Sequence record: OR699282.2 | Source of the DNA: Escherichia phage BAU.Micro_ELP-22 | Length of the DNA stretch: 64,000 bases | Strand: one strand, 5' to 3' | Part shown: positions 1 through 64,000 of the stretch, piece after piece | How the letters are laid out: each line of letters starts with the position of its first letter | Numbering within the stretch: position 1 is the stretch's first letter | Translations under genes and position numbers: made by a program | Notes under the pieces: model-generated | Seen by the model: the letters and a program-made list of their open reading frames with translations, nothing else | What the model was told of the DNA's origin: nothing | The model's database searches: none

Positions 1-1
1 G

Positions 2-160
2 TTCAAACATCTAAATTATTTTTGTAAAGTTGATCGAGATGTTCATGTACACTTCCCGAAAATTGGAGCCGATTTGGGCGGCGGTAACTGGAACGTTATC
101 AAAGAAATCATTGATCACCGACTGGTCAATGCAGAAAAACACTTATACATTCTAAAATAA
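2..160 (+). CDS. 3' end of an upstream gene (partial, product unknown)
   Basis: Frame open from window edge to TAA at 158-160; no start codon inside the window. Confidence 0.3.
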   Translation, partial: FKHLNYFCKVDRDVHVHFPKIGADLGGGNWNVIKEIIDHRLVNAEKHLYILK

Positions 161-179
161 ACAAAAGGACTTGACAAAA

Positions 180-488
180 ATGACTATGACCGTTAAACTA
201 CTAAACATCAATAACATTGGCCCAGTACTAGCAGTTCTACAAACCGATTCTGCTGAAGCTGTTGTAGTTAACTACCCAGCACAACTAGGGACTGACGAAA
301 ATGGTGAAATCATTCTTCGTGATTATCTAGAGTTTGTTAGTATGGAGAAAAATGTTATTTTTTATAAATCCAACATTATTAGTGTTAGTGATGCAAACCC
401 TGCATTAGTTGATGCTTATGTGGATGCTATTAAAGCAATCGAAAACACTCCAAAAGTTTTCGTTCCTGAGAATAAAATCATTCTATAA
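180..488 (+). CDS. hypothetical protein
   Basis: ORF-track start at 171 is TTG; first in-frame ATG is at 180 (MTMTVKL...), with AAGGA upstream. Confidence 0.45.
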   Translation: MTMTVKLLNINNIGPVLAVLQTDSAEAVVVNYPAQLGTDENGEIILRDYLEFVSMEKNVIFYKSNIISVSDANPALVDAYVDAIKAIENTPKVFVPENKIIL

Positions 489-500
489 TAGAGGTATATA

Positions 501-878
501 ATGGCTGCTAATGACGTTAAAGTAAAAACTATCCAAGCTATCGTAGTACTGAAAGATTCTACACCATCCCCTAAAGAATTAGTAATGGCTGGGATGACTA
601 TGTTACATCAATACAACCCTGAATCACCTAACTATGTTCAAGAATACGAAGCTAAGAAGTTTAAAGAACATTGGCAGTCATGGATTAAAGATAATGAAAT
701 GGAGCAGGTAGTTTATGCTGCTGATGACATTTTCGAACTGGAACAAATTGAATATCTAGCTGGTCAGCAATCAGTACCATTGAGCATTTTCGGTAATGGT
801 GAAGAAGTTCTGGTATTGGGACCATTCACTGCTGATGATATCATTCACTTACTGAGTAATTGTAAGAAAATTGAATAA
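501..878 (+). CDS. hypothetical protein
   Basis: ATG start 12 bp after the previous stop; no recognisable motif. Confidence 0.45.
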   Translation: MAANDVKVKTIQAIVVLKDSTPSPKELVMAGMTMLHQYNPESPNYVQEYEAKKFKEHWQSWIKDNEMEQVVYAADDIFELEQIEYLAGQQSVPLSIFGNGEEVLVLGPFTADDIIHLLSNCKKIE

Positions 879-1094
879 AAATTCGAAACTGTCAGGTTAC
901 CGTAACAACACGTTGAAGTACAATGATATTAAGTACTGGGTTGATCCTTACTTAAATAAATCATTGTTAATGTACAGAGATAAATCACGAGATCTATATG
1001 GAATATATGTTACTCAGTTAATATATATAATAGATTCCGAGCATTTTACTCCATTGGTATACCTGTACTGCTTGTATAATTCAAAATAACTATT

Positions 1095-1139
1095 AGCACC
1101 TCTAAATAATGTATATAAACATTAATGAGGTGCTTTTTT
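1095..1139 (+). promoter_or_regulatory. hairpin (8-bp perfect stem AGCACCTC/GAGGTGCT, 24-nt loop, then T-tract) overlapping the SD of the downstream gene
   Basis: Inverted repeat 1095-1102 / 1127-1134 followed by TTTTTT; stem 2 contains the GAGG SD for the ATG at 1140. Confidence 0.4.
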
Positions 1140-1931
1140 ATGTCTTACGATTATATGGGTGGAAACCCTGATGCTCCTAACTTTGACCATCGTGAAAAAC
1201 TGAAAGATGTTATCACTCAAATGTTGGGTGCTGGGGCCGTTGAGGTAGAAATTACTGATGGTCAATTAGAAATTGCAATTGATAATGCGGTATCGAATTA
1301 CAGAGCGTGGAGTTCTGCTTCTAAAGAAGAAGCATTTTTAAATATGAAATTTTATGATTCACAATCTGTATATATGCTACCAACTGAAGTTGAAATTGTT
1401 AAAAAGATTTATCGTTATGGTAATGGTTACTTAAGTTCTGGTAGTGGGAACTCAGTAGATCCGTTTTCTCTAGCATTCACCAACACTTACTTATTGACTT
1501 CAGCACGAAATGCAGGTGGATATGATCTAACTACATATGATTTTAGTTTTCAGTTCCAAGAACTGGTAGGTCGTATGTTTGGTCGTGATATTATATTTCA
1601 ATTTAACCCAATGACCAAAAAATTAATTATAGATCGTGATATTCGCGGTACTGAAGAAGTACTATTACACGTATATCATAATATTCCTGAACCATTGTTG
1701 TTTCAAAGACAGCAAAGTTATCCTTGGCTACGTGATTGGGCATTGTCTGAAGCCATGATTATGTTGGGTCGTAACCGTGCCAAATTTGCTTCTCTTCCAG
1801 GTCCACAGGGAACGTTTTCTATGGATGGTGATACATTACGTAATGAAGGATTACAACTTCAGGAACAGCTTAAAGAGCGTTTGAAACGTTATCAAGATGG
1901 TGCTGAACCACTAGGTATGATTATTGGTTAA
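1140..1931 (+). CDS. hypothetical protein (possible virion protein by position)
   Basis: ORF 1125-1931; ATG at 1140 preferred (GAGGTG 8 nt upstream); no recognised motif. Confidence 0.45.
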   Translation: MSYDYMGGNPDAPNFDHREKLKDVITQMLGAGAVEVEITDGQLEIAIDNAVSNYRAWSSASKEEAFLNMKFYDSQSVYMLPTEVEIVKKIYRYGNGYLSSGSGNSVDPFSLAFTNTYLLTSARNAGGYDLTTYDFSFQFQELVGRMFGRDIIFQFNPMTKKLIIDRDIRGTEEVLLHVYHNIPEPLLFQRQQSYPWLRDWALSEAMIMLGRNRAKFASLPGPQGTFSMDGDTLRNEGLQLQEQLKERLKRYQDGAEPLGMIIG

Positions 1932-1940
1932 ATTAAAAAA

Positions 1941-1962
1941 GACTCCTATATGGAGTCTTTTT
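1941..1962 (+). terminator. rho-independent terminator
   Basis: GACTCC-tatat-GGAGTC stem-loop followed by TTTTT. Confidence 0.55.
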
Positions 1963-1971
1963 CACATTATG

Positions 1972-1980
1972 TGATATAAT
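1972..1980 (+). promoter_or_regulatory. extended -10 element TGnTATAAT
   Basis: GTGATATAAT; the same 10-mer recurs at 14314-14323 and 40171-40180. Confidence 0.4.
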
Positions 1981-2007
1981 GATAATATTAATCTTAAGGA
2001 ACCTAAC

Positions 2008-2277
2008 ATGAATAACAACATAGATGCAATGTATAACAAATATAGTTGTGGTGCACCTACATTAGATTATGAGTCAACTGAAAAATTCTGGAAATTTTTA
2101 AAAGAATCAATCGTTGATGTTTTCGGTAGAGATCGAATAAACGCGTGGGCGAGTATATGTCGTGATGATAATGGAGAAACATTCTACATCACTTATGTTA
2201 CTATATATTATGGGAGCGAGTTTATAGTTCAATTACTTGAATGTTTAGTAGGAAAGGATTTAGTAGTACTTATATAA
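2008..2277 (+). CDS. hypothetical protein
   Basis: 89-aa ORF with ATG start; no motif. Confidence 0.4.
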   Translation: MNNNIDAMYNKYSCGAPTLDYESTEKFWKFLKESIVDVFGRDRINAWASICRDDNGETFYITYVTIYYGSEFIVQLLECLVGKDLVVLI

Positions 2278-2295
2278 TATACATGGAGAAGTATT

Positions 2296-2922
2296 ATGGA
2301 AAGACAAATAATTGCAATTAACGGTACTATTGGAAGTGGTAAAGATACTTTTGGAGAAACTTTTATTAATAATGGTTACACCAGAATGTCATTTGCAACT
2401 AATCTTAAAGATTCCGTTGCTGCTATTTTTGGATGGGATCGTGAAATGCTTGAAGGTTCAACTAAGGAAAGTCGTAAGATTCGTGAAGAACCGGACCAGT
2501 ACTGGTGTGATAAGTTAGGTCGTAGTGATGTATCCCCTCGATGGGTATTGCAGAATTATGGTACTAATATTTTGCGTAAGTATTTTCATAATGATATTTG
2601 GGTATTCAGTTTAGAAAAATCAATGCAAGAAATAGATGGAAATATCATCATCACTGATTGCCGTTTTCCAAATGAATTAAAAATGATTAGATCGCAAAAT
2701 GGGACTATTATTGAAGTTCAACGTGTTCTACCACATTGGTATGGTTTGGCGGCCTCTTATAATAAAGGGGATATTAATATTAAACCAGTTGAACTAGAAT
2801 CAGTACACGAATCTGAGTGGGCTTGGATTGGCATAAACAATCCTGATATAATTGTACAGAATAACAGTACTATTGATGATTTACATAAAAAAGCAATGGA
2901 CATTATTTATTCTAATACATAA
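2296..2922 (+). CDS. P-loop nucleotide kinase, dNMP-kinase-like
   Basis: N-terminal Walker A GTIGSGKDT; size and layout resemble phage deoxynucleoside monophosphate kinases; GGAG SD 7 nt upstream. Confidence 0.5.
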   Translation: MERQIIAINGTIGSGKDTFGETFINNGYTRMSFATNLKDSVAAIFGWDREMLEGSTKESRKIREEPDQYWCDKLGRSDVSPRWVLQNYGTNILRKYFHNDIWVFSLEKSMQEIDGNIIITDCRFPNELKMIRSQNGTIIEVQRVLPHWYGLAASYNKGDINIKPVELESVHESEWAWIGINNPDIIVQNNSTIDDLHKKAMDIIYSNT

Positions 2923-3016
2923 ATTATAAACAATAAGGACTGGACAATTAAATCCTTCAATAAATAAGACTATACGAATATATTTCGAATAACCAATTAT
3001 TTTTGGAGGATTTAAT

Positions 3017-5680
3017 ATGGCAGGAGATCTACTCTCACCTGGCGTTTCCATTTCAGTAACTGATGAAAGTATGAGTACCGCTGCTGCTCCTGGCACTGTA
3101 CCACTATTTGTAATCGCTACTGCTGAAGACAAACTTGTCCCAGGAAGCAGTGCAATAGCTGCGGGAACTACTAAAGCAAACGCTGGAAAACTACAGCTTC
3201 TAACATCACAAAAAAGCTCACTTGATACCTATGGTACACCAATTTTTCAAATGAATAACGGTTCTGTTGTTCAAGGTGATGAACTAAACGAATATGGCCT
3301 ACATGCAGTATATTCTTATCTAGGCATTACTAACCGTGCATATGTAATTCGTGCTGATATCGATCTAGCACAACTAGCACCAAGTGCTGAAGCACCAACT
3401 GGCCCAGTATCCAATGGTACTTTGTGGTTTGATACCGCACAATCACAAGTAGAAGCGTATGTAGCGAAGAAAGATAGTCCAAGCAGTTTTTATGATTGGC
3501 AACTTAAGCCAGTAACTATTGTAAGTGCTGAAGAAGTTGAAGATGTAAGTCTAGTAGGTTTAAATGTTGATGATTTAGTTCTACGTTACAAACCAAGCAA
3601 TGGTCAGATGCTAATGTATAAACGTTCTGCTTCTGGGCTAGTGCAAATGGAAACTTATCTATCACCAATTAACAAAGTTCCAGTTGGCTCAACTGTAGAA
3701 AAAGGTAACATTTGGATTCGTGATGGTTACACCCAAAATGGTTCAAACTATTTTGGTACTCGTTTTGTTATTAAACGTTATGCATCCCTAACTCAAGTTT
3801 GGAATATTGTACCAGCATATACTGGTAATTCATTCCAAGAAATTGAAGCGAAAAGTGGTGTACTAAACAATAGTTATATCGCATCTCGTTTTGATGAAGA
3901 TAGTAAGAGTTTCTCTTTCTATATTCAAAGTGCAAAACTAACAACAATTAGTGCTCCTGCTTTGCCACTTGGTGAAACTATTATTGAACAAGCAGGTGCT
4001 GATAGTTATATGACTTTTGTTTATTTGAATAAATCAGTTAAAGTACTAGCAGTTCCACAAGGCGGTGTTATTAATACCCAAACTATCATCAATAATCTAA
4101 ATGCAAATGCTGAAATTATTAACGATGGTTTTAAATTTAAACGTGAAACTAATGGTGGTTTAGTTGTTTCCAATACAAAAGGTTACAGTTTCAAAATCAC
4201 ACAAAGTGGTGATGATATTTTTGCTGAATCTGAACTACAAAAACTAACAGTAGATAGTAACAACTACTCTCTAATTAACGTGAATAACTTCCGTGTTAGT
4301 TATTCAGTACCACGTAGTGTAGCAAAAGAAGGAACTCTCTGGTATGATTTCGGGAACTCCGATAATCTAACTGTAACTATGTATGTTGCTGATGTTGCTA
4401 ATGATGAATGGGATCTAGTACAAGAAGAAAACAAATATGTACAAGTTGATGAACCAGCGGCTGACCGTTTAATTTGGGTTTGTCCTTTGTCTCAAGGCAT
4501 TGATGGTTATGATTTCTATCGTAACGTTGATGGTGAATGGGTTAAACTTGACAGTACTGATCAAAGTACACTAAATGGTATGATTTTCCAAGACTTTAAT
4601 TTCCCAAGCCAAGTTCCTGCTGCGGCATTGTATCAAAATGGTATGCTTGCAGTTGACCTAGGTAACACTGAAGGTGTTGTTAAGAAAATGGTTAATGGTC
4701 AATGGGAAGTTGTTAGTGGTGTAAGTCTTGATGGTGCTGGCCTATTTGGTCGTGCTGCACAACGTCAACTAGTAGTTGAAGCACTAGCTGCTGTTATTAT
4801 TGGTAATGATGACATTCGTTCTGAATTTATTGATTTTAACCTAATTTGTGTACCTGGTTACGTTGAAACACTTGATGAATGTGTAACTTTAAACACTGAT
4901 CGTAAAGAAACTGCATTTATTGTTACTGACGTTCCAGCACGTTTGAATCCAACTGGAAACGGTAGTGCTGTACAACAATGGGCTACTAATGCTAACAATG
5001 CACCAAGCAACGGTTCAGTTGGTCGTACAACTGCTTATGATTATGCTGCTCAGTATATGGGTTGGTGTCTAAGTACTAACGTTGATGGTGAAGAAGTTGC
5101 AGTTCCTGGTAGTACTATTGCAATGCGTACATATGCATACAGTGATAGTGTTAGTTATGTATGGTATCCACCTGCTGGTACAACTCGTGGTGTTGTAACA
5201 AACGCTGCAAGTACTGGTTTTATCAACAGCGAAGGTGAATATCAACCAGTAGTATACAACCAAGGTCAACGTGACGTTATGTATACTAACAACATTAACC
5301 CAATTGCAATGCGTCCTAACCGTGGTTTGCTTGTTTATGGAGATAAAACTCTATCTGCTAATCAAACTTCTGCACTAAGTCGTGTTAACGTTGCTCGTTT
5401 AGTTGTTTATATTCGTCGTCAACTAGAAATTATTTCCGAACCATTCCTATTCCGTTTGAATACTCCAAGTACTCGTCAGGAATTTAGTGGTGTAGTTAAT
5501 AGCTTCTTGGCTGAAATTGTTCAACAACAGGGTCTTTATAACTTCGCAGTGGTTTGTGATGAAAGTAACAACACCGCAGAGCGTATTGACCGTAATGAAC
5601 TTTGGATGGATATTGCAATTCAACCAACTAAGAGTATTAACTTCATTTACGTACCAATCCGTATCGAGAAAACTCAATAA
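3017..5680 (+). CDS. tail sheath protein (large, 887 aa)
   Basis: N-terminal MAGDLLSPGVSISVTDES... and C-terminal ...RLVVYIRRQLEIISEPFLF... have the character of contractile tail sheath proteins; sits directly upstream of tube-like genes; strong SD. Confidence 0.75.
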   Translation: MAGDLLSPGVSISVTDESMSTAAAPGTVPLFVIATAEDKLVPGSSAIAAGTTKANAGKLQLLTSQKSSLDTYGTPIFQMNNGSVVQGDELNEYGLHAVYSYLGITNRAYVIRADIDLAQLAPSAEAPTGPVSNGTLWFDTAQSQVEAYVAKKDSPSSFYDWQLKPVTIVSAEEVEDVSLVGLNVDDLVLRYKPSNGQMLMYKRSASGLVQMETYLSPINKVPVGSTVEKGNIWIRDGYTQNGSNYFGTRFVIKRYASLTQVWNIVPAYTGNSFQEIEAKSGVLNNSYIASRFDEDSKSFSFYIQSAKLTTISAPALPLGETIIEQAGADSYMTFVYLNKSVKVLAVPQGGVINTQTIINNLNANAEIINDGFKFKRETNGGLVVSNTKGYSFKITQSGDDIFAESELQKLTVDSNNYSLINVNNFRVSYSVPRSVAKEGTLWYDFGNSDNLTVTMYVADVANDEWDLVQEENKYVQVDEPAADRLIWVCPLSQGIDGYDFYRNVDGEWVKLDSTDQSTLNGMIFQDFNFPSQVPAAALYQNGMLAVDLGNTEGVVKKMVNGQWEVVSGVSLDGAGLFGRAAQRQLVVEALAAVIIGNDDIRSEFIDFNLICVPGYVETLDECVTLNTDRKETAFIVTDVPARLNPTGNGSAVQQWATNANNAPSNGSVGRTTAYDYAAQYMGWCLSTNVDGEEVAVPGSTIAMRTYAYSDSVSYVWYPPAGTTRGVVTNAASTGFINSEGEYQPVVYNQGQRDVMYTNNINPIAMRPNRGLLVYGDKTLSANQTSALSRVNVARLVVYIRRQLEIISEPFLFRLNTPSTRQEFSGVVNSFLAEIVQQQGLYNFAVVCDESNNTAERIDRNELWMDIAIQPTKSINFIYVPIRIEKTQ

Positions 5681-5687
5681 AACACTA

Positions 5688-5712
5688 AGGGAACCTTTTG
5701 GTTCCCTTTTTT
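5688..5712 (+). terminator. rho-independent terminator
   Basis: AGGGAACC-tttt-GGTTCCCT then TTTTTT, immediately after the sheath stop. Confidence 0.65.
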
Positions 5713-5759
5713 ATTGATTAAAATTAAATACCTTTATATTGATGTTATAAAGGAACATT

Positions 5760-5885
5760 ATGGATATGGAAGAAATACTAAAAAAAACAATACAAGATGT
5801 CAGTAAAATAGTTTTAACTCAGTTGGAATCAGTACACATACTAAATATATTTTTAAAAAATTTGGAAGATTGTCGGTATAATTGA
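5760..5885 (+). CDS. possible small protein (41 aa)
   Basis: ATG preceded by AAGGAA at 5-6 nt spacing, inside a 380-bp gap between sheath and tube genes; below the ORF-track size cutoff. Confidence 0.25.
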   Translation: MDMEEILKKTIQDVSKIVLTQLESVHILNIFLKNLEDCRYN

Positions 5886-6075
5886 AAAATACGAAGTATA
5901 CACAAATGGAAAATGGTCTATATCAGTAAACTATATTGACCACACTAAACGAAAAAGATACTTATATTGTGTTAATATTAATTGGTTCCCTGTTGATGAC
6001 ACTTTAGTTAATTAAAAATATACTTCCAGATAGATAAATAATATAAAGATGTCATTCCATAATAGGAGAATATAA

Positions 6076-6762
6076 ATGGCTACAATGCTTGATCGATATG
6101 GCGTACCGCTCGCTGGCGGTGGTCGTATCTCTATGAAACAACCAAAAGCAAAATACAAATTTCGTGTTATTTTCTTTGGTTTTGGTACTAATGATGATGG
6201 TAATATGATTACACTAGACACCAATACAGTTGGGGCAGTATCTGTATCACATGAAAATGTCACTGTTCATAGTTACAACAGTTCTGCACACTATAAAGGT
6301 AAGTACACTTGGGATACAATTGATGTTGCTTTCCGTGACTCAGTAGGTAATGCTTCTGCTAAAGCACTATACAACCAAATGCGTAAAGAATTCAACTACT
6401 ACAGTCAAGAATCTCGCATGACTGATTCACAATTTAAATTCGAAATGTGGATTCAAGAACTTGATGGTTCTAATAGTGAAAATACAACAAACTTGTTTGA
6501 AGGAACATTGAGTACTTGGGTATGTCAAGGTTGCTTTATTGAATCCAGCAACTTTGGTGATTGGGATTATTCCTCAAGTGAAGCACAAGTTATTTCAATG
6601 ACTGTTCAACCAGATGGTTGTGCTAAATTGGGTCCAAATGGCGAAGCGTTCGGTGATGAAGTTAGTGGCTTCGGTAATCCATCAACTGCTACCTCTATTT
6701 CTGGTGCACAAACTAATATTAGTAGTACTACTCTACCAGATAGTAACTTCTACGAAAATTAA
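6076..6762 (+). CDS. tail tube-like protein, paralog 1
   Basis: Follows the sheath gene; shares YGVPL..RSM.QPKAKYKFRVI and FRDSVGNASAKAL blocks with the next ORF; AGGAGAA SD. Confidence 0.5.
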   Translation: MATMLDRYGVPLAGGGRISMKQPKAKYKFRVIFFGFGTNDDGNMITLDTNTVGAVSVSHENVTVHSYNSSAHYKGKYTWDTIDVAFRDSVGNASAKALYNQMRKEFNYYSQESRMTDSQFKFEMWIQELDGSNSENTTNLFEGTLSTWVCQGCFIESSNFGDWDYSSSEAQVISMTVQPDGCAKLGPNGEAFGDEVSGFGNPSTATSISGAQTNISSTTLPDSNFYEN

Positions 6763-6783
6763 TTTTATTTAAACTTAATATAT

Positions 6784-6811
6784 AGCCTCGAATCTATTCG
6801 GGGCTTTTTTT
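6784..6811 (+). terminator. rho-independent terminator
   Basis: AGCCTCGAA-tcta-TTCGGGGCT stem (one G-U pair) followed by TTTTTTT. Confidence 0.55.
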
Positions 6812-6857
6812 ATGCTAAATAAAGTATAATGCCTTATAAAATAAAAAAGAGGTTGCT

Positions 6858-7634
6858 ATGGCAAATAACATGATTAATAAATATGGCGTTCCTTTACCAT
6901 CGGGGCGTAATCGTTCAATGCTACAACCGAAAGCAAAATACAAGTTTCGTGTTATTGTGTATAATTTCGGTACTGATATAGATGAACGTGATCACATCGC
7001 ATTAGATGTTGATAAAATTGATAGACCTACTGTAACATTTAGTACTCATAAACTATATCAATTTACTACTAATACTTCCTATATAGGTAGTCATGATTGG
7101 GAACCAATTACAATATCTATCCGTGATTCAGTTGGTAATGCATCAGCAAAAGCATTATCACGCCAATTACAAAAACAACTTGACTTTCAACGCAGAATAA
7201 CTTCAAGAAGTGACCAAGATTATGGTTCTTATAAATTTGGTTTGGTTATACAGATGTTGAGTGGACGTAACTCAGATGATACACTAGGAAATCTAGGAAG
7301 AGATACTCTAGTAGATGCTGCAACTGCTGCAACAAATAATTCTGGCTTAGTAAATGCAGTAGATCAATTTATTGGTGGTTCTTCATATAACAGTGCTGGT
7401 GTTATGGAATACTTTGTTTTAACCGGATGTGTTATTCAAAACATATCATACGATTCATTAGATTATAGCTCAAGTTCTCCAGTTGAAATGGTAGTGACTA
7501 TCAAACCAGATAATTGTATACAATTTGATAATATTGAAGAAATGTATAGTACCAGAATTAATTCACTTTTACCTGAAAATGTCAATCAAGGTTTAGATAT
7601 CATTGATCGTGTTTTTGGTAGTGTAGGATTTTAA
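6858..7634 (+). CDS. tail tube-like protein, paralog 2
   Basis: Paralogous to 6076-6762 (shared N-terminal and central blocks). Confidence 0.5.
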   Translation: MANNMINKYGVPLPSGRNRSMLQPKAKYKFRVIVYNFGTDIDERDHIALDVDKIDRPTVTFSTHKLYQFTTNTSYIGSHDWEPITISIRDSVGNASAKALSRQLQKQLDFQRRITSRSDQDYGSYKFGLVIQMLSGRNSDDTLGNLGRDTLVDAATAATNNSGLVNAVDQFIGGSSYNSAGVMEYFVLTGCVIQNISYDSLDYSSSSPVEMVVTIKPDNCIQFDNIEEMYSTRINSLLPENVNQGLDIIDRVFGSVGF

Positions 7635-7645
7635 GGAGATAATGA

Positions 7646-9753
<2,108 letters not shown>

Positions 9754-9780
9754 CTTAAACGACCTTATGGAGTTATTAAA

Positions 9781-10317
9781 ATGAATAGATTACAACAAAT
9801 CCTAACTGAAAAGAAACCAGTTTATGAATACCGAGTTAAGTTTGCAGTTGAACCAACACCTGAACAACTTAGTAAAGTAACACAGCGACTAATGGATCGC
9901 TATGATGCGTTTGAAATTGGAGCACTAAAGAAAACAATTTTTATGGAAAAACCATTAGATTTCTATGAATTAGATTGTGGTGAAATTTGGATGTTTGACT
10001 TTAAATGTCATCGTGGCGTTCAATCAAATGTACTAATGTATGAAATTGGCAATTTACTAAGCATGACAGAAGCATTGATTCGTGTTCGTAGTAAAGATGA
10101 ACCTCGTCAAATTGAAATGACTGATTTGGAAGATGATATCGATTTTGATGATGTTGATGAACCAGTTATTGGAGTGGATTTTGGCAAACCAGAAGACAGT
10201 TATGACTTAGCTGGACAACAACGTGCAGACACTGCCGTTGATGATGCAATTGAAGCATCGAAAAAAGACAATAAATACTCTCAATATATGAGTGCTGGTT
10301 TTGGTAAAAAGGATTAA
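9781..10317 (+). CDS. hypothetical acidic protein
   Basis: ATG start; acidic DDIDFDDVDE stretch. Confidence 0.4.
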   Translation: MNRLQQILTEKKPVYEYRVKFAVEPTPEQLSKVTQRLMDRYDAFEIGALKKTIFMEKPLDFYELDCGEIWMFDFKCHRGVQSNVLMYEIGNLLSMTEALIRVRSKDEPRQIEMTDLEDDIDFDDVDEPVIGVDFGKPEDSYDLAGQQRADTAVDDAIEASKKDNKYSQYMSAGFGKKD

Positions 10318-10320
10318 CAC

Positions 10321-10863
10321 ATGAGTATACTTAATGAAATGTTAGATTATGAAGACAATGAGTTAAATGAAGCTCGTCCTTATAGTCGTTCACAAAGTGC
10401 AGTTGATAGTGCAAAAGGAAAAGTAAAAGGCTTTTTTGGTAGTGGACAGATTGAACAAGGTGCACAAGAAGTTGGTGCTGAAGCCAACCGCTTATGGGCA
10501 GAGTTTAAACGTTATGTTGGACGTAAATATGGTAAAGCTCAACCATCAGTACCTTACGCTGATGTGGCACAGTTTTTTAAAGGTAACAATCTTGATATTA
10601 AACATTTAGGGAACAATCCTCGTCGTTCTTTTACACCAAAAGATGTAGGTACTGCTCTATTAAATGCTGCTCGTGATATAATGAATGACTACCGTGACCA
10701 ACAAGGTGGCGAAGAAAGTTCAGAATCACAACCATCACAATCGACCTCAACTGAGCAACCAGCACAACAAGAACAACCAAAAGCACAAGGTTCCAGTATC
10801 CCTGATGCTCTACAAAAATTAAGTCCAGAGCAACGCGACCAACTGTTACGTATGCTTTCTTAA
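10321..10863 (+). CDS. hypothetical protein
   Basis: ATG 4 bp after previous stop; Q/E/S-rich tail ending ...QLLRMLS. Confidence 0.4.
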   Translation: MSILNEMLDYEDNELNEARPYSRSQSAVDSAKGKVKGFFGSGQIEQGAQEVGAEANRLWAEFKRYVGRKYGKAQPSVPYADVAQFFKGNNLDIKHLGNNPRRSFTPKDVGTALLNAARDIMNDYRDQQGGEESSESQPSQSTSTEQPAQQEQPKAQGSSIPDALQKLSPEQRDQLLRMLS

Positions 10864-10876
10864 GGAGAATCAACAC

Positions 10877-12394
10877 ATGGATAATTTTTTCAGTACTGAA
10901 ACTACCACAGTTCCTAATGGATATGTATATACGTCACATACTGGTGCAAAATATGTATTTCTTGAAGGATTCTGGTTCAATGACAATAATATGTTAATGG
11001 TAGACCCTAGAAAATACCCATCCATGTACGCAAGTGCTCGACAACAGATTGTCGAGCACAATCTAGCTTCAAATGAATATAAGATTGGTAACAAATATAT
11101 TGTTGAAGGTAAAGAGTGTACATTTATTGGTGAAAACCGTTTCAATTCAAAAGATGGAATTCTATTAACTGAAAGTGAATTCATCACTGAATTAATGGCA
11201 GATGATCATCGAGTATATAATGTTTCTAAAGAAACACTACAAAAAGAATGGAATGCATTAAAATTTTACATTCTTCCACCATATGCTGATGATATATCAA
11301 TTCCAGCAGGTATGGAAGTAAGTGGTTTTAAATTTGTTCCAAAGAATCACCGTTTTGTTGATATGAAATCAGGCCGAGCAGTTGATCCAGCAATGACCCG
11401 TAAACTATCAGATGAAGGTATGCGTATTGCTCGTCAGTTAGCTTCTAAAAATAAACTAATTCCAATCAAATCAACCTTAGTACAAGGCAATACACGTTGT
11501 GAGTGGAATGGTAAAGAATTTTGTGATAATGATGGTAATGTAGTAATTCCAGAACAAAATGCACATGCAATTATTAATGCATATCAGCAATTTGTTAAGA
11601 ATAACCCAAGTGATTTTCCAACATTAACTGGTGAACAAGAACATAGTGAGCAACGTTTTGGTTCAGGTGAAAAGCCACAACAAGCTTCACAACCTGCTAA
11701 ACAGCCAGTATTTGCAACTAAAGAATCAATTAATGAAGCAGATGAAGAAATTGAAGAATTTGAAAGCATTACTGTTCCTGACGGTTATAGAATGACTTCT
11801 TCTAAAGGAAAAACATACGCTAAGAAAAATAACTTGTGGTATGATATCGAAAGTAAAAAGCAACTTAACACAAGTGCTTCTAAAAGTGTTGAACGAGCAG
11901 CACAGCGTGATATTTTCCGTCATAACAATTCCGGTGCTATGAAAATCGGTACAAAAGTTAAATCCAAACAAGGCAAAGAATATTCGTATGTTGGTGGTGA
12001 CAGATTCATTAGTGCTGATGGTAAGTTTATACCAAAAGCAACTGCTGCTAAATTACTTGCCAAATATGAACAAGATAAAGAAGTTAAAAGTGATGAAACA
12101 CCTGAAGTAGACTCTGGTACTGAGCAAATTCAATCAAAAGAAGAACCTAAGAAAGAACCAGAATCTGAACAAAAACCAGACGAAGTTTCTGAACCAGAAA
12201 CTAAATCTGAAACAATTGCTGGTGATGATGTACAATCATTAGCTTCTAAAATTAAAGAGTCACCTTATGCTAAAAAAATCACAGTACTACTAACTCGTGG
12301 TGATGAGGTTTCTCTACTTGCTGCTGACATTTTACTTTCAGGTAAAAAGGATGAAACAGTGCAAATTTTAAAATCATTAAATAATAATGATTGA
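10877..12394 (+). CDS. hypothetical protein with two tandem homologous domains
   Basis: TVPNGYVYTSHTGAKY... and TVPDGYRMTSSKGKTY... open two ~80-aa repeats; AAGGAG SD. Confidence 0.45.
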   Translation: MDNFFSTETTTVPNGYVYTSHTGAKYVFLEGFWFNDNNMLMVDPRKYPSMYASARQQIVEHNLASNEYKIGNKYIVEGKECTFIGENRFNSKDGILLTESEFITELMADDHRVYNVSKETLQKEWNALKFYILPPYADDISIPAGMEVSGFKFVPKNHRFVDMKSGRAVDPAMTRKLSDEGMRIARQLASKNKLIPIKSTLVQGNTRCEWNGKEFCDNDGNVVIPEQNAHAIINAYQQFVKNNPSDFPTLTGEQEHSEQRFGSGEKPQQASQPAKQPVFATKESINEADEEIEEFESITVPDGYRMTSSKGKTYAKKNNLWYDIESKKQLNTSASKSVERAAQRDIFRHNNSGAMKIGTKVKSKQGKEYSYVGGDRFISADGKFIPKATAAKLLAKYEQDKEVKSDETPEVDSGTEQIQSKEEPKKEPESEQKPDEVSEPETKSETIAGDDVQSLASKIKESPYAKKITVLLTRGDEVSLLAADILLSGKKDETVQILKSLNNND

Positions 12395-12416
12395 TAACTA
12401 AAAGGATTTATTTAAA

Positions 12417-13397
12417 ATGGCTAAAAAAATTAATGAAGCACAAGTTAAAATCGATATCGCAGGTTTAGAATCTGATGATTTGGAAACTCTATCACGTATG
12501 TTAGCTCTTGCTGGTCAAGCTGAACGTCAAGACCCAGTAGTTGCTGCTCCAGTACCATCTATGGGGTCTATGACTCCATCTCTTCCACCTATTGCTCCAC
12601 TAGATCTCGATTCTATTGGTGCTGAAGAAGAAATTGGTGGAATTGAAACTTCAGTTGAAGACCCACTAGCAGCGGCAGTTGATGATCTTTCCGCTGATGT
12701 TGGTGATTTTGGTGCTGACACAGATGAAGTTAGTATGGATGCTGAATTTTCAGAACCAGGTGTAGAAGGTGAAGAAGATTTTTCTCTTGACCTTAGTGGT
12801 CAACCTCAACTAGAATCAGTTGAAGAAGACGATGAGGAAGAAGAGGAAATTATTGAAGAAGAATTCGATTTTAGTCGTATGCTATCCCTTGCTGGTATTA
12901 ACGAAGAAGAAGACGAAGATTTTTCCGTAGAGGGTAATCCTGCTACCGATAAAGAAATGAAAGATACCCAATTTCTACCAGATCTAAGTATCTCTGAAGA
13001 TGAAGAACCATCTAACAGTACTGATTATGGTCCATATGAAACAGAAGCTGATGCCGTTCGTGATGGTCAACTAAAGACTAATGGTGTTGAAGGTGACCAT
13101 TTTGTTGTAATTGCAAAAGGCAATCAATTTTATTGGAGACGTGTTGTAGATGAAGATCTTGACAATCGTCCAGAACCTGAGTATTATGATAATGAAGGGA
13201 ACGAAAATCGTGTTCATAAATTTGAACCAAAATTCCCAGGCACTGCATTAGGAGATAACCCACTAAATGTTAATGAAAGTGAAGAAGATGATTCACCTGA
13301 AGGTAACATTGACTTGGAAGATGATTCTGATGAAGAAGTAGAAGATATTTTTGAAAGTCTCCAAGAAAAATACAAGAAATTTTTAGGAGACAAATAA
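12417..13397 (+). CDS. highly acidic low-complexity protein
   Basis: Long D/E runs (EEDDEEEEEIIEEEFDF); repeated SRMLxLAG motif. Confidence 0.45.
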   Translation: MAKKINEAQVKIDIAGLESDDLETLSRMLALAGQAERQDPVVAAPVPSMGSMTPSLPPIAPLDLDSIGAEEEIGGIETSVEDPLAAAVDDLSADVGDFGADTDEVSMDAEFSEPGVEGEEDFSLDLSGQPQLESVEEDDEEEEEIIEEEFDFSRMLSLAGINEEEDEDFSVEGNPATDKEMKDTQFLPDLSISEDEEPSNSTDYGPYETEADAVRDGQLKTNGVEGDHFVVIAKGNQFYWRRVVDEDLDNRPEPEYYDNEGNENRVHKFEPKFPGTALGDNPLNVNESEEDDSPEGNIDLEDDSDEEVEDIFESLQEKYKKFLGDK

Positions 13398-13398
13398 T

Positions 13399-13794
13399 AT
13401 GCAATATAATTATCGTGAACTAGTTGAAGCGTTAGACGAAATTACCGGAAGAGATGAAGACGAAAGTTTTTCAGTTGAAGTTGAATCCGATGTTGTAGCA
13501 GTTGATGTTCTTAAGGATATTACCAAATGTCTTATTGATATTGTTGATAAGATTAAATCTGGTGAAGACCAAAAAGAAATTGTAGATAAACTACAAAAAG
13601 CCTGTGACATTTTGTCTGACATTCGATATAATGATGAAAGTACTGAAGTTGCTGATGAAGAAGTGTTGGAAGCCATTGCAGGTTGTTTTGGAACTGAAGG
13701 TATGGGACCAACAATTGACAAAGAAGGCGTACAACACTATAATGAGCCTGGTGCACCATCTTATGCTGCACGTCAAGGTTTTGTTGGAGACTAA
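13399..13794 (+). CDS. hypothetical acidic protein
   Basis: ATG 2 bp after previous stop. Confidence 0.4.
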   Translation: MQYNYRELVEALDEITGRDEDESFSVEVESDVVAVDVLKDITKCLIDIVDKIKSGEDQKEIVDKLQKACDILSDIRYNDESTEVADEEVLEAIAGCFGTEGMGPTIDKEGVQHYNEPGAPSYAARQGFVGD

Positions 13795-13797
13795 TAT

Positions 13798-14178
13798 ATG
13801 TTTCCAGAACCATCACATAACAGTACTGAATATCAAAATAATGTACTTTCCAAAGTTAGGGAAGTACATGAATCAGATTCAGAAATAACAGACCGTATGC
13901 TTCTGATGTCAATTTTTGAAAATTTCAGAACTGGCGGTGGTTTACGTCTTAGCAAGTTTGGGTATGGAATTTGTAAAGAAAATAATCTTTATGAATTTAC
14001 AAAAATCCCCTTGCAAAGAGAATTTAAAAGTTCTATAATGTTTACATCACTTGACAGAATATGTACTTCACCTTATTATGTTGAAGGTCAGTACATATAT
14101 CTGACAGATGCAATGATAATAACTGAATTAACATTGTGTTGTGATGATTTTAAACAGTTATTTTCTATTCATATGTAA
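13798..14178 (+). CDS. hypothetical protein
   Basis: ATG start; no motif. Confidence 0.4.
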   Translation: MFPEPSHNSTEYQNNVLSKVREVHESDSEITDRMLLMSIFENFRTGGGLRLSKFGYGICKENNLYEFTKIPLQREFKSSIMFTSLDRICTSPYYVEGQYIYLTDAMIITELTLCCDDFKQLFSIHM

Positions 14179-14201
14179 GAAAAATGAATTAAAAATAAAT
14201 G

Positions 14202-14229
14202 TTGACAAGATAGAATGATGTGATACAAT
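14202..14229 (+). promoter_or_regulatory. sigma70-type promoter P1 (TTGACA, 16 nt, TGaTACAAT)
   Basis: -35 TTGACA 14202-14207; extended -10 at 14221-14229. Confidence 0.6.
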
Positions 14230-14295
14230 AAGCATCAGACATAAAGTTTTCAAGCGACACAAGATGTGAGTTTGAAAAAAAAAGAAAAAAAGTGA

Positions 14296-14323
14296 TTGAC
14301 AAGTTGAAACGATGTGATATAAT
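14296..14323 (+). promoter_or_regulatory. sigma70-type promoter P2 (TTGACA, 16 nt, TGaTATAAT), a tandem copy of P1
   Basis: -35 14296-14301; -10 TATAAT 14318-14323 with upstream TG; flanks align with P1 (GTTGACAAG...GATGTGATA). Confidence 0.65.
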
Positions 14324-14492
14324 GTTCACATCAAGACAGCAAAGAGATTTACCTTTTAAACACACGGATGATTCATGAAGTAACAAAGGAACTGATAAGT
14401 TAAATTATTTTAACACAGTTCCTTTACTTTTGCCCACGGATTGGCTATAATAGAAACTTAAACGATTTTATCCAACAAAAGGAAATATATAC

Positions 14493-15818
14493 ATGACTAC
14501 TCAAAACGATATCCTGAACGTTAAACTGACTCCAAAGAAAGCTAAAGAAGCAATGGCACTAGCTGACATGATTCAAGATAGCCTGATGATTTGGGGTAGC
14601 CCAGGTATCGGTAAGTCTGCAATCGCTCGTCAATACGCTGATGAAAATTACCCACTGCGTAAAGATAACGTAGCTAAAATCGAGTTCATGAAACAACAAA
14701 TCGAAGCTGACCCTGAAAATGCTGATCAGCTACGTCGTGAACTGGCTGCATTTGAAGCAAAACTAATCGACCAAGATACTAACTTTATCGATTTCCGTTT
14801 GTCTCAAATCGAACCAAGTGACCTTCGCGGTATTCCAGTACCAGAGAAGCTTTTCCGTAAAACTGACGGTTCTCTTCTGAAAGAATCTGAGCTTGCCGAA
14901 GCAAAAGATTATGTAGCTGAAACTGCGGTAGTATGGGCTGCACCTAAAGTTCTGAAATTGTCCGAAGATTGGAAAGGTGTTATTCTGTTTGACGAAATTA
15001 ACTCTGCAATGCCTATTGTTCAGGCAGCGTCTTATCAGCTAATCCTCGACCGTTGTGTTGGTGAGATGAAGCTACCTAAGACTGCACTGATTCTTGCAGC
15101 AGGTAACCGTGAAACTGATGGCGGTGTAACTTTCTCTCTTGCTACACCACTGCGTGACCGTATGACTCACATTGAGATGATTCCTTATCATCAAGATTGG
15201 ATTAACGATTATGCGATTGCAAAACGTTTGAACCCAGCAACTGTTGCGTTCATCAACAACACTGGTTCTAAGTACTTTAACACACTTAGTCCACAAGATC
15301 CTTCTCACAGTGGTGGTACTTCTCCACGTTCATGGGAAGCAGTAGCACGCTACGAAGATCTCAAGAAAACTAAGACAATTGATAAAGAAGTGTTCCGTGC
15401 AATGATTGCTGGTCGTGTTGGTGAAGGTGTTGCAACTGAATACATTGAGTACGTTGAGAACGTTGCTAAACTACCAGATACTATGTCTATTCTGTCTGGT
15501 GAAATCAAAGAAATCGACGCAACGCTGGATATTTCTGCGAACTACTTTATCACTCTGAACTTGGTTTATAAAATTATCGACCTGTTCAATGAGAAGCAAG
15601 AACAACGTCTACCAGTGGAAGAATGGGGTAAACTGTGTAACAACTTCATCACCTTCCTAGACCATAACTTCTCTGCAACTCAAGCAGAACTGGCAGTACT
15701 GGCAATTCGTACCATCACGCTTCATAAGGTTGCGATTTCCATTAAAGATGTACCAGCGTTTAAAGATTTCATCGCTAAGTACTCTGATCTTGTACGTAAA
15801 GCACGCTCTCTTGGCTAA
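14493..15818 (+). CDS. MoxR-family AAA+ ATPase
   Basis: Walker A GSPGIGKS (14595-14618); Walker B ILFDEINSA; MoxR-like blocks RLSQIEPSDLRGIP and ALILAAGNRETDGG. Confidence 0.8.
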   Translation: MTTQNDILNVKLTPKKAKEAMALADMIQDSLMIWGSPGIGKSAIARQYADENYPLRKDNVAKIEFMKQQIEADPENADQLRRELAAFEAKLIDQDTNFIDFRLSQIEPSDLRGIPVPEKLFRKTDGSLLKESELAEAKDYVAETAVVWAAPKVLKLSEDWKGVILFDEINSAMPIVQAASYQLILDRCVGEMKLPKTALILAAGNRETDGGVTFSLATPLRDRMTHIEMIPYHQDWINDYAIAKRLNPATVAFINNTGSKYFNTLSPQDPSHSGGTSPRSWEAVARYEDLKKTKTIDKEVFRAMIAGRVGEGVATEYIEYVENVAKLPDTMSILSGEIKEIDATLDISANYFITLNLVYKIIDLFNEKQEQRLPVEEWGKLCNNFITFLDHNFSATQAELAVLAIRTITLHKVAISIKDVPAFKDFIAKYSDLVRKARSLG

Positions 15819-15833
15819 TTAACAAAGAGTTGT

Positions 15834-15870
15834 TGACAAGAAGGATGCCTAATGGTATCCTTCTTTTATC
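15834..15870 (+). promoter_or_regulatory. intergenic TTGACA box overlapping a weak hairpin (possible internal promoter or attenuator)
   Basis: GTTGACAAG at 15833-15841; AAGGAT...ATCCTT stem then T-rich tract; -10 candidate TATCCT is weak. Confidence 0.3.
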
Positions 15871-15892
15871 TTAACTAAACGAGGAAATATAC

Positions 15893-17317
15893 ATGTCAGA
15901 TAACAAATCTACTTCAAGATTCAATGAAGTATCTCCGGCACTCCAGAAAGAATGTCAAGAACGTCTGGTTCTGGCTCGTACATCTTTGATGTTAACTGCA
16001 CCATTCTTTGGTGTACTCGCTTCACGTTTACGTCCAGTTCCTAATAATACATGGTGTCGTACTCTAGCAGTGGATGGTAAACATCTATTCTACAACGTAG
16101 AATTTGTAATGGGCATTCAAGACCCATCTAAAAAGAAAGAATATGAAGAAGCTATTCGTGAAAAGCACCCTGAAGTTACAGACGAACAATTAAAAGAAAT
16201 GACTGAAGGTTTGACTGATGAAAACCTTGTTGCTGTAATTTGTCATGAAATTCTACACTGTGCTTACGATCACTTCCTTCGTCGTGGTATGCGTGATCCG
16301 CAACGTTATAACCGTGCAGCGGATTATGCCATTAACCAAATCATCGTTCGTGAGAAAATTGGAAAAATCCAAAGTTCATGGTTGTATGATAAAAAATATG
16401 AAGGTATGACCGCAGAAGAGATTTACATTCTTCTTGAAGAAGAAGAACAAAAAGAAGATGGTGAAGGTGAAGGTCAACCACAAAGTGGTGGTGGCGAAGG
16501 TGAAGGTAAAAATCGCGGTACTTTTGGCGATATTAAAGATGGTAAGGGTAAACCAAAAGGTACTACCATTGACCAGCATGACGTTCCACAAGAAGGTCAA
16601 GAGGGTGGTTCAAGTGAACAGCAAAAACGTGATTACATGGATGATTTCAAAACAGCAATGATGAATGCTGCTCGTGCAGGTGGTACACCAGCAGAAATCG
16701 CTCGTATGATTAACAACTTTAAAGAACCAAAGATTGACTGGCGTTCAAAACTTCAACGTACACTTCGTAGTTGGTTGAAGTCTGATGCAACATATCAAAA
16801 TCCGAATCGTCGTTCTTGGGGTGCAGGTTTTGGTTCTAATGGTTCATTCTATGGTAATCCAATTTACCCAGGGATGAAACCAGATGATGATATTGATATT
16901 GCGATTGCACTAGATGCTTCTGGGTCTATTTCTGAAGATATGCTTCGTGATTTCATTAGTGAAGTTCTTGGCATCACTAAACAATTCAAACAGTTTAAGA
17001 TTCGTATCATGACTTTTGATACTGAAGTTTATACTGTAAAGGATTACAAAACTGGCGAAGAACGTAAGATTCTGGAATATCCAGTAAAAGGTGGTGGTGG
17101 TACTGACTTTGAAGCAGTATGGGTTCATATGAAGAACGACAACTACAAGCCTAAACAGCTTGTAATGTTTACTGATGGTGAACCGTGGCAGTCATGGGGT
17201 GATCCAAACTACTGTAAAACACTGTTCGTGATTCACAGTAACCCAAATAAAGTTGCACCATTTGGTGAGACTGTACACTACGAATATGAAGCTGATAAAA
17301 AGCGTCAACGTAGTTAA
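15893..17317 (+). CDS. VWA-domain protein with an N-terminal HExxH (metallopeptidase-like) domain
   Basis: HEILHCAYDH in the N-terminal half; complete MIDAS in the C-terminal half (DASGS ... GGGTD ... FTDGEP). Confidence 0.75.
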   Translation: MSDNKSTSRFNEVSPALQKECQERLVLARTSLMLTAPFFGVLASRLRPVPNNTWCRTLAVDGKHLFYNVEFVMGIQDPSKKKEYEEAIREKHPEVTDEQLKEMTEGLTDENLVAVICHEILHCAYDHFLRRGMRDPQRYNRAADYAINQIIVREKIGKIQSSWLYDKKYEGMTAEEIYILLEEEEQKEDGEGEGQPQSGGGEGEGKNRGTFGDIKDGKGKPKGTTIDQHDVPQEGQEGGSSEQQKRDYMDDFKTAMMNAARAGGTPAEIARMINNFKEPKIDWRSKLQRTLRSWLKSDATYQNPNRRSWGAGFGSNGSFYGNPIYPGMKPDDDIDIAIALDASGSISEDMLRDFISEVLGITKQFKQFKIRIMTFDTEVYTVKDYKTGEERKILEYPVKGGGGTDFEAVWVHMKNDNYKPKQLVMFTDGEPWQSWGDPNYCKTLFVIHSNPNKVAPFGETVHYEYEADKKRQRS

Positions 17318-17329
17318 GTACTAAATAAT

Positions 17330-17360
17330 GAGAACGGAATTTTCCGTTCTCTTCTTTTAT
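17330..17360 (+). terminator. rho-independent terminator
   Basis: GAGAACGG-aatt-CCGTTCTC stem followed by TTCTTTTAT. Confidence 0.65.
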
Positions 17361-17362
17361 AA

Positions 17363-17392
17363 GTGGGACAACTTATAAAAATATGATATAAT
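17363..17392 (+). promoter_or_regulatory. sigma70-type promoter (GTGGGACAA, 16 nt, TGaTATAAT)
   Basis: -35-like GGGACA 17365-17370; TG 17384-17385; TATAAT 17387-17392; same architecture at 63127-63154. Confidence 0.5.
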
Positions 17393-17411
17393 AGTTAATG
17401 TACCAATATAC

Positions 17412-17672
17412 ATGGAGAGTATTAAAATGGAACAAGAAAATAATCAAATTCAACTAACCCTTCTAGACCTAATCAATGCTGCAAAAATCATGGAAGCTGC
17501 TGTTGCACGAAACACCTTTAAAGTTGAAGAACTTGTCGAGGTTGCTCCAGTTGTATCTAAATTTGTTTCTTTTGCAAATGTCGCTCTTGAAGATATTAAA
17601 GCACAAGAAGATGCAGCTAAAGAAGAAGCTGAATCACAAGATAGTGAAACTCAAGAAGATAAAGGAGAATAA
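17412..17672 (+). CDS. small acidic hypothetical protein
   Basis: ORF from ATG 17412; the ATG at 17427 has a GGAG SD 9 nt upstream and may be the real start. Confidence 0.4.
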   Translation: MESIKMEQENNQIQLTLLDLINAAKIMEAAVARNTFKVEELVEVAPVVSKFVSFANVALEDIKAQEDAAKEEAESQDSETQEDKGE

Positions 17673-17674
17673 TT

Positions 17675-18331
17675 ATGGCAGCTATTCGTCATGTTGGTGT
17701 AATGCGTAATACAGGTTCTCGTGTTTTTGTTGTTTGGCGTTCACTACCAGATGATCCTGAACACTGCCTTATCGTTTATCGTGATTCACTACCAGAAGCA
17801 TATGTTCACGCAGTAACTGATATTGTTATGGGTCATGGTCAATCTAATATTGATTTGTGGGAAGTAATGCATAAAATTGGTTATCTCGATGGACGCAAAA
17901 TGCTAGATGTTCTACACAACATGCAGCATCTACGTCGCGTTCGTACTTGTGACATTGATATGCACACTGGTGGTAATAATAAAATTTCTCTTGATGTTCT
18001 AAACAAAGCATTAGATGAGAATCAAGCGAAAGTACAAGAAGATGGTAAAGTAAAAGACTTTAACCCATTCAATCCACAAGAAGCAGACACTAAAGTAGAA
18101 GAAGCTACTATTGTAGAAAAACTTCTCTCTGATGCACAAAAATTTGAACAACTGGCTAAAGAACATTATGAACGTGCATACAATTTAGAGCCAAGCTTGC
18201 GTCCGCAAACACAAGTTGTTGAACAACCGAAAGATAGTAAAACAATTTATCTAGAAATTCCAGAAGGTATTTCACAGACTAAAGCTATTGAGAAAGTAAA
18301 ACAACTATTTGCAGAACGTAAAGCAAAATAA
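17675..18331 (+). CDS. hypothetical protein
   Basis: ATG 3 bp after previous stop. Confidence 0.4.
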   Translation: MAAIRHVGVMRNTGSRVFVVWRSLPDDPEHCLIVYRDSLPEAYVHAVTDIVMGHGQSNIDLWEVMHKIGYLDGRKMLDVLHNMQHLRRVRTCDIDMHTGGNNKISLDVLNKALDENQAKVQEDGKVKDFNPFNPQEADTKVEEATIVEKLLSDAQKFEQLAKEHYERAYNLEPSLRPQTQVVEQPKDSKTIYLEIPEGISQTKAIEKVKQLFAERKAK

Positions 18332-18334
18332 AAT

Positions 18335-18928
18335 ATGAAAAAGAATGAATTAGATGAAGCAATTAAAGGTTTATCTAATGTATGTTTTAGTGGCGGGGCA
18401 GCAGGTGCTGACCGCCTTTTTTCTATCTATGCAAAAAATAATGGATTTGAAGTTATTAATTTTTCATTCAAAGGTCATGAGCATAGTGTAGATGAAAGTA
18501 CTATATTAGAAATACCATCCAATATTCTATCTGATATTTCTATATTAAATCAACTAAACATTGCATGTTACTCGTTGCAGCGAAAAGTGCCAAAGCCTGG
18601 TTCTTATGTTTACAACTTACTTGCAAGGAATAGTTATCAGATACTTAATACAGAAAGAATATATTGTATTGCAAATATCACATCACCAACTAAGGTAAGT
18701 GGTGGTACTGCATGGGCAGTACAGATGTATATGGATTCAGTTGAAAATCCTGAAATTTATTGTTATGATATGAATTCACGTTCAGTATTTTATTTCGATA
18801 CAGTACTGAAAGAGTTCACACAAACATTCGTCGTTCCAGCACCACATGGTAACTGGACTGGTATTGGTTCACGCAATGCCACAGAAAAACATATGGAACA
18901 TTTTATTACATTTTTCAAGGAAGAATAA
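18335..18928 (+). CDS. Rossmann-like protein with GGAxGxD motif (SLOG/DprA/YpsA-like)
   Basis: N-terminal FSGGAAGADRLF; stop overlaps the thymidylate synthase start. Confidence 0.4.
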   Translation: MKKNELDEAIKGLSNVCFSGGAAGADRLFSIYAKNNGFEVINFSFKGHEHSVDESTILEIPSNILSDISILNQLNIACYSLQRKVPKPGSYVYNLLARNSYQILNTERIYCIANITSPTKVSGGTAWAVQMYMDSVENPEIYCYDMNSRSVFYFDTVLKEFTQTFVVPAPHGNWTGIGSRNATEKHMEHFITFFKEE

Positions 18929-19857
18929 TGAAACAACTACAAGAACTATATCAAAAAATTCTAGATGAAGGCGTAGAAAGCGTTGACCGTACTGGTGTTG
19001 GAACAATCAAACTTATCGGTCAACAAATGCGTTTTGACCTTAAAGATGGTTTCCCAGCAGTGACGACAAAACGTCTAGCTTGGAAAGCAATGACTTCAGA
19101 ATTACTATGGTTTATTGAAGGTTCCCATGATGAGCGTCGCCTTTGTGAAATTTTGCATGGAACTCGTGATACAGAAAAGAAAACTATTTGGACAGATAAT
19201 TACCTAAATCAAGGCGTTGCTCTTGGTTATACTGATGGTGAGTTAGGTCCAGTGTATGGTAAGCAATGGCGTGAATGGGAAGATTATAAATTTAGTTCCA
19301 GTACTGAAGAAATTCAAGAATTAAAAGATAAAGGATACAAAGTTATCGATTATACTGGTTCACATGGTGTTGTTATGAAACGTACAACTGACCAATTACA
19401 GGAACTAATCAATGGTATAAATTCCGATCCATATGGTCGTCGCCATATTCTAAGTGCATGGAACGTTGGTGAGCTTGATGATATGACGTTGCCACCTTGT
19501 CATAGCTTTGTACAATTTTGTGTAGTACAAGGGAAACTAAGCTGCATTCTACATCAAAGATCCGCTGATCTATTTTTGGGAGTTCCATTTAATATCAGTA
19601 GTTATTCACTACTAACTCATATGATTGCACAAATTACGGGTTTAGATGTTGGTGAATTTATTTGGAATGGTGGTGATTGCCACATTTATAAAAACCACGT
19701 TGAACAAGTAAAAGAACAACTACAGAGAAAACCTCGTGAATTACCTGAATTATGGCTTGATCCTACAATTACTAATATTGAAGATTTCACAATGGATTCT
19801 TTCAAATTAATGAATTACAATCCAATGCCAACAATTAAAGCACCGATGGCTGTATAA
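18928..19857 (+). CDS. thyA: thymidylate synthase
   Basis: Hallmark blocks LGPVYGKQWREW, LPPCHSFVQF (catalytic Cys), QRSADLFLGVPFNISSYSLL, GDCHIYKNH; reading frame uninterrupted. Confidence 0.9.
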   Translation: MKQLQELYQKILDEGVESVDRTGVGTIKLIGQQMRFDLKDGFPAVTTKRLAWKAMTSELLWFIEGSHDERRLCEILHGTRDTEKKTIWTDNYLNQGVALGYTDGELGPVYGKQWREWEDYKFSSSTEEIQELKDKGYKVIDYTGSHGVVMKRTTDQLQELINGINSDPYGRRHILSAWNVGELDDMTLPPCHSFVQFCVVQGKLSCILHQRSADLFLGVPFNISSYSLLTHMIAQITGLDVGEFIWNGGDCHIYKNHVEQVKEQLQRKPRELPELWLDPTITNIEDFTMDSFKLMNYNPMPTIKAPMAV

Positions 19858-19864
19858 AAGAAAA

Positions 19865-19890
19865 GGGAGAACTGATGTTCTCCCTTTTTT
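19865..19890. terminator. bidirectional rho-independent terminator between convergent genes
   Basis: GGGAGAAC-tgat-GTTCTCCC flanked by AAAA upstream and TTTTTT downstream. Confidence 0.7.
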
Positions 19891-19891
19891 A

Positions 19892-21856
19892 TTATCTAAT
19901 TGTTACCAATGTTCTTCCGTCGAAACGTACATCAGGTGTTGAAGGTATACTGAACACTACGTTAGTGCCGTTAAACGTCACGCTATCGACCTCAACACGA
20001 GTATAGACACCAGGACTAACCTGTTCCTGTATCTCTGCTGTGACGATGTTTGAGGCTGTTACAGTAAGGGTGTAGTAGTTACCACTTAAGACCCAAGATG
20101 AAATGGTAAAAGCATCGGTTCTCACTGAACCTGAACCAATTGGAACCCATTGACCTTGAACTTTTTGCATTGAAGTACGCTCGGTATTGGAGTATGCAAT
20201 CATACCATCAACGCCAACAGAGTTATCAATAGTAGCTAGTACTGGTAATTGGATACCATATCTATTAAAACGTGTTCTTATAGTTCCATTATCATAGATA
20301 CTTACATCAGCATAATTACCCATTGATAGTTTTAAATCAGAACTAACTAATTGGATTGTACTTTGATTAGTAGCACTTTCTAATGTAATTATACCATTAG
20401 CTAATAGATTTATATTTTTAAATTTATTAGTTGTTCCATTAAAATTAGTATTAGCTGTAAAAGTACTAACACCATTAACTGTAATGGTATCTGATGCAGC
20501 ATCACCTAATGTGGTATTACCTTGAATGTTCAAATTACCACTAGCAGTTATATTACTAGCTGATGTATCCCCAGTTAATGTACTTGTACCATCAACAACA
20601 ATATTACCATGAAACGCACTTTCGCCATTTTTAAATTCAACTTGAACTTTATTCATTGAACTAAATGAAATAATATTACTACTAGCACTTAATCCCACAT
20701 TAGTATTAGTTGCATTATCAAATCTTAGTACTGGCGTTGATGCAGGTGTTGATGTTGATTGATATAATGTTAGTGTTGAATTATTAATTCGAACACGTTC
20801 TGTACCAGCAGTACTGAACCCAATTGCGTCATCGGCTGGATGAAATATACCAGTATTAGCATCGGACCACTTAGTTGGGTCATTACCTGGGTTATTCGTT
20901 GGGTCAAACGGATTATTGTTAAATGTCAATGCTGGTGCTGCTGCACTTCCATACACCACCCCAAAACGCCCAGAGCCGTCTGTTCCATCATTATACATGG
21001 AATCACCAGTTCTACGTAAACACTCAATCACAACGTTATCTATGGATGTTTGAACGGTCCCTGCGTTTGTCCTAAATTGACGATGATTTGCAATCATTAC
21101 AGTATTGTCATATAATACTGAAGCAGCGGAAATGCTTGTTCTTGACTGGCGTAGACGTATGTTTTTATCTTCAGTTATAATAATCCAATCACCATCTGAT
21201 AGTGCGGTTTGGTTCATTGGAACACCTGAAGCAAATGGTTTGGTTAAGTCAGCATCTGTTGCTAAATTTTTAAGACCATCATGACCAGTACTCGGAATAG
21301 ATGCAGGAATAATTCTAGCGAAAGCGTATGTTACTAGTTTAGCACCAGATATATTTGGATTAGAGTCAACATAATATAAAATTTCAATCCAATTACCTTG
21401 TCCAGTTGGATTTGTAGGAGTAAATGTAACAGGACTTGTTTGTGGATTATTTGCTTCATAATGGGCTTGTGCGGCATCCATAATACCACGAACAACATAA
21501 TAATCACCATTTAGTGATGCTGCTGGTGCTGGTAGTGGAGTTTGTGCTAAAGGTGGATCAATATCATCTGGAATAGGATTATATGTACCAACAAATTGTA
21601 AACCACTAGTTACTGAATCTGGTAATTGGGAAGTAAGAAGTTTACCATTTGCATCTAAGTTTGCAAAACGGCGATATGCCATCGTACCATCTTCAAAATC
21701 CAGAACACCTTCAAACGATTTCCATTCCTTATTGTATCTAATCATCCCTGATCTTATTACATCAGCGGTTTCTTTTGATGGTGCTTTCGGTAACTCTAAA
21801 AAAGATTTACTATCAATAATTACACCACCATCACCTCTAATTCGATTTATACTCAT
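19892..21856 (-). CDS. tail fibre protein
   Basis: 654 aa, Thr/Ser/Asn/Gly-rich fibrous composition; GAGGAAA SD. Confidence 0.55.
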   Translation of the reverse strand: MSINRIRGDGGVIIDSKSFLELPKAPSKETADVIRSGMIRYNKEWKSFEGVLDFEDGTMAYRRFANLDANGKLLTSQLPDSVTSGLQFVGTYNPIPDDIDPPLAQTPLPAPAASLNGDYYVVRGIMDAAQAHYEANNPQTSPVTFTPTNPTGQGNWIEILYYVDSNPNISGAKLVTYAFARIIPASIPSTGHDGLKNLATDADLTKPFASGVPMNQTALSDGDWIIITEDKNIRLRQSRTSISAASVLYDNTVMIANHRQFRTNAGTVQTSIDNVVIECLRRTGDSMYNDGTDGSGRFGVVYGSAAAPALTFNNNPFDPTNNPGNDPTKWSDANTGIFHPADDAIGFSTAGTERVRINNSTLTLYQSTSTPASTPVLRFDNATNTNVGLSASSNIISFSSMNKVQVEFKNGESAFHGNIVVDGTSTLTGDTSASNITASGNLNIQGNTTLGDAASDTITVNGVSTFTANTNFNGTTNKFKNINLLANGIITLESATNQSTIQLVSSDLKLSMGNYADVSIYDNGTIRTRFNRYGIQLPVLATIDNSVGVDGMIAYSNTERTSMQKVQGQWVPIGSGSVRTDAFTISSWVLSGNYYTLTVTASNIVTAEIQEQVSPGVYTRVEVDSVTFNGTNVVFSIPSTPDVRFDGRTLVTIR

Positions 21857-21943
21857 TTAAATATTTCCTCAGAATAGATTTATATGATGTATTTATTTTA
21901 GTTAAAAGAAAAGGCCAAGCATAGACTTGACCTTAATATGTTA

Positions 21944-23680
21944 TTAAACTACAGAAACTCCACTCATTGAAGGTGGAACGATTTGTTCAGCAATTAATAA
22001 TAAATTAGTTACTGTAAACTTACCACCATGTGACATTAACGTAATAGGTGTTCCATTAGTTACTAGGTTACCATTTTCATCAACACTTAAAAATGTATTA
22101 AATGAAATAGTATCAACCGTGATAGTTGGTGTTCTAACTTGATTGATATTATTAAATTGAGTATTTGTAAAATTAATAGCAAAACTCATATTAGACGAAC
22201 TAGTAGTCCATGTACCGTATATATTTAATTTGAAATTTAGAGAGGAATTGAAATTATAAACATTTAACTTATTACTTGTTGTATTGAAGAAACTATCTAG
22301 TGTTCCACTAGTGGGTGTGAATGATTTAAGTATTTGAATTAAATTTTGTTCAATTCCATCAGTGAATTGTATATTTAAGTTTGAATAATATAATTCTCTT
22401 TTTCGACGAATTAGGTTAGTAGTATTATTACCATTAACAAATAATCCAGTACTATCTGATGTTAATATATTACCAGAGGTATTACTGATTTTAGATGAAA
22501 TTACATTAGCGTCAATAGATATACCATTTCCCGCAGTATATGAGGATGGCCCAGATGGAACATACAACCCATTTACGTCAGTTGTTAACGTATTTCCTGG
22601 CGTTGTGCTTATTTTAGTTGAAATTGTTTCAGAACTAATAGATATACCAGTACCACCAACGTAATTTATTCTTGTATTAGGTACAAATAATCCAGTACTG
22701 TCAGTAGATAGTATATTACCAGAAGTAGAACTAATTTTAGTACTGATTACTTCACCACTGATAGAAACACCGGAACCAGCACTATAAGATACTGAATTAT
22801 CAGGCACAAATAAACCATTACTTGTAGAAGATAGTATGTTTTCTGATGTCGGGTCAACCTTCACACTTATTACATCATCACTAATTGAAATTCCATTTCC
22901 TCCATTATAAGTAATTGAGCTATTAGGTACGAATAATCCATTAATATCTGATGTTAGTATATTACCAACAGTAGAACTAATTTTAGTACTTATTTGGTCA
23001 TCACTAATAGTAATGCCAGTACCAGCATTATAAGTTATCGAATTATCCGGCACGAATAGACCAGTACTATCAGTTGTAAGGATATTTCCTAAAGATGTGC
23101 TTATTTTTGATGATATAATATTATTATCTATTTTAATACTTTCACTACCTGTATATGTTACGGTATTATCAGGTACATATAAACCATCTTCGGCAATCGT
23201 GAGGATGTTACTAGGTGATGTACTGATTTTAGTTGAGATAGTATTATCACTTATTGATACACCCGTGCCACCAGAATACACAATTGAGGTATTAGGTACA
23301 TATAAACCATTAGCATCAGATATCAGAATATTTCCAGAATTTAAACTCACTTTAGCAGATATAACATTTGTATTAACATCTATACCATTTCCAGCTACAT
23401 AACTTACAGTATTATCAGGAACATACAAACCATTAGAATCATTACTAAGAATATTGCCTTGTGTTGAACTTATTTTTGTGGATATTAAATTAGAAGATAT
23501 TGATATACCAGTTCCACCTTGATAGTTAATAGTATTATCTGGAACATATAAACCATCACTTTCATGAATTAAAATATTTTTATTTTTAGTACTAATATCA
23601 GGCACTGGTATCTTGCCTATTAGTTCGCCGTCATAACTGATATCACCATTTACAATAATATCTGTTCTTATATTATACAT
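21944..23680 (-). CDS. tail fibre protein with about eleven tandem ~35-aa repeats
   Basis: Repeats of ...ISTKISSTxGNILTxDSxGLFVPDNSxxYxxGxGISIS...; ORF-track start 23704 is TTG, first ATG with SD at 23680. Confidence 0.55.
   Translation of the reverse strand: MYNIRTDIIVNGDISYDGELIGKIPVPDISTKNKNILIHESDGLYVPDNTINYQGGTGISISSNLISTKISSTQGNILSNDSNGLYVPDNTVSYVAGNGIDVNTNVISAKVSLNSGNILISDANGLYVPNTSIVYSGGTGVSISDNTISTKISTSPSNILTIAEDGLYVPDNTVTYTGSESIKIDNNIISSKISTSLGNILTTDSTGLFVPDNSITYNAGTGITISDDQISTKISSTVGNILTSDINGLFVPNSSITYNGGNGISISDDVISVKVDPTSENILSSTSNGLFVPDNSVSYSAGSGVSISGEVISTKISSTSGNILSTDSTGLFVPNTRINYVGGTGISISSETISTKISTTPGNTLTTDVNGLYVPSGPSSYTAGNGISIDANVISSKISNTSGNILTSDSTGLFVNGNNTTNLIRRKRELYYSNLNIQFTDGIEQNLIQILKSFTPTSGTLDSFFNTTSNKLNVYNFNSSLNFKLNIYGTWTTSSSNMSFAINFTNTQFNNINQVRTPTITVDTISFNTFLSVDENGNLVTNGTPITLMSHGGKFTVTNLLLIAEQIVPPSMSGVSVV
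22460..23600 (-). repeat. in-frame tandem coding repeats (~105 bp unit, about 11 copies)
   Basis: Periodic peptide repeat visible in the translation of 21944-23680. Confidence 0.6.
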
Positions 23681-23700
23681 ATATTTTTCCTTATAATGAA

Positions 23701-23728
23701 ACAAAAAAAGGTCAACTATTGTTGACCT
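23701..23728 (-). terminator. rho-independent terminator (minus strand)
   Basis: AGGTCAAC-tatt-GTTGACCT with a T-tract on the minus strand. Confidence 0.55.
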
Positions 23729-23735
23729 TTATTAA

Positions 23736-24515
23736 TTAACGTATACGTTCAGGAATATCAATACCTTCATATACCCAAATTGCAGCTTGTTGTGCTTTAT
23801 AAATTGCATCAGGATCTAAATCATCAACCGCATCAATTGCAGAACACTGTTTATCACATTCGGTAAACAATTGCTCAATCATTGCAAATGCTTCAGTATA
23901 TAGTTGTGTCATTTCAGCAGCAGATAATTTAACAATTGCATCATCAAGAAAAATAGAAACACTTTCAGAGCCTGAAGTGACTTGTGTATAATAATTAAGA
24001 AGCATTTGACGACCAGACATATCAGTACTGTAACGATGACCATTGAACATATAACCAGAATTCATACGATTTGTACGTTCTGATATAGTTCTTGCTTTTA
24101 AATCAGCTTTAACATCTGCTATTGGCATATCAATATAATGATATGTTTTAAGAACAGTTAGTGCTTTATATTCTTCGGTAGCGTCTTCTAAAAATTCAAC
24201 AATAGGTTGATTTTCATCTTTTAATTTAATAAACTCCAACGGTTGTTCAATAGCATTAACATTTCCAACATTTTTATACACTAACCACCAAAAACCTTCT
24301 TCTTTTCTAACAGCATCATTAGGTTCTACTGGGGAACCATCTTTACTTGAAATACCATAAAGAGTTCTAATATCACTATAAAGATAACGATAGGTTTGTG
24401 GATCTTCTGGTGTTGCACCAGGACGTTCTTTAAGTCCTTTTACACCAATTGGATTGGAAATAATGTTTCCCAATTCATAATTTTCTTTTGAATTTCCTTT
24501 CACATATGTGAACAT
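23736..24515 (-). CDS. hypothetical protein (within the fibre locus)
   Basis: ATG start with GAGGT SD; no motif. Confidence 0.4.
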   Translation of the reverse strand: MFTYVKGNSKENYELGNIISNPIGVKGLKERPGATPEDPQTYRYLYSDIRTLYGISSKDGSPVEPNDAVRKEEGFWWLVYKNVGNVNAIEQPLEFIKLKDENQPIVEFLEDATEEYKALTVLKTYHYIDMPIADVKADLKARTISERTNRMNSGYMFNGHRYSTDMSGRQMLLNYYTQVTSGSESVSIFLDDAIVKLSAAEMTQLYTEAFAMIEQLFTECDKQCSAIDAVDDLDPDAIYKAQQAAIWVYEGIDIPERIR

Positions 24516-24579
24516 ATAACTACCTCACTTGTTATGATGGTGTCACCCAAAATGAGTGACACCTTTATTATTATAATTA

Positions 24580-27500
24580 TTAAGCTGTACGTTGTGCAAT
24601 AAACATATCTGCTACTGGACTCACACCGTCATAAATGACTTGGTAAATGGTCACACTACCAGCAGTTTTGTTTAGAGTTCCATCAACAACCGCATAAGTA
24701 CCGTCAGTAGTAAAGTTTCTATTACCTGTTGCATCTTGTTTTACATAAATGTATACTGAAGATGCTTTACCACCACCAATTAGACCAGTGATTGGTGCTA
24801 GAGTTGTATCTTGATCTAGAGTGATAAAGTATACGTTGCTAGTACCGTCTGGGGTCCAAGTACCAGTTGGTGCGATAACAGAAGAAGTTACTTGATTAGG
24901 AATAACATCATATTTTTTAGTAGTTACTGTTGTAGTAGTTAGGTCAGCATTAGTAGTTGTTAATTGACCAGTTACAGTTACATCTTTATCAAATACCGCA
25001 TTTTCTTTGAAAGAAGATGTTGCATTGACAGTTAATGTATCAGCAGCAGCGTCACCTAAAACAACACTACCATTTGCAGTCATTAAACCAGTAACAGTTA
25101 AAGTACCACCGATGGTTGCTGCTCCAGTAACAGATGCACTAGCAAGTGTTGCTGCACCAGAAGTAGTAATGGTAGTTACTGAAGTTGCTGCTAGGGTTGC
25201 AGTACCTGTTGCAGAAATATCACCACCAACAGTTAGGTTACCAGAAGTAATTCCAACGGTTCCAGTAATGTTAGCACCACTTGACATTGTTACTGCACCA
25301 CCAAATGAACCAGTAGTAGTTACTTCAAGGGTGTTCCCTTTTAGTAGACCAGTTGCAGTAATACTTGTACCTGCGGTAATGCTAGTACCAGCAGCAACAC
25401 TGTTGGTTGCAGTTAATGATTTAACAGCTACATCAGAGTTTGCTTGGTTTAGTGTTGCGTTTAGAAGACCAGTTACTGTAAAGTTACCGTTGTTAACTAC
25501 GTTACCATTGATTGTTAAGTTGTTGTTTTGTGAACCAACATCACCAATAGTTGCTGATTTGGAAATCAACTCTGCACCAGAAGTAATGTTACCCGCTGCA
25601 CTAATAGTGTCAGCCGCAACAACTGCATAAGGTTCAATTGTTTGACCACTAACGTCAATATCAGCGTTGATACCACCATCTACACGCAAGGAGCCTGCAA
25701 TGTAAGTATTAGGGAAAATCTGAACTGTCTCTGGTTGATCACCAATTTTAGTACCAATAATAACATCAGAACCAGTTTTAACTGCACCAGAGGTTGTTAG
25801 AGAACCTAAAGTTGTAGCACCAGTTACGCCTAATGTTCCACCAATTGTTGCGTTATTGGTAACTGCTAATGCAGCACCTTCACCATTAAGAGCGATTGAT
25901 GGAGCAGATACTGCACCAGTTACGCCTAATGTTCCACCAATTGTTGCGTTGCCATCTGAATGTAGAGTTGTAGCTACAGAAAGACTGTTAGCAACTACAT
26001 CAGTACTAGCTAAATCCAATGCACCTGGGGTTAATGTACCAGTAATGTTAACATTATTACCAAAGGTTGCTGCACCAGTCACATCTAGTGTAGTACTAAA
26101 TGTACCAGAGGTTGCAGAGATTGCACCTGAATCTAGTGATCCAACAGTTGCTTTACCAGTTACACCTAAAGTTCCACCAACAGTTCCATTTGTGGTTACA
26201 TCCAATGTACCAGTACTTAGTTCTTGTGCGGTTACCTTACCGGATGCAGTAACAGTTGAAGTGGAAACGCCACCAGTTAGAGTACTAGCACCAGTAACAC
26301 TTAATGTGGTTGCAGCAGTTACGCTATTTACGCTAAGATCAGCACCGGATAAGTCCAAACCACCTTCAGGAACAAATACACCCTTAACAGTTAGTTTTTG
26401 TACTGTACTATCACCTGTTACATCCAAGGTAGAAGCAGTTAAACCACCATTCATACTTGCTGCACCAGTAACACCTAGTGTAGTGGTTACAGTAGCACTA
26501 TTAAGTGTTGAACTACCAGAAATATTAGCACTAGGAGCAGTAATAGTTCCAGAATCAACTTGTATACCACCTGCAACAACCTGAATTCCACCAGCATTAA
26601 CTGTTAGTTTACCAGCAGTATTCAATGTATTTGAAACTGTTGTTGCACCAGTTAAAGTTGTAGTACCAGTTACACCTAAGTTACCAGAAATAGATGGACT
26701 ACCTGTAATATTACCAGTAGTTAGTATCAAATCAGTACCTACGGTAGTGGAGCCAGTACTTTCTAGTGTTACACCAACGATGTTTGCAGAACTTAGGTTA
26801 ATAGTACCATCAACAGTTAAGTTACCTTGAACGGTTGCATCACCTAGAGAAGTTAATGTCTTCACAGACACATCAGTTGTGCTAAGATCAATAACACCCG
26901 CAGTTAGTGTTCCAGATACTGCTAAATTACCAGTAATCGCGGTATTTTTAGTAATGGATACATTTTCTGCCGCTGAAGTAATAGAACCAACAGTAAGTAC
27001 ACCACCAACAGTTGCGTTATTAGTTACATTTAGAGCAGTTCCAACACCAGATAGTGTTGCTGACCCACCAGTAATTGCACCTGAGATTGAAGCTGTTGCT
27101 GCTGAAACATCACCAGAAACTACTGCATTTGTTGCATTTAGAGCAGACACTGTTACTTCAGTACTTTGAACTTTAGGTAGAACGTTGATACCTTCTGCAC
27201 TACTAACTGTAATAATACCAGTACTTGTTATAGATTTAACAGATACATCAGCACCACTTAAATCAACTGTACCAGAAACAACAAGATCTCCACCAATATT
27301 TGCTCCAGCGGTAGTAGTAATGGATTTTGCACTTACATCAGTTGTGCTCAAATCAATTGCACCTGGTGTTACTGTACCAGAAACTGTTAGGTCACCAGTA
27401 ATAGATGTATTATTGGAAATAGATACACCATCAACGTTACTAATTGTTGGGGTTTCTACAGAAACTGCTTTAACTTTACCTGAAGAAGTTACGTCAGCTA

Positions 27501-30105
27501 CGGTAGATGCACCAGTAACATTCAAATTAGTAATATTTGCAGTTGTTGAACCAAGGGTTGCAATAGTTGCATCAGTACTTTGAAGTTTAGGTAGAACACT
27601 ACTAATTGTGGATTCATTACTAACAATTGCACCAGTACTAGTTAAAGATTTGACAGTAACATCAGCCGTAGTAAGATCTACTGTACCATTAACAGTTAGG
27701 TTACCACCAATAGTTGCACCAGCAGTAGTAGTAATGGATTTAGCATTAACATCAGTTGTTGCTAGATCGATAGAGCCTGGAATAACTGCACCAGTAACGG
27801 TTAGGTCACCAGTTACATTTGTATTATTGGAAATAGTGACACCACTTGCATTTGAAATGGTTGGGGTAACCAACGATGCAGTTGTAGTTTCACCAGTTAC
27901 AGTTAAAGTTGACCCAACTAGAACAGATGAGCTTGAGTAAATTGTACCCAAATTAGCAGATCCGGAAACAGTTATATCATCAGCATTAACAGTAGTTGCC
28001 GTTATGGTAGTACTATTAAGTACTGGAAGTACGTTAGCATTAACAAGATCATTACTTTTAACAATACCAGAAGTAGTTAATGATTTAACATTAAGGTCGG
28101 CTGCTGATAAATCAAAAGAGCCTTGAACTACTAAATCACCACCAATAGTTGCACCAGCAGTAGTAGTGATTGATTTAGCATTAATATCGGTAGTGCTCAA
28201 GTCTAGAGAACCAACAGTTAAGCTACCAGTAATATCAACATTTTCTGTAAAGTTAGTATTACCACTAATAGTTGGTGCAGTCAGAGTTGTTGCACTAATA
28301 TTAGTACCGTTAATTGTTTGCCCACTTACAGTTCCACTCGCAGTGATAGTAGGAGCCGTTACTTCAGTAGATGCACTAATTGTTGGTGCAGATACAGAAG
28401 TTGTACCAGTAATAGAACCAGAACTTACTGAACCAGCGGATAATGCACCAGAAAGAGTTGCAGTTGTACCAGCAATATCACCAGTAACAGTTAGTTTAGC
28501 ACCCACGGTAGTGTTACCAGTACTTTCAAGTGTTGCACCTTTAATATTTGCTGCCGCGACAACAGAATTAGGTGTTAGATCCTGACCACTAACATCAACA
28601 GTTAGTCCAGTTACTGTTCCAGTAAATTCAACATCATTAAGAATTGCTTTACCACCAACTTGTAGGAATGGTGTACCTGGAGCTTGTGTTTCGTTACCAG
28701 TAATAGTTAGGTAATCTAGTTTGTTTAGACCGTTACCAGTAATACCATAAGTGGAAAGAGAAGCGTTACCGAAAGTTGCTGTTTTAAGAACGTTCAATGT
28801 AGAAGGAGAAACAACTTCTGATTGAACTTCGTTAGGTAGAATAACTGTTGGGCGTTGACCTGGTGCAGTATATCCAAAACCTAGTTTCACTGCCGCATCT
28901 TGACTATTTTGACCTAAGCTGATAGCTTTAAAGGATGCAGTACTGTTATAACCAGTAATATTAGAACCAAGAGTAACACCACCAACTAATGAAGTTACAC
29001 CAGTAACGTTCAAAGATACTGCATTGATATCGTCTAGTTGGAACGTTCCACCAAGAAGTCCAGAAACATTAATGTTATTAAAATTAGCAGTACCAGTACT
29101 TTCGATATTTGGAATAGTTGCAGTTCCGGTTACTTCAAAGTCCGCAACTTTAGTTTTGCCTTTTTGAACTTCTAATAGTGGTGTGTCTGGTGATTGTGTA
29201 TTGTTACCAGAAACTGTTAGATAATCTAATTTGTTTAGACCATTACCAGTAATACCATAAGAAGATAATGACGCATTACCAAAAGAAGCAGAGGTCAATA
29301 CTGTCAAGTTTGCAGGTGACATTAGCTCGGACTGAATTTCGTTTTGTAGAATAACAGTTGGGCGTTTACCAGGAGCAGTGTAAGGGAAGCTTAATCTGAA
29401 GGTTTGTGATTCAGAGTTAGAACCAATACGAATGTCTTTAAAAGTAGCAGTACTGTTAATACCAGTTACGTTAGCACCGAAAGTTACTGCACCTTGTTGG
29501 TTAGATGCACCAGTAACGTTCAATGTTACTGCATTTAAGTCAGATAGATTAAACTCACCACCAAGTGTACCACTAATTGTCACATCTTTAAATGTAGCAG
29601 TACCAGTACTACTAATATCTGTTGTACTTACATTAGTAATTTCTGCGGTATTAGCAGTAATTTTATCAAATGCAGCAGTAGTCCCAACATCAGCAGTAAT
29701 ATTACCTTTAAATGCTGTTGTTTCAGCAACTTCTAAGTTTTTAACTTTAGTTGCTTGTAGAGTGGTTGTACCAGCAGTTTGTGTAAAATCAGAACCAACT
29801 GATACAGTACCGTTAAAGGTAGCGTTTGAATTAATTGTTGCTGTATCAGACCCGACAACTGCACTACCGATTGTAGTATTACCCTCAACACCAAGACCAC
29901 CAGAAAGTGTTGCTTTGCCACCTACATCTAAAGTAGATGTAATATTGGCAGTTGATGATTCAATGGCAGTAAAAGTTGCATTTGCAAAAGTTACAGTACC
30001 ATTTACAGTTAGGTTATTATTGAAAACAGCATTTCCTTTGACTAAAAGATCCTTACCAACCGTACCAGCACCAGTAATATCTAAGTCAGTTTTTATTGAG
30101 TACAT
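24580..30105 (-). CDS. giant fibrous protein (1841 aa), probable tail fibre
   Basis: Thr/Gly/Ser/Val-rich beta-rich repeats; GGAGGG SD; internal duplications at two scales. Confidence 0.65.
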   Translation of the reverse strand: MYSIKTDLDITGAGTVGKDLLVKGNAVFNNNLTVNGTVTFANATFTAIESSTANITSTLDVGGKATLSGGLGVEGNTTIGSAVVGSDTATINSNATFNGTVSVGSDFTQTAGTTTLQATKVKNLEVAETTAFKGNITADVGTTAAFDKITANTAEITNVSTTDISSTGTATFKDVTISGTLGGEFNLSDLNAVTLNVTGASNQQGAVTFGANVTGINSTATFKDIRIGSNSESQTFRLSFPYTAPGKRPTVILQNEIQSELMSPANLTVLTSASFGNASLSSYGITGNGLNKLDYLTVSGNNTQSPDTPLLEVQKGKTKVADFEVTGTATIPNIESTGTANFNNINVSGLLGGTFQLDDINAVSLNVTGVTSLVGGVTLGSNITGYNSTASFKAISLGQNSQDAAVKLGFGYTAPGQRPTVILPNEVQSEVVSPSTLNVLKTATFGNASLSTYGITGNGLNKLDYLTITGNETQAPGTPFLQVGGKAILNDVEFTGTVTGLTVDVSGQDLTPNSVVAAANIKGATLESTGNTTVGAKLTVTGDIAGTTATLSGALSAGSVSSGSITGTTSVSAPTISASTEVTAPTITASGTVSGQTINGTNISATTLTAPTISGNTNFTENVDITGSLTVGSLDLSTTDINAKSITTTAGATIGGDLVVQGSFDLSAADLNVKSLTTSGIVKSNDLVNANVLPVLNSTTITATTVNADDITVSGSANLGTIYSSSSVLVGSTLTVTGETTTASLVTPTISNASGVTISNNTNVTGDLTVTGAVIPGSIDLATTDVNAKSITTTAGATIGGNLTVNGTVDLTTADVTVKSLTSTGAIVSNESTISSVLPKLQSTDATIATLGSTTANITNLNVTGASTVADVTSSGKVKAVSVETPTISNVDGVSISNNTSITGDLTVSGTVTPGAIDLSTTDVSAKSITTTAGANIGGDLVVSGTVDLSGADVSVKSITSTGIITVSSAEGINVLPKVQSTEVTVSALNATNAVVSGDVSAATASISGAITGGSATLSGVGTALNVTNNATVGGVLTVGSITSAAENVSITKNTAITGNLAVSGTLTAGVIDLSTTDVSVKTLTSLGDATVQGNLTVDGTINLSSANIVGVTLESTGSTTVGTDLILTTGNITGSPSISGNLGVTGTTTLTGATTVSNTLNTAGKLTVNAGGIQVVAGGIQVDSGTITAPSANISGSSTLNSATVTTTLGVTGAASMNGGLTASTLDVTGDSTVQKLTVKGVFVPEGGLDLSGADLSVNSVTAATTLSVTGASTLTGGVSTSTVTASGKVTAQELSTGTLDVTTNGTVGGTLGVTGKATVGSLDSGAISATSGTFSTTLDVTGAATFGNNVNITGTLTPGALDLASTDVVANSLSVATTLHSDGNATIGGTLGVTGAVSAPSIALNGEGAALAVTNNATIGGTLGVTGATTLGSLTTSGAVKTGSDVIIGTKIGDQPETVQIFPNTYIAGSLRVDGGINADIDVSGQTIEPYAVVAADTISAAGNITSGAELISKSATIGDVGSQNNNLTINGNVVNNGNFTVTGLLNATLNQANSDVAVKSLTATNSVAAGTSITAGTSITATGLLKGNTLEVTTTGSFGGAVTMSSGANITGTVGITSGNLTVGGDISATGTATLAATSVTTITTSGAATLASASVTGAATIGGTLTVTGLMTANGSVVLGDAAADTLTVNATSSFKENAVFDKDVTVTGQLTTTNADLTTTTVTTKKYDVIPNQVTSSVIAPTGTWTPDGTSNVYFITLDQDTTLAPITGLIGGGKASSVYIYVKQDATGNRNFTTDGTYAVVDGTLNKTAGSVTIYQVIYDGVSPVADMFIAQRTA
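27050..28280 (-). repeat. three to four tandem ~135-aa coding repeats inside the giant fibre gene
   Basis: Recurring G(S/A)IDLSTTDV(N/S)AKSITTTAGAxIGGxLxVxG...DLSxADVxVKSxT. Confidence 0.55.
28640..29640 (-). repeat. two tandem ~165-aa coding repeats (~500 bp each) near the N-terminus of the giant fibre
   Basis: DNA around 28690-29160 and 29200-29630 aligns by eye; peptide blocks FGNASLS(S/T)YGITGNGLNKLDYLT and YTAPG(K/Q)RPTVIL repeat. Confidence 0.6.
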
Positions 30106-30194
30106 TTATACCCTCCATTATAACCTTGTTAATATGTATATATTTAGTTTTATTATGCTGTTATCCAACAATTAATATGTTATTTGACAAAAGC

Positions 30195-30240
30195 AAATAT
30201 AATAAAAAACCAGACTTATTTAGAACAAGTCTGGTTAATT
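30195..30240. terminator. hairpin with T-tracts on both strands, just after the 30244-31140 stop
   Basis: AACCAGACTT-9 nt-AAGTCTGGTT. Confidence 0.55.
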
Positions 30241-30243
30241 TTT

Positions 30244-31140
30244 TTACTTACCAGAGATTACAATCTTACCACTGAAAGAAATATCAGAAGTGAAGATTAC
30301 ATCACCAGTACTACTAATTTGTGTATCAGTCACTACCAATTCAAATGGAGATGACGCAACACTCCCAGGTGTTTTATTTGCATAAATTGAAATATACAAA
30401 TTATCTGGTGTTTGATTGTGTTCAGATGCAGGAATAGTGATTGTAAAATCACCAGCACTAGAAACCCAATCTGCTTGGTTTACCAATTTACTATAAGGTA
30501 CTGTCATTGTTGTTGCTCCTATAATGTTTACTTTAACACTTGCATAATCTGTGATTTGACCAATCACATCAATTGTTATATCCCCAATACCACTAACTGT
30601 TACTGTGGTTTGGAATACTGATTCCAATGCAACATTACCTGGGTCACCTTGTAGTTGGATCATAATATCAGAACCTCTACCATGAACTGATTCTGGTAGT
30701 GTGTAAGTATAATGATCAGTAGTATCTGGTACTAATGTAAATGCAGAAACAGGAACTATTTCAGTAGTTACATATGAACTATCAGTCCCAGGTGAGCTAC
30801 CTTTAAATGGTTTCCAAATACCAAGATCTTTAATATAAATTTGAAGAACATTAGTACTATCAACCAAAAAGTAAACGTCACCATCTAGACCGATTGAATC
30901 GGATGGTGCTGTTGTTCCACGTAAGATACCAGAACTACCACCACCACTGTGTGCGTTTAAATATCCCAATGTAACCAAGTGTGTGTTTGCAGTTGGTTCA
31001 CCTGCTGAAATTGGAAGAAGTTGTGTTCCTGAGTAGTTTTGAATTTGCACAACACTACCATTTGTGGTAATCTGTGCACCATTCTTCCCAAGAATGAAGG
31101 ACTTCTTCATGGTTCCTTCTAAATTAGAAAAAACTGCCAT
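30244..31140 (-). CDS. receptor-binding protein (short) sharing an N-terminal domain with the adjacent tailspike
   Basis: N-terminus MAVFSNLEGTMKKSFILGKNGAQI... parallels MAVFSNFEGTMQPKFILGKKGASI... of 31157-33298. Confidence 0.5.
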   Translation of the reverse strand: MAVFSNLEGTMKKSFILGKNGAQITTNGSVVQIQNYSGTQLLPISAGEPTANTHLVTLGYLNAHSGGGSSGILRGTTAPSDSIGLDGDVYFLVDSTNVLQIYIKDLGIWKPFKGSSPGTDSSYVTTEIVPVSAFTLVPDTTDHYTYTLPESVHGRGSDIMIQLQGDPGNVALESVFQTTVTVSGIGDITIDVIGQITDYASVKVNIIGATTMTVPYSKLVNQADWVSSAGDFTITIPASEHNQTPDNLYISIYANKTPGSVASSPFELVVTDTQISSTGDVIFTSDISFSGKIVISGK

Positions 31141-31156
31141 TTTAATATAATCTCCT

Positions 31157-33298
31157 TTATGGTAGGGTTATGTAAGTTACGGGTTGGGCAGCTTTTAATG
31201 CTGCACCAGCGGCAGTTGCTGTTATGATAGGATCTGCAATATCAATTCTATATACGTTGTTTACAACATACACTGCACGAGTTATATACGTTCTCAAATC
31301 ACCACCATTTTCACCAGCACCGGATATAATGATCTCAGTACCAGCAGCTTTTGCATATTGGTTTTCACCCCATGACACACCCAATGCTTCTATGTATGTT
31401 TGTCCTACTACCGTTTGTCTAATTGTGTCATATTTTCCGAAAAAAGAACCACCAACAGTTACAATATATTTTCCACCCGATTGTTTATGAATAATCGTGC
31501 CTTCAGAGAAATAGCGTCCCCCAGGAAAAGTATCGTATGGAATATAATATTGCTCAACTACAGGTATCAGTACTGGGCCACGGTGACCTGTACCATCGAT
31601 TGCAGTTGTAACTTTAAAGTTATTAGATGATTGGTCTATTCTGTCTACATACATTTTAGAAAAACTATATTTTGAAACATTACAATCATCTTGAACAACA
31701 CAGTTAGTCCAATTAGTATAAGTATATTTAGAGCGAGTATAGATACCACCACCTTCGCCTTCGGTAGAGAGGTGTTGACCAATTACATCTAATTCTTTAG
31801 TTCTAATATCACTAAATTTAGATGATGATGGCAAACCACGCCAAAGGATTTTAGAACAGGTGATATTGCTCAATTCTGTATTATTTAACCAATTATCAGA
31901 ACCGGAAGTATAAACAAGTATAGAAGACTCTGGAATATAGAGATTAGAAATTTTAAAGTTTCTAGGTGGTCCAGCAAAACGACCAGAAGTTACACCCCAG
32001 TTTATTGAAACCATTCTATTTGTGATAGAAGGATCATTAAGCAAATGACCAGTCAACCCATCAATAATGAATTCTTTCGAACCATAAGTTATAACACCAG
32101 CAGTGGTTAATCCAGTACCAACAGAAACTAAAGATGATGGATAAACTTCATTATTAAGTATTTTAAAGTCCATTCCTAATTCAACGTGGATACATTGTCT
32201 AACATTATATAGTCTGTTATTTTTAATAACAAAGTTTCTGACATATTGTGTATCTGGTGCATCTAAACCATAAGGTCCAGAACCAGCAACGCCAATACCA
32301 ATACCCCAGTTTGAAAGTGGGATTGGAGCGTTAGAACCATCAACGTTTTCAATTACGTTTCCTTCAATCACAAAACCATCAGGATAATGTGAGTTAATTA
32401 CGTTTAGTTCAATTGCATCACCATAGATATCATGAATATGGTTATATGAATATCTACCAACCTTCATTTTCTCACCAGTACCTTGTTGAAGAACACCATA
32501 CTTACATTGGGTCATTTCATTAAAGCAAAAATCTATTGTTCCTGGTTGTGTCATACCTTGCATTAAAAATGCAGCAGTACTTGTGATGTTTATAAATTTA
32601 TTAAAATAAAACTTACCATCTCCACCGAAGAATTTTAAATAACATCCAGTAAGTGTTGCAAATTGTATTTGGGAATTAATAACGGATACCATAGTACCAC
32701 CATTACCAGTAATAGTTCCCCCAAACCAAGTTACATCTTCCAGGTATATTGCAGTTTTGATACGGTAATTACCACCAGCCTGAATTTGGATTTTATTTTC
32801 TTTAGCATAAGCAGCACATAAATTTACAGCAGCAGTGTCATCAGTTTCGCCATCACCTTTAGCACCAAATTCTTCTGGTGTTATATAAAACTGTGCCTGT
32901 TGAACTGTACCTCCAGTAATAAGTCCGATGAAATCTCCACCATTTTTACTGGATAGAACTTTTTTATTAATGTATAATGATTTTACCCATGTACCATTGC
33001 TTTTTGCAAAAATATCAACAATACCATCTTCATCAATTTGAAAATACGTATTATTGTTCTTTCCTATATCATCTGTAGGTGGTACAACACCAAATAATGC
33101 ATTAGGGTTATCTTCAAGATATTTTACGTTAACTGCTGAATTAGGGTCAGATGAAGTTCCTACCTTCAGTGGTAGGAACTGTTCTCCTAGATAATCTTTT
33201 ATAGAAACTGAATCATTGATAAAATTTATTGAAGCACCTTTTTTCCCCAATATGAATTTGGGCTGCATAGTTCCTTCAAAATTAGAAAATACTGCCAT
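31157..33298 (-). CDS. tailspike with a pectate-lyase-fold polysaccharide depolymerase domain
   Basis: Signature EEFGAKGDGETDDTAAV typical of right-handed beta-helix glycanases; N-terminal domain shared with the neighbour. Confidence 0.7.
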   Translation of the reverse strand: MAVFSNFEGTMQPKFILGKKGASINFINDSVSIKDYLGEQFLPLKVGTSSDPNSAVNVKYLEDNPNALFGVVPPTDDIGKNNNTYFQIDEDGIVDIFAKSNGTWVKSLYINKKVLSSKNGGDFIGLITGGTVQQAQFYITPEEFGAKGDGETDDTAAVNLCAAYAKENKIQIQAGGNYRIKTAIYLEDVTWFGGTITGNGGTMVSVINSQIQFATLTGCYLKFFGGDGKFYFNKFINITSTAAFLMQGMTQPGTIDFCFNEMTQCKYGVLQQGTGEKMKVGRYSYNHIHDIYGDAIELNVINSHYPDGFVIEGNVIENVDGSNAPIPLSNWGIGIGVAGSGPYGLDAPDTQYVRNFVIKNNRLYNVRQCIHVELGMDFKILNNEVYPSSLVSVGTGLTTAGVITYGSKEFIIDGLTGHLLNDPSITNRMVSINWGVTSGRFAGPPRNFKISNLYIPESSILVYTSGSDNWLNNTELSNITCSKILWRGLPSSSKFSDIRTKELDVIGQHLSTEGEGGGIYTRSKYTYTNWTNCVVQDDCNVSKYSFSKMYVDRIDQSSNNFKVTTAIDGTGHRGPVLIPVVEQYYIPYDTFPGGRYFSEGTIIHKQSGGKYIVTVGGSFFGKYDTIRQTVVGQTYIEALGVSWGENQYAKAAGTEIIISGAGENGGDLRTYITRAVYVVNNVYRIDIADPIITATAAGAALKAAQPVTYITLP

Positions 33299-33312
33299 TA
33301 TGACATCCTCCC

Positions 33313-34428
33313 TTAAATATTATCTTGAATCGGTTGGATAGGAGCTTGCCATGAAAGAGTACAAATAATTTCCATTTTTCCATAAGGACTGTTGTTAACA
33401 GAATCGTTGAATACACATGAAATAATTTCATCAACATCGGATGCTGCATGATTAGTTTCATTAACAATAAAACGCATCTGACGATTGATATCAAAGTAGG
33501 AAGTTGGTGCAATTACCGTCCCGCCAATATCTTCTTGTGCTTCACCACCAAAACGTACAAACATATCAGTTACTGGAAGAGAATAAGGTTGTATAACGTT
33601 TACATCAATATTAGAAACTACATATCCAGCAGGACATGTACCAATAACTAATAGTGCGTTAGTCCATGAGCTATCTATGGTATTTCTAATAGAAATTGTA
33701 TCTTTACCTGGTGCACCTGGTTCGCCTTGTATACCTTGAATACCTTGCTGACCTTCTTTACCACGGAATAGAATACCATCACTCCACTCTTTTGAAGGAG
33801 GGGTAGTTGTAGTTACTTCATCAACATAATATAGTTTTCCATCAGTGTTGTTATAAAAACAATAATCAACTGGAAGATTTTCAATACTTGGAAATTGATC
33901 ACCACTGCTATCAATATGGAAACGACCACGCGGACCTTGTTCACCACGGAAAGGTATACCATCACTCCAAGTAGCAGTTACACTTTGATAGAAATAAAGT
34001 TTACCATCTTGAGTATTATAAAATGTATAGTTATTAAAAAGACCAGTTGTTGGGAAAGTAGTTCCAGCACTATCAATGTGGAACGGCTTACCCGCTTCAC
34101 CCGTATCACCTTTACCAAACTCAACACTAATCCATGTACTTGTCGGATCTTGTGCATCATTTGATTTAAAGTATAGAGTACTGGTATTGTTAGCCAAGCT
34201 TAAGTAGCACCACCCAAGTGGTTCACCAACTTTAAATTGTTCGGAAGGAATTTCAAAACCAATCTCATTAGGATAAAAGTTTTTACCATTCTCGCCATTC
34301 TGTCCTACAACAAGACCTAAATCTTGAATTGTGTTATCTGCATAGGTTACAATTAAATGCCCAGCACCATTAATAACTAGACTTTTGATGCCGGAGTTAT
34401 TACATGAACCATTAAATGAAATTGTCAT
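33313..34428 (-). CDS. tail fibre protein with short collagen-like Gly-X-Y runs
   Basis: RGEQGPRG and GKEGQQGIQGIQGEPGAPGKD; ORF-track start 34464 is TTG, first ATG with AAGGGAAA SD at 34428. Confidence 0.5.
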   Translation of the reverse strand: MTISFNGSCNNSGIKSLVINGAGHLIVTYADNTIQDLGLVVGQNGENGKNFYPNEIGFEIPSEQFKVGEPLGWCYLSLANNTSTLYFKSNDAQDPTSTWISVEFGKGDTGEAGKPFHIDSAGTTFPTTGLFNNYTFYNTQDGKLYFYQSVTATWSDGIPFRGEQGPRGRFHIDSSGDQFPSIENLPVDYCFYNNTDGKLYYVDEVTTTTPPSKEWSDGILFRGKEGQQGIQGIQGEPGAPGKDTISIRNTIDSSWTNALLVIGTCPAGYVVSNIDVNVIQPYSLPVTDMFVRFGGEAQEDIGGTVIAPTSYFDINRQMRFIVNETNHAASDVDEIISCVFNDSVNNSPYGKMEIICTLSWQAPIQPIQDNI

Positions 34429-34538
34429 AATATTTCCCTTGTATGAGTTAATGTCATATACCAATATTTATCAGTACAAAATACATTTCGTTATCATTAA
34501 TAAATAAATGAAAGTTCACTACTAAAAGGGCTTAAACA

Positions 34539-35036
34539 ATGGCATTAAGATCAAAAGACTTTCTCTTCAGAAGAAAAACAAAAGATGGTTCATGGCAAGA
34601 TTTTCCTGAATCTGATAGCTGGTATCCAGCTAACTTGGATTATCACTGGAATGAACAAACGTTACCACTCGCAAGTGGTGGCTACTATGGCTGTACTACA
34701 GGTTTACATACTATTTCATTTACACTACGTAATTTTATTGGTAGAATTTATGTATTAGCTACATTAGCTAGTAATCCTACTGATGATGATTGGTTTCCAA
34801 TTAAATTCACTGAAAGTTGTAATTATTATCTTGAATTTACTGATATGGTTATTTTAAATCCAAATGGTGGGGATTTAATTAGACAACAAGGAACTACCGG
34901 AACATTTGCTGAAACAGTAACTGGTAATTTTACTTACCTTAAAGTTGGTATAGACCGTGATTATATTAGTAAGTATCCATCAGATGTCCAAAAAAGTTTA
35001 GCTGGGAAGTTAGAACAAATTTTAATTAACTACTAA
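34539..35036 (+). CDS. hypothetical protein
   Basis: ATG start, divergent from the fibre block. Confidence 0.4.
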   Translation: MALRSKDFLFRRKTKDGSWQDFPESDSWYPANLDYHWNEQTLPLASGGYYGCTTGLHTISFTLRNFIGRIYVLATLASNPTDDDWFPIKFTESCNYYLEFTDMVILNPNGGDLIRQQGTTGTFAETVTGNFTYLKVGIDRDYISKYPSDVQKSLAGKLEQILINY

Positions 35037-35045
35037 GGATTAGAA

Positions 35046-35654
35046 ATGAAATTAGAAACAGAACAACCAAAACTATTTGTTAAAGGTCATGTCCTAATTA
35101 CTGACGTTACTGATCCATCAAATCAAAAAATCGTTTTAGATAAATCTAACGCTATTCACCCTGAAAATATGAGTACTGCCATTGCTAATGCGTTAGCATA
35201 TAATCAAGACAGTACTGGTATTCCTATTGGTTCTATTAGCGAGATGCGTTTTGGTAATGGTGGTACAGTAGTTTTAAGTACTGGTCGTGTTACTTATAAA
35301 AAACCACGTGTTACATCATTCGGTGGTTTGTATTCACAAACATATTTGAAAAAAATCAACCCACGAATTACGGCAGGTATTGATTCACAATACAATAATA
35401 TTACAACTGTACATATACCAGGACAGTCCTATACTGATATTGTATGTATTTGTACTCTAGGGTTAGGTGAACCATCCGACCAAGGTGTAAGCTCAGGGAC
35501 AAGCATGGATGGAACTTATGTATTTGATGAATTGGGATTGTACACGGATGGCGATAGTGGTATTCCTTTAACCCATATCATTTTTCACCCAGTTGAGAAA
35601 AGTGCAAACCGTGTCTTACAAATTAAATACACAGTTCGTGTACAATTACAATAA
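35046..35654 (+). CDS. hypothetical protein (possible baseplate or fibre accessory)
   Basis: ATG start; position only. Confidence 0.4.
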   Translation: MKLETEQPKLFVKGHVLITDVTDPSNQKIVLDKSNAIHPENMSTAIANALAYNQDSTGIPIGSISEMRFGNGGTVVLSTGRVTYKKPRVTSFGGLYSQTYLKKINPRITAGIDSQYNNITTVHIPGQSYTDIVCICTLGLGEPSDQGVSSGTSMDGTYVFDELGLYTDGDSGIPLTHIIFHPVEKSANRVLQIKYTVRVQLQ

Positions 35655-35666
35655 TGGGGACATATA

Positions 35667-36767
35667 ATGAGTGTTAATTATACAATTTATAGAAGTAATG
35701 GTAGTGTTTATGCTACCATTCCAAATAATGTTATTTTAGGACCAAACCAACCCGGAAGTAACCCAGTTCCGTTAAATTTAGTTGGTAGAAATAAAGTAAG
35801 TTACGGTCAAGCATGGAATGAAAACTTTTTACATTTAGTTGAAAATTTCAGTTCAGCATCTGCACCACGTGGCAACGTCAATGGTCAACTTTGGTATAGA
35901 AACACTGGTAGTACTGGTGAGTTATTGATATCATTAGTTGATAATGCTAGACAACCTGCTGATATGGTAAGTGAAGCTGAATGGGCGTCTATCCCTATGA
36001 TTACTGTTTTTAACACAGTACCTGATGGTGAAAATAGTGTTATGGGTCGTATGGTATTAACTAGTAACGGTGATTCTCTTCGTGTGTTAATGAAAAACAA
36101 AGAATGGCGTGAAATTCAAACATCTAGACCAGAAAACAAAGAGTATTCATCATTATTAGATATTAACTATGATAATGGTAAAAAATATATAGAGTTCACA
36201 CAAAGTAATAGTACTAAACCGATTGCGTATTTTAACTTAGGTGGTACTTCACAAGTAGATACAAATAACTGGACAACATTAACTAATGGTACTGGTGTCT
36301 TTGAATTTGGTAGCAACTATTTCTATGAATTAAAAATTATGATTAGAGAAGTAAATGATTCTTCTGGTGAGATAGTTTCTCTTCCATACAATTCCAAAAC
36401 CTTTTTTATAAAAGGGCAATTTTATGTAGATAATCAAGGAACTTTTGTTCCTGGTTCGGTGGGGGCAAGTCAAATGCCAGACCCACGTAGGATTACACAA
36501 TTAGAATCCATTAAAGATGTTATTACCAGTAGTCGCCCAAACTGGGACGTAAATATTGTTATTAATGGTGTAGATCCATCTATCCCAAATCCTAATGGAA
36601 CATCTAAAGCTGATTATGAAAATTGGGTTATCAATTCTCTAAACTCAAATAAAAATTTAGGTTTTCGAGTTGATGGTAGTATTAGTAATCTAACTGCTGG
36701 TGAATCCGTTAAACTACAAGCATCCGTGTTGTTAAATATTACAGGTATTCCGATTATTGGAGTATAA
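35667..36767 (+). CDS. hypothetical protein
   Basis: ATG start; no motif. Confidence 0.4.
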   Translation: MSVNYTIYRSNGSVYATIPNNVILGPNQPGSNPVPLNLVGRNKVSYGQAWNENFLHLVENFSSASAPRGNVNGQLWYRNTGSTGELLISLVDNARQPADMVSEAEWASIPMITVFNTVPDGENSVMGRMVLTSNGDSLRVLMKNKEWREIQTSRPENKEYSSLLDINYDNGKKYIEFTQSNSTKPIAYFNLGGTSQVDTNNWTTLTNGTGVFEFGSNYFYELKIMIREVNDSSGEIVSLPYNSKTFFIKGQFYVDNQGTFVPGSVGASQMPDPRRITQLESIKDVITSSRPNWDVNIVINGVDPSIPNPNGTSKADYENWVINSLNSNKNLGFRVDGSISNLTAGESVKLQASVLLNITGIPIIGV

Positions 36768-36800
36768 AAAAAAAGGAGCCACACGGCTCCTTTTTGTTTT
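36766..36800. terminator. bidirectional rho-independent terminator
   Basis: AAAAAAAA-GGAGCC-acac-GGCTCC-TTTTTGTTTT between convergent genes. Confidence 0.7.
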
Positions 36801-37263
36801 AATATCTATATGGTAAACTGTTGACAAACTGTGTACCTTCACGTATACTTTCCCATAGTGAGTAAAAATCTTTCATTAAGTTTGTGTTAAGTAAAGTATT
36901 TTTAGCACCAGGGTGTAATGGTTTAGGCCAAGAACCAATTCTAACCCAAGCATAACCAGAGCTTTCATGATTTAAAGTTGGTACAAATTCATTCTCAACT
37001 ACAATAACAAATGAATAATATTTAAATTTACCATTTTTTGTACAAAATACATCAAACGGTATAATATCAATAATGTTAGGTATTGAGTTGCCCAACTCTT
37101 CTTTAATTTCTCTCATCAGACCTTGTAGTGGTGTTTCGTTATGTTCAAGCTTTCCACCAACAAATGCCCAGTTGTTAGAATAGGTACTTCTTTCAGAACG
37201 CAAGTTTAACATCATATGTCCAGTACTTTTTGATAAAAATATAGCACCAACCGCTTCATTCAT
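36799..37263 (-). CDS. Nudix hydrolase
   Basis: Canonical Nudix box GGKLEHNETPLQGLMREIKEELG (Gx5Ex7REUxEExGU); AGGAGG SD. Confidence 0.8.
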   Translation of the reverse strand: MNEAVGAIFLSKSTGHMMLNLRSERSTYSNNWAFVGGKLEHNETPLQGLMREIKEELGNSIPNIIDIIPFDVFCTKNGKFKYYSFVIVVENEFVPTLNHESSGYAWVRIGSWPKPLHPGAKNTLLNTNLMKDFYSLWESIREGTQFVNSLPYRY

Positions 37264-37276
37264 AACAACACCTCCT

Positions 37277-38620
37277 TTATTTGTCAGTGAAAGTTATTTT
37301 CCAATATCCCTGACGATACACAGGCATGATACTTTTATGCCATTTAAATTTGTCATTATATCTATAATAACCATTGTCTTCTTTATTATAAATGTAATTT
37401 CGTACAGTAGATGGTTCAATTAATTGTGCACCGTCATTTGTAATTTTAAACAAATAATTTGATGGGATTTCGGTTTCTTTATAAATGATGTTATGTATAC
37501 TGTTATTTACATAATATTGTTCAGGTAATGCACTTGAAAGTACTGAATCTTTCTGCACAAACCCATGTATAGTGTAATCAACAGTATAATTGGTATTATC
37601 AAGCTGTACTATAATTTTGTTGGCATCTTCATTTTCACCATACGACGCTATATGACCTTTTAGTGGGTTGTCTTCTTCAATAGATTGTTGAAATTTAATC
37701 CCTACTTTTTTGTCATCAAAATTTGGTTCTAGATATTTAAGATATTTTTCCCATGAATATATTCCACCGTTGGGAGAAACCGCAGATAGCGATTGGCTAA
37801 CCAAGGTAAGTTGGTATGTATCAGGTAAATTATACTTGGAATTAGTAATTTCTTCAACTTTAATGCATAAATTCTTGGGTGTAAAAACATCTGTTATTAT
37901 ATCTGAATAATTTCCCATTTCAAAATCAAATTCGTCACGAGCACCTTTAATATTTGTAGTAATCTGTTGGATTAATTTGGGTTTTTCAACAATAGCTGGT
38001 AAAGAAAACCATATTGTCGTTTCAAATGTTAAAACCATTATATCCAAATCTGGGTCAGTTCCTTGTGGAAAACCACGAGTAGAAAACTGACAATCTATTA
38101 GTTCAACATCACTAAGCGATGTCCAATCTAACGGGTTATCAGATAATTGAAGTTGTATACTAGGTGCAAACAAAGTTGAGATTTGTTCGAATAATTCCAT
38201 TTTAGTTTGAGTTTGAGTTACCCAAATATTCAAATCAAACGTAAAAGTCCAAGGTACTGGGTTATGTCTTACAATTTTGTATTGTGTGTCAAGATCTTTT
38301 GTGTACTCATTAATAGCAGGGGACTTGTTAGACCCCATTACTATAGTTTCGTTGGCATTAGAACGAATATTTTTACGATCCAACTTTAGTTGATTAACAC
38401 TTATGGTCATTATAGGTGCTGATGGGAGAACATTTTCACTATTCCCATTTATAATTGCTGCTGCCATTCTTGAAATATCGGCATAGCGACATGGAACCTT
38501 TTTGTATTTTGGGTTTCCATTAGCATCAATACCATTTTGTACTTGAAATTCACCAAAAACTCTGATAAGATGTTTCAGTACTCTGCGAAATTGACCGTCA
38601 TAATAATAATCTATTTTCAT
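37277..38620 (-). CDS. hypothetical protein
   Basis: ATG start overlaps the upstream stop (ATGA). Confidence 0.45.
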   Translation of the reverse strand: MKIDYYYDGQFRRVLKHLIRVFGEFQVQNGIDANGNPKYKKVPCRYADISRMAAAIINGNSENVLPSAPIMTISVNQLKLDRKNIRSNANETIVMGSNKSPAINEYTKDLDTQYKIVRHNPVPWTFTFDLNIWVTQTQTKMELFEQISTLFAPSIQLQLSDNPLDWTSLSDVELIDCQFSTRGFPQGTDPDLDIMVLTFETTIWFSLPAIVEKPKLIQQITTNIKGARDEFDFEMGNYSDIITDVFTPKNLCIKVEEITNSKYNLPDTYQLTLVSQSLSAVSPNGGIYSWEKYLKYLEPNFDDKKVGIKFQQSIEEDNPLKGHIASYGENEDANKIIVQLDNTNYTVDYTIHGFVQKDSVLSSALPEQYYVNNSIHNIIYKETEIPSNYLFKITNDGAQLIEPSTVRNYIYNKEDNGYYRYNDKFKWHKSIMPVYRQGYWKITFTDK

Positions 38621-40110
38621 TCTGTGTCCTTATGTATGCGATAAACAGTATTAGGCTTAACTGCGTCATGTAATGGAACTTTGTTATCACTATTTACAAA
38701 CTGTGTAAGTGCTAAGTCTGCACCTTCCCACGGTTTTCTTCCACCATAATCAAAAATAACCCATGAATTCTTAGTTGCATTGAATTCCCATAACGTAACT
38801 GGAGTATAATCGGTGCGATAGAAATAGTCACCATCTACTGCATCAGTTGGGAACATATTTCCTTCAGGGACTGTACCTCGTGCTGGTGGAATTTTAGGAC
38901 GATAATCTTGTTGCGAATCAATATTACCATATACACAATTGGACGTGAATGGTTCATTGACATAAGTTACCTTTGGTTCCCCCCACTTGTCATCATTATA
39001 CTGATAAATGTGTGGTTCTTTATAAAAAATACAAAAATCTTCCACATCTTCTGGTGGAACATCACTGGTAGTATATTCTACATCACAATTTAACCATTTT
39101 TTAGCACTTTTATCATATTGATACAACGTATAACCTGTCACATCTGCGTCATTTTCTTTAAAGAAGAAGTCACCATCCATTGGTTTTCTGGGAAAGATGG
39201 TTCCACGCTTGACTTCCACAGAAATCCATGTATCATTAACAAACTCTTTGAGTACTGGGTATGTTTTTTTCAAAAAATACATTCCATTGGCAGGTTCTTC
39301 TGGAAAATCATAACCGTTAAGCATATATTTTGATAAATCTACTGTATCAGGTCGATCATCATACAAATGTTCATTTGTATAATGAATATAGGGTACTTCA
39401 TCATCAGCTTGCATGATGATACGGTTCATGATATCCATTTCATTGCCATAGTTACTGTTTTCCGACGAACCATCATCGGTATTTCCATTACCATTATTAG
39501 GGTCATCTGGATTATCAGGATAATTATTGTTACCGAGTAAATCGGAGTACTCAGGTGAGTCGGTTAGCGGTTTAACTCTAAGTTTATAAATGTGATGTTG
39601 CCACGTAACCGAGTATCCCTCAGATGTACGAAATGCATCTTGGACGACATAGAAGCGGTTTAGACCTGTATCTTTACCCAATACATCAAAATCACGTAAA
39701 TTTGGTAGTTCTATCACATCCCCTGGCATGATTTTTCTACCTAAACGCTGCATCATTGTATTATAATGGATTGTGATGTCCATAGTGTTGAAATTAAAGA
39801 ACAATCCTGGGATTTTCAAGTCTGGAGTTGCTTCTTGAACTTGATAGACACAACTAAGTGTGATAGCTTCAAGGTTGTAGTTTCTGTTTGGTGTGTCACC
39901 AAAAATTAAATCGCCAATACTTGACACAACTGATCCTGAAGATGTATAATCACCTCCATAGGATAAGTCAGTGTTGTCAGCAACTTGTTTTGGACCGACA
40001 TATGCATAAAGCCACATGTCAACTCCACCAATGTTGTATTGTTCAGCAATGGCAGAATCAATGAACTTGTAATCATTGGTTCTACCTTTTTTCCACATTC
40101 TATATGTCAT
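38617..40110 (-). CDS. hypothetical protein
   Basis: ORF-track start 40122 is TTG; first ATG with GGAGA SD at 40110; D/N/G-rich low-complexity segment. Confidence 0.45.
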   Translation of the reverse strand: MTYRMWKKGRTNDYKFIDSAIAEQYNIGGVDMWLYAYVGPKQVADNTDLSYGGDYTSSGSVVSSIGDLIFGDTPNRNYNLEAITLSCVYQVQEATPDLKIPGLFFNFNTMDITIHYNTMMQRLGRKIMPGDVIELPNLRDFDVLGKDTGLNRFYVVQDAFRTSEGYSVTWQHHIYKLRVKPLTDSPEYSDLLGNNNYPDNPDDPNNGNGNTDDGSSENSNYGNEMDIMNRIIMQADDEVPYIHYTNEHLYDDRPDTVDLSKYMLNGYDFPEEPANGMYFLKKTYPVLKEFVNDTWISVEVKRGTIFPRKPMDGDFFFKENDADVTGYTLYQYDKSAKKWLNCDVEYTTSDVPPEDVEDFCIFYKEPHIYQYNDDKWGEPKVTYVNEPFTSNCVYGNIDSQQDYRPKIPPARGTVPEGNMFPTDAVDGDYFYRTDYTPVTLWEFNATKNSWVIFDYGGRKPWEGADLALTQFVNSDNKVPLHDAVKPNTVYRIHKDTE

Positions 40111-40152
40111 GATTGTCTCCAAAATAAATCGGGTATATCTTTATTTACCTTG

Positions 40153-40180
40153 TAGACAAACCGTAAGAATGTGATATAAT
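40153..40180 (+). promoter_or_regulatory. sigma70-type promoter (TAGACA, 16 nt, TGaTATAAT)
   Basis: -35-like 40153-40158; TG 40172-40173; TATAAT 40175-40180. Confidence 0.55.
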
Positions 40181-40220
40181 GTTTATTAATTAGAGTGACG
40201 TGAATCACATAGGAGAATAC

Positions 40221-42509
40221 ATGAATCTTACTCAATTGTTCAAAAAAAGCGACGAACTGGCAACATCTCTAGGTCATACATTCTTGACTATTGACCACGT
40301 AAGTGCCACAGTACTGACTATTGATAGCATCAAGAACGTATTTGAAGATATGAACATTGATGCAGACAAACTGCACAACCGCCTGATGAACTATCTTAAA
40401 AATACAACAGTTCCACATGCACCAAAAAGTGTTAAAGATGAAGACGCGAATCGCACTTCACTTCTAGTGAATCGCGTTGTACATGAGCTTTCTAAAAAAT
40501 CAGTTATTGAACAACTAAAAAGTGATGATTTTTCGATTGATGCATATTTTGTTCTATTCGAATGTCTGTCTTTCCCTAACACAGCACTAGAAGCTGCGTT
40601 AAAAGAAGAAGGTGTTAGCTGTACTGAAGCTGCACGTGCATTACAGAAACATGTTGAGTCACTTGATAAGGGTATCAACTTACAAAGTATTAATGACGAA
40701 CCGATTGGAGATAAAAAAGTGGCCCAACAGCAGCAATCATCTAAACAAAAAGGTTTGGAAGACTATACAACGAATCTAACTGCTCTTGCAAAAGAAGGCA
40801 AACTAGATCCTATGATTGGTCGCCAGAAAGAATTGTCTGCATTGATTGAGACTCTTGCTCGCAAAACCAAAAAGAATGCTATTCTCACTGGTGAAGCTGG
40901 TGTAGGTAAAACACAAATCATCGACGGGCTTGCACAAGCTATTGCTGATGGTAACGTACCTGAACACTTGAAAGACGTTGAAATTCTTTCACTAAATGTT
41001 GGTGCATTGACTGCTGGTACTAAGTATCGTGGTGAGTTTGAAGAACGCATCGACAATTTGCTAAAAGAACTAAAGAAACGTGAAAATACTATTGTTTTCA
41101 TTGATGAAATTCATATTATGGTTGGGGCTGGTTCCGCAAGTAATGGTTCTATGGACATGAGCAATATGCTTAAGCCAGCACTTTCACGTGGTGAGATTCG
41201 TGTAATTGGTGCAACAACATATGATGAATATCGTAAAAATATCGAGAAAGATAGTGCATTAACTCGTCGTTTTATGAAAATTGACGTAGTTGAGCCGACA
41301 ATTGATGAAACTCGTGCAATTGTTAATGGTTTGAAACCAACGTATGAAAAATTCCATAATGTTGAGTTCACATCTGATGCAATGGATGCTGTAATTTCTC
41401 TCAGTGATAAATTCCTGAAGAATAAGCACTTCCCAGATAAAGCAATTGATCTAATGGATGCTGCTGCGGCTAAAGTTCGTTCACGTGACAACAATAGTAA
41501 GCTTATTACTGCCAATTTGATTCAAGAAGTTGTTGCTGGTATTGCCAATTTGGATATCAACGTGGTTGCATGTACTGAAAGTGATCGTATGCGTAATCTA
41601 CCAGATGCACTACGCTCACGTGTATACGGTCAAGAGGAAGCTATTCAAAAATTAGTTGATAACGTGATGGTAGCTCGTGCAGGACTGCGTGACAAATCTA
41701 GTGTTCAGGGTGCATTTATGTTTGTTGGACCATCTGGTACTGGTAAAACAGAAATTACCAAAGCATTAGCAGACGCAACTGGTGCGGAACTCATTCGCTT
41801 TGATATGTCAGAATTTTCACAAGAACATACTGTTTCTAAACTAATTGGTTCACCTCCAGGTTATGTTGGTCATGATTCTGGTAACGGTTTACTGTTGGAT
41901 AAAATTGAGCAGTTCCCTAATGCAGTACTGTTACTTGATGAAATTGAAAAAGCAGATCGTAAAGTACTACTAACCTTCCTACAGGTTTTGGATGAAGGTC
42001 GTCTGACTGGTTCTCAAGGTAAAACTGTATATTTTAATAACGTAACTGTTATTATGACTACAAACCTTGGTGCGGCTGATTCAACAAAGCGTAGCATTGG
42101 TATGAGCGGTAGTGACACTGCACAGGACAAGGCAATTAAAGCATTCTTGCCACCAGAGTTTATTAACCGTATTGATAGTATCGTTACGTTTAAAGACCTA
42201 AGCAGTGAAGCTATTGACAGCATCATTGATAAGTTCATGGGTGGTTTGAATGAACAAGTCAAAGACCGTAATGTTAAAGTTACATTGACAAAAGCTGCAC
42301 GTGAATGGCTTGCGAAAAATGGGGTAAAAGTTGGTATGGGTGCACGTCCAATGAAACGTACCATTGAACAAAACATTCGTGTGCCACTAGCTAAAGAAAT
42401 GTTGTGTGGTTCACTTGTGAATGGTGGTAACATTACATTTGATGTTATTGATGGTAAAATCGGTATTAAGCCGAAACGTACCAAAGCTGTAGATAAAGCA
42501 CTAGTATAA
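40221..42509 (+). CDS. ClpA-like double AAA+ unfoldase
   Basis: D1 Walker A GEAGVGKT and Walker B IVFIDEIH; D2 Walker A GPSGTGKT and Walker [10 protein letters not shown]; C-terminal [13 protein letters not shown]; IGM tripeptide in the D2 loop; ORF-track start 40200 is GTG, ATG with AGGAG SD at 40221. Confidence 0.85.
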
Positions 42510-42546
42510 AAAAAAGAAAAGGAGAGCATTATGCTCTCCTTTTTTA
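42508..42546. terminator. bidirectional rho-independent terminator
   Basis: A-run, GGAGAGC-attat-GCTCTCC, then TTTTTTATT between convergent genes. Confidence 0.7.
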
Positions 42547-45500
42547 TTACTTAACTAATAATATATTTTTAATATCATTACCACTAACTTGTAGACTATC
42601 AGTGTATACTGAAAGATCTATAGTGTAACTATTTTGTGTGTAACGTTTTAACATATCATAATTACCTAAATTAATTCCATTGAAAGAATATGTAGTATTA
42701 AGTTTAAAATCATGTTCTGCACTATACATTACACCACGGAGTAAATTATTTGCATTTCTAACTTCAACTTTTTCATATCCAATCGATATAATATCATTCA
42801 TGTTCGCGGCTGAACCGGATAAAACATTATTTCTAATACTATAAGGACTTATTGATTTAGGTTGAGAAACATAGGTTGTATTTTCTTCACTAATGGTTGT
42901 GATGTTAGTAACAGTACCCCCAACAACACCGATATACATACCGTCAACCATTGGGAATCCATAAACCCATATCCCTTCATTATTTCTAAACGGTTGAATA
43001 ACACTTGAATCATATTCGATAACGTTGATTTCTAAACTATCAGTCATTTTAGTTCTTGCCAATTCACTAAGAACTCCCGCACCCGTAATTGGTAAGTTAT
43101 AACCGTTATCGATAGTAATTCCATCAACATCAAATATTTCATTGGAGATTATCCAAACGTCAACGTCATCTGGTGTTATTCCGTCATTGTACTTACCACC
43201 ATTTAAAGTAGTATCGTAGAAAACATCATAATTAATTACATCAATGGTGTAATTTCTATTTTGTTCATACAATTTAATACCATTCTTGACAAATTCAGGG
43301 TCAGCAAATGTTCTAACACGAACAATGTTCAATGCTAGAGGCTGTACTGGCTCATTTTGTTGTGCAAGAGTGATGTTATCATAACGGAGAACTGCACCAG
43401 TACTCTCATCAATCAATTCAATCGTTTCCTTACCTGTATTTCTTACAGTGAATAGGATCGGAGTTGTATTGTTTTTGATGTTAGATACACGCAAGATTGT
43501 TTCCCATGTGTGATTTTGATATCTCACAAAATCTTCACCATCAGGAGTGAAAATCATCACCTTATCACCATCAGATAGGTCATTGTCAACTATTTCTGCT
43601 TCAGTTAAGCTATTAATAGATCTCACACGATAGAAATATTTTTCATCAAACTTCGATGTTGTTTTATTAATATCATTTTCAATCTTAGCATATGAAGGAA
43701 TACTTACAATTGCTTCTGTATGTTTATATGGATTGATAATTGCCATACCTTCAGTTTGATATCTGCTGTTATCACGTAATTGTACAAGAGATACATTGTC
43801 AAACCCATATCCATCAACTGTAAATCTAATTTGTCCAACATCACGCCCAGAAGGGTTTATGTCAGATATATCCACAATATAAGGATCAACTTCATCATCT
43901 TTAACTTCCCATTTTATTGAAGAAGTTTGAGATTCCAATGCTAGGTTATCAAATGCATTCATATCATTGAAGTACTTAGCTTCAGTAATACTATCAAGTA
44001 TATATTGATAATCAGAATACATTGGATTATTTTGATCTAGTGGTAAATCATCAAGATTTATTTCAGCTAGTTCAACCATTTCACCATTTGTGATAAAATA
44101 ATCTTCCATGAAATCATCAATACTTTGTTCATCAGGTATACTTTGATATACACCGTTAACATTTAAGTAAACATATTTTCGTGGAATCATTGTAATTGCA
44201 TAGATATCAATTGGGGTCTTACTAAGAATCTCTTCAGCTTTTTCGTACTTATCAGTAGCGTCTTTGTCGAATAACCCTCTCATACCTGCTAATACGTGAA
44301 TAGCATCAGTATAGAAACGGGTATCACCACCTACTTCATCATAACGATAAACATATACACCATACTCAACTTCAAGTTTAACTTTTACTTCATAGTCTGA
44401 TGCGTCAGGATTTTTATCTTTAATTAATGAAATGTATTTTTGATACAATTCACTGCTTATTTCAAAATATCCATAGTTATAATCATTACTAGAAGAAAAG
44501 CCTAATGGAAGTCTAGTACTAGGATTGTCATTATAAGTAAGTCCACTAAATCCACATCCAACTTCATCGTGAATTTTCTCATCACTTATATCTTTATAAA
44601 GTTTCAAACGGTTTGCCAATGTGTTATACTGAACATATTGTCTAAGGTCAGTAAACATATCGTTATGCGTTGATTCTTTATAAACACGTTCCAATGTAGC
44701 AGTGAATTCATCAGTTGCTTCTAAATCTTCCGCATGGTCTTTATACCACTGGTTAACGCCATATGCTGTTCCTAGTGTTACATCCAATTCTGGATAGTAG
44801 ATTTGCATTTGATAAGCAATAAGAAGATCGAAAGTTTCTTCACTATATTCTGGGAAAGAATATATATAACGTTGTAATTCATAGTTACTAACAGCATCCT
44901 TTTCATTGGATTGATATTTGTTATTAACACTTACTAATTCATTTATGCTTGCCAAATCTTCATTTGGTTTACACTGAATATTATCATAATGCATAATAAT
45001 ATCAATTTCTTGGAATCTTCTATTTGGTGTAACGAAATCACTTGGTAGTGAACCTACCTGTTCCCATTTTTGGGTAATTTCATTAAATTGAGCGTACTCA
45101 TAATCCCAAATATCTTTTTCAGTTTTGATCCAAGAACTGTCAACGAAAATATATCCATTAGGATCTAAATCATTACATAGACCTTTTATTAAATCATCAT
45201 CAGATGTCTTTTGCTCTATTTGTGAACGAATTTTAGTTCTATAAGGTTTAACTTCTTCAAAATATTCAACAATTTGATTAATCAAATTATCGTTTGAATA
45301 GTTTTGAACTAATGATTGTTCCAAACCAACAATATAGATATATGATGTTTTAAATACCCAATCCACAACACTTTGTTCAACATGTACATATTTGACCATA
45401 TCAAAAACAATTTCGCTTTGATGTAAATCGAAAGAATTTTTGAGTAAAGCTAGTGCTTTACGAACGTTGATTTCACGATTGCTTAGTGAACCATTATCAT

Positions 45501-48500
45501 TATGAACACTATAATCTGCGTAAAGCATATCATTGAGTTCAACTGTACTGTTTTCACGACCAATCGCTTTCCAATAAATTGAATCGCGTGATTGTGATTT
45601 AATATACAATGTCCAAATGTTTTCACTATCGGTAACTCTGATAATATCGCCAACTTGGTAGTTTTTAGTATTAGCATCTTCTAAGCTTGACTCTTGAGTA
45701 TAAGTCGTGTTACTATCATATCCAACATCATACCAATCAGCATATGACCAGTACTGAGTCATGTCTAATGAGGTTCCTAGTGATTCAACATAATCAGATT
45801 GTTTAATCATTTTATGTTGTCCCTCACCTTTGTTTTCTAACGTTATAGTAACAACACTACCCGCGTTTGCTGGACTATTCATTAACTGAATATATCCATT
45901 TTCGTCGAAGTGAATAAAATAAACAGCACTAGAAGTTAATGGATTTGGTAGATATCCACTAGTACTTAAAATAACAGCGTCATTTTCTTTAAATTTATCA
46001 CTTTCAACTGCAATAACTAATTCATTATTGTAAGACAACACACGGAAAGAAACTTCATTAGGGTTAACTTCAGTGGTTTTAACATTAAACACATCTTCCA
46101 TAACAACACTATTAGTGGTTATGTTTTGTGACCTATAATAATTATTAGCACTTTCTACAAAGTTTCTACGAGCTTCTATAACATTTTGGAACCAAGTTTT
46201 GTTTGATCCTAAACCGTTATCAACATCTGGATATAATAAATTAATCACAGAACCTGATTCAGTTGTTTCTTGACCAATTAGTGAGTTCCACATTGAATCC
46301 CAAATTAGTGGGTTAAAGTTATAGCTGTCACCTTCTTTACATAGTTGATACTGGTCATGTTTAACAACTTCAGTACTATCCATGTAATAAGAAACAGTTA
46401 AAATACTGGTATCATCATTCACTTTAAATTGCATATTACTAAGAATAAACGAGTTTTCATTTATTGGAGCGAACCAAGGAATGTTTAGCTGTGTTGGATC
46501 TTTAATAATACGAGCAATGTCAGTACATGATTTCGTTCTGGTATGTAGTGGTGGTACATAAATTGTATCACGTACCCAGAAATAGTATTTTGTCACATAA
46601 CTATCAGTTGAACTATCATATTCCAAAAATGTACTATAATTATCTTCAAGTGCAGTTCCACTTGGTAGATACATAGTATTATTTTTGTTTTTCTTAGCAA
46701 CATCTTTACAGTATTTGTCCCAGTTATATGGCTCAACTGGTGAACAAACCCACTCTAACACATCAATGGTACTATGTGGCAACAAACGGCCCCAGTTGTA
46801 ACGTTTGTATTCATTGGTTGCATCAATATCAACATTACCGTCTGCGTCATAAATTGCACGAGTATAATCCAAATAAAATGCAGTGCTAGTGTTCCACCAT
46901 ACTTGACCAACTTTATCAGCACCCCAAGCCTGGATTAACTCTCCATTACTATTATACTGTGCAGGATCAACTGGTGAAGTATATGTTACGTTTTGCATAG
47001 CCGCACCTGGAATAACACCATTAATTGGGTCATAAACATTTAGATATAGCTCAGTAATGTTAGTACGTTCATCATATGTCGTTGGACGATCAAATAAAGT
47101 ACTTTGTGGTGCTTTAAAACTATATTTCTTGTCAATGTAAGCTTGACGTTCATCAGTACTGGCAAAACGTGATACATAACGATACAAACGTGGACGTGTA
47201 TCTGGATCAGTAAATTCAATATCAATAGAAGTGTCAAATGGAACTACCATAACTTTAGGATCAGAACCAGCAGTATAATATTGACTTTCTACTGTTAAAG
47301 TATCTGGCATAAAGTTAGTTTCATCAACAAAATAATAATAATCACCATCTTCAAGTGGTACATTATCAGTTAAAGTTACTTTACAAAATTGTTCAGCATA
47401 CACATCGGTATTTTCAATAGGTGTTATAGAAACCATTTGCACATTAGTATCAACCAATTCAAAAATGTTCCACAAACCATTACCGTCTTTAAACATCCAC
47501 ACAGATTCAGGATTTTCACCTTTACCATTAGTATAAGTTATGCGGTCATTATATGCAGTACTGAAATCTTTTGTTGTGTACGATACTTCATCCAATGTTA
47601 CTGGACCAATATCTGGAAGTTGGATGTTTTCACTTCTTCCACTACGCATTGGGAATGAGAACTTACCATTTGGACGTGTAATCCAACGAGGATCTTTACC
47701 TTGCTCACCGAAGTATACAATATGATTACCATTACCATTTGAAGTTGCATTTACATCAAAAGAAACCATTTGAGGTTGTTGTTTAAATTGGTCATTGATT
47801 AGTTTAAATTGAAGGTTTTTCTTACCATCAATATTACCATATGTACCAATTTTAAATGCCCATTCTTGTAATGCTTTATATTCATCAGTGTCATATGATT
47901 TAGAAACACGAAGTACACGTTCTAAAACTTGGTTAGTACCTTTATCGTGAATGAATCCTTTATAGAAATCAACACGACTAACATCACTACTAATCATACG
48001 CTGTAGATAATCACGAGATTGATAACCAATCAAATGGTTTGACAACTCTTGTAATTGTACATCACTTACTGGAGTTTCACTATCATAATAATGTTGGAAA
48101 TCCGACACTAATTTTTCAAATGATGGTAGTGTTCCAGCTTCCAAGATAATAAATCCAGGAGCTTGTAGGCGACCAGTCCATGAACCAGTAATATATCCAT
48201 ACATTTTAATTAGTTCTTGAATAGAACCATATGTTGGCTGATAAATGTAATCACCAAAAATAGTTTTATCATCAAAAATAACAGCATGTTCATATGAACA
48301 CAAACTTAAACGAATCAATGCAATGCGTTTATTAGATTCTAAAGTTCTAACAGTGAAGATATTTCCAATACGAGAAGTTTCAATTTCATATTGGCGAATA
48401 CCTTGGTTATTATCATCAAGTAATGACCATACACCACCATTATTTTGCGTAATAGATTGTACTGAACCAAAGTCTGCCCCAAATTTAGCGTTTGCAGCAC

Positions 48501-51500
48501 TTGGGGTACAAGAAATAAATTCACCAGTTACTAGAGAATTCTGACTCCAGATCACGAAATCTTTAGCAATAGTGTTCCAATCTTGTTGAGCACCACTATC
48601 ATTTACATCTTCAAAAATCCAACCATGTTCTTTAAGATATTCACCATATCCACAAATAAAAGTATAAACTTCTTGGTAACTATTGAAAACTTTACCATAT
48701 TCAATTGAAGCTTCAGACTTCCATTCATTATAATGAACAACATTACGGTTTTCCAATTTAAGAGTTACTTTTCTACCATTTTTTACTGGAAGTTTATATT
48801 TAAATTTAGCACCAACTAGATCATATCCATCAATCTGATATGCACTACCATTCCAAGTAATTTTGATCGCACTCATTTGCTCATCACGGATATTATTAGA
48901 ACGAACAAGACCAATGGTTTGGTTTTCTTGTGAAATAAGACCGAAAGATTTAGCATTGAATGTTAGCTGATCTGCTTTAGTAAATCCTCCAATTTTATGA
49001 CCAACATTTATATAAGAAGAACGAACTACATCCCCATACTTGGTAGTAATATTTTTATTTTGATACATCAAATGGTCACTTACAAACATTTGATAACCAA
49101 TTGTTCTTGTGCTATTTTCACCATGAACTACTGTATTTTTATCAAAATTAATACGCTTACGTGTATCACCATAAAGGAATTGTGAACCATCAGTGAATAC
49201 TTCTTTTAAGTTATCGTTGCGGGTATCCCAGAAATAGTTAGCAAATTGTGCTGGTTTAGCTTTATACAAAAGCATCATTTGGTCATATGCAAACAATGTA
49301 GTGTTCATGTATGTAAATTCCATGTCACCCATATCACCATATGTCCAAGGTTCTGCTCTATGATTTAAAGATCCAGACACTAAACCTAAAATTTCAGGTG
49401 CAATATATTCAACCACACAAATATCAATACCAGAAGATGTTTTATTTCCAGTTTTTGTAATTTTGAATGGCTGTACACCAAATCTTTTATATTTGTCATA
49501 TTGACCACGACGATCACCAAATAAAATAGTTCCAGTACTGCTATCGCCAATAGTTCCGTCAATATCCCAAAGACCACTAGGAACTAAATCACCTTGCTCA
49601 TTCATAACAAGTGCTTCATATACATATACAACATCACTATCACGTTCACCAACTTGAACAGCCGTTGGTTCGTATTCTTGGTTCCACCAAGTTGGACGTT
49701 GTGTAAAGCCAAACATTTCCCACGGATGGGTAGCTGGGCGATATGTACCATATTGGTCAGTGTAAATGGCACGCCATGAACCACGTGCAGGAATTTCAGT
49801 ACTTTGACCATTAACTACATAATAAGTGCCAGTATAGTTCCAAGTTCTCCAATTGTTAGGATCATAATCATGTGTACTATTACTGATACCATTAGTTGCG
49901 GTGAAGTTAATGTATCCACGTAGTAATAATGTTTGTTTCTCTTCAGCACTATATTCAGTTTTAGTGAAATATGGTGTAGGGAAAAGGTCATCACTATTCA
50001 ATACTGGTACGTAATCAACATCTTTGAATTTATTATCAATACTATTAAAAATTCTATTTTCTAATTCATATACAACATCATCCATTTTATCAACACCATT
50101 GATAACACGGTATGCTTTGGAAATAATACCAGTATGACTGATGTTATAACAGCTTGGTTTACTACCAGCAGTGAGGAATGTCGCTTTTTCTGGTACATAT
50201 GCTTGAAGAATACCTAAGAACTGTGGTGTTGGTGGTATAAATGCACGAATGAATCCAGAAGTACTTCCAACATTATCATAATAGAATGGGAATGAACTAT
50301 CACGTCCCATATTAATAGTAGTTAAAATTGCATCAACAATGTTTGCAGCACTATTTTGTAAAAAGTCTGATGGATTTTCATCATACATACGAAGCATTTG
50401 TGTATTAAATTTATTAATGAATCTAAAATATTCAGATTGCATAAACATAGTTGCTTCAAACAAATCAATATCTTCATTTGCAGTATGTGCCATCAATGGA
50501 AGCATAGATGCTTCATTTTGGATAATTTTAGTACCTACGCCATTATTAACCAATCCTTTAGCCAAACGTTCTTCATAGTCATTGAAATCATCAGAAGAAC
50601 CACGTGTAATGTTCTTTTGAATAATATCCTGAAAATGTAAAGTGTAGTCACCTTGGTTAATGTATATAATATTAGAATTATATGGGTTATTTTGTAGGTT
50701 GATTGGAACTTCATATGCACCTAATTCTTTATTAGGAGTTACAGTACTGCTATAAGTTCTAATTTGAATAACAGAATCTTCATCCAATTCTACAGTACTA
50801 TCTAGAGTGATGCTTTGTACTTGACCTTTTGAAACATTTTTGGTATATTTGGACACATCAACACCATCAACCACAACTTCAATAATATCAGAATCATTAT
50901 CTAAAACTTTTTGTGCCAATTCGAATGTATGGTCATATTTTACAATCTGAACACCATCACCAGTAATTGGATGCCAATCTAGATAAGTTTCACGGTCAGC
51001 TTTATAGTACTGATATGTTCTATCAACTTCAATAACATATGCATACATACCATCAACTGGTTCTTTAAAAACTTCCATATCATAAACAGTACTGAATACA
51101 CGATACATATCAGTACGTTGGACTTGTGGAGTTTGTTTTACAAATTGTTTAGAGTACTCTTCTGAACGAACCCAATCGGTTTGAAGATTCATTTCATTAT
51201 TTTCATCAATAATGTTATAATAGTATAAACCATCAATTTCAACTTCTTTTCCAAGATGGTCATAGGTATAACGTTGGGATTGTAAAAAGTTTTCATAAAT
51301 GTAATAATTATAATCACCAAGTTCAATGTTATATCCATATACACTATCAGTTGCATAGTTGTAATTTATTTTAAAACCAAACAACTCTGAACCTTTAAAG
51401 TTACTTGATGGATATGTAGTACTGTTGTCAAGTTTGATACCATTACGATCATAAAGTTGGAATTTAGGGAATACGTTAACACTAGTTTTTGATTGTGCAC

Positions 51501-52548
51501 GAACCCACAAAGATCCATTCCAGTACATAGAACTATTACCATACTCATTACCTTTAGTGATTAGAACAACATCACCATCTTGAGGTTCACCACTTGGGCG
51601 TGATTCGGTTTCTTCTTCTGGATCTAGTGCTAAACCATAAACACGAGTACCATCTTGCATTTTTTTCACATATACATTATAAATTCTATTGTTTTCACCA
51701 TTGTTACCAATACTGGTGAATAGAATACGCATTCCATCTTGCGGAATAATACCATCAATACGTATACCACTATTAATATCTTTTTGAACGATATCTTCAG
51801 GTTTAATAATATCAGAGAACAGATCAACAGTTCCACGGAATTTTGTACCGTAGTTAATTAGCTCAATATTTTTATTATATTCAATAATTGGTGCACGTGC
51901 ACGAATAAAACGTGAATCTTGCATTAATTCTTCAGTTAATATTGAGCCATCTTCTAATGTTTCACCTAAAGTATACCAAAAGTTTTGTAGTGACCATGTA
52001 TTACCATTAAGTGCTCCACGTTCCATTACAATGTAATCAGGTGAAGTAATATTATAAGAGTTTTTAGTATCCCAAAGATATGAGCTAAAATTGTTCATTT
52101 TATTTGGGTTAATAGCTGGAGTCCATGCATAAAACTTACCGTTGAACAAACGGCTTTCATTATCGGTTAGTGCTCCATAATGATTCATGTATCCAACTAG
52201 ATCATCATAAAATTGAATTGAACGAATTGTCGAATCATCATTTTTTGAGACGTAAGCAGTGGACAACTGATAAAGTTGACGTGCTACAGTACTTTCATGT
52301 AAGAAGATATTACCAGCAGCGGCAGGAGAACCCATATCACCAATATAGCCGTCAACTAATTCGTTTTCAGCCGGATTAAACCATTGTTGAATAACATCAT
52401 CACTGACTTTTTGAATATCTTCTAAGCCTTGCATCCACTCAGGCAATCTTTTAATAAAAAGCTTCTTCTGTACTGCTTCAGCCATCTGTGTAGGTTGAAA
52501 CTTAAAATTATTAGTCATTTTTGGACTCCATATAATTCGTTCATTCAT
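42547..52548 (-). CDS. giant protein (3333 aa), probable baseplate or tail component
   Basis: Uninterrupted 10 kb frame directly downstream of the baseplate-J-like gene; alternative ATG at 52518 has a GGAG SD. Confidence 0.65.
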   Translation of the reverse strand: MNERIIWSPKMTNNFKFQPTQMAEAVQKKLFIKRLPEWMQGLEDIQKVSDDVIQQWFNPAENELVDGYIGDMGSPAAAGNIFLHESTVARQLYQLSTAYVSKNDDSTIRSIQFYDDLVGYMNHYGALTDNESRLFNGKFYAWTPAINPNKMNNFSSYLWDTKNSYNITSPDYIVMERGALNGNTWSLQNFWYTLGETLEDGSILTEELMQDSRFIRARAPIIEYNKNIELINYGTKFRGTVDLFSDIIKPEDIVQKDINSGIRIDGIIPQDGMRILFTSIGNNGENNRIYNVYVKKMQDGTRVYGLALDPEEETESRPSGEPQDGDVVLITKGNEYGNSSMYWNGSLWVRAQSKTSVNVFPKFQLYDRNGIKLDNSTTYPSSNFKGSELFGFKINYNYATDSVYGYNIELGDYNYYIYENFLQSQRYTYDHLGKEVEIDGLYYYNIIDENNEMNLQTDWVRSEEYSKQFVKQTPQVQRTDMYRVFSTVYDMEVFKEPVDGMYAYVIEVDRTYQYYKADRETYLDWHPITGDGVQIVKYDHTFELAQKVLDNDSDIIEVVVDGVDVSKYTKNVSKGQVQSITLDSTVELDEDSVIQIRTYSSTVTPNKELGAYEVPINLQNNPYNSNIIYINQGDYTLHFQDIIQKNITRGSSDDFNDYEERLAKGLVNNGVGTKIIQNEASMLPLMAHTANEDIDLFEATMFMQSEYFRFINKFNTQMLRMYDENPSDFLQNSAANIVDAILTTINMGRDSSFPFYYDNVGSTSGFIRAFIPPTPQFLGILQAYVPEKATFLTAGSKPSCYNISHTGIISKAYRVINGVDKMDDVVYELENRIFNSIDNKFKDVDYVPVLNSDDLFPTPYFTKTEYSAEEKQTLLLRGYINFTATNGISNSTHDYDPNNWRTWNYTGTYYVVNGQSTEIPARGSWRAIYTDQYGTYRPATHPWEMFGFTQRPTWWNQEYEPTAVQVGERDSDVVYVYEALVMNEQGDLVPSGLWDIDGTIGDSSTGTILFGDRRGQYDKYKRFGVQPFKITKTGNKTSSGIDICVVEYIAPEILGLVSGSLNHRAEPWTYGDMGDMEFTYMNTTLFAYDQMMLLYKAKPAQFANYFWDTRNDNLKEVFTDGSQFLYGDTRKRINFDKNTVVHGENSTRTIGYQMFVSDHLMYQNKNITTKYGDVVRSSYINVGHKIGGFTKADQLTFNAKSFGLISQENQTIGLVRSNNIRDEQMSAIKITWNGSAYQIDGYDLVGAKFKYKLPVKNGRKVTLKLENRNVVHYNEWKSEASIEYGKVFNSYQEVYTFICGYGEYLKEHGWIFEDVNDSGAQQDWNTIAKDFVIWSQNSLVTGEFISCTPSAANAKFGADFGSVQSITQNNGGVWSLLDDNNQGIRQYEIETSRIGNIFTVRTLESNKRIALIRLSLCSYEHAVIFDDKTIFGDYIYQPTYGSIQELIKMYGYITGSWTGRLQAPGFIILEAGTLPSFEKLVSDFQHYYDSETPVSDVQLQELSNHLIGYQSRDYLQRMISSDVSRVDFYKGFIHDKGTNQVLERVLRVSKSYDTDEYKALQEWAFKIGTYGNIDGKKNLQFKLINDQFKQQPQMVSFDVNATSNGNGNHIVYFGEQGKDPRWITRPNGKFSFPMRSGRSENIQLPDIGPVTLDEVSYTTKDFSTAYNDRITYTNGKGENPESVWMFKDGNGLWNIFELVDTNVQMVSITPIENTDVYAEQFCKVTLTDNVPLEDGDYYYFVDETNFMPDTLTVESQYYTAGSDPKVMVVPFDTSIDIEFTDPDTRPRLYRYVSRFASTDERQAYIDKKYSFKAPQSTLFDRPTTYDERTNITELYLNVYDPINGVIPGAAMQNVTYTSPVDPAQYNSNGELIQAWGADKVGQVWWNTSTAFYLDYTRAIYDADGNVDIDATNEYKRYNWGRLLPHSTIDVLEWVCSPVEPYNWDKYCKDVAKKNKNNTMYLPSGTALEDNYSTFLEYDSSTDSYVTKYYFWVRDTIYVPPLHTRTKSCTDIARIIKDPTQLNIPWFAPINENSFILSNMQFKVNDDTSILTVSYYMDSTEVVKHDQYQLCKEGDSYNFNPLIWDSMWNSLIGQETTESGSVINLLYPDVDNGLGSNKTWFQNVIEARRNFVESANNYYRSQNITTNSVVMEDVFNVKTTEVNPNEVSFRVLSYNNELVIAVESDKFKENDAVILSTSGYLPNPLTSSAVYFIHFDENGYIQLMNSPANAGSVVTITLENKGEGQHKMIKQSDYVESLGTSLDMTQYWSYADWYDVGYDSNTTYTQESSLEDANTKNYQVGDIIRVTDSENIWTLYIKSQSRDSIYWKAIGRENSTVELNDMLYADYSVHNDNGSLSNREINVRKALALLKNSFDLHQSEIVFDMVKYVHVEQSVVDWVFKTSYIYIVGLEQSLVQNYSNDNLINQIVEYFEEVKPYRTKIRSQIEQKTSDDDLIKGLCNDLDPNGYIFVDSSWIKTEKDIWDYEYAQFNEITQKWEQVGSLPSDFVTPNRRFQEIDIIMHYDNIQCKPNEDLASINELVSVNNKYQSNEKDAVSNYELQRYIYSFPEYSEETFDLLIAYQMQIYYPELDVTLGTAYGVNQWYKDHAEDLEATDEFTATLERVYKESTHNDMFTDLRQYVQYNTLANRLKLYKDISDEKIHDEVGCGFSGLTYNDNPSTRLPLGFSSSNDYNYGYFEISSELYQKYISLIKDKNPDASDYEVKVKLEVEYGVYVYRYDEVGGDTRFYTDAIHVLAGMRGLFDKDATDKYEKAEEILSKTPIDIYAITMIPRKYVYLNVNGVYQSIPDEQSIDDFMEDYFITNGEMVELAEINLDDLPLDQNNPMYSDYQYILDSITEAKYFNDMNAFDNLALESQTSSIKWEVKDDEVDPYIVDISDINPSGRDVGQIRFTVDGYGFDNVSLVQLRDNSRYQTEGMAIINPYKHTEAIVSIPSYAKIENDINKTTSKFDEKYFYRVRSINSLTEAEIVDNDLSDGDKVMIFTPDGEDFVRYQNHTWETILRVSNIKNNTTPILFTVRNTGKETIELIDESTGAVLRYDNITLAQQNEPVQPLALNIVRVRTFADPEFVKNGIKLYEQNRNYTIDVINYDVFYDTTLNGGKYNDGITPDDVDVWIISNEIFDVDGITIDNGYNLPITGAGVLSELARTKMTDSLEINVIEYDSSVIQPFRNNEGIWVYGFPMVDGMYIGVVGGTVTNITTISEENTTYVSQPKSISPYSIRNNVLSGSAANMNDIISIGYEKVEVRNANNLLRGVMYSAEHDFKLNTTYSFNGINLGNYDMLKRYTQNSYTIDLSVYTDSLQVSGNDIKNILLVK

Positions 52549-52563
52549 TTGATTTATTTATGA

Positions 52564-52590
52564 TATAAAAAAGGCGTTCCGAAGAACGCC
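52564..52590 (-). terminator. rho-independent terminator with UUCG tetraloop (minus strand)
   Basis: GGCGTTC-cgaa-GAACGCC; T-tract on the minus strand; lies between the J-like gene and the giant ORF. Confidence 0.55.
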
Positions 52591-52597
52591 CGTTATA

Positions 52598-55500
52598 TTA
52601 AGAACCGATATTAATATTACTTTTAGCTAGTGAGTTAACAATTTGAACATTTTCAACAGATGCAGTACTCAAAAATATTTGGTCTGAACGTGAAGGGATT
52701 TCAAATAGAGAGCCAAATTTTGAATTTGGATTTTGTGCAACTATAACAATGGTACTAATATGCCTACCTAACTGTGAGTGTATGTAAGTACACAAATCAG
52801 TATAATAGAAACTTTCACCGAAATCCCAGTTATCAACATTGAAGTATTCATTAGTTAATGCTATGACATTTTGACGAATTTCATCATCACTCATTGTGCT
52901 GTTTGGTAATTTCACTACTTTAAAATCAGCTTTGTAATCTTCAGCAGCACTGTTGCCAAATAAAGGTAAGTACTCAGCACTATGCCAAATAATACTATCA
53001 CTAATGACTATTTTTTGTTCAACATCTTTGAACATATCTTTCAATTCAACAGATGTAGGTGGTTTAGGAATACTACCAACAGCATTATTTTTCAACCAAA
53101 CGTCAACTTCAGTTTTATATGAATTGGTTAATACATACATATCAATTAAGTTTGTTCTACTAGGATCAATGCGATTGTCGTCAGGTGCATAGTGTTTCCA
53201 ATGGAAGTCTATACTAGTACGTGCATTAGTTTTAACAGTGTACTGTGAAGTAACATCTTTGTATCCATAATAATCTAGCTTCTGATTCTCGTCAGCATTA
53301 GTTCCCATGTTATTAATTGCACGATAAAAAGCCAATTCAGGACTAACAGTGCCAGTATCATCGGAATAAGTTAAATTACTAATTAGCTGTCCTAAACGAT
53401 CATTGTTATTACCAACTGTTTGTTCAATAAAATAATATTTACCATCATAGTTAAAACCAACTAAAAATCCAGAACCTTTACTATATAATCCACTCAATGT
53501 GGTTGAACGAATTGCGTTATTTCTAACAAATTCAGTTCTTTTATATGCATTCGGCTCTGCCAAGGCTTGTTCCATTGTATAAGACCACGATGAATCAAGA
53601 AGTGTGAAGGTATCATTTGGTAACGACAGTACTGATATAGTGAAATCACTATTTTCCTGAAATACCAAAATACCACCATATTTTAATGCATCGGTTCCAG
53701 TCCAAGTAGGAACAATTTCTTTAAATTGGTTTGGTTCCAATGGTATACCATTACTATCTACTTTCCTAGATGTAACAATAACACGAGAACCATCTAGATA
53801 GCCATTCTCTTGTTGAATTGTGTCATAAATTTGAAAATCTATATTACTTGTCAATCCTGAATTACTACTACTAGTAGTGTTAGATGATAAAATTTCAATC
53901 TTATCACTTTGAACTGTACCAGTACTAATATCAGTAATTTTTTTAGATGATACAAAGTAAAATCTTACTTTTTCTCCACCCACAAAAATATATTCAATAC
54001 CGTTAGCATCAAATTCCCAAGTTTCTGCTGTATATTTTACATTAATTATAATTAAAACTTCATTGCCATTATATACAATAGTATCATCGTTGGTACTTAC
54101 TTCAATAGGAACCCATGATGTCGTTTCTTTGTCATGTACAATAACAAAATCAGTTTTTTTATCTAGCATAGCAGAAATTGCTTGAACTTCAACCGAGTTA
54201 AATCTAGTTCTATATGGTAAAATGTACTCTATGGCTTGCATTCCACTTGGAACCGATGTACTCAGTACATAAAATCCATTATCCAATACACTAACTACAC
54301 TAGCCCATATAGTAGTTCCAGAATTAGAAAATTTAATTAGAGTACCAACCTGATATGAACCATAAACTGTACCAGATGAACCCAAAATTCTACCATATGT
54401 GTTAGTTGTATAATTTGAATTGTATACCGGAGTCCATGCTTGTTGTATTTCAATACCAATTGTATTTGATGGAAACGCTTGGTAACGTTGTATTACCGCA
54501 TTTTCACCAATCAATGGTTGAATATTGTCAATAACAATACTAGCATTTGTTTTTGTAGTTGGTAGCAATAATGACCTATTAAATTGTGTGTTTTCTTGAT
54601 ATAATGCACCATCATCACTAAAAACATCGGTATTTTGATACTTACCAGTAGGATCATTAATATCAATAAATCTTGATTGTCCACTATAAATTCTATTAAT
54701 AGCTTTAGATTTAAGTACAGTATTGCCTAAACTAAGTGGTGCAATATTATAATCTTCACCATTGACAAAACGGTTTTGTGTATAGTACATTTGTGGTGCA
54801 CGTGCTTTAATCTGCTCAATAGTCTCTGCACTTTGTGCACGGTCGGACTCATATTGTAATGAAAAACGTATATCCAATGTACTAGATTCATAACTTGACT
54901 GTGTTTTTGTACGATATGTATATTTTACGCTTTTGTTTTGAATTTCAGAAGTTTTAATGTTATATGTTTTACCATTACTAACACGATACCATACGCGGAA
55001 CGTCCCACGGGGAACAACACCACTTCTTGAGTCTGGATACTTAATTGTTATTTGATCTTTATCACGAGTAGTAACAGCAAAAATTGTTTTTAATTGACGA
55101 TTAACAGTGTTATATGCAATACTTTCCATTGATGGAACTTTTGTCCATTTGGTACGAACAATACCATCTTCATTTATTTCTTGAACCCATACATCAGTTT
55201 CGTTGATATTATCAACGTTAATATCTTGTATACGGTTCTCTTCACGGATAGCATATTGATAATCTTGATATGTCAATGTACCTTGTACGAAATATACAAA
55301 AAAACCAGTATTTGGTGAGCTAAATCCATTACCATCATTTTGATAAACAATATATTTTTGCTCTTGTGGTTCTGGATGTCGTTCTTCAACACCAACAGAC
55401 GTAATATCAGGATTCACTACTTCAAATGTCATAGATTCACCATTGACAGTTGCAATAAATGGAATACTGGGTGCTGTCATTGGGATTGTGTTCATTCGAT

Positions 55501-56059
55501 ATAGTTGACGGGAGACACCATTAACATCAATACGCTTGACTGGATTACCAAATTGGTTAGTACTGACAAATGAACTGTTCATTACTAGAATGAAGTTTTC
55601 ATACCAGTTAGCATCCATCGGGTCATTCCAACGAATGATTTTATCTTTTAATGATTCATTAAAACTATTACGAACATCTTGGTTTGTTTTAATTTCGGTT
55701 AATTTAGCAACTGCACGACCTGGATATGAGCGGCGTGGTGAGTAAGAAATCATTTTAGCTAGTTTTAGTACTGATGCACGACGAGTTGCAGTATCTAAAA
55801 AGTTTTCACGTGTGTTCAAATCCATACGAAATGCCAAGTTCTGCCCTAGCATAGAAATCGTATCTAAAATAAAAATAAACTGGTCGTTTTCGATCCAGTC
55901 GTTGAATGAGTCTGGGTAAGTTGCACGTAGATAATCAATCATACTCTGACGGATAGTATCGAAGTCATAAGCTGTAAGATTGATTTTATAAAAACTTTCA
56001 TATACTTGAGTCCAATCCTCACCAGCGTATAAATTTGATTGCCTTTTTTGTTGTGACAT
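52598..56059 (-). CDS. baseplate wedge protein, baseplate-J-like
   Basis: N-terminal pattern YDFDTIRQSMIDYLRATYPD...RENFLDTATRRASVLKLAK resembles baseplate-J family N-termini; synteny with a gp25-like gene. Confidence 0.55.
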   Translation of the reverse strand: MSQQKRQSNLYAGEDWTQVYESFYKINLTAYDFDTIRQSMIDYLRATYPDSFNDWIENDQFIFILDTISMLGQNLAFRMDLNTRENFLDTATRRASVLKLAKMISYSPRRSYPGRAVAKLTEIKTNQDVRNSFNESLKDKIIRWNDPMDANWYENFILVMNSSFVSTNQFGNPVKRIDVNGVSRQLYRMNTIPMTAPSIPFIATVNGESMTFEVVNPDITSVGVEERHPEPQEQKYIVYQNDGNGFSSPNTGFFVYFVQGTLTYQDYQYAIREENRIQDINVDNINETDVWVQEINEDGIVRTKWTKVPSMESIAYNTVNRQLKTIFAVTTRDKDQITIKYPDSRSGVVPRGTFRVWYRVSNGKTYNIKTSEIQNKSVKYTYRTKTQSSYESSTLDIRFSLQYESDRAQSAETIEQIKARAPQMYYTQNRFVNGEDYNIAPLSLGNTVLKSKAINRIYSGQSRFIDINDPTGKYQNTDVFSDDGALYQENTQFNRSLLLPTTKTNASIVIDNIQPLIGENAVIQRYQAFPSNTIGIEIQQAWTPVYNSNYTTNTYGRILGSSGTVYGSYQVGTLIKFSNSGTTIWASVVSVLDNGFYVLSTSVPSGMQAIEYILPYRTRFNSVEVQAISAMLDKKTDFVIVHDKETTSWVPIEVSTNDDTIVYNGNEVLIIINVKYTAETWEFDANGIEYIFVGGEKVRFYFVSSKKITDISTGTVQSDKIEILSSNTTSSSNSGLTSNIDFQIYDTIQQENGYLDGSRVIVTSRKVDSNGIPLEPNQFKEIVPTWTGTDALKYGGILVFQENSDFTISVLSLPNDTFTLLDSSWSYTMEQALAEPNAYKRTEFVRNNAIRSTTLSGLYSKGSGFLVGFNYDGKYYFIEQTVGNNNDRLGQLISNLTYSDDTGTVSPELAFYRAINNMGTNADENQKLDYYGYKDVTSQYTVKTNARTSIDFHWKHYAPDDNRIDPSRTNLIDMYVLTNSYKTEVDVWLKNNAVGSIPKPPTSVELKDMFKDVEQKIVISDSIIWHSAEYLPLFGNSAAEDYKADFKVVKLPNSTMSDDEIRQNVIALTNEYFNVDNWDFGESFYYTDLCTYIHSQLGRHISTIVIVAQNPNSKFGSLFEIPSRSDQIFLSTASVENVQIVNSLAKSNINIGS

Positions 56060-56123
56060 AATTTATTCCTTTAAATCAGTAAAGTACTAGTTCAGTACTG
56101 GGAATTATATATAGAAATATTTA

Positions 56124-56156
56124 TTCAAAAAGAAAAGCACTCCGAAGAGTGCTTTT
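56124..56156 (-). terminator. rho-independent terminator with UUCG tetraloop (minus strand)
   Basis: GCACTC-cgaa-GAGTGC with flanking A/T runs. Confidence 0.55.
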
Positions 56157-56160
56157 GTAA

Positions 56161-56556
56161 TTATAAAGACGATACTGAATATGTTGCCATTCTGTTATTA
56201 CTTCTTGCATCGAATACAATAGTAAGTTCTTCTAATGTATCCAATACTACGTACTGTAATACAATATTCATTTGGTATCCATATTCTATTCTTGAAATTT
56301 GCAATTTCTTAAGATTTAAGCGTGGATCTAAGCTAATTATTCTACGGGCATCTGCTTCCAAAAGGTTGATAGTATTATAACCTTCCAATTCAAACAGCAA
56401 ATCCCATGCAATAAAACCATAGTCAGCATCAAATGCTCTTTCGCCTTTTTTTGTATTGAAATGATTCATTAAATCTTGGCGAACCAATTCACTATCATAC
56501 AATGTTTCAGTTCTACCCACTACTGGGGTAGAAAAACCTTTAAAAACAACTGCCAT
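56161..56556 (-). CDS. baseplate wedge protein, gp25-like
   Basis: 131 aa; KGERAFDADYGFIAWDLLFE block of the kind found in gp25-family proteins, by recollection only; AAGGAAA SD. Confidence 0.55.
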   Translation of the reverse strand: MAVVFKGFSTPVVGRTETLYDSELVRQDLMNHFNTKKGERAFDADYGFIAWDLLFELEGYNTINLLEADARRIISLDPRLNLKKLQISRIEYGYQMNIVLQYVVLDTLEELTIVFDARSNNRMATYSVSSL

Positions 56557-56571
56557 TGACTATTTCCTTTA

Positions 56572-57060
56572 TTATACGGATTCAACAATACGTGCCATCT
56601 TTTCCGCTCTTGAAGTGGTTTGTTTATACCATGTACTATCACGCAATTCCTTACCAGCAGTTTTATAATCAGCCTTACCTAATGCGGTCATTGCTTTTTT
56701 AAATTTTAAAACTTTGGTTTTGCCCATCTGGAATACCATCAACCATAATACACGTTGAACCTGTACAGGTGCGGTCATACCAAATTGTTCATAAATTGAT
56801 TTTGCATCATTGTACGCAGTTTGAGCATCTTTAAGAAGAAGTTGGTCAGCTTGTGCTTCTGTTAAACCATTCTTGAAATTTTCACCAGGTAAAACTAGGT
56901 GACCATAGCCAATAGTATCAAGACCTAAGCTGTCTTTATATACCCAAAACTTATCATTTTTAAAATAACCAAGTTTTTTCTGATAAGCAATAGTTCCTTC
57001 AAATTCTTTAATTTCCTTAAAAAATTGCTCATCTGTATTTTTAATTTCCCATTTACTCAT
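56572..57060 (-). CDS. GH24 (T4-lysozyme-type) lysozyme
   Basis: EFEG...YKDSLGLDTIGYGH...LWLMVFQMGKTKVLKF...STWYKQTTSRAEKM matches T4 lysozyme blocks, with catalytic Glu/Asp/Thr positions conserved. Confidence 0.85.
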   Translation of the reverse strand: MSKWEIKNTDEQFFKEIKEFEGTIAYQKKLGYFKNDKFWVYKDSLGLDTIGYGHLVLPGENFKNGLTEAQADQLLLKDAQTAYNDAKSIYEQFGMTAPVQVQRVLWLMVFQMGKTKVLKFKKAMTALGKADYKTAGKELRDSTWYKQTTSRAEKMARIVESV

Positions 57061-57076
57061 AAAGATATCCTCGTTT

Positions 57077-57084
57077 TATTTATA
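57077..57084 (-). promoter_or_regulatory. T4-type late promoter box TATAAATA (minus strand)
   Basis: Exact TATAAATA 16 nt upstream of the lysozyme ATG, followed by GAGGA SD. Confidence 0.5.
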
Positions 57085-57096
57085 GTACTAAAATAT

Positions 57097-59760
57097 TTAT
57101 TGACATGCCTCTAAACGACGAGCCATTAACTCAGCACGGCGAGTAGTTTGGCGATACCAAGCTGAATTACGTATTTGAGCAGCAGCTTGTTTATAATTAC
57201 CTTTAGCTAATTCAGACAACATAGTTTTAAATTTAAGTACCCCACCTTTACCCATCTGGAATACCATTTGGCATAGTACTTGTTGAGCCAAATAAGGTGT
57301 TTTCATGTTGTATGAAGCATAAATTGATTTAGCATCATATATAGCTTTACTACTATCACGAACTAACATATCGTTGGCTTGCTGTTCAGTTATTCCATCT
57401 GAAAAGTTTTCACCACTAATAATTAAGTGACCATAACCAATAGTTGGATACCCACGACTATCCAAATAACGCCAGAATTTACCATTACGATAATATCCTT
57501 TTGCTTGTTGGTATTGTAATGTACCTTCATATTCTTTTAATTCAGAAATAAATTGTGCATCACCTGGAACAACTTTCCAATCGATTGCAGTTTTATCAAC
57601 ATTTCCAATATTATAGGTAGGTTGCTCCACCGGAGTTGTTGAAGCTCCACTTCTCTGTGTTCTTCTCCTACGAGGCACATGACGAGAACCACGTTGAGAA
57701 TATCCAGTACCTATCGTTTTGATTTTTGTTGTAACTACCAATTCATCACTATCAACTGAAGGTTGTACAACTGCTTTTGGAGCAGATTGATTAGTTGCTT
57801 GACCACCAATTAATGTTTTATTCGCCGCATCAGACCCTGTTCCTGTTTGTGAAGCATAAAATAATCCTGGGTCAACAGAACCACTGAATCCAAGAACATT
57901 TGCTGATGTAACACGAATTTCAAACTGTATGACACCATTTGCTTTTCCAACAACTTGACCTTTTTGAACAACATCTTTGTTTAATAAATCAGATTGAATA
58001 TTATAAAAAATAGATTTATATCCAGACTTATGTTGTATTAAAAGAGCACCATTAGTAATTACTACCACACCACCATCTGGTGCAACTACATCACCTTTAC
58101 ATTGTATTTCCCAACCTGAACGGTCTGCCTTTCCTCCACTTTGTGTTGGAACACCTTTCCCCCAGTAACCATATTGTCGAATAGTGCCGCTACATGGCAT
58201 TAACATATGTAAACCTTCATATGTAATACTATATCCAGTCATCCCAGGATCAGATGTCATCAAATCTTGTGATTGAACTTGTTCAGTTTCTGATGTATAG
58301 TTAACAAACTGAACAGCTTCAGTGTCTTGTGCTACGGGTAATTCTGGTGATACATCATTTGCTGGTTGTGGTTGTACTGGTGATTCACTAGAACCACTTC
58401 CACCACCTTGTCTTGGTGGTTCAACATAACTACCATGATTTTCAGCGTTAACCCATGCAGCAATATCATGAATGTGTTCATTAAGACCAGCAGATGGTGT
58501 TCTAAAGTTTGGTGCAGTAAATTCAGCAGTACCGCTATTACCACCACTATTAACTGTTAATGTTTGACCACCACCACTAATAATTGCTGATGATGATCCA
58601 ATTAGGTTTGCAGATGTTGCGGCAGAAATAGAAGCATTTGAACCAGCCGTAATATCAGTACTGCTACCACTTTGCATACGTAATGATGCAGCAGTAACTA
58701 AACGAAGGTCTGCCCCAGAATTAACAACAACTTGTCCACCAACTTTTGCATCAAGAGCACCAATTAGATCTAATTTAGTATTTGCACCAACTCGTGCATT
58801 GAAATCTTGTCCGGTTTCAATATTATATGAACGTCCAGCAGTAATATTAATATCTTGACCAGCACGAATATTAATATTCTTATCACAGTGCATGTCAATA
58901 TCACCTTCACCAGTGAATTTTATACGTGCAGTTCCATCACGGTTAATTAAAAGAACATCACCAGTAGCTTCTGATAAAAGAAGTTGTGCACCACTACGTG
59001 TTTTTATTACGACACCTTCATTTTTACGAGAACCAACACGTGTATCGTTTACTGGGTTATTAAATTGTGTATCTTGATATCCATCTGGGTCTTGATCCCA
59101 CGTTGGTGCTGTTAATTCCTCTTCAGTATATCCATCATCAATAATAAAACTATTACCACGTGGCGAAGACATACCATATACAGTACTGGTGGTTTGTCGA
59201 GTACTACTACGATTCGCCAACCCAGCTTCTTCGTCATATAAAAGGTTTTGCTTTTTAAGACCTGCGATAATTGGAACGTTAGCATATTTGTCTTGCATAT
59301 CGGTAGTGATAGTGTTACGATCATAGTCAGTAACAGGAAGTGGCATATCAGTTCCACCATAATTACTTACTTCAGTTGCCATACCTGGAACCATAGTATT
59401 CATACGCTGGTCATATACACAACCAATCCAATATGCTTGGAATGTACGGGCTTGTGCAAAAATTACAACAACTGTACACCCTACGTCTGGTGGTACTGCC
59501 CAAAAACCGTATCCTTTTGGATATTGACCATATGCATCAGCACTTGGAATACCTGGTGTTTTACCAGCAAAAGGAGACATGTAAGATGCTTCTATCCATG
59601 ATTCTTTTGAGTTTTTATCACTTTGAGAACCTTGTATCCAAACTTTCAGTTTTCCTGATTTAGTTGGATCTCTGTTATCCATAACAGTTGCTAACTGCGG
59701 ATAAGATGGGTCAAAACGACCCAACTGCTGTTGTGCATACTTTTTACTTGTATCTGCCAT
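57097..59760 (-). CDS. baseplate central spike protein with C-terminal GH24 lysozyme domain
   Basis: Central NINIRAGQDINITAGRSYNIETGQDFNARVGANTKLDL-type beta-helical repeats; M23/LytM-like region lacking obvious HxxxD and HxH; C-terminal YEGT...YLDSRGYPTIGYGH...CQMVFQMGKGGVLKF...SAWYRQTTRRAELM. Confidence 0.75.
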   Translation of the reverse strand: MADTSKKYAQQQLGRFDPSYPQLATVMDNRDPTKSGKLKVWIQGSQSDKNSKESWIEASYMSPFAGKTPGIPSADAYGQYPKGYGFWAVPPDVGCTVVVIFAQARTFQAYWIGCVYDQRMNTMVPGMATEVSNYGGTDMPLPVTDYDRNTITTDMQDKYANVPIIAGLKKQNLLYDEEAGLANRSSTRQTTSTVYGMSSPRGNSFIIDDGYTEEELTAPTWDQDPDGYQDTQFNNPVNDTRVGSRKNEGVVIKTRSGAQLLLSEATGDVLLINRDGTARIKFTGEGDIDMHCDKNINIRAGQDINITAGRSYNIETGQDFNARVGANTKLDLIGALDAKVGGQVVVNSGADLRLVTAASLRMQSGSSTDITAGSNASISAATSANLIGSSSAIISGGGQTLTVNSGGNSGTAEFTAPNFRTPSAGLNEHIHDIAAWVNAENHGSYVEPPRQGGGSGSSESPVQPQPANDVSPELPVAQDTEAVQFVNYTSETEQVQSQDLMTSDPGMTGYSITYEGLHMLMPCSGTIRQYGYWGKGVPTQSGGKADRSGWEIQCKGDVVAPDGGVVVITNGALLIQHKSGYKSIFYNIQSDLLNKDVVQKGQVVGKANGVIQFEIRVTSANVLGFSGSVDPGLFYASQTGTGSDAANKTLIGGQATNQSAPKAVVQPSVDSDELVVTTKIKTIGTGYSQRGSRHVPRRRRTQRSGASTTPVEQPTYNIGNVDKTAIDWKVVPGDAQFISELKEYEGTLQYQQAKGYYRNGKFWRYLDSRGYPTIGYGHLIISGENFSDGITEQQANDMLVRDSSKAIYDAKSIYASYNMKTPYLAQQVLCQMVFQMGKGGVLKFKTMLSELAKGNYKQAAAQIRNSAWYRQTTRRAELMARRLEACQ

Positions 59761-59773
59761 AATATTTTATTCC

Positions 59774-62023
59774 TTAATCAACTATACTATCGTGACGTTT
59801 GAGTGCACGAATTACAATTGCAGCTTGAATTTGTTGTGTAAAAGAACCACCTGCACCAAAATCATGAACAATTTTATTAACACGATAAATTGTTTGGTTA
59901 AATGTGGTTGGTGTATTAATATCCAAAACACCAGTGTTATCATTTATTGATATTACTGGTTGTAATTTTAGTAATAGATACGCTTCAGATGTTATATAAT
60001 TTGCTACATGATAATCATCTGGGTTAATTTCCATATCTTCACCATTAATTACTTGTTCTAGATATTGTAAGTAAGAGTAATCACTCCACCCTAACCAGTA
60101 CGGGTCACCTACTACACGCATATCGAGTTTACACAAAAAAGGTCTATTGTAATAGTTGTCACGTATTTTACGTCTATCCATTTCATATGTGCTGCTGTTA
60201 TCGTTTAACGAAGCGGATAAAGTTGTTTCATTGTTAGTTGCTTCGGTTGGCATTGTGAACACTTCACCATAACGGTGACCAACACCATCAGTGCCACCAT
60301 CGTTTTCTTCATAAGTGGTTACATAATCTTCAATATATTGAGGTAAAACATTGACTTGATAGTTATTATAACGGTCTTGTTCTTCTGCGTTACCAACCTG
60401 CATTTGATTTTTTGCTAAAGTTTCAACTTCAGTTAACAATTGTTGTTGGGCTTGTGTTAACATCCCTCCTAAATCACGAGTTACACGTAAATCACTTGTT
60501 TTTGCCCATGCGTCTGGTATACTATTGTATTGTACACCTTGAATATTGAGTTCTTGGGATGTATGTGTACCTGCATGGTTCGCTACATCTTGTATCGGAC
60601 CAGGGTTACGTGTAGTGGCTACGAAAAATTGCTGATCAAATTTCAAATCCAAATCAAGTATCTCACTATTAAGCCCACTAAATTGATAATTATAAGTTTT
60701 CATGTTTATTTTTGGTTTTTGATCATTAGGATCTACGTATTTTTCTGCGTTCTCAAAAAAGTACTCAAATGTGAAATTTTCAGGTTGTAAATCCGATTCA
60801 TGAACAATATCACCTATTTTAAATCTAACAATATAAAAAATTACTTTATAAACAGAAGTATTACGATAATTATCAAAACCAACGTATTGTTTAACTGGTA
60901 TAATGTTTACAAATTGACGCACACTAGTACTATCATCGGCTTGTACAGTACATGTATCAATAACGTCATCAATAATTCGAGATATAGGAGTACTTGGGTT
61001 CCATGAAAAGTTTTTAGAACCTTGTGCACCACTTTTAGTTGTTCCGGCCTCTGCCATTTGTTTAGAATCATAGTTTATAAACAAATCTTGCAAATCAGGT
61101 GCTACTTTAAATTCGAAAAATTTACCTTCGGATAATTCACCAAATTTATATCTAAGATAACCATATTGTTGGTCAGCCATCTGATTTAATTTATCTTCTA
61201 AATCAAAGCAGAAGTCACCAAAGTTTTCAGCAGTACAATTGAATGGTTCTTTTAAGGTCCATTCAATGTTATCAACTAAAGCTGCTCTATTATGAACTAA
61301 GTTCATAGTATACATCATAGTACTACCACTTTGTGAAGCACTTGCAGTAACACTATTAATTTTAACTGACCAGCGTCTTGTTGTTTCTGGGATAATTTCA
61401 GGTATTCCATTTTTATTAAAGCCAATAAACTTTAATTCCAAGATCAATGGCAAGTCCATAAATTTATGATATCTAAGTTTGTTACTTAACGAAATTAATT
61501 CATCATATAGACTCATACTATTATTTTCAGACATATTAAGTACTGCTGTATTAAAACAATAGTTTGTTGTCATTCCTGGTGTTGAAGGTCCAGCTTGTGT
61601 CATTTGTACACTAGTGATATTATATTTGCCAGTAACACCACTTTCTGATATCACATGTCGTTGCACTTCTGCATCTGGGTAAAGCCAAAAGTTTTTAAAA
61701 TCATCTTTATCTAAGGCAAATAAACAAAAGTGCCAAGTTGGGTTATCATATTTCAATAATTTATTGTCATACGGTATTACAAACTGACTTAAATCGAGAT
61801 CTTCATAAACTTGATCAACACTAGCACTTTGTTTTGGTAATGATACTACATTACTTACATTTGCTTTGTAATTATTTTTTGTAATAGTTTTTACATCATT
61901 TTGTAATGTATTTGCTGTAGCTTTCAAACTATCAAGTGCATTAGATGTGGTGGTTTTAGCCTTACCAGTAATACTTGTAATATCATTTTGAAAATTATCA
62001 ACTGTACTTCGTAAATCTGCCAT
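59774..62023 (-). CDS. hypothetical baseplate protein (possibly hub-associated)
   Basis: 749 aa directly upstream of the spike gene; ATG with GGAG SD; position only. Confidence 0.4.
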   Translation of the reverse strand: MADLRSTVDNFQNDITSITGKAKTTTSNALDSLKATANTLQNDVKTITKNNYKANVSNVVSLPKQSASVDQVYEDLDLSQFVIPYDNKLLKYDNPTWHFCLFALDKDDFKNFWLYPDAEVQRHVISESGVTGKYNITSVQMTQAGPSTPGMTTNYCFNTAVLNMSENNSMSLYDELISLSNKLRYHKFMDLPLILELKFIGFNKNGIPEIIPETTRRWSVKINSVTASASQSGSTMMYTMNLVHNRAALVDNIEWTLKEPFNCTAENFGDFCFDLEDKLNQMADQQYGYLRYKFGELSEGKFFEFKVAPDLQDLFINYDSKQMAEAGTTKSGAQGSKNFSWNPSTPISRIIDDVIDTCTVQADDSTSVRQFVNIIPVKQYVGFDNYRNTSVYKVIFYIVRFKIGDIVHESDLQPENFTFEYFFENAEKYVDPNDQKPKINMKTYNYQFSGLNSEILDLDLKFDQQFFVATTRNPGPIQDVANHAGTHTSQELNIQGVQYNSIPDAWAKTSDLRVTRDLGGMLTQAQQQLLTEVETLAKNQMQVGNAEEQDRYNNYQVNVLPQYIEDYVTTYEENDGGTDGVGHRYGEVFTMPTEATNNETTLSASLNDNSSTYEMDRRKIRDNYYNRPFLCKLDMRVVGDPYWLGWSDYSYLQYLEQVINGEDMEINPDDYHVANYITSEAYLLLKLQPVISINDNTGVLDINTPTTFNQTIYRVNKIVHDFGAGGSFTQQIQAAIVIRALKRHDSIVD

Positions 62024-62034
62024 ACGTTACTCCA

Positions 62035-62349
62035 TTAGCCTATGTTTCGAGTACCATTAAGATAATTCTGTACTCTTTGATTTGCTGGTATTCTAATTGT
62101 TACTCCACTTTTAAAATTATATATAGGATCTTCTCCTAGTATGTCTGGATTTAACAATGCGAAAATATAATATAAGCGTTCATTACCATACATTTCGTAT
62201 GCTAAACGCCAAGGTTGATATTCATATTTCAATGGGATCTCATAAAAATCATCAGTATCAGCCGGAACAATATCACGTGGTAAATTATACCCAAGATACC
62301 ATGTTTGTTTCACCTTAGCGTAAGGTGAGTATTGACTATAGTTGGACAT
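62035..62349 (-). CDS. hypothetical protein
   Basis: Start overlaps the upstream stop (TAATG). Confidence 0.4.
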   Translation of the reverse strand: MSNYSQYSPYAKVKQTWYLGYNLPRDIVPADTDDFYEIPLKYEYQPWRLAYEMYGNERLYYIFALLNPDILGEDPIYNFKSGVTIRIPANQRVQNYLNGTRNIG

Positions 62350-63080
62350 TAAATGAATCCTCCTTTACGTAATAGTTCACCACGTTTGAATGCATTGAGG
62401 TTGAACGTTTTAGTCATATAATCCGATGTTGGTTGTTCTTCAAGTTGTAACATAACTGAGATTTTTTGTGGAACCCAAACTTCATCTTGTGGGTTCATAT
62501 ATCCAGTACTTCTAAGTTGTTCGAAGAATTTTCTACTATCCATGTCGGATAAATTAAAAGTACTATCGCTACTATTCAACGGAACTTGAATATAAGAAAC
62601 ATCATTTGGGTAAGTAAAATTATAAGATTTTAAAATAACAGGAATATCATTATATGTATAACGACCATATCCACTTAGAAGTAAGATTGGTGGTGGTGCA
62701 CCTGCAATTGCGAGTTCGGGGTTATTAGCCGAAGCAGCTTGTCTACCAAAATCCATCAACGAAACAGAACGTATAAAATGAACACATGCCAACGCATACA
62801 TAGCTTCTGCTGCGGTATTCGCATAAAATTCACCCTGAATCGTGAAAACTGTATTAGTAGTGTTCTTATAGTTGTTATAGTTACTGTTAGTATGTATAGG
62901 GGACTGTGTTTCATACTGAATTGACCTTTGTTCAGTAATTGTTGGTGTTACAGTCCAAACCAACCCATTAGTTGGACGCAGAAACGAAAGTAGAGTTGGT
63001 TCGGAGCTATCTCCAAAATCACCATATACATAGTTAGCACCTGCGGCTTTAGGTCGTAATCGAATTCTACGATCAATCAT
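62349..63080 (-). CDS. hypothetical protein
   Basis: ORF-track start 63170 is TTG; first ATG with GGAGAA SD at 63080. Confidence 0.4.
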   Translation of the reverse strand: MIDRRIRLRPKAAGANYVYGDFGDSSEPTLLSFLRPTNGLVWTVTPTITEQRSIQYETQSPIHTNSNYNNYKNTTNTVFTIQGEFYANTAAEAMYALACVHFIRSVSLMDFGRQAASANNPELAIAGAPPPILLLSGYGRYTYNDIPVILKSYNFTYPNDVSYIQVPLNSSDSTFNLSDMDSRKFFEQLRSTGYMNPQDEVWVPQKISVMLQLEEQPTSDYMTKTFNLNAFKRGELLRKGGFI

Positions 63081-63126
63081 CTTTTTGATTCTCCATAATA
63101 AGGGAACATTTGATGTATTTATACGT

Positions 63127-63154
63127 GGGACAAACTGCTTTTTGGTGCTATAAT
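63127..63154 (+). promoter_or_regulatory. sigma70-type promoter (GTGGGACAA, 16 nt, TGcTATAAT)
   Basis: GGGACA 63127-63132; TG 63146-63147; TATAAT 63149-63154; palindrome GGTACAAGGATTGTACC at 63164-63180 follows. Confidence 0.5.
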
Positions 63155-63211
63155 AACATTGATGGTACAAGGATTGTACCTATTGGATTTAAACATGGAG
63201 AGTAAAATACA

Positions 63212-64000
63212 ATGACAAATAGACCAAAGCGTAAAAAGTATCTCAATAATGCTGATTTACTTCGTGAAATACAAAAAAGTAAAATTTCATATTGCTGGTT
63301 ATTAGACAAATCATATAGTATGTATGATTATATTGTTTTTCATGAGTCAGAAATTACTGCTGAGTTACTAGAAAAAGCTAAGGCAGCACGAATTAAACGA
63401 CTGAACAATGAAATGCTTGATAGTATTCGTGAAAAGGAAAATATGAGTGCTAAAAAAGCTAAAGAATATGCAGATGAACACAATTTAGTTATCACTGACG
63501 TTCCAATTGATGAAGTTGTTATTCGTGTTATTACAGATGAACATATTCCACCAGATACTAGAGTTAACTTTGAACCATTCAAGCATTATATTGTAGATAA
63601 TGAAGGTATTCTCTATGAAGTTTGTCGTTCTCACTGGAAAGGCGACCTTGAAACTGGTGAATTCAGTACTGTTCATGGTAAAATTACAAATGAACTTGGG
63701 AAGATGTTCATTAAACTTGCAGAGGAAATCTCACACAAATCTAATTACAGAAACTATACATACTTAGATGAAATGATGGGTGATGCAAGAATACAATTAG
63801 TTAAAAACGCACTTCTCTTTAAAGAGAGCATTCTTTATAAAAAAGATAAACCAGCAGTTCAGCTAAATCCTTTCTCTTACTATACATCATTCGTAAACAA
63901 TAGTTTTCGTTCTATATTGAATAGTGAGAAAAATGTTCGAAATATACGTGATGATTTACTTGAAATGCATGGCTTTACGCCATCACATACACGTCAAATT
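63212..64000 (+). CDS. gp55-like late-transcription sigma factor (5' part; runs off the window)
   Basis: Frame open from ATG 63212 to the window end, not in the ORF track because no stop is present; KKYLNNADLLREIQ, GKMFIKLAEEISHKSNYRNYT and NPFSYYTSFVNNSFRSI resemble T4 gp55 regions. Confidence 0.55.
   Translation, partial: MTNRPKRKKYLNNADLLREIQKSKISYCWLLDKSYSMYDYIVFHESEITAELLEKAKAARIKRLNNEMLDSIREKENMSAKKAKEYADEHNLVITDVPIDEVVIRVITDEHIPPDTRVNFEPFKHYIVDNEGILYEVCRSHWKGDLETGEFSTVHGKITNELGKMFIKLAEEISHKSNYRNYTYLDEMMGDARIQLVKNALLFKESILYKKDKPAVQLNPFSYYTSFVNNSFRSILNSEKNVRNIRDDLLEMHGFTPSHTRQI

Follow-up and report, generated by a model that had tools for sequence, protein, structure and literature searches.

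A stand-alone GH24 lysozyme beside the central spike gene of an Asteriusvirus: paralogy, late-type promoter boxes and a possible endolysin role

The 162-aa protein encoded next to the central spike gene in the 64,000-nt stretch of Escherichia phage BAU.Micro_ELP-22 DNA (OR699282.2) analysed here (the window) is a soluble, catalytically competent GH24 muramidase without export signal, whose activity is known from its orthologue LysUE1; with moderate confidence, we regard it as a soluble, late-expressed endolysin. The first-pass annotation of this DNA had proposed either the endolysin or a second baseplate-associated lysozyme, and the evidence leans towards the former, a soluble lysin that is not part of the virion. 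The gene, its similarity to the spike and the late-promoter motif had all been published before, and the finding is real but ordinary: three lysozymes and the resemblance between the free and the spike-borne enzyme were described for RaK2 in 2013 (PMC3622015), the gene trio and the late motif for CBB in 2017 (PMC5259590), and the orthologous enzyme LysUE1 was characterised in 2025 (PMC12805682). The additions made here are modest and consist of a corrected count of the late box, a conserved box embedded in a stop codon, the age of the duplication and a contrast between the promoters of the soluble and the membrane-anchored lysozyme; the finding as a whole matters little beyond annotation hygiene. 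Identifying the GH24 paralogue, out of three, that is responsible for host lysis in RaK2-like jumbo phages would clarify how lysis proceeds without a recognisable holin, and studies of enzybiotics such as that of LysUE1 would learn which enzyme is the natural endolysin. Two features may guide transcript mapping, namely the stop-codon box conserved across genera and the apparent position of the membrane-anchored paralogue outside the ATAAATA regulon.

By megablast, window positions 56000-60000 are 100% identical to Escherichia phage vB_EcoM_E9.1, 99-100% identical to PBECO4, phAPEC6, Sharanji and others, and 95.7% identical to 121Q. Because of the matches to E9.1, PBECO4, phAPEC6 and 121Q, the window can be assigned on nucleotide identity to an Asteriusvirus, within the RaK2/121Q-like group of jumbo myoviruses. 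Positions in the E9.1 record are converted to window positions by subtracting 122890. The features discussed below are collected in Table 1.

Table 1. Positions of the lysozyme genes, their baseplate neighbours and the associated expression signals (window coordinates unless another record is named)
Feature	Position	Strand	Basis or remark
Terminator-like intrinsic hairpin with T-run	56133-56156	-	10-pair stem, then CTTTTT
gp25-like baseplate gene, 131 aa	56161-56556	-	Pfam PF04965 (GPW_gp25)
Stand-alone GH24 (T4-type) lysozyme gene, 162 aa, ATG start	56572-57060	-	ORF, Pfam PF00959
Shine-Dalgarno sequence GAGGA	57068-57072	-	7 nt before lysozyme ATG; read from sequence
Proximal late-type box, exact TATAAATA	57077-57084	-	16 nt before lysozyme ATG
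Distal late-type box, ATAAATA	57094-57100	-	33 nt before lysozyme ATG
Central spike gene, 887 aa	57097-59760	-	Pfam PF04717, PF10106, PF00959; PHROG 13211
Spike C-terminal GH24 domain, residues 728-887	57100-57579	-	Paralogous to stand-alone lysozyme
Second exact TATAAATA	63116-63123	-	35 nt upstream of structural gene 62349-63080
Third GH24 paralogue (121Q gp532 / CBB_187)	E9.1 record 119041-119967; 121Q L003 14192-15118		~3 kb left of window

A T4-type lysozyme gene does lie immediately downstream of the spike gene, as first annotated: the ORF starts 36 nt beyond it, and its product matches PF00959 (Phage_lysozyme) with 37 bits against a cut-off of 22.3 (E = 5e-9). Sequence matches in the PDB are the lysozyme domain of T4 gp5 and T4 lysozyme (T4L), and residues E21, D43 and T49 align to the catalytic E11, D20 and T26 of T4L. 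In an alignment that took in orthologues, spike domains, the third paralogue, the lysozyme of Pantoea phage vB_PagS_AAS21 and T4 lysozyme, E21 and D43 are invariant and T49 is kept in 14 of the 15 sequences, T4L included. An AF2 model built on a two-sequence alignment has a mean pLDDT of 69, with the N-terminal lobe below 50; searched with Foldseek, this shallow-alignment model returns T4 lysozyme for all top matches (TM ~0.62). The GH24 fold accounts for the whole 162 aa and leaves no additional baseplate-docking domain; a fusion to an OB fold or a β-helix is absent from this GH24-only protein and present in its 887-aa neighbour. A hydropathy scan of the window genes detected no signal, transmembrane (TM) or SAR segment in the lysozyme, the N-terminus of which, MSKWEIKNTDEQ, is polar. 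Its Shine-Dalgarno sequence is retained across Asteriusvirus species, as GAGGA or, in ph0011, as AAGGA.

Orthologues 59-100% identical to the window protein were found in every RaK2-like genus examined, among them LysUE1, 121Q gp586, CBB_239, RaK2 gp073 and Muenster gp312. LysUE1, from the Asteriusvirus UE-S1, is a 162-aa GH24 enzyme encoded at the same locus and differs by a few percent in sequence; its published cloning primers map to both ends of the window ORF, exactly at 57040-57060 and with 2 mismatches at 56572-56592. Turbidity and CFU assays showed lysis of EDTA-treated E. coli by the purified enzyme (PMC12805682). That study treats LysUE1 as a therapeutic and leaves aside what it does during the infection cycle (PMC12805682).

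Paralogy between the free lysozyme and the C-terminal domain of the spike, also proposed in the first annotation, is borne out by direct pairwise comparison, in which the two proteins share 53% identity over 158 ungapped residues (spike 728-885; BLASTP, E = 3e-57) and the motifs quoted earlier are present. The spike consists of a gp5-type OB fold, a VgrG-like β-helix (DUF2345), a middle region and the C-terminal GH24 domain, of which PF00959 covers residues 765-882. The kinship itself was reported in 2013 for RaK2, with a stated similarity of 66% between ORF073 and ORF078 (PMC3622015), and in 2017 for CBB (PMC5259590). A neighbour-joining tree unites the six stand-alone proteins in one clade with 95% bootstrap support, whose internal branching follows the same pattern as that of the spike domains and the phages; the duplication is therefore older than the split of these genera and, as read from the tree, ancient. 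Both outgroups of the tree are non-spike proteins, one being the free-standing AAS21 endolysin and the other the TM-LysM-GH24 paralogue, which makes the earlier suggestion that the spike captured a free lysozyme domain a plausible direction of transfer.

The central spike drew two further observations. Its middle region (residues 487-727; window 57580-58302, minus strand), described in the literature as M23-peptidase-like, looks LytM-like by eye in the series GDVVAPDGGVVVI...LIQHKSGYKSIFYNI...GVIQFEIRV, with IQF in place of the usual HxH motif; Pfam searches for an M23 domain in the spike gave zero matches even at E = 10, PDB sequence searches also gave zero, and a single-sequence AF2 model was unusable (pLDDT 33). 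The middle region may be a degenerate, non-catalytic LytM domain. Separately, the tail sheath ORF at 3017-5680 (plus strand) encodes 887 aa, the same length as the spike; it was considered as a spike paralogue and rejected, since the two have zero sequence similarity and the equal length is a coincidence.

The arrangement invites comparison with T4, which has the same pair of paralogous GH24 lysozymes, one free (gene e) and one fused to the spike (gp5); the catalytic Glu/Asp/Thr and a late-promoter logic relying on a gp55-type sigma factor are common to both phages. The two phages also differ: identity between T4L and the window lysozyme is only ~28%, the latter carries an insertion of ~12 residues after the catalytic Glu and lacks T4L residues ~35-50, the lysozyme domain of T4 gp5 sits mid-protein before the β-helix whereas here it is C-terminal and follows the helix, and gene e is far from gene 5 in T4 while the free lysozyme and spike genes are adjacent here. 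The closest relative outside the RaK2-like group is gp136 of the T5-like siphovirus AAS21, with 44% full-length identity that includes the N-terminal extension; it differs in belonging to a true lysis cassette, where its gene and the end of a T-type holin gene (PF11031, E = 7e-80) overlap.

Values of dN/dS between 0.01 and 0.07, with dS up to ~1, were obtained alike for the stand-alone gene, the spike domain and gp25. Because of these values, the stand-alone lysozyme and the spike domain are both taken to be under strong purifying selection and both functional. A decaying, functionless remnant of the duplication would fit the presence of two further GH24 domains in this genome, with which the gene is redundant; this explanation, to which we attach next to no probability, is effectively refuted by the selection and activity data, as the catalytic residues are intact, dN/dS is low, orthologues persist in every RaK2-like genus examined and a purified orthologue is active (PMC12805682).

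Late expression is suggested by two boxes that precede the lysozyme gene, the significance of which rests on position, strand and conservation and not on count. The first-pass annotation had reported an exact T4 late box before the gene as the only one in the window; the box stands, whereas its uniqueness does not, as a second copy lies ahead of the baseplate operon (Table 1). Two copies of the exact octamer TATAAATA compare with 10.4 expected from shuffles, which is not above chance, and the heptamer ATAAATA, with 14 copies against 38.3 +/- 5.7 expected, is depleted by ~4 SD. Twelve of these 14 copies fall on the sense strand no more than 70 nt ahead of a gene start, against none on the antisense strand; shuffled upstream regions contained a mean of 2.4 copies and reached 12 in 0 of 2000 shuffles. 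The spacing from box to ATG for these 12 boxes has a median of ~35 nt (range 16-58). Because the base preceding the heptamer is mostly A or G, the late consensus of this phage can be written from the window as nATAAATA; avoidance of the heptamer outside gene 5' regions looks like selection against spurious late promoters. An ATAAATA late motif has been described for CBB and GAP32 too (PMC5259590). A gp55-like sigma gene starts at 63213 and matches PHROG 12791 and PHROG 234 ('late sigma transcription factor', E = 8e-18), and homologues of the co-activator gp33 and the sliding clamp gp45 are reported missing from CBB and this group (PMC5259590). We found no Asteriusvirus transcriptome in the literature. 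Elsewhere in the window, one 110-nt divergent intergenic region holds two back-to-back ATAAATA boxes (34465-34471, minus strand, and 34500-34506, plus strand), each with a structural gene starting 32-36 nt away on the same strand as the box.

The proximal of the two lysozyme boxes has the shortest spacing in the window, while the spacing of the distal box is near the window median; the latter overlaps the spike stop codon TAA (57097-57099). Both are invariant in 121Q, ph0011, vB_Ec-M-J and JNE01, in which the spacer and leader vary by substitutions and indels and the dS of the adjoining genes is 0.25-1.0 (Asteriusvirus comparison). The distal box is also found in the spike stop codon of Salmonella PHA46, Erwinia Kaldavass, Serratia BF and Yersinia fHe-Yen9-04, 26-31 nt before the ATG, and these four phages lack the proximal box at the corresponding position; the exact proximal TATAAATA is specific to Asteriusvirus among the RaK2-like phages examined. 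In Klebsiella phage Muenster, where the spike is no longer adjacent, TATAAATA stands 32 nt before the displaced lysozyme ATG, and the box has therefore travelled with the gene. The distal box is thus kept across five other genera and the exact proximal octamer within Asteriusvirus only. Our conclusion is that the distal box represents the predicted promoter of the ancestor, with the exact T4-type box a second one peculiar to the genus; both probably work as promoters, with transcript starts predicted ~6 nt beyond each box, at ~57071 (proximal) and ~57088 (distal).

A gap of 15 nt separates the lysozyme stop codon from the gp25-like gene, and the terminator-like hairpin that closes this two-gene unit has its counterpart in an annotated terminator at the equivalent place in Muenster. 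The unit of promoter, lysozyme, gp25 and terminator is intact in 6 of the 6 genera examined, and the order spike, lysozyme, gp25, gp6-like is conserved, the lysozyme gene keeping its place in the baseplate cluster, between the spike and gp25-like genes, in the other five. CBB_239, RaK2 gp073, 121Q gp586 and Muenster gp312 are the same gene, with the spike upstream and gp25 downstream; the Klebsiella RaK2-like phages (Muenster, RaK2 and K64-1) differ in having 2-4 opposite-strand hypothetical ORFs and a terminator between spike and lysozyme. These are two ORFs and a terminator in Muenster (locus L004 2442-3884), where the pairing of lysozyme with gp25 holds even though the inserted genes part the lysozyme from the spike.

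No terminator separates spike and lysozyme in the window. The baseplate operon opens downstream of the box at 63116-63123, which occupies the divergent region beside the gp55-like sigma gene, and a strong hairpin with a T-run also follows the gp6-like gene (52572-52591, minus strand). Because the spike-lysozyme junction is free of a terminator and hairpins follow the gp25-like and gp6-like genes, the lysozyme would be made both by read-through from the 63116 promoter and, together with gp25, from one or two internal nATAAATA promoters; these would be read by the phage gp55-like sigma factor, and the lysozyme-gp25 transcript would end at the 56133-56156 hairpin. Two terminator-then-promoter junctions on the minus strand, one at 52555-52591 before the 3333-aa gene and the other at 56118-56156 before the 1153-aa gp6-like gene, each consist of a GC-rich hairpin with a T-run and, no more than ~10 nt further on, an ATAAATA box. 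The baseplate cluster is thus divided into late units, each with a promoter of its own.

With regard to location, presence in the virion, together with a separate canonical lysis cassette, had been named in advance as an argument against an endolysin role, and neither the CBB nor the phAPEC6 study records the lysozyme in virions (PMC5259590, PMC7247149). Proteomics of the phAPEC6 virion detected the spike gp241, the gp6-like gp244 and the 382-kDa gp245, homologue of the 3333-aa protein, and did not detect gp242 (lysozyme) or gp243 (gp25-like) (PMC7247149); the CBB paper counts three neighbouring proteins with lysozyme domains, of which the gp25 and spike homologues alone are confirmed as structural in RaK2-like phages (PMC5259590). 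Mass spectrometry had limited sensitivity for small proteins, and failure to detect one that is present in few copies carries little weight; some virion studies likewise overlooked the gp25-like protein and even the spike of RaK2 (PMC7247149, PMC3622015). A virion-detected lysozyme of phage PA5oct, gp173, was considered as an orthologue and rejected (BLASTP E = 0.005 over 41 aa, other GH24 subtype), and it is therefore uninformative on virion association of the 162-aa protein. No cryo-EM study of a RaK2-like baseplate was found in the literature.

These data bear on a rather unlikely reading, namely that the stand-alone enzyme belongs to the virion or baseplate in low copy number, or is an assembly factor made along with gp25, and helps the spike to degrade peptidoglycan at infection instead of serving in lysis. 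The gene has stayed linked to gp25 in the baseplate module in every genus examined, a point against an endolysin, and such constant linkage could reflect a structural or assembly role; the conserved order from spike to gp6-like gene, the tight coupling to gp25 even in Muenster and the readiness with which mass spectrometry overlooks small low-copy baseplate proteins all agree with it. Against this stand the absence of the protein from the phAPEC6 virion and from the confirmed structural proteins of the CBB review, the lack of any docking domain beyond the GH24 fold, the GH24 domain that the spike already possesses and the fact that the closest relative outside the RaK2-like group is a cassette endolysin.

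The remaining lysis genes are dispersed. Separate ones do exist (spanins ~70 kb off and the TM-LysM-GH24 gene to the left of the window), but they are scattered and do not form a canonical cassette. The spanins, 121Q gp511/512 (supplement of PMC6139136), show no genetic linkage to the stand-alone lysozyme. T4 lysis genes are also scattered, and linkage to holin or spanins is therefore not obligatory for an endolysin. The hydropathy scan found no membrane protein in the baseplate operon and no holin-like gene in the structural region of the window; a tblastn search with the AAS21 T-holin against ~130 kb of the genome and an overlapping 68 kb of 121Q gave zero matches. The RaK2 paper agrees, with no T-holin in that phage (PMC3622015). 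The Muenster genome announcement is silent on lysis genes, and a literature search found no genetic data on the requirements for lysis in any RaK2-like phage. Upstream of gp510 and gp511/512, at ~4775-4865 of 121Q locus L003, a perfect sigma-70 consensus (TTGACA-17-TATAAT) is directly followed by a hairpin with a T-run.

The third GH24 paralogue, 121Q gp532, combines an N-terminal hydrophobic (TM) segment with a LysM and a GH24 domain and is conserved across genera in ~70 RaK2-like genomes; its CBB counterpart, CBB_187, is toxic when induced and has been proposed as the endolysin (PMC5259590). An alternative that we hold to be unlikely, though the most credible of the rivals, makes this membrane-anchored, signal-anchor-release-like LysM-GH24 protein the main endolysin and reduces the stand-alone lysozyme to an auxiliary or back-up muramidase, whose access to the wall would depend on prior breaching of the membrane and which would do no more than accelerate lysis. 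The domain layout of gp532, its conservation across RaK2-like genera, the toxicity of CBB_187 and the fact that no large-hole holin is known in these phages fit such a division of labour. However, the ATAAATA motif was not found upstream of gp532 or of the spanin genes, whereas the stand-alone gene appears to belong to the late regulon; the region upstream of gp532 looks sigma-70-like by eye, with the -35/-10 pair TTGTAA(16)TATACT, and the match to the homologue in Yersinia fHe-Yen9-03 carries annotated -35/-10 signals. Judged by the ATAAATA motif, the membrane-anchored paralogue would thus lie outside the late regulon. Purifying selection on the stand-alone gene is, moreover, as strong as on its neighbours, unlike what a dispensable back-up would show.

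A soluble, late-expressed endolysin remains our preferred reading. For it speak the AAS21 relative, which sits directly behind a T-type holin, the annotation of the Muenster orthologue as an endolysin by phage-lysis specialists, the virion data and the low dN/dS; the lack of an identified holin, the distance to the spanins and the proposal of the third paralogue as endolysin speak against it. Established here or by others are the fold family and catalytic residues, the paralogy, the orthologue's enzymatic activity, where the promoter motif occurs and is conserved, and the limits of the operon, whereas for the stand-alone lysozyme we infer late timing, transcript starts, an endolysin role and holin dependence: after late transcription, the enzyme would accumulate in the cytoplasm, probably without being built into the virion, and would act as a holin-dependent endolysin at the end of infection, in the way that T4 divides the work between gene e and the gp5 lysozyme domain. 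We also entertain, as an improbable outcome, that the protein is either a partner of the gp25-like protein, produced in step with it from the conserved unit and perhaps a transient or loosely bound baseplate lysozyme missed by conventional proteomics, or one half of a two-lysozyme lysis in which a sigma-70-expressed membrane-anchored LysM-GH24 and a soluble late GH24 enzyme work together and no canonical holin is needed.

Downstream of the lysozyme-gp25 pair, two features of the baseplate cluster were recorded. 121Q and JNE01 carry an additional ORF of 765 bp that parts the gp25-like from the gp6-like gene; that of 121Q (gp584; L012 1670-1886; JNE01 L014 1668-1886) is annotated 'protein associated with group I intron'. 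The ORF is probably a mobile insertion, because the window, ph0011 and vB_Ec-M-J lack it. Directly downstream of the gp6-like gene, a single ORF of 3333 aa (~382 kDa; 42547-52548, minus strand) may encode a giant gp7-like baseplate component.

Follow-up and report, generated by a model that had tools for sequence, protein, structure and literature searches.

A baseplate central spike of an Asteriusvirus jumbo coliphage carries a degenerate LytM domain and a GH24 lysozyme beyond its beta-helix

Results and discussion

The open reading frame at 57097..59760 on the minus strand of the DNA of Escherichia phage BAU.Micro_ELP-22 (887 aa plus stop) encodes the central spike in the baseplate of this jumbo coliphage, an Asteriusvirus (Rak2-like), a protein in which the beta-helix needle is followed by a C-terminal wall-degrading extension consisting of a degenerate LytM domain and a GH24 lysozyme. 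The identities and the order of the domains, the loss of the M23 active site, the retention of the GH24 catalytic triad and the conservation of these features throughout the family were established in this analysis. As an explanation of the protein as a whole, we hold it to be highly probable that it is the trimeric axial spike of the Rak2-like jumbo myophage baseplate and that it carries the LytM-GH24 part into the periplasm. The window, that is, the whole stretch of 64,000 nt analysed here (sequence record OR699282.2), has a G+C content of about 34%, and all the features described below lie on its minus strand unless otherwise stated.

Orthologues and previous descriptions

The region 57097-59760 is 100% identical to that of Escherichia phage vB_EcoM_E9.1 and 99.8% identical to those of PBECO4, phAPEC6 and other Asteriusvirus jumbo coliphages. 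The open reading frame is already annotated as a protein in the records of relatives, and it is present with 100% identity as an annotated CDS in PP886230. The full-length layout was found in 72 genomes of the phage collection, including RaK2 (68% identity), CBB (57%), GAP32 (56%), the Yersinia fHe-Yen9 phages and a Vibrio phage (40%); PA5oct, Atu_ph07 and SCTP-2 have only the N-terminal 40% in common with the spike.

For close relatives, the order in which the helix precedes the lysozyme and the M23 match have already been published. The RaK2 paper (2013) described gp078 as a baseplate lysozyme of "very unusual domain composition", with a beta-helix between two unmatched regions and a C-terminal lysozyme, and contrasted it with T4 gp5. 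The CBB paper (2017) reported a gp5 OB domain at the N-terminus and a lysozyme at the C-terminus, noted that the protein differs from gp5, and gave a central M23 domain, common to the Rak2-like phages, as a possibility. The Rak2-like orthologues (RaK2 gp078, CBB_240 etc.) have the same domain order and are 56-100% identical to the spike over the full length, with no material difference. Three points are new compared with the RaK2 and CBB papers and the literature found: the M23 active site has been lost throughout the family, the HxH Apex motif lies inside the chain, and a survey shows the cargo to be exchangeable. These points are refinements and do not define a new kind of system. The initial annotation of this DNA, made from the sequence alone, had missed the existing annotation and the published RaK2 gp078/CBB_240 layout, and also the HxH Apex motif that lies between the helix and the extension.

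Genomic context of the spike gene

The gene is preceded by an AAGGA ribosome-binding site before its ATG, and the start codon lies 13 nt past the end of the upstream gene. Along the direction of transcription, a structural gene (243/273 aa), a gp53-like wedge gene and a gene for a 749-aa structural protein come before the spike gene, which is followed by the genes for a 162-aa lysozyme, a gp25-like protein, a 1153-aa gp6-like wedge protein and a 3333-aa protein. This block is the baseplate core block, and distant relatives keep the synteny of the spike slot (gp53-like upstream, gp25-like/gp6-like downstream). The 749-aa protein encoded directly upstream of the spike (59774-62023) corresponds to phAPEC6 gp240, which is present in virions; it has no sequence match in Pfam or PDB, and it sits where the hub (gp27-like) is expected, so that it is presumed to take this place. 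The 3333-aa open reading frame downstream of the gp6-like wedge gene (42547-52548) corresponds to phAPEC6 gp245 (382 kDa), a virion protein by mass spectrometry (MS). In the distant relative L003, the gene in the slot of this large open reading frame encodes 5254 aa.

MS data on virions are also available for the spike orthologues. The phAPEC6 orthologue gp241 (95.9 kDa) was identified in virions with 7 peptides, and CBB_240 was likewise detected in virions; RaK2 gp078 is absent from the MS detections.

N-terminal domains and beta-helix needle

Residues 1-116 (59413..59760) comprise an N-terminal helix and a gp5/VgrG-type OB-fold, the latter with a Pfam Phage_base_V match at residues 23-116 that scores above the cutoff. 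They are followed by a middle domain at residues 117-250 (59011..59412), which is the best-conserved part of the spike: its mean pairwise identity of 0.66 is the highest among the segments in 69 sequences, and P125, D176, R188, G196, P200, D208 and D209 are invariant even in homologues with only 22-29% identity. This domain may be the interface to the hub or to the tube.

Residues 251-419 (58504..59010) form a beta-helix needle built of 8-residue repeats. Residues 278-329 score above the gathering cutoff of DUF2345, the Pfam family of the VgrG helix, the helix of VgrG1 aligns with residues 285-431, and 15 octads follow one another in a row within residues 293-412. The lag-8 autocorrelation of hydropathy is 0.42, against -0.01 +/- 0.09 in 2000 shuffles (maximum 0.33), that is, about 4.9 standard deviations above the shuffled mean, and the region was modelled by AF2 with pLDDT values of 86-96. 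The initial annotation had proposed a central spike with a beta-helix at about residues 250-420, and both proposals are borne out by the OB-fold and DUF2345 matches, the VgrG1 alignment, the octads and the AF2 model. Because the AF2 model of the spike is a monomer, we only infer that the helix is triple-stranded, with the three chains intertwined.

An HxH motif of the Apex type directly after the helix

Residues 420-450 (58411..58503) constitute an Apex-like segment with an HxH histidine-cage motif (H429 and H431). The motif lies directly after the helix, and both histidines are kept in 69/69 family members. The segment is similar in sequence to the Apex of P2 gpV (LHTHKHPGDSGG); the context of the motif is TPSAGLNEHIHD in the spike and SSNVSLNNHTHPHGDP in the relative P0085, similar to the end of P2 gpV (SSNGKVLHTHKHPGDSGGTTGSPL). 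In the Apex domain of gpV (residues 191-211), Fe is bound by a histidine cage made of this HxH, which is diagnostic for Apex spikes. By sequence, then, the HxH of the spike resembles the histidine cage of the P2 gpV Apex type and is a putative Fe site.

The motif is internal in the spike, with 456 residues beyond H431. A wider tip of the P2 spike is known to lower infectivity about twofold, and cargo at the tip of a spike is therefore awkward. The family poses a mechanical question, namely how a sharp, putatively iron-capped needle point goes together with a tethered protein of about 150 kDa (about 3 x 48 kDa).

The LytM domain has lost its active site

Residues 520-640 (57841..58203) form a degenerate LytM (M23-fold) domain. 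The spike sequence alone scores 22 bits against Pfam M23, under the cutoff of 28.7 bits; an M23 match was obtained for 25 of 29 family members, the best at 1.2e-10. Since a search of PDB with the full-length family profile was dominated by T4 lysozyme entries, trimmed regions were searched instead, and the profile of this region matched LasA (6e-7), SpoIIQ (1e-6), DipM and EnvC. When residues 495-700 were modelled by themselves with AF2, the pLDDT was above 90 over the LytM domain, and a Foldseek search with this model was led by DipM (2.9e-6) and EnvC (3.6e-6), with many active M23 enzymes next.

To fix the catalytic positions, we aligned the intact M23 domains of the related spikes P0177 and P0256, which are canonical, C-terminal and score 117-120 bits, to the family profile. 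The HxxxD positions correspond to R547 and E551 in the spike, and N587 stands where "YAHL" has its catalytic His. As for the HLH motif, a deletion of 7-9 residues throughout the family has removed the loop with its first His, and its second His corresponds to Q612. Column counts over the 69 full-length members showed His at 587, 610 or 612 and Asp at 551 in 0 of 69; a His at 547, the position of the HxxxD His, occurs in 5 of the 69, in every case lacking the paired Asp. Trp550, beside the Asp-ligand position, is invariant. We concluded that the M23 fold is present and that its set of active-site ligands has been lost across the family. The domain is about as conserved as the lysozyme (mean pairwise identity 0.55 vs 0.53) and more so than the beta-helix (0.51). 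As it has been kept at the conservation level of the lysozyme in spite of lacking an active site, it seems to be kept for a non-catalytic role. In the literature we found no description of degenerate LytM domains in phage spikes.

The C-terminal lysozyme and its free-standing paralogue

Residues 725-887 (57100..57588) constitute a GH24 (T4-type) lysozyme domain with E745, D767 and T773 at the catalytic positions. This region has the T4-lysozyme fold, and gp5 itself is among its best sequence matches in PDB. D767, T773 and H778 align to D20, T26 and H31 of T4 lysozyme (T4L). An insertion of 12-13 residues separates the Glu helix from the Asp strand and disturbs automatic alignment at E11: a three-sequence MAFFT alignment misplaces T4L E11, and a direct pairwise alignment is one residue off. 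The position was settled through the free-standing 162-aa GH24 lysozyme encoded between the spike and gp25-like genes (56572..57060), which is a paralogue of the C-terminal domain. The two are 52% identical over 159 residues and align gap-free, and E21 of the paralogue aligns to T4L E11; E745 therefore occupies the position of the catalytic Glu. Among the 69 members, E745 is present in 68, D767 in 68 and T773 in 50, the other 19 having a different residue at the last position. Judging from these residues, the GH24 domain keeps its catalytic triad and is apparently an intact lysozyme.

These results agree with the view of the initial annotation that the C-terminal GH24 domain retains its Glu, Asp and Thr, which here holds on proper alignment, and that the M23-like segment has neither HxxxD nor HxH, which the residue-by-residue comparison with intact M23 domains and the column counts have made firm.

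LysUE1, the orthologue of the 162-aa paralogue in UE-S1, lyses EDTA-treated E. coli. It shares the 12-13-residue insertion, and thus the insertion is compatible with activity. In the CBB paper, the predicted endolysin is another protein, anchored in the membrane; this fits a role of the spike enzyme in entry and not in lysis. The duplication of the lysozyme has been kept in Rak2-like phages, as in the CBB_239/240 pair.

Linkers of the extension

Two linkers connect the modules beyond the needle. The one at residues 451-519 (58204..58410) is Gly/Ser/Pro-rich and includes a conserved PANDV motif; its conservation is low (0.37-0.44), and AF2 predicts a strand at 478-486, a helix at 490-499 and a stretch with pLDDT below 50 at 501-511. 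The other, at residues 641-724 (57589..57840), consists of a conserved motif followed by a hypervariable basic stretch. The conserved linear motif, ELVxxT...IGxGYxQRGSxxxP, covers residues 673-696 (57673-57744), of which IGxGYxQRGSxxxP makes up residues 683-696, and V675, G691 and P696 are invariant. The motif reaches an identity of 0.56 against 0.28 in the basic stretch, which is disordered, with pLDDT below 50 at 701-719. In the AF2 models, a strand at 675-682 is confident only if the strand 478-486 is also included, which suggests that the two strands may clasp the LytM domain.

A model of the spike and its alternatives

We read the protein as an axial spike because of the identities of its domains, its position in the operon, the detection of orthologues in virions by MS and the finding that the spike of P2 was located experimentally in the periplasm after infection. 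A search of the literature found no high-resolution structure of a Rak2-like baseplate. The trimer geometry, the delivery into the periplasm, the activity of the spike GH24 and the role of the LytM domain are what we infer in the following model. The OB-fold and the middle domain would anchor the spike in the hub, where the tail tube ends, and the octad-repeat beta-helix would be a rigid needle capped by an Fe-type HxH histidine cage. Each chain would run on past the end of the needle, via flexible linkers, into the catalytically dead LytM domain and then the GH24 muramidase. Upon contraction of the sheath, the needle would pass through the outer membrane and bring the tethered modules into the periplasm, where GH24 would cut the glycan strands locally so that the tube could cross the peptidoglycan. 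The dead LytM domain would most likely hold or position the enzyme on the peptidoglycan, or play a regulatory part, with no cleavage of its own. Counter to the model stand the reduced infectivity of P2 with a wider tip, the missing MS detection of RaK2 gp078 and the variation at the T773 position in 19 of 69 members.

T4 gp5 is cut during assembly into gp5* and gp5C. A similar cleavage of the C-terminal extension at assembly would leave a mature needle of residues 1 to about 450, with LytM-GH24 held non-covalently or lost. Such processing would be in line with the QRGSxxxP part of the conserved linear motif (689-696), which adjoins the disordered hypervariable basic stretch, with the three low-confidence linkers in the AF2 model, and with the gp5 precedent, which is cited in the RaK2 paper as well. 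However, the MS analysis of phAPEC6 gives the protein at its full predicted mass, in a listing that carries no gel-slice positions, and the conserved motifs can be read equally well as interaction sites. We therefore regard cleavage as rather unlikely, while giving it more weight than the other alternatives.

The remaining alternatives concern the function of the LytM domain and the place of the protein in the virion. If the dead LytM domain mimicked EnvC/NlpD, it would bind and activate the host periplasmic amidases AmiA/B/C, and, where the needle penetrates, autolysins taken over from the host would act in entry alongside the phage muramidase. The sole hint in this direction comes from EnvC and DipM as the best matches by fold, and active M23 enzymes score nearly as high. 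We judge amidase activation to be improbable. It is more doubtful still, and indeed very improbable, that the protein is another baseplate or fibre component in which the HxH serves as a register-keeping metal site. According to the Apex literature, HxH cages occur also inside or along receptor-binding fibres, and the motif of the spike is internal and not C-terminal; the folds and the synteny speak against this assignment. The axial spike with its tethered LytM-GH24 modules is the reading that we consider most likely.

Comparison with known spikes and LytM factors

Like T4 gp5, the spike combines an OB-fold, a GH24 lysozyme and an octad beta-helix in one polypeptide. In gp5, however, the lysozyme is situated between the OB-fold and the helix, whereas in the spike it (725-887) comes past the helix (251-419). 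The initial annotation had rightly noted this order and described the lysozyme as a C-terminal extension. Moreover, the end of the gp5 helix is capped by the separate PAAR protein gp5.4, whereas the spike has the HxH and then the added LytM domain. [quoted passage not shown] The spike consequently fails one defining feature of each family: the position of the lysozyme for the gp5 family, and a C-terminal HxH for the Apex-spike family.

Evolved VgrG proteins, e.g. VgrG3 with its peptidoglycan hydrolase, are alike in carrying a C-terminal effector past a gp5-like helix. The spike differs from them in that it has no fused gp27-like module and starts with the OB-fold, that it is encoded in the context of a phage baseplate with no T6SS locus, and that its cargo would serve the DNA entry of the phage itself. 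It works like an evolved VgrG but is not a member of the VgrG family, since it has no gp27-like module and belongs to a phage baseplate operon. The "evolved-VgrG-like layout" of the initial annotation is thus apt as a description of the layout, the more so because homologous phage spikes carry other C-terminal hydrolases and one of them a VgrG3-like domain (see below).

The degenerate LytM factors EnvC, NlpD, DipM and SpoIIQ have, like the domain in the spike, an M23 fold lacking the zinc ligands, and such factors are its top structural matches; they are bacterial regulators or scaffolds, whereas the LytM domain of the spike is part of a virion protein. The M23 domain of the phi29 tail-tip enzyme gp13 is an active endopeptidase, and gp13 is not known to be an OB-fold/beta-helix spike. 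The spike differs from it on both counts, as a degenerate LytM domain is carried on an OB-fold/beta-helix spike.

Exchangeable cargo on homologous spikes

At E <= 1e-3, an exhaustive search with residues 1-460 yielded 1461 cluster representatives, and at E <= 1e-30 it yielded 293. The lengths range from 360 to 1176 aa. The cargo was surveyed in 53 long homologues from outside the Rak2-like family. GH24 was found in 15 of them, GH19 in 4, Phage_lysozyme2, M15_3 and SLT in 3 each, and M23, M15_4 and a SleB-type hydrolase in 2 each; GH108, a VgrG3-like C-terminal domain, OmpA, trypsin and a GDSL lipase were found once each. The homologue P0124 carries GH24 and then an M15 peptidase. Two distant homologues lie in the same slot of the gene order (gp53-like, large structural gene, spike, gp25-like, gp6-like, giant gene), and their C-terminal domain is GH19 in one and GH24 in the other. 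Since varied C-terminal hydrolases are found on homologous spikes, we concluded that the needle is a conserved platform and that its cargo is exchangeable. The spikes of contractile-tail phages are thus built as modules, with a conserved needle and swappable wall-cutting cargo, and are the phage counterpart of evolved VgrG effectors. They are candidate sources of enzymes that attack Gram-negative walls from outside.

Other observations in the window

A T4-type late promoter box, TATAAATA, at 57077-57084 precedes the gene of the 162-aa lysozyme by 17 nt, and a second copy at 63116-63123 lies about 33 nt ahead of the start annotated for the gene that opens the baseplate block. The motif is rarer than expected, with 2 copies in 64 kb vs 10.4 +/- 3.3 in shuffles; as each of the two lies before an operon start, it appears to be depleted elsewhere in the window. 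A gene for a gp55-like late sigma factor is annotated next door. A second open reading frame of exactly 887 aa, at 3017-5680 on the plus strand, was considered as a possible relative of the spike and rejected, for it encodes the tail sheath (phrog_10581) and the equal length is coincidental.

Follow-up and report, generated by a model that had tools for sequence, protein, structure and literature searches.

A relative of the T4 late sigma factor gp55 with an extra folded domain in a jumbo coliphage

Introduction

Late transcription in phage T4 needs the co-activator gp33 and a sliding clamp loaded onto the DNA, and is the textbook case of clamp activation. The sigma factor itself, gp55, has 185 amino acids. 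Its tail of about 40 residues is disordered and ends in the sliding-clamp-binding motif SLDFLYE; T4-type gp55 proteins in general have a tail of this length, with [ST]L[DE]F[LF]Y[EG] as its terminal motif. Truncated T4 gp55 still supports basal transcription (PMC7892883); the clamp motif thus defines the clamp-activated mechanism and not sigma activity. In T4 gp55, the pocket for the adenine at position -9 is lined by N13 and H95, and Y97 accommodates the adenine at -12 and T99 the adenine at -8. L54, R57 and F86 are further pocket residues for the flipped adenines, and contact with the beta' clamp helices of RNA polymerase is made by E70, D74 and E77 (PMC7892883).

The closest described systems are those of the Rak2-like jumbo phages. 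CBB encodes a gp55-like sigma factor and carries the motif ATAAATA at 35 sites; its likeness to the T4 late promoter was noted, and the motif was also predicted in GAP32 (PMC5259590). No gp33 or gp45 was found by the authors of the CBB study (PMC5259590). Contrary to this, Iyer et al. 2021 reported both gp33 orthologues and clamps of the PCNA type for group 2 jumbo phages (PMC7824862).

Here, we describe a gene of this kind at the end of a 64,000-nucleotide stretch of Escherichia phage BAU.Micro_ELP-22 (OR699282.2), hereafter the window. The call of the sigma gene is nothing new: RefSeq already names the protein, and a gp55-like sigma factor together with the ATAAATA motif has been published for Rak2-like phages.

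Results

The sigma gene and its copies in related phages

The open reading frame (ORF) starts with the ATG at 63212 and stays open through base 64000, which amounts to 263 codons. It is preceded by a GGAGAG Shine-Dalgarno sequence at 63196-63201, and a longer N-terminus is excluded because a TAA lies in frame at 63203-63205. The gene and the segments of its protein, with helices as predicted by AlphaFold2 (AF2), are the following:

63212..64000, plus strand: gp55-type late sigma factor gene, codons 1-263 of 279, clipped at the window edge
63212..63286, plus strand: N-terminal segment equivalent to T4 gp55 residues 1-20; it includes helix H1 (residues 13-25) and the motif Y10-L-N12-N13-x-D-L-L-x-E-I20
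63272..63634, plus strand: insertion relative to T4 gp55, residues 21-141, between H1 and H2
63689..63733, plus strand: helix H2 (residues 160-174), counterpart of T4 gp55 H2 (I43-R57)
63764..63805, plus strand: helix H3 (residues 185-198) with E187 (T4 E70) and D191 (T4 D74), predicted contact with the RNA polymerase beta' clamp helices
63869..63967, plus strand: long helix H4 (residues 220-252), from AF2 and alignments to T4
63986..64000, plus strand: start of helix H5 (residues 259-275, helix-loop-helix motif); the protein ends outside the window

In a tblastn search of a phage collection, at least 14 phages of the genus Asteriusvirus, jumbo coliphages and Salmonella phages that include PBECO4, SP27, phAPEC6 and UB, encode the 263 residues with 100% identity, and 121Q does so with 99%. 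The final 6.8 kb of the window is 99.6% identical to PBECO4 DNA. The counterparts in PBECO4 (gp530, YP_009150844) and 121Q (gp591) both have 279 aa and carry the RefSeq label 'sigma factor for late transcription'. Since these copies have 279 aa, the ORF needs only 16 codons past the window. According to the original prediction, the ORF runs beyond the window and exceeds the 185-aa T4 protein; completing it from the flanking sequence of PBECO4 gave 279 aa and bore this out.

Homology to T4 gp55

The sigma protein shares only about 23-24% sequence identity with T4 gp55, and a pairwise BLASTP comparison of the two gave E=2e-4. The protein was matched by PHROG 12791 ('sigma factor for late transcription') with E=5e-148, and its residues 125-257 by the T4-type PHROG 234 ('late sigma transcription factor') with E=1e-17. 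When the PDB was searched with a profile of 31 family members, the sole match was gp55 of the T4 late transcription complexes 7D7C/7D7D (chain F, E=6e-8); the family profile was required, as a single-sequence phmmer search of the PDB with the sigma protein returned nothing. A T4-type gp55 profile was run against 2,401 stop-to-stop segments from six frames, covering about 338 kb of the window and PBECO4 pieces, and its only match was the ORF at the end of the window (E=3e-14). Pfam and NCBIfam scans of the sigma protein gave no match, which is not evidence against homology because T4 gp55 also matches no model there. The check proposed at the outset, a formal alignment to gp55 homologues, proved significant (hhalign against a profile of 27 T4-type gp55 proteins, 98.1% probability, E=1e-13), and the lack of similarity named as refuting was not seen.

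The AF2 model was made from a 90%-identical family member with identical numbering (pLDDT 88.9, pTM 0.79) and places helices at residues 13-25, 160-174, 185-198, 220-252 and 259-275. As in T4 gp55, H1-H4 form a predicted sigma region-2-like core, and the extended H4 forms a long helix-loop-helix with H5. The N-terminal motif Y-x-N-N-x-[DE]-L-L-x-x-I stands equally far from Met1 in both proteins. Three blocks had been said to resemble T4 gp55; in our alignments, residues 1-20 correspond to T4 1-20 and residues 142-243 to T4 23-116, the protein aligning without gaps from W142 onward with T4 from W23 onward. Of the 11 invariant T4-type positions that could be mapped, nine hold the same residue in the long family, that is, the proteins that carry the extra segment.

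The residues with known functions in T4 were then located in the alignment. N13, F203, Y223, T225 and E187 are identical to T4 N13, F86, Y97, T99 and E70 and are conserved to invariant in the long family; Y182 and N219 likewise equal T4 Y63 and N93. The H4-region motif N219-P-F221-x-Y223-x-T225 is the equivalent of T4 N93-P-H95-x-Y97-x-T99, which provides pockets for -12A, -9A and -8A, so that the pocket residues by which the gp55 family holds these flipped adenines are found here by alignment. Substitutions in the pockets relative to T4 are L54 to I173, R57 to K176 and H95 to F221, the last being an invariant phenylalanine. Among the acidic residues of H3, E187 is invariant and D191 is present here and variable in the family, whereas T4 E77 is replaced by I194. 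The gene at the end of the window is thus confirmed as a genuine relative of T4 gp55 with a folded extra domain of about 120 residues, in support of the original reading of a gp55-like late sigma factor with a large extra segment.

Predicted late promoter boxes

Matches to the T4-type late promoter and its core in the window are:

57077..57084, minus strand: exact TATAAATA late-promoter box; the baseplate hub / tail lysozyme gene follows, with its ATG (57060) 17 nt away
63116..63123, minus strand: exact TATAAATA late-promoter box, divergent from the promoter of the sigma gene; a virion structural gene follows, with its ATG (63080) 36 nt away
52555..52562, minus strand: CATAAATA box, 7 nt before the ATG of the gene for a 3333-aa virion protein
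2959, 6033, 9745, 10270 and 34499 (plus strand), 21890, 34465, 56118 and 57094 (minus strand): nine more sense-upstream ATAAATA boxes

The exact box at 57077-57084 had been pointed out before and is indeed present, on the minus strand before the baseplate hub gene; the second exact copy at 63116-63123 had been overlooked. These two copies of TATAAATA are the only ones in the 64 kb, a low extreme compared with the 10.4 +/- 3.3 expected from shuffles, and both are intergenic and upstream of virion genes. ATAAATA occurs 14 times on both strands of the window, and 12 of the 14 copies lie no more than 70 nt sense-upstream of a gene start (0.3 expected, p=3e-18). The genes behind these boxes include those for baseplate wedge, hub, the 3333-aa virion protein and a tail protein. 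The hexamer most enriched upstream of genes was TAAATA (18/47 upstream), which ranked above Shine-Dalgarno words. Other A+T-rich hexamers have about 107-160 copies, two to three times the 47 of TAAATA on both strands of the window. The rarity of TAAATA and TATAAATA suggests selection against stray late promoters inside genes.

The true late-promoter consensus is shorter than the octamer: it has the core ATAAATA, and unlike in T4, the first T of the octamer is not conserved (nATAAATA). As in T4, the sequence predicts -10-like promoters of the TATAAATA type before virion genes and no -35 element, the arrangement expected for a gp55-type sigma factor.

A Lon-like ATP-dependent protease gene (40200-42509, plus strand) lies among the tail and virion genes of the window in the opposite orientation. 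It is preceded by the extended -10-like sequence TGTGATATAAT and not by an ATAAATA box.

PBECO4 encodes a second sigma factor, gp356 (195592-196557, minus strand), an RpoD-like protein of 321 aa with Pfam regions 2, 3 and 4, amid small early genes. It presumably serves another promoter class and could in principle read some ATAAATA promoters.

Candidate promoter and neighborhood of the sigma gene

The sigma gene has a promoter candidate of its own, with 10/12 consensus matches:

63127..63154, plus strand: candidate sigma-70-type promoter, GGGACA, 16 nt spacer, TG-c-TATAAT (extended -10)

A metagenomic relative with 45% identity has TTGACA-18-TATATT at the equivalent position. It also keeps the gene order, with the baseplate operon on one side and the sigma, SbcD-like and SbcC-like genes on the other. 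In PBECO4, the stop codon of the sigma gene overlaps the start of the gp47 (SbcD-like) gene, and gp46 comes next; the location upstream of the gp47/gp46 (SbcD/SbcC-like) genes is shared with T4, where the order is likewise 55 ... 47 ... 46.

Positions 63116-63154 of the window hold divergent, back-to-back predicted promoters 4 nt apart: the TATAAATA box on the minus strand facing the baseplate/virion operon, and the extended -10 on the plus strand facing the sigma gene. The leader of the sigma gene further contains, between promoter and Shine-Dalgarno sequence, a stem-loop with a 7-bp stem (63164-63180, plus strand; GGTACAAGGATTGTACC); the T-rich stretch behind it has 5 T among its first 8 bases. 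This hairpin could be an attenuator or another regulatory hairpin.

The C-terminus, gp33 and gp45

The Asteriusvirus protein has no C-terminal sliding-clamp-binding motif. It ends in ...IERKNEDGSV, and since this end lies 4 residues after H5, clamp tethering as in T4 is impossible for it. The missing 40-residue tail with SLDFLYE is one difference from T4 gp55, along with the net insertion of 119 aa between H1 and H2 that forms a separate domain and the exchange of H95 for F221 and of E77 for I194.

Unlike in T4, homologues of gp33 and gp45 were not detected, in searches of low sensitivity. Neither is annotated within the approximately 323 kb of PBECO4 annotation, which does include a clamp loader, gp445. 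Searching PBECO4 by phmmer with T4 gp45, gp33, gp62, dsbA and rpbA returned only the gp44 clamp loader, at a low power at which single-sequence searches miss gp55 too. A T4-type gp33 profile, built from close T4 relatives only, reached a best E of about 1 against the genome segments. PHROG scans of ten ORFs of the replication-gene region, five of them beside the clamp loader, matched only unrelated PHROGs at low sensitivity, nearly all of unknown function.

In distant relatives within the long family (P0093, P0103, P0110, P0111 and P0113; Vibrio phage 2.275.O and metagenomic sequences), we observed acidic C-terminal tails of the form DIFDFGD, LFPFDD or ILTYDD, which are reminiscent of L[DE]F[LF]Y[EG], the clamp-binding motif of the T4 type. 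Because such tails are found on deep branches and not in the Asteriusvirus/Rak2-like clade, clamp binding may have been lost within the family.

The inserted domain

In the AF2 model, the extra segment belongs to a predicted domain of about residues 26-159, with a long helical hairpin (50-76, 80-89) and a small beta sheet (strands 40-42, 104-107, 123-128, 134-139). It is predicted to fold confidently both alone and in the whole protein (pLDDT 89-90, pTM 0.79-0.80). The predicted fold found no match in the PDB, and no description of the insertion was found in the papers searched.

A profile of the insertion retrieved 431 cluster representatives at E<=1e-3 and 295 at E<=1e-10 (clusters at 50% identity). 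The domain stands at about residues 20-170 in most of the 431, and an H1-like Y-[LI]-[NT]-N motif directly precedes it in the nine sequences inspected. With 431 cluster representatives, the long form is a large, old lineage and not the peculiarity of one phage. Invariant or near-invariant residues of the insertion region are I41, R60, R63, K81, R105, F120, K124, S140-H141-W142, G144, G149 and F151. The conserved basic residues (K24, R60, R63, K81, R105 and K124) would be compatible with contact to nucleic acid or to an acidic surface. In this gp55 lineage without a clamp-binding tail, the insertion is modeled as a domain that folds on its own, is conserved and has no relative of solved structure.

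Alternative explanations

The extra residues might instead be an N-terminal extension, a reading that we regard as very unlikely. The complete gp55 core would then start at about residue 122, FKHYIVDNEG... would pair with T4 KYNYVNNKE..., and the YLNN motif near Met1 would be a duplicate or a chance look-alike. The alignments that suggested it are a BLASTP match joining residues 124-248 to T4 7-134 in one piece, an hhalign pairing of 122-248 with T4-type 6-122, and the coverage of residues 125-257 by PHROG 234. It was rejected on a head-to-head comparison of the N-termini. Residues 1-34 of the long family matched T4-type residues 1-40 with 95.5% probability (hhalign, E=1.5e-8), ungapped from 1-20 to 1-20, at equal distance from Met1 and with Y10, N12, N13, L16, L17 and I20 identical to T4, whereas the rival segment, residues 116-160, reached 0.3% against the same T4-type N-terminus. 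AF2 makes residues 123-139 a beta hairpin and residues 13-25 a helix; D129 and N130, the would-be replacements of T4 N12 and N13, vary in the family, in contrast to the conservation of at least 90% at Y10 and N13; and the HMMER match is split into 2-30 and 149-243. As the N-terminus test, AF2 and conservation agree, the extra segment is a true insertion, in which residues 21-141 occupy the place of 2 residues in T4. For the visibly conserved blocks, the earlier figure of about 130 residues separating the first region from the second is correct. Nor is it credible to any real extent that a true insertion of this kind is selfish or accidental and functionless, be it an intein, a mobile-element remnant, a gene fusion or an assembly artefact. 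Probable inteins do exist in some family members, and the insertion matches no known fold. However, the inteins of the relatives occupy other sites (after Y182; near N230), whereas the insertion keeps the same site across most of the 431 representatives, with invariant residues, is confidently predicted to fold alone and in the whole protein, and is identical in sequence in at least 14 independently sequenced phages. Intein junctions (N-terminal Cys/Ser; C-terminal Asn followed by Cys/Ser/Thr; a homing endonuclease) were sought in the insertion of the window and none was found. An origin as an intein or mobile element was rejected, the segment having no splice-junction signature and being conserved within the mature fold.

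A different objection concerns the promoters. The ATAAATA boxes might be read by the RpoD-like gp356 of PBECO4 or by host sigma-70, with the gp55-like protein employed otherwise, for example as a modulator that binds RNA polymerase. A second phage sigma factor with regions 2, 3 and 4 is available, and the gp55-like protein has no sigma region 4. Against this, the motif has no -35 element and matches the element read by T4 gp55, and the base-pocket residues N13, Y223 and T225 are kept across the 431 clusters. Early and middle genes of relatives, moreover, have separate sigma-70-like promoter classes (PMC5259590), and it is a candidate sigma-70-like promoter that precedes the sigma gene itself. 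We consider this assignment improbable and prefer recognition of the boxes by the gp55-type protein.

Discussion

The best explanation of the locus, with a probability of roughly 0.85, is that the gene encodes the late-gene sigma factor of a Rak2-like jumbo myovirus (Asteriusvirus, PBECO4/121Q group), acting as follows. Judging by the consensus match, the gene would be transcribed ahead of the late genes from its own sigma-70-type extended -10 promoter. The fold and the conserved E187 suggest that H3 binds the beta' clamp helices of the host core RNA polymerase, as in T4 gp55. The short -10-like element, with its ATAAATA core and no -35, would be recognized by flipping of bases into pockets formed by N13, F203, F221, Y223 and T225. 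For this step, residue conservation and motif placement are observed, and binding is what we infer from them. Base recognition would then switch transcription to the virion genes.

The insertion of about 120 residues between H1 and H2 is predicted to be a separate conserved alpha/beta domain with conserved basic residues. Since the clamp-binding tail is absent and a gp33 homologue was not detected in searches of low sensitivity, our speculation is that the domain most likely makes an additional contact, either to RNA polymerase or to the DNA upstream of the box; such a contact would stabilize open complexes in the absence of the gp33/gp45 clamp system. That the domain is a built-in activator, giving stable open complexes at ATAAATA promoters with neither gp33 nor a DNA-loaded sliding clamp, is a tentative and rather doubtful proposal, and we offer the replacement of clamp-dependent activation by the insertion as a hypothesis, not a finding. 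If true, late transcription would be uncoupled from replication in a large clade of jumbo phages, and a fold with no solved relative would represent a new way to compensate for the missing sigma region 4.

The sigma factors of other Rak2-like jumbo phages (CBB_244, GAP32, RaK2, Atu_ph07 gp694; PHROG 12791) belong to the same family and have the same architecture. Their genomic context is also the same, with the ATAAATA late motif as published for CBB and GAP32 (PMC5259590), and there is no difference of substance. A likeness of another kind exists to primary sigma factors such as E. coli sigma-70, in which the non-conserved region (sigma-NCR) is likewise a large lineage-specific insertion, located between region 1.2/H1 and region 2.1/H2. 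H1 probably corresponds to sigma region 1.2, in which case the insertion site would be that of the sigma-NCR; no fold similarity was found between the inserted domain and known sigma-NCR.

A gp55 lineage of 431 clusters at 50% identity thus carries a conserved domain whose predicted fold is unmatched, and its Asteriusvirus/Rak2-like clade has no clamp-binding tail. The role of the domain bears on how far clamp-coupled late transcription extends, to T4-like viruses in general or to the T4 group only. Understanding it would also aid the annotation of late promoters in the genomes of jumbo phages used for therapy.

Additional observations

Five relatives outside the window (P0248, P0255, P0266, P0331 and P0358; 445-980 aa) contain one or two large intein-like inserts each. 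The first insert follows the conserved ...NYRNY, begins with Cys and resumes at N|SY.DEM, which corresponds to Y182/T183 of the query, before H3. The second interrupts H4 near query N230, and the family sequence continues at N|C.TR.LN.EKK. P0358 has a LAGLIDADG_3 domain (E=7e-6). Because Pfam shows no Hint domain, the assignment of these inserts as probable inteins rests on the junction residues.

Elsewhere in PBECO4, positions 157841-170100 hold ten tandem paralogous genes that run against the early genes around them and carry the annotation 'regulator of chromosome condensation' (RCC1-like).
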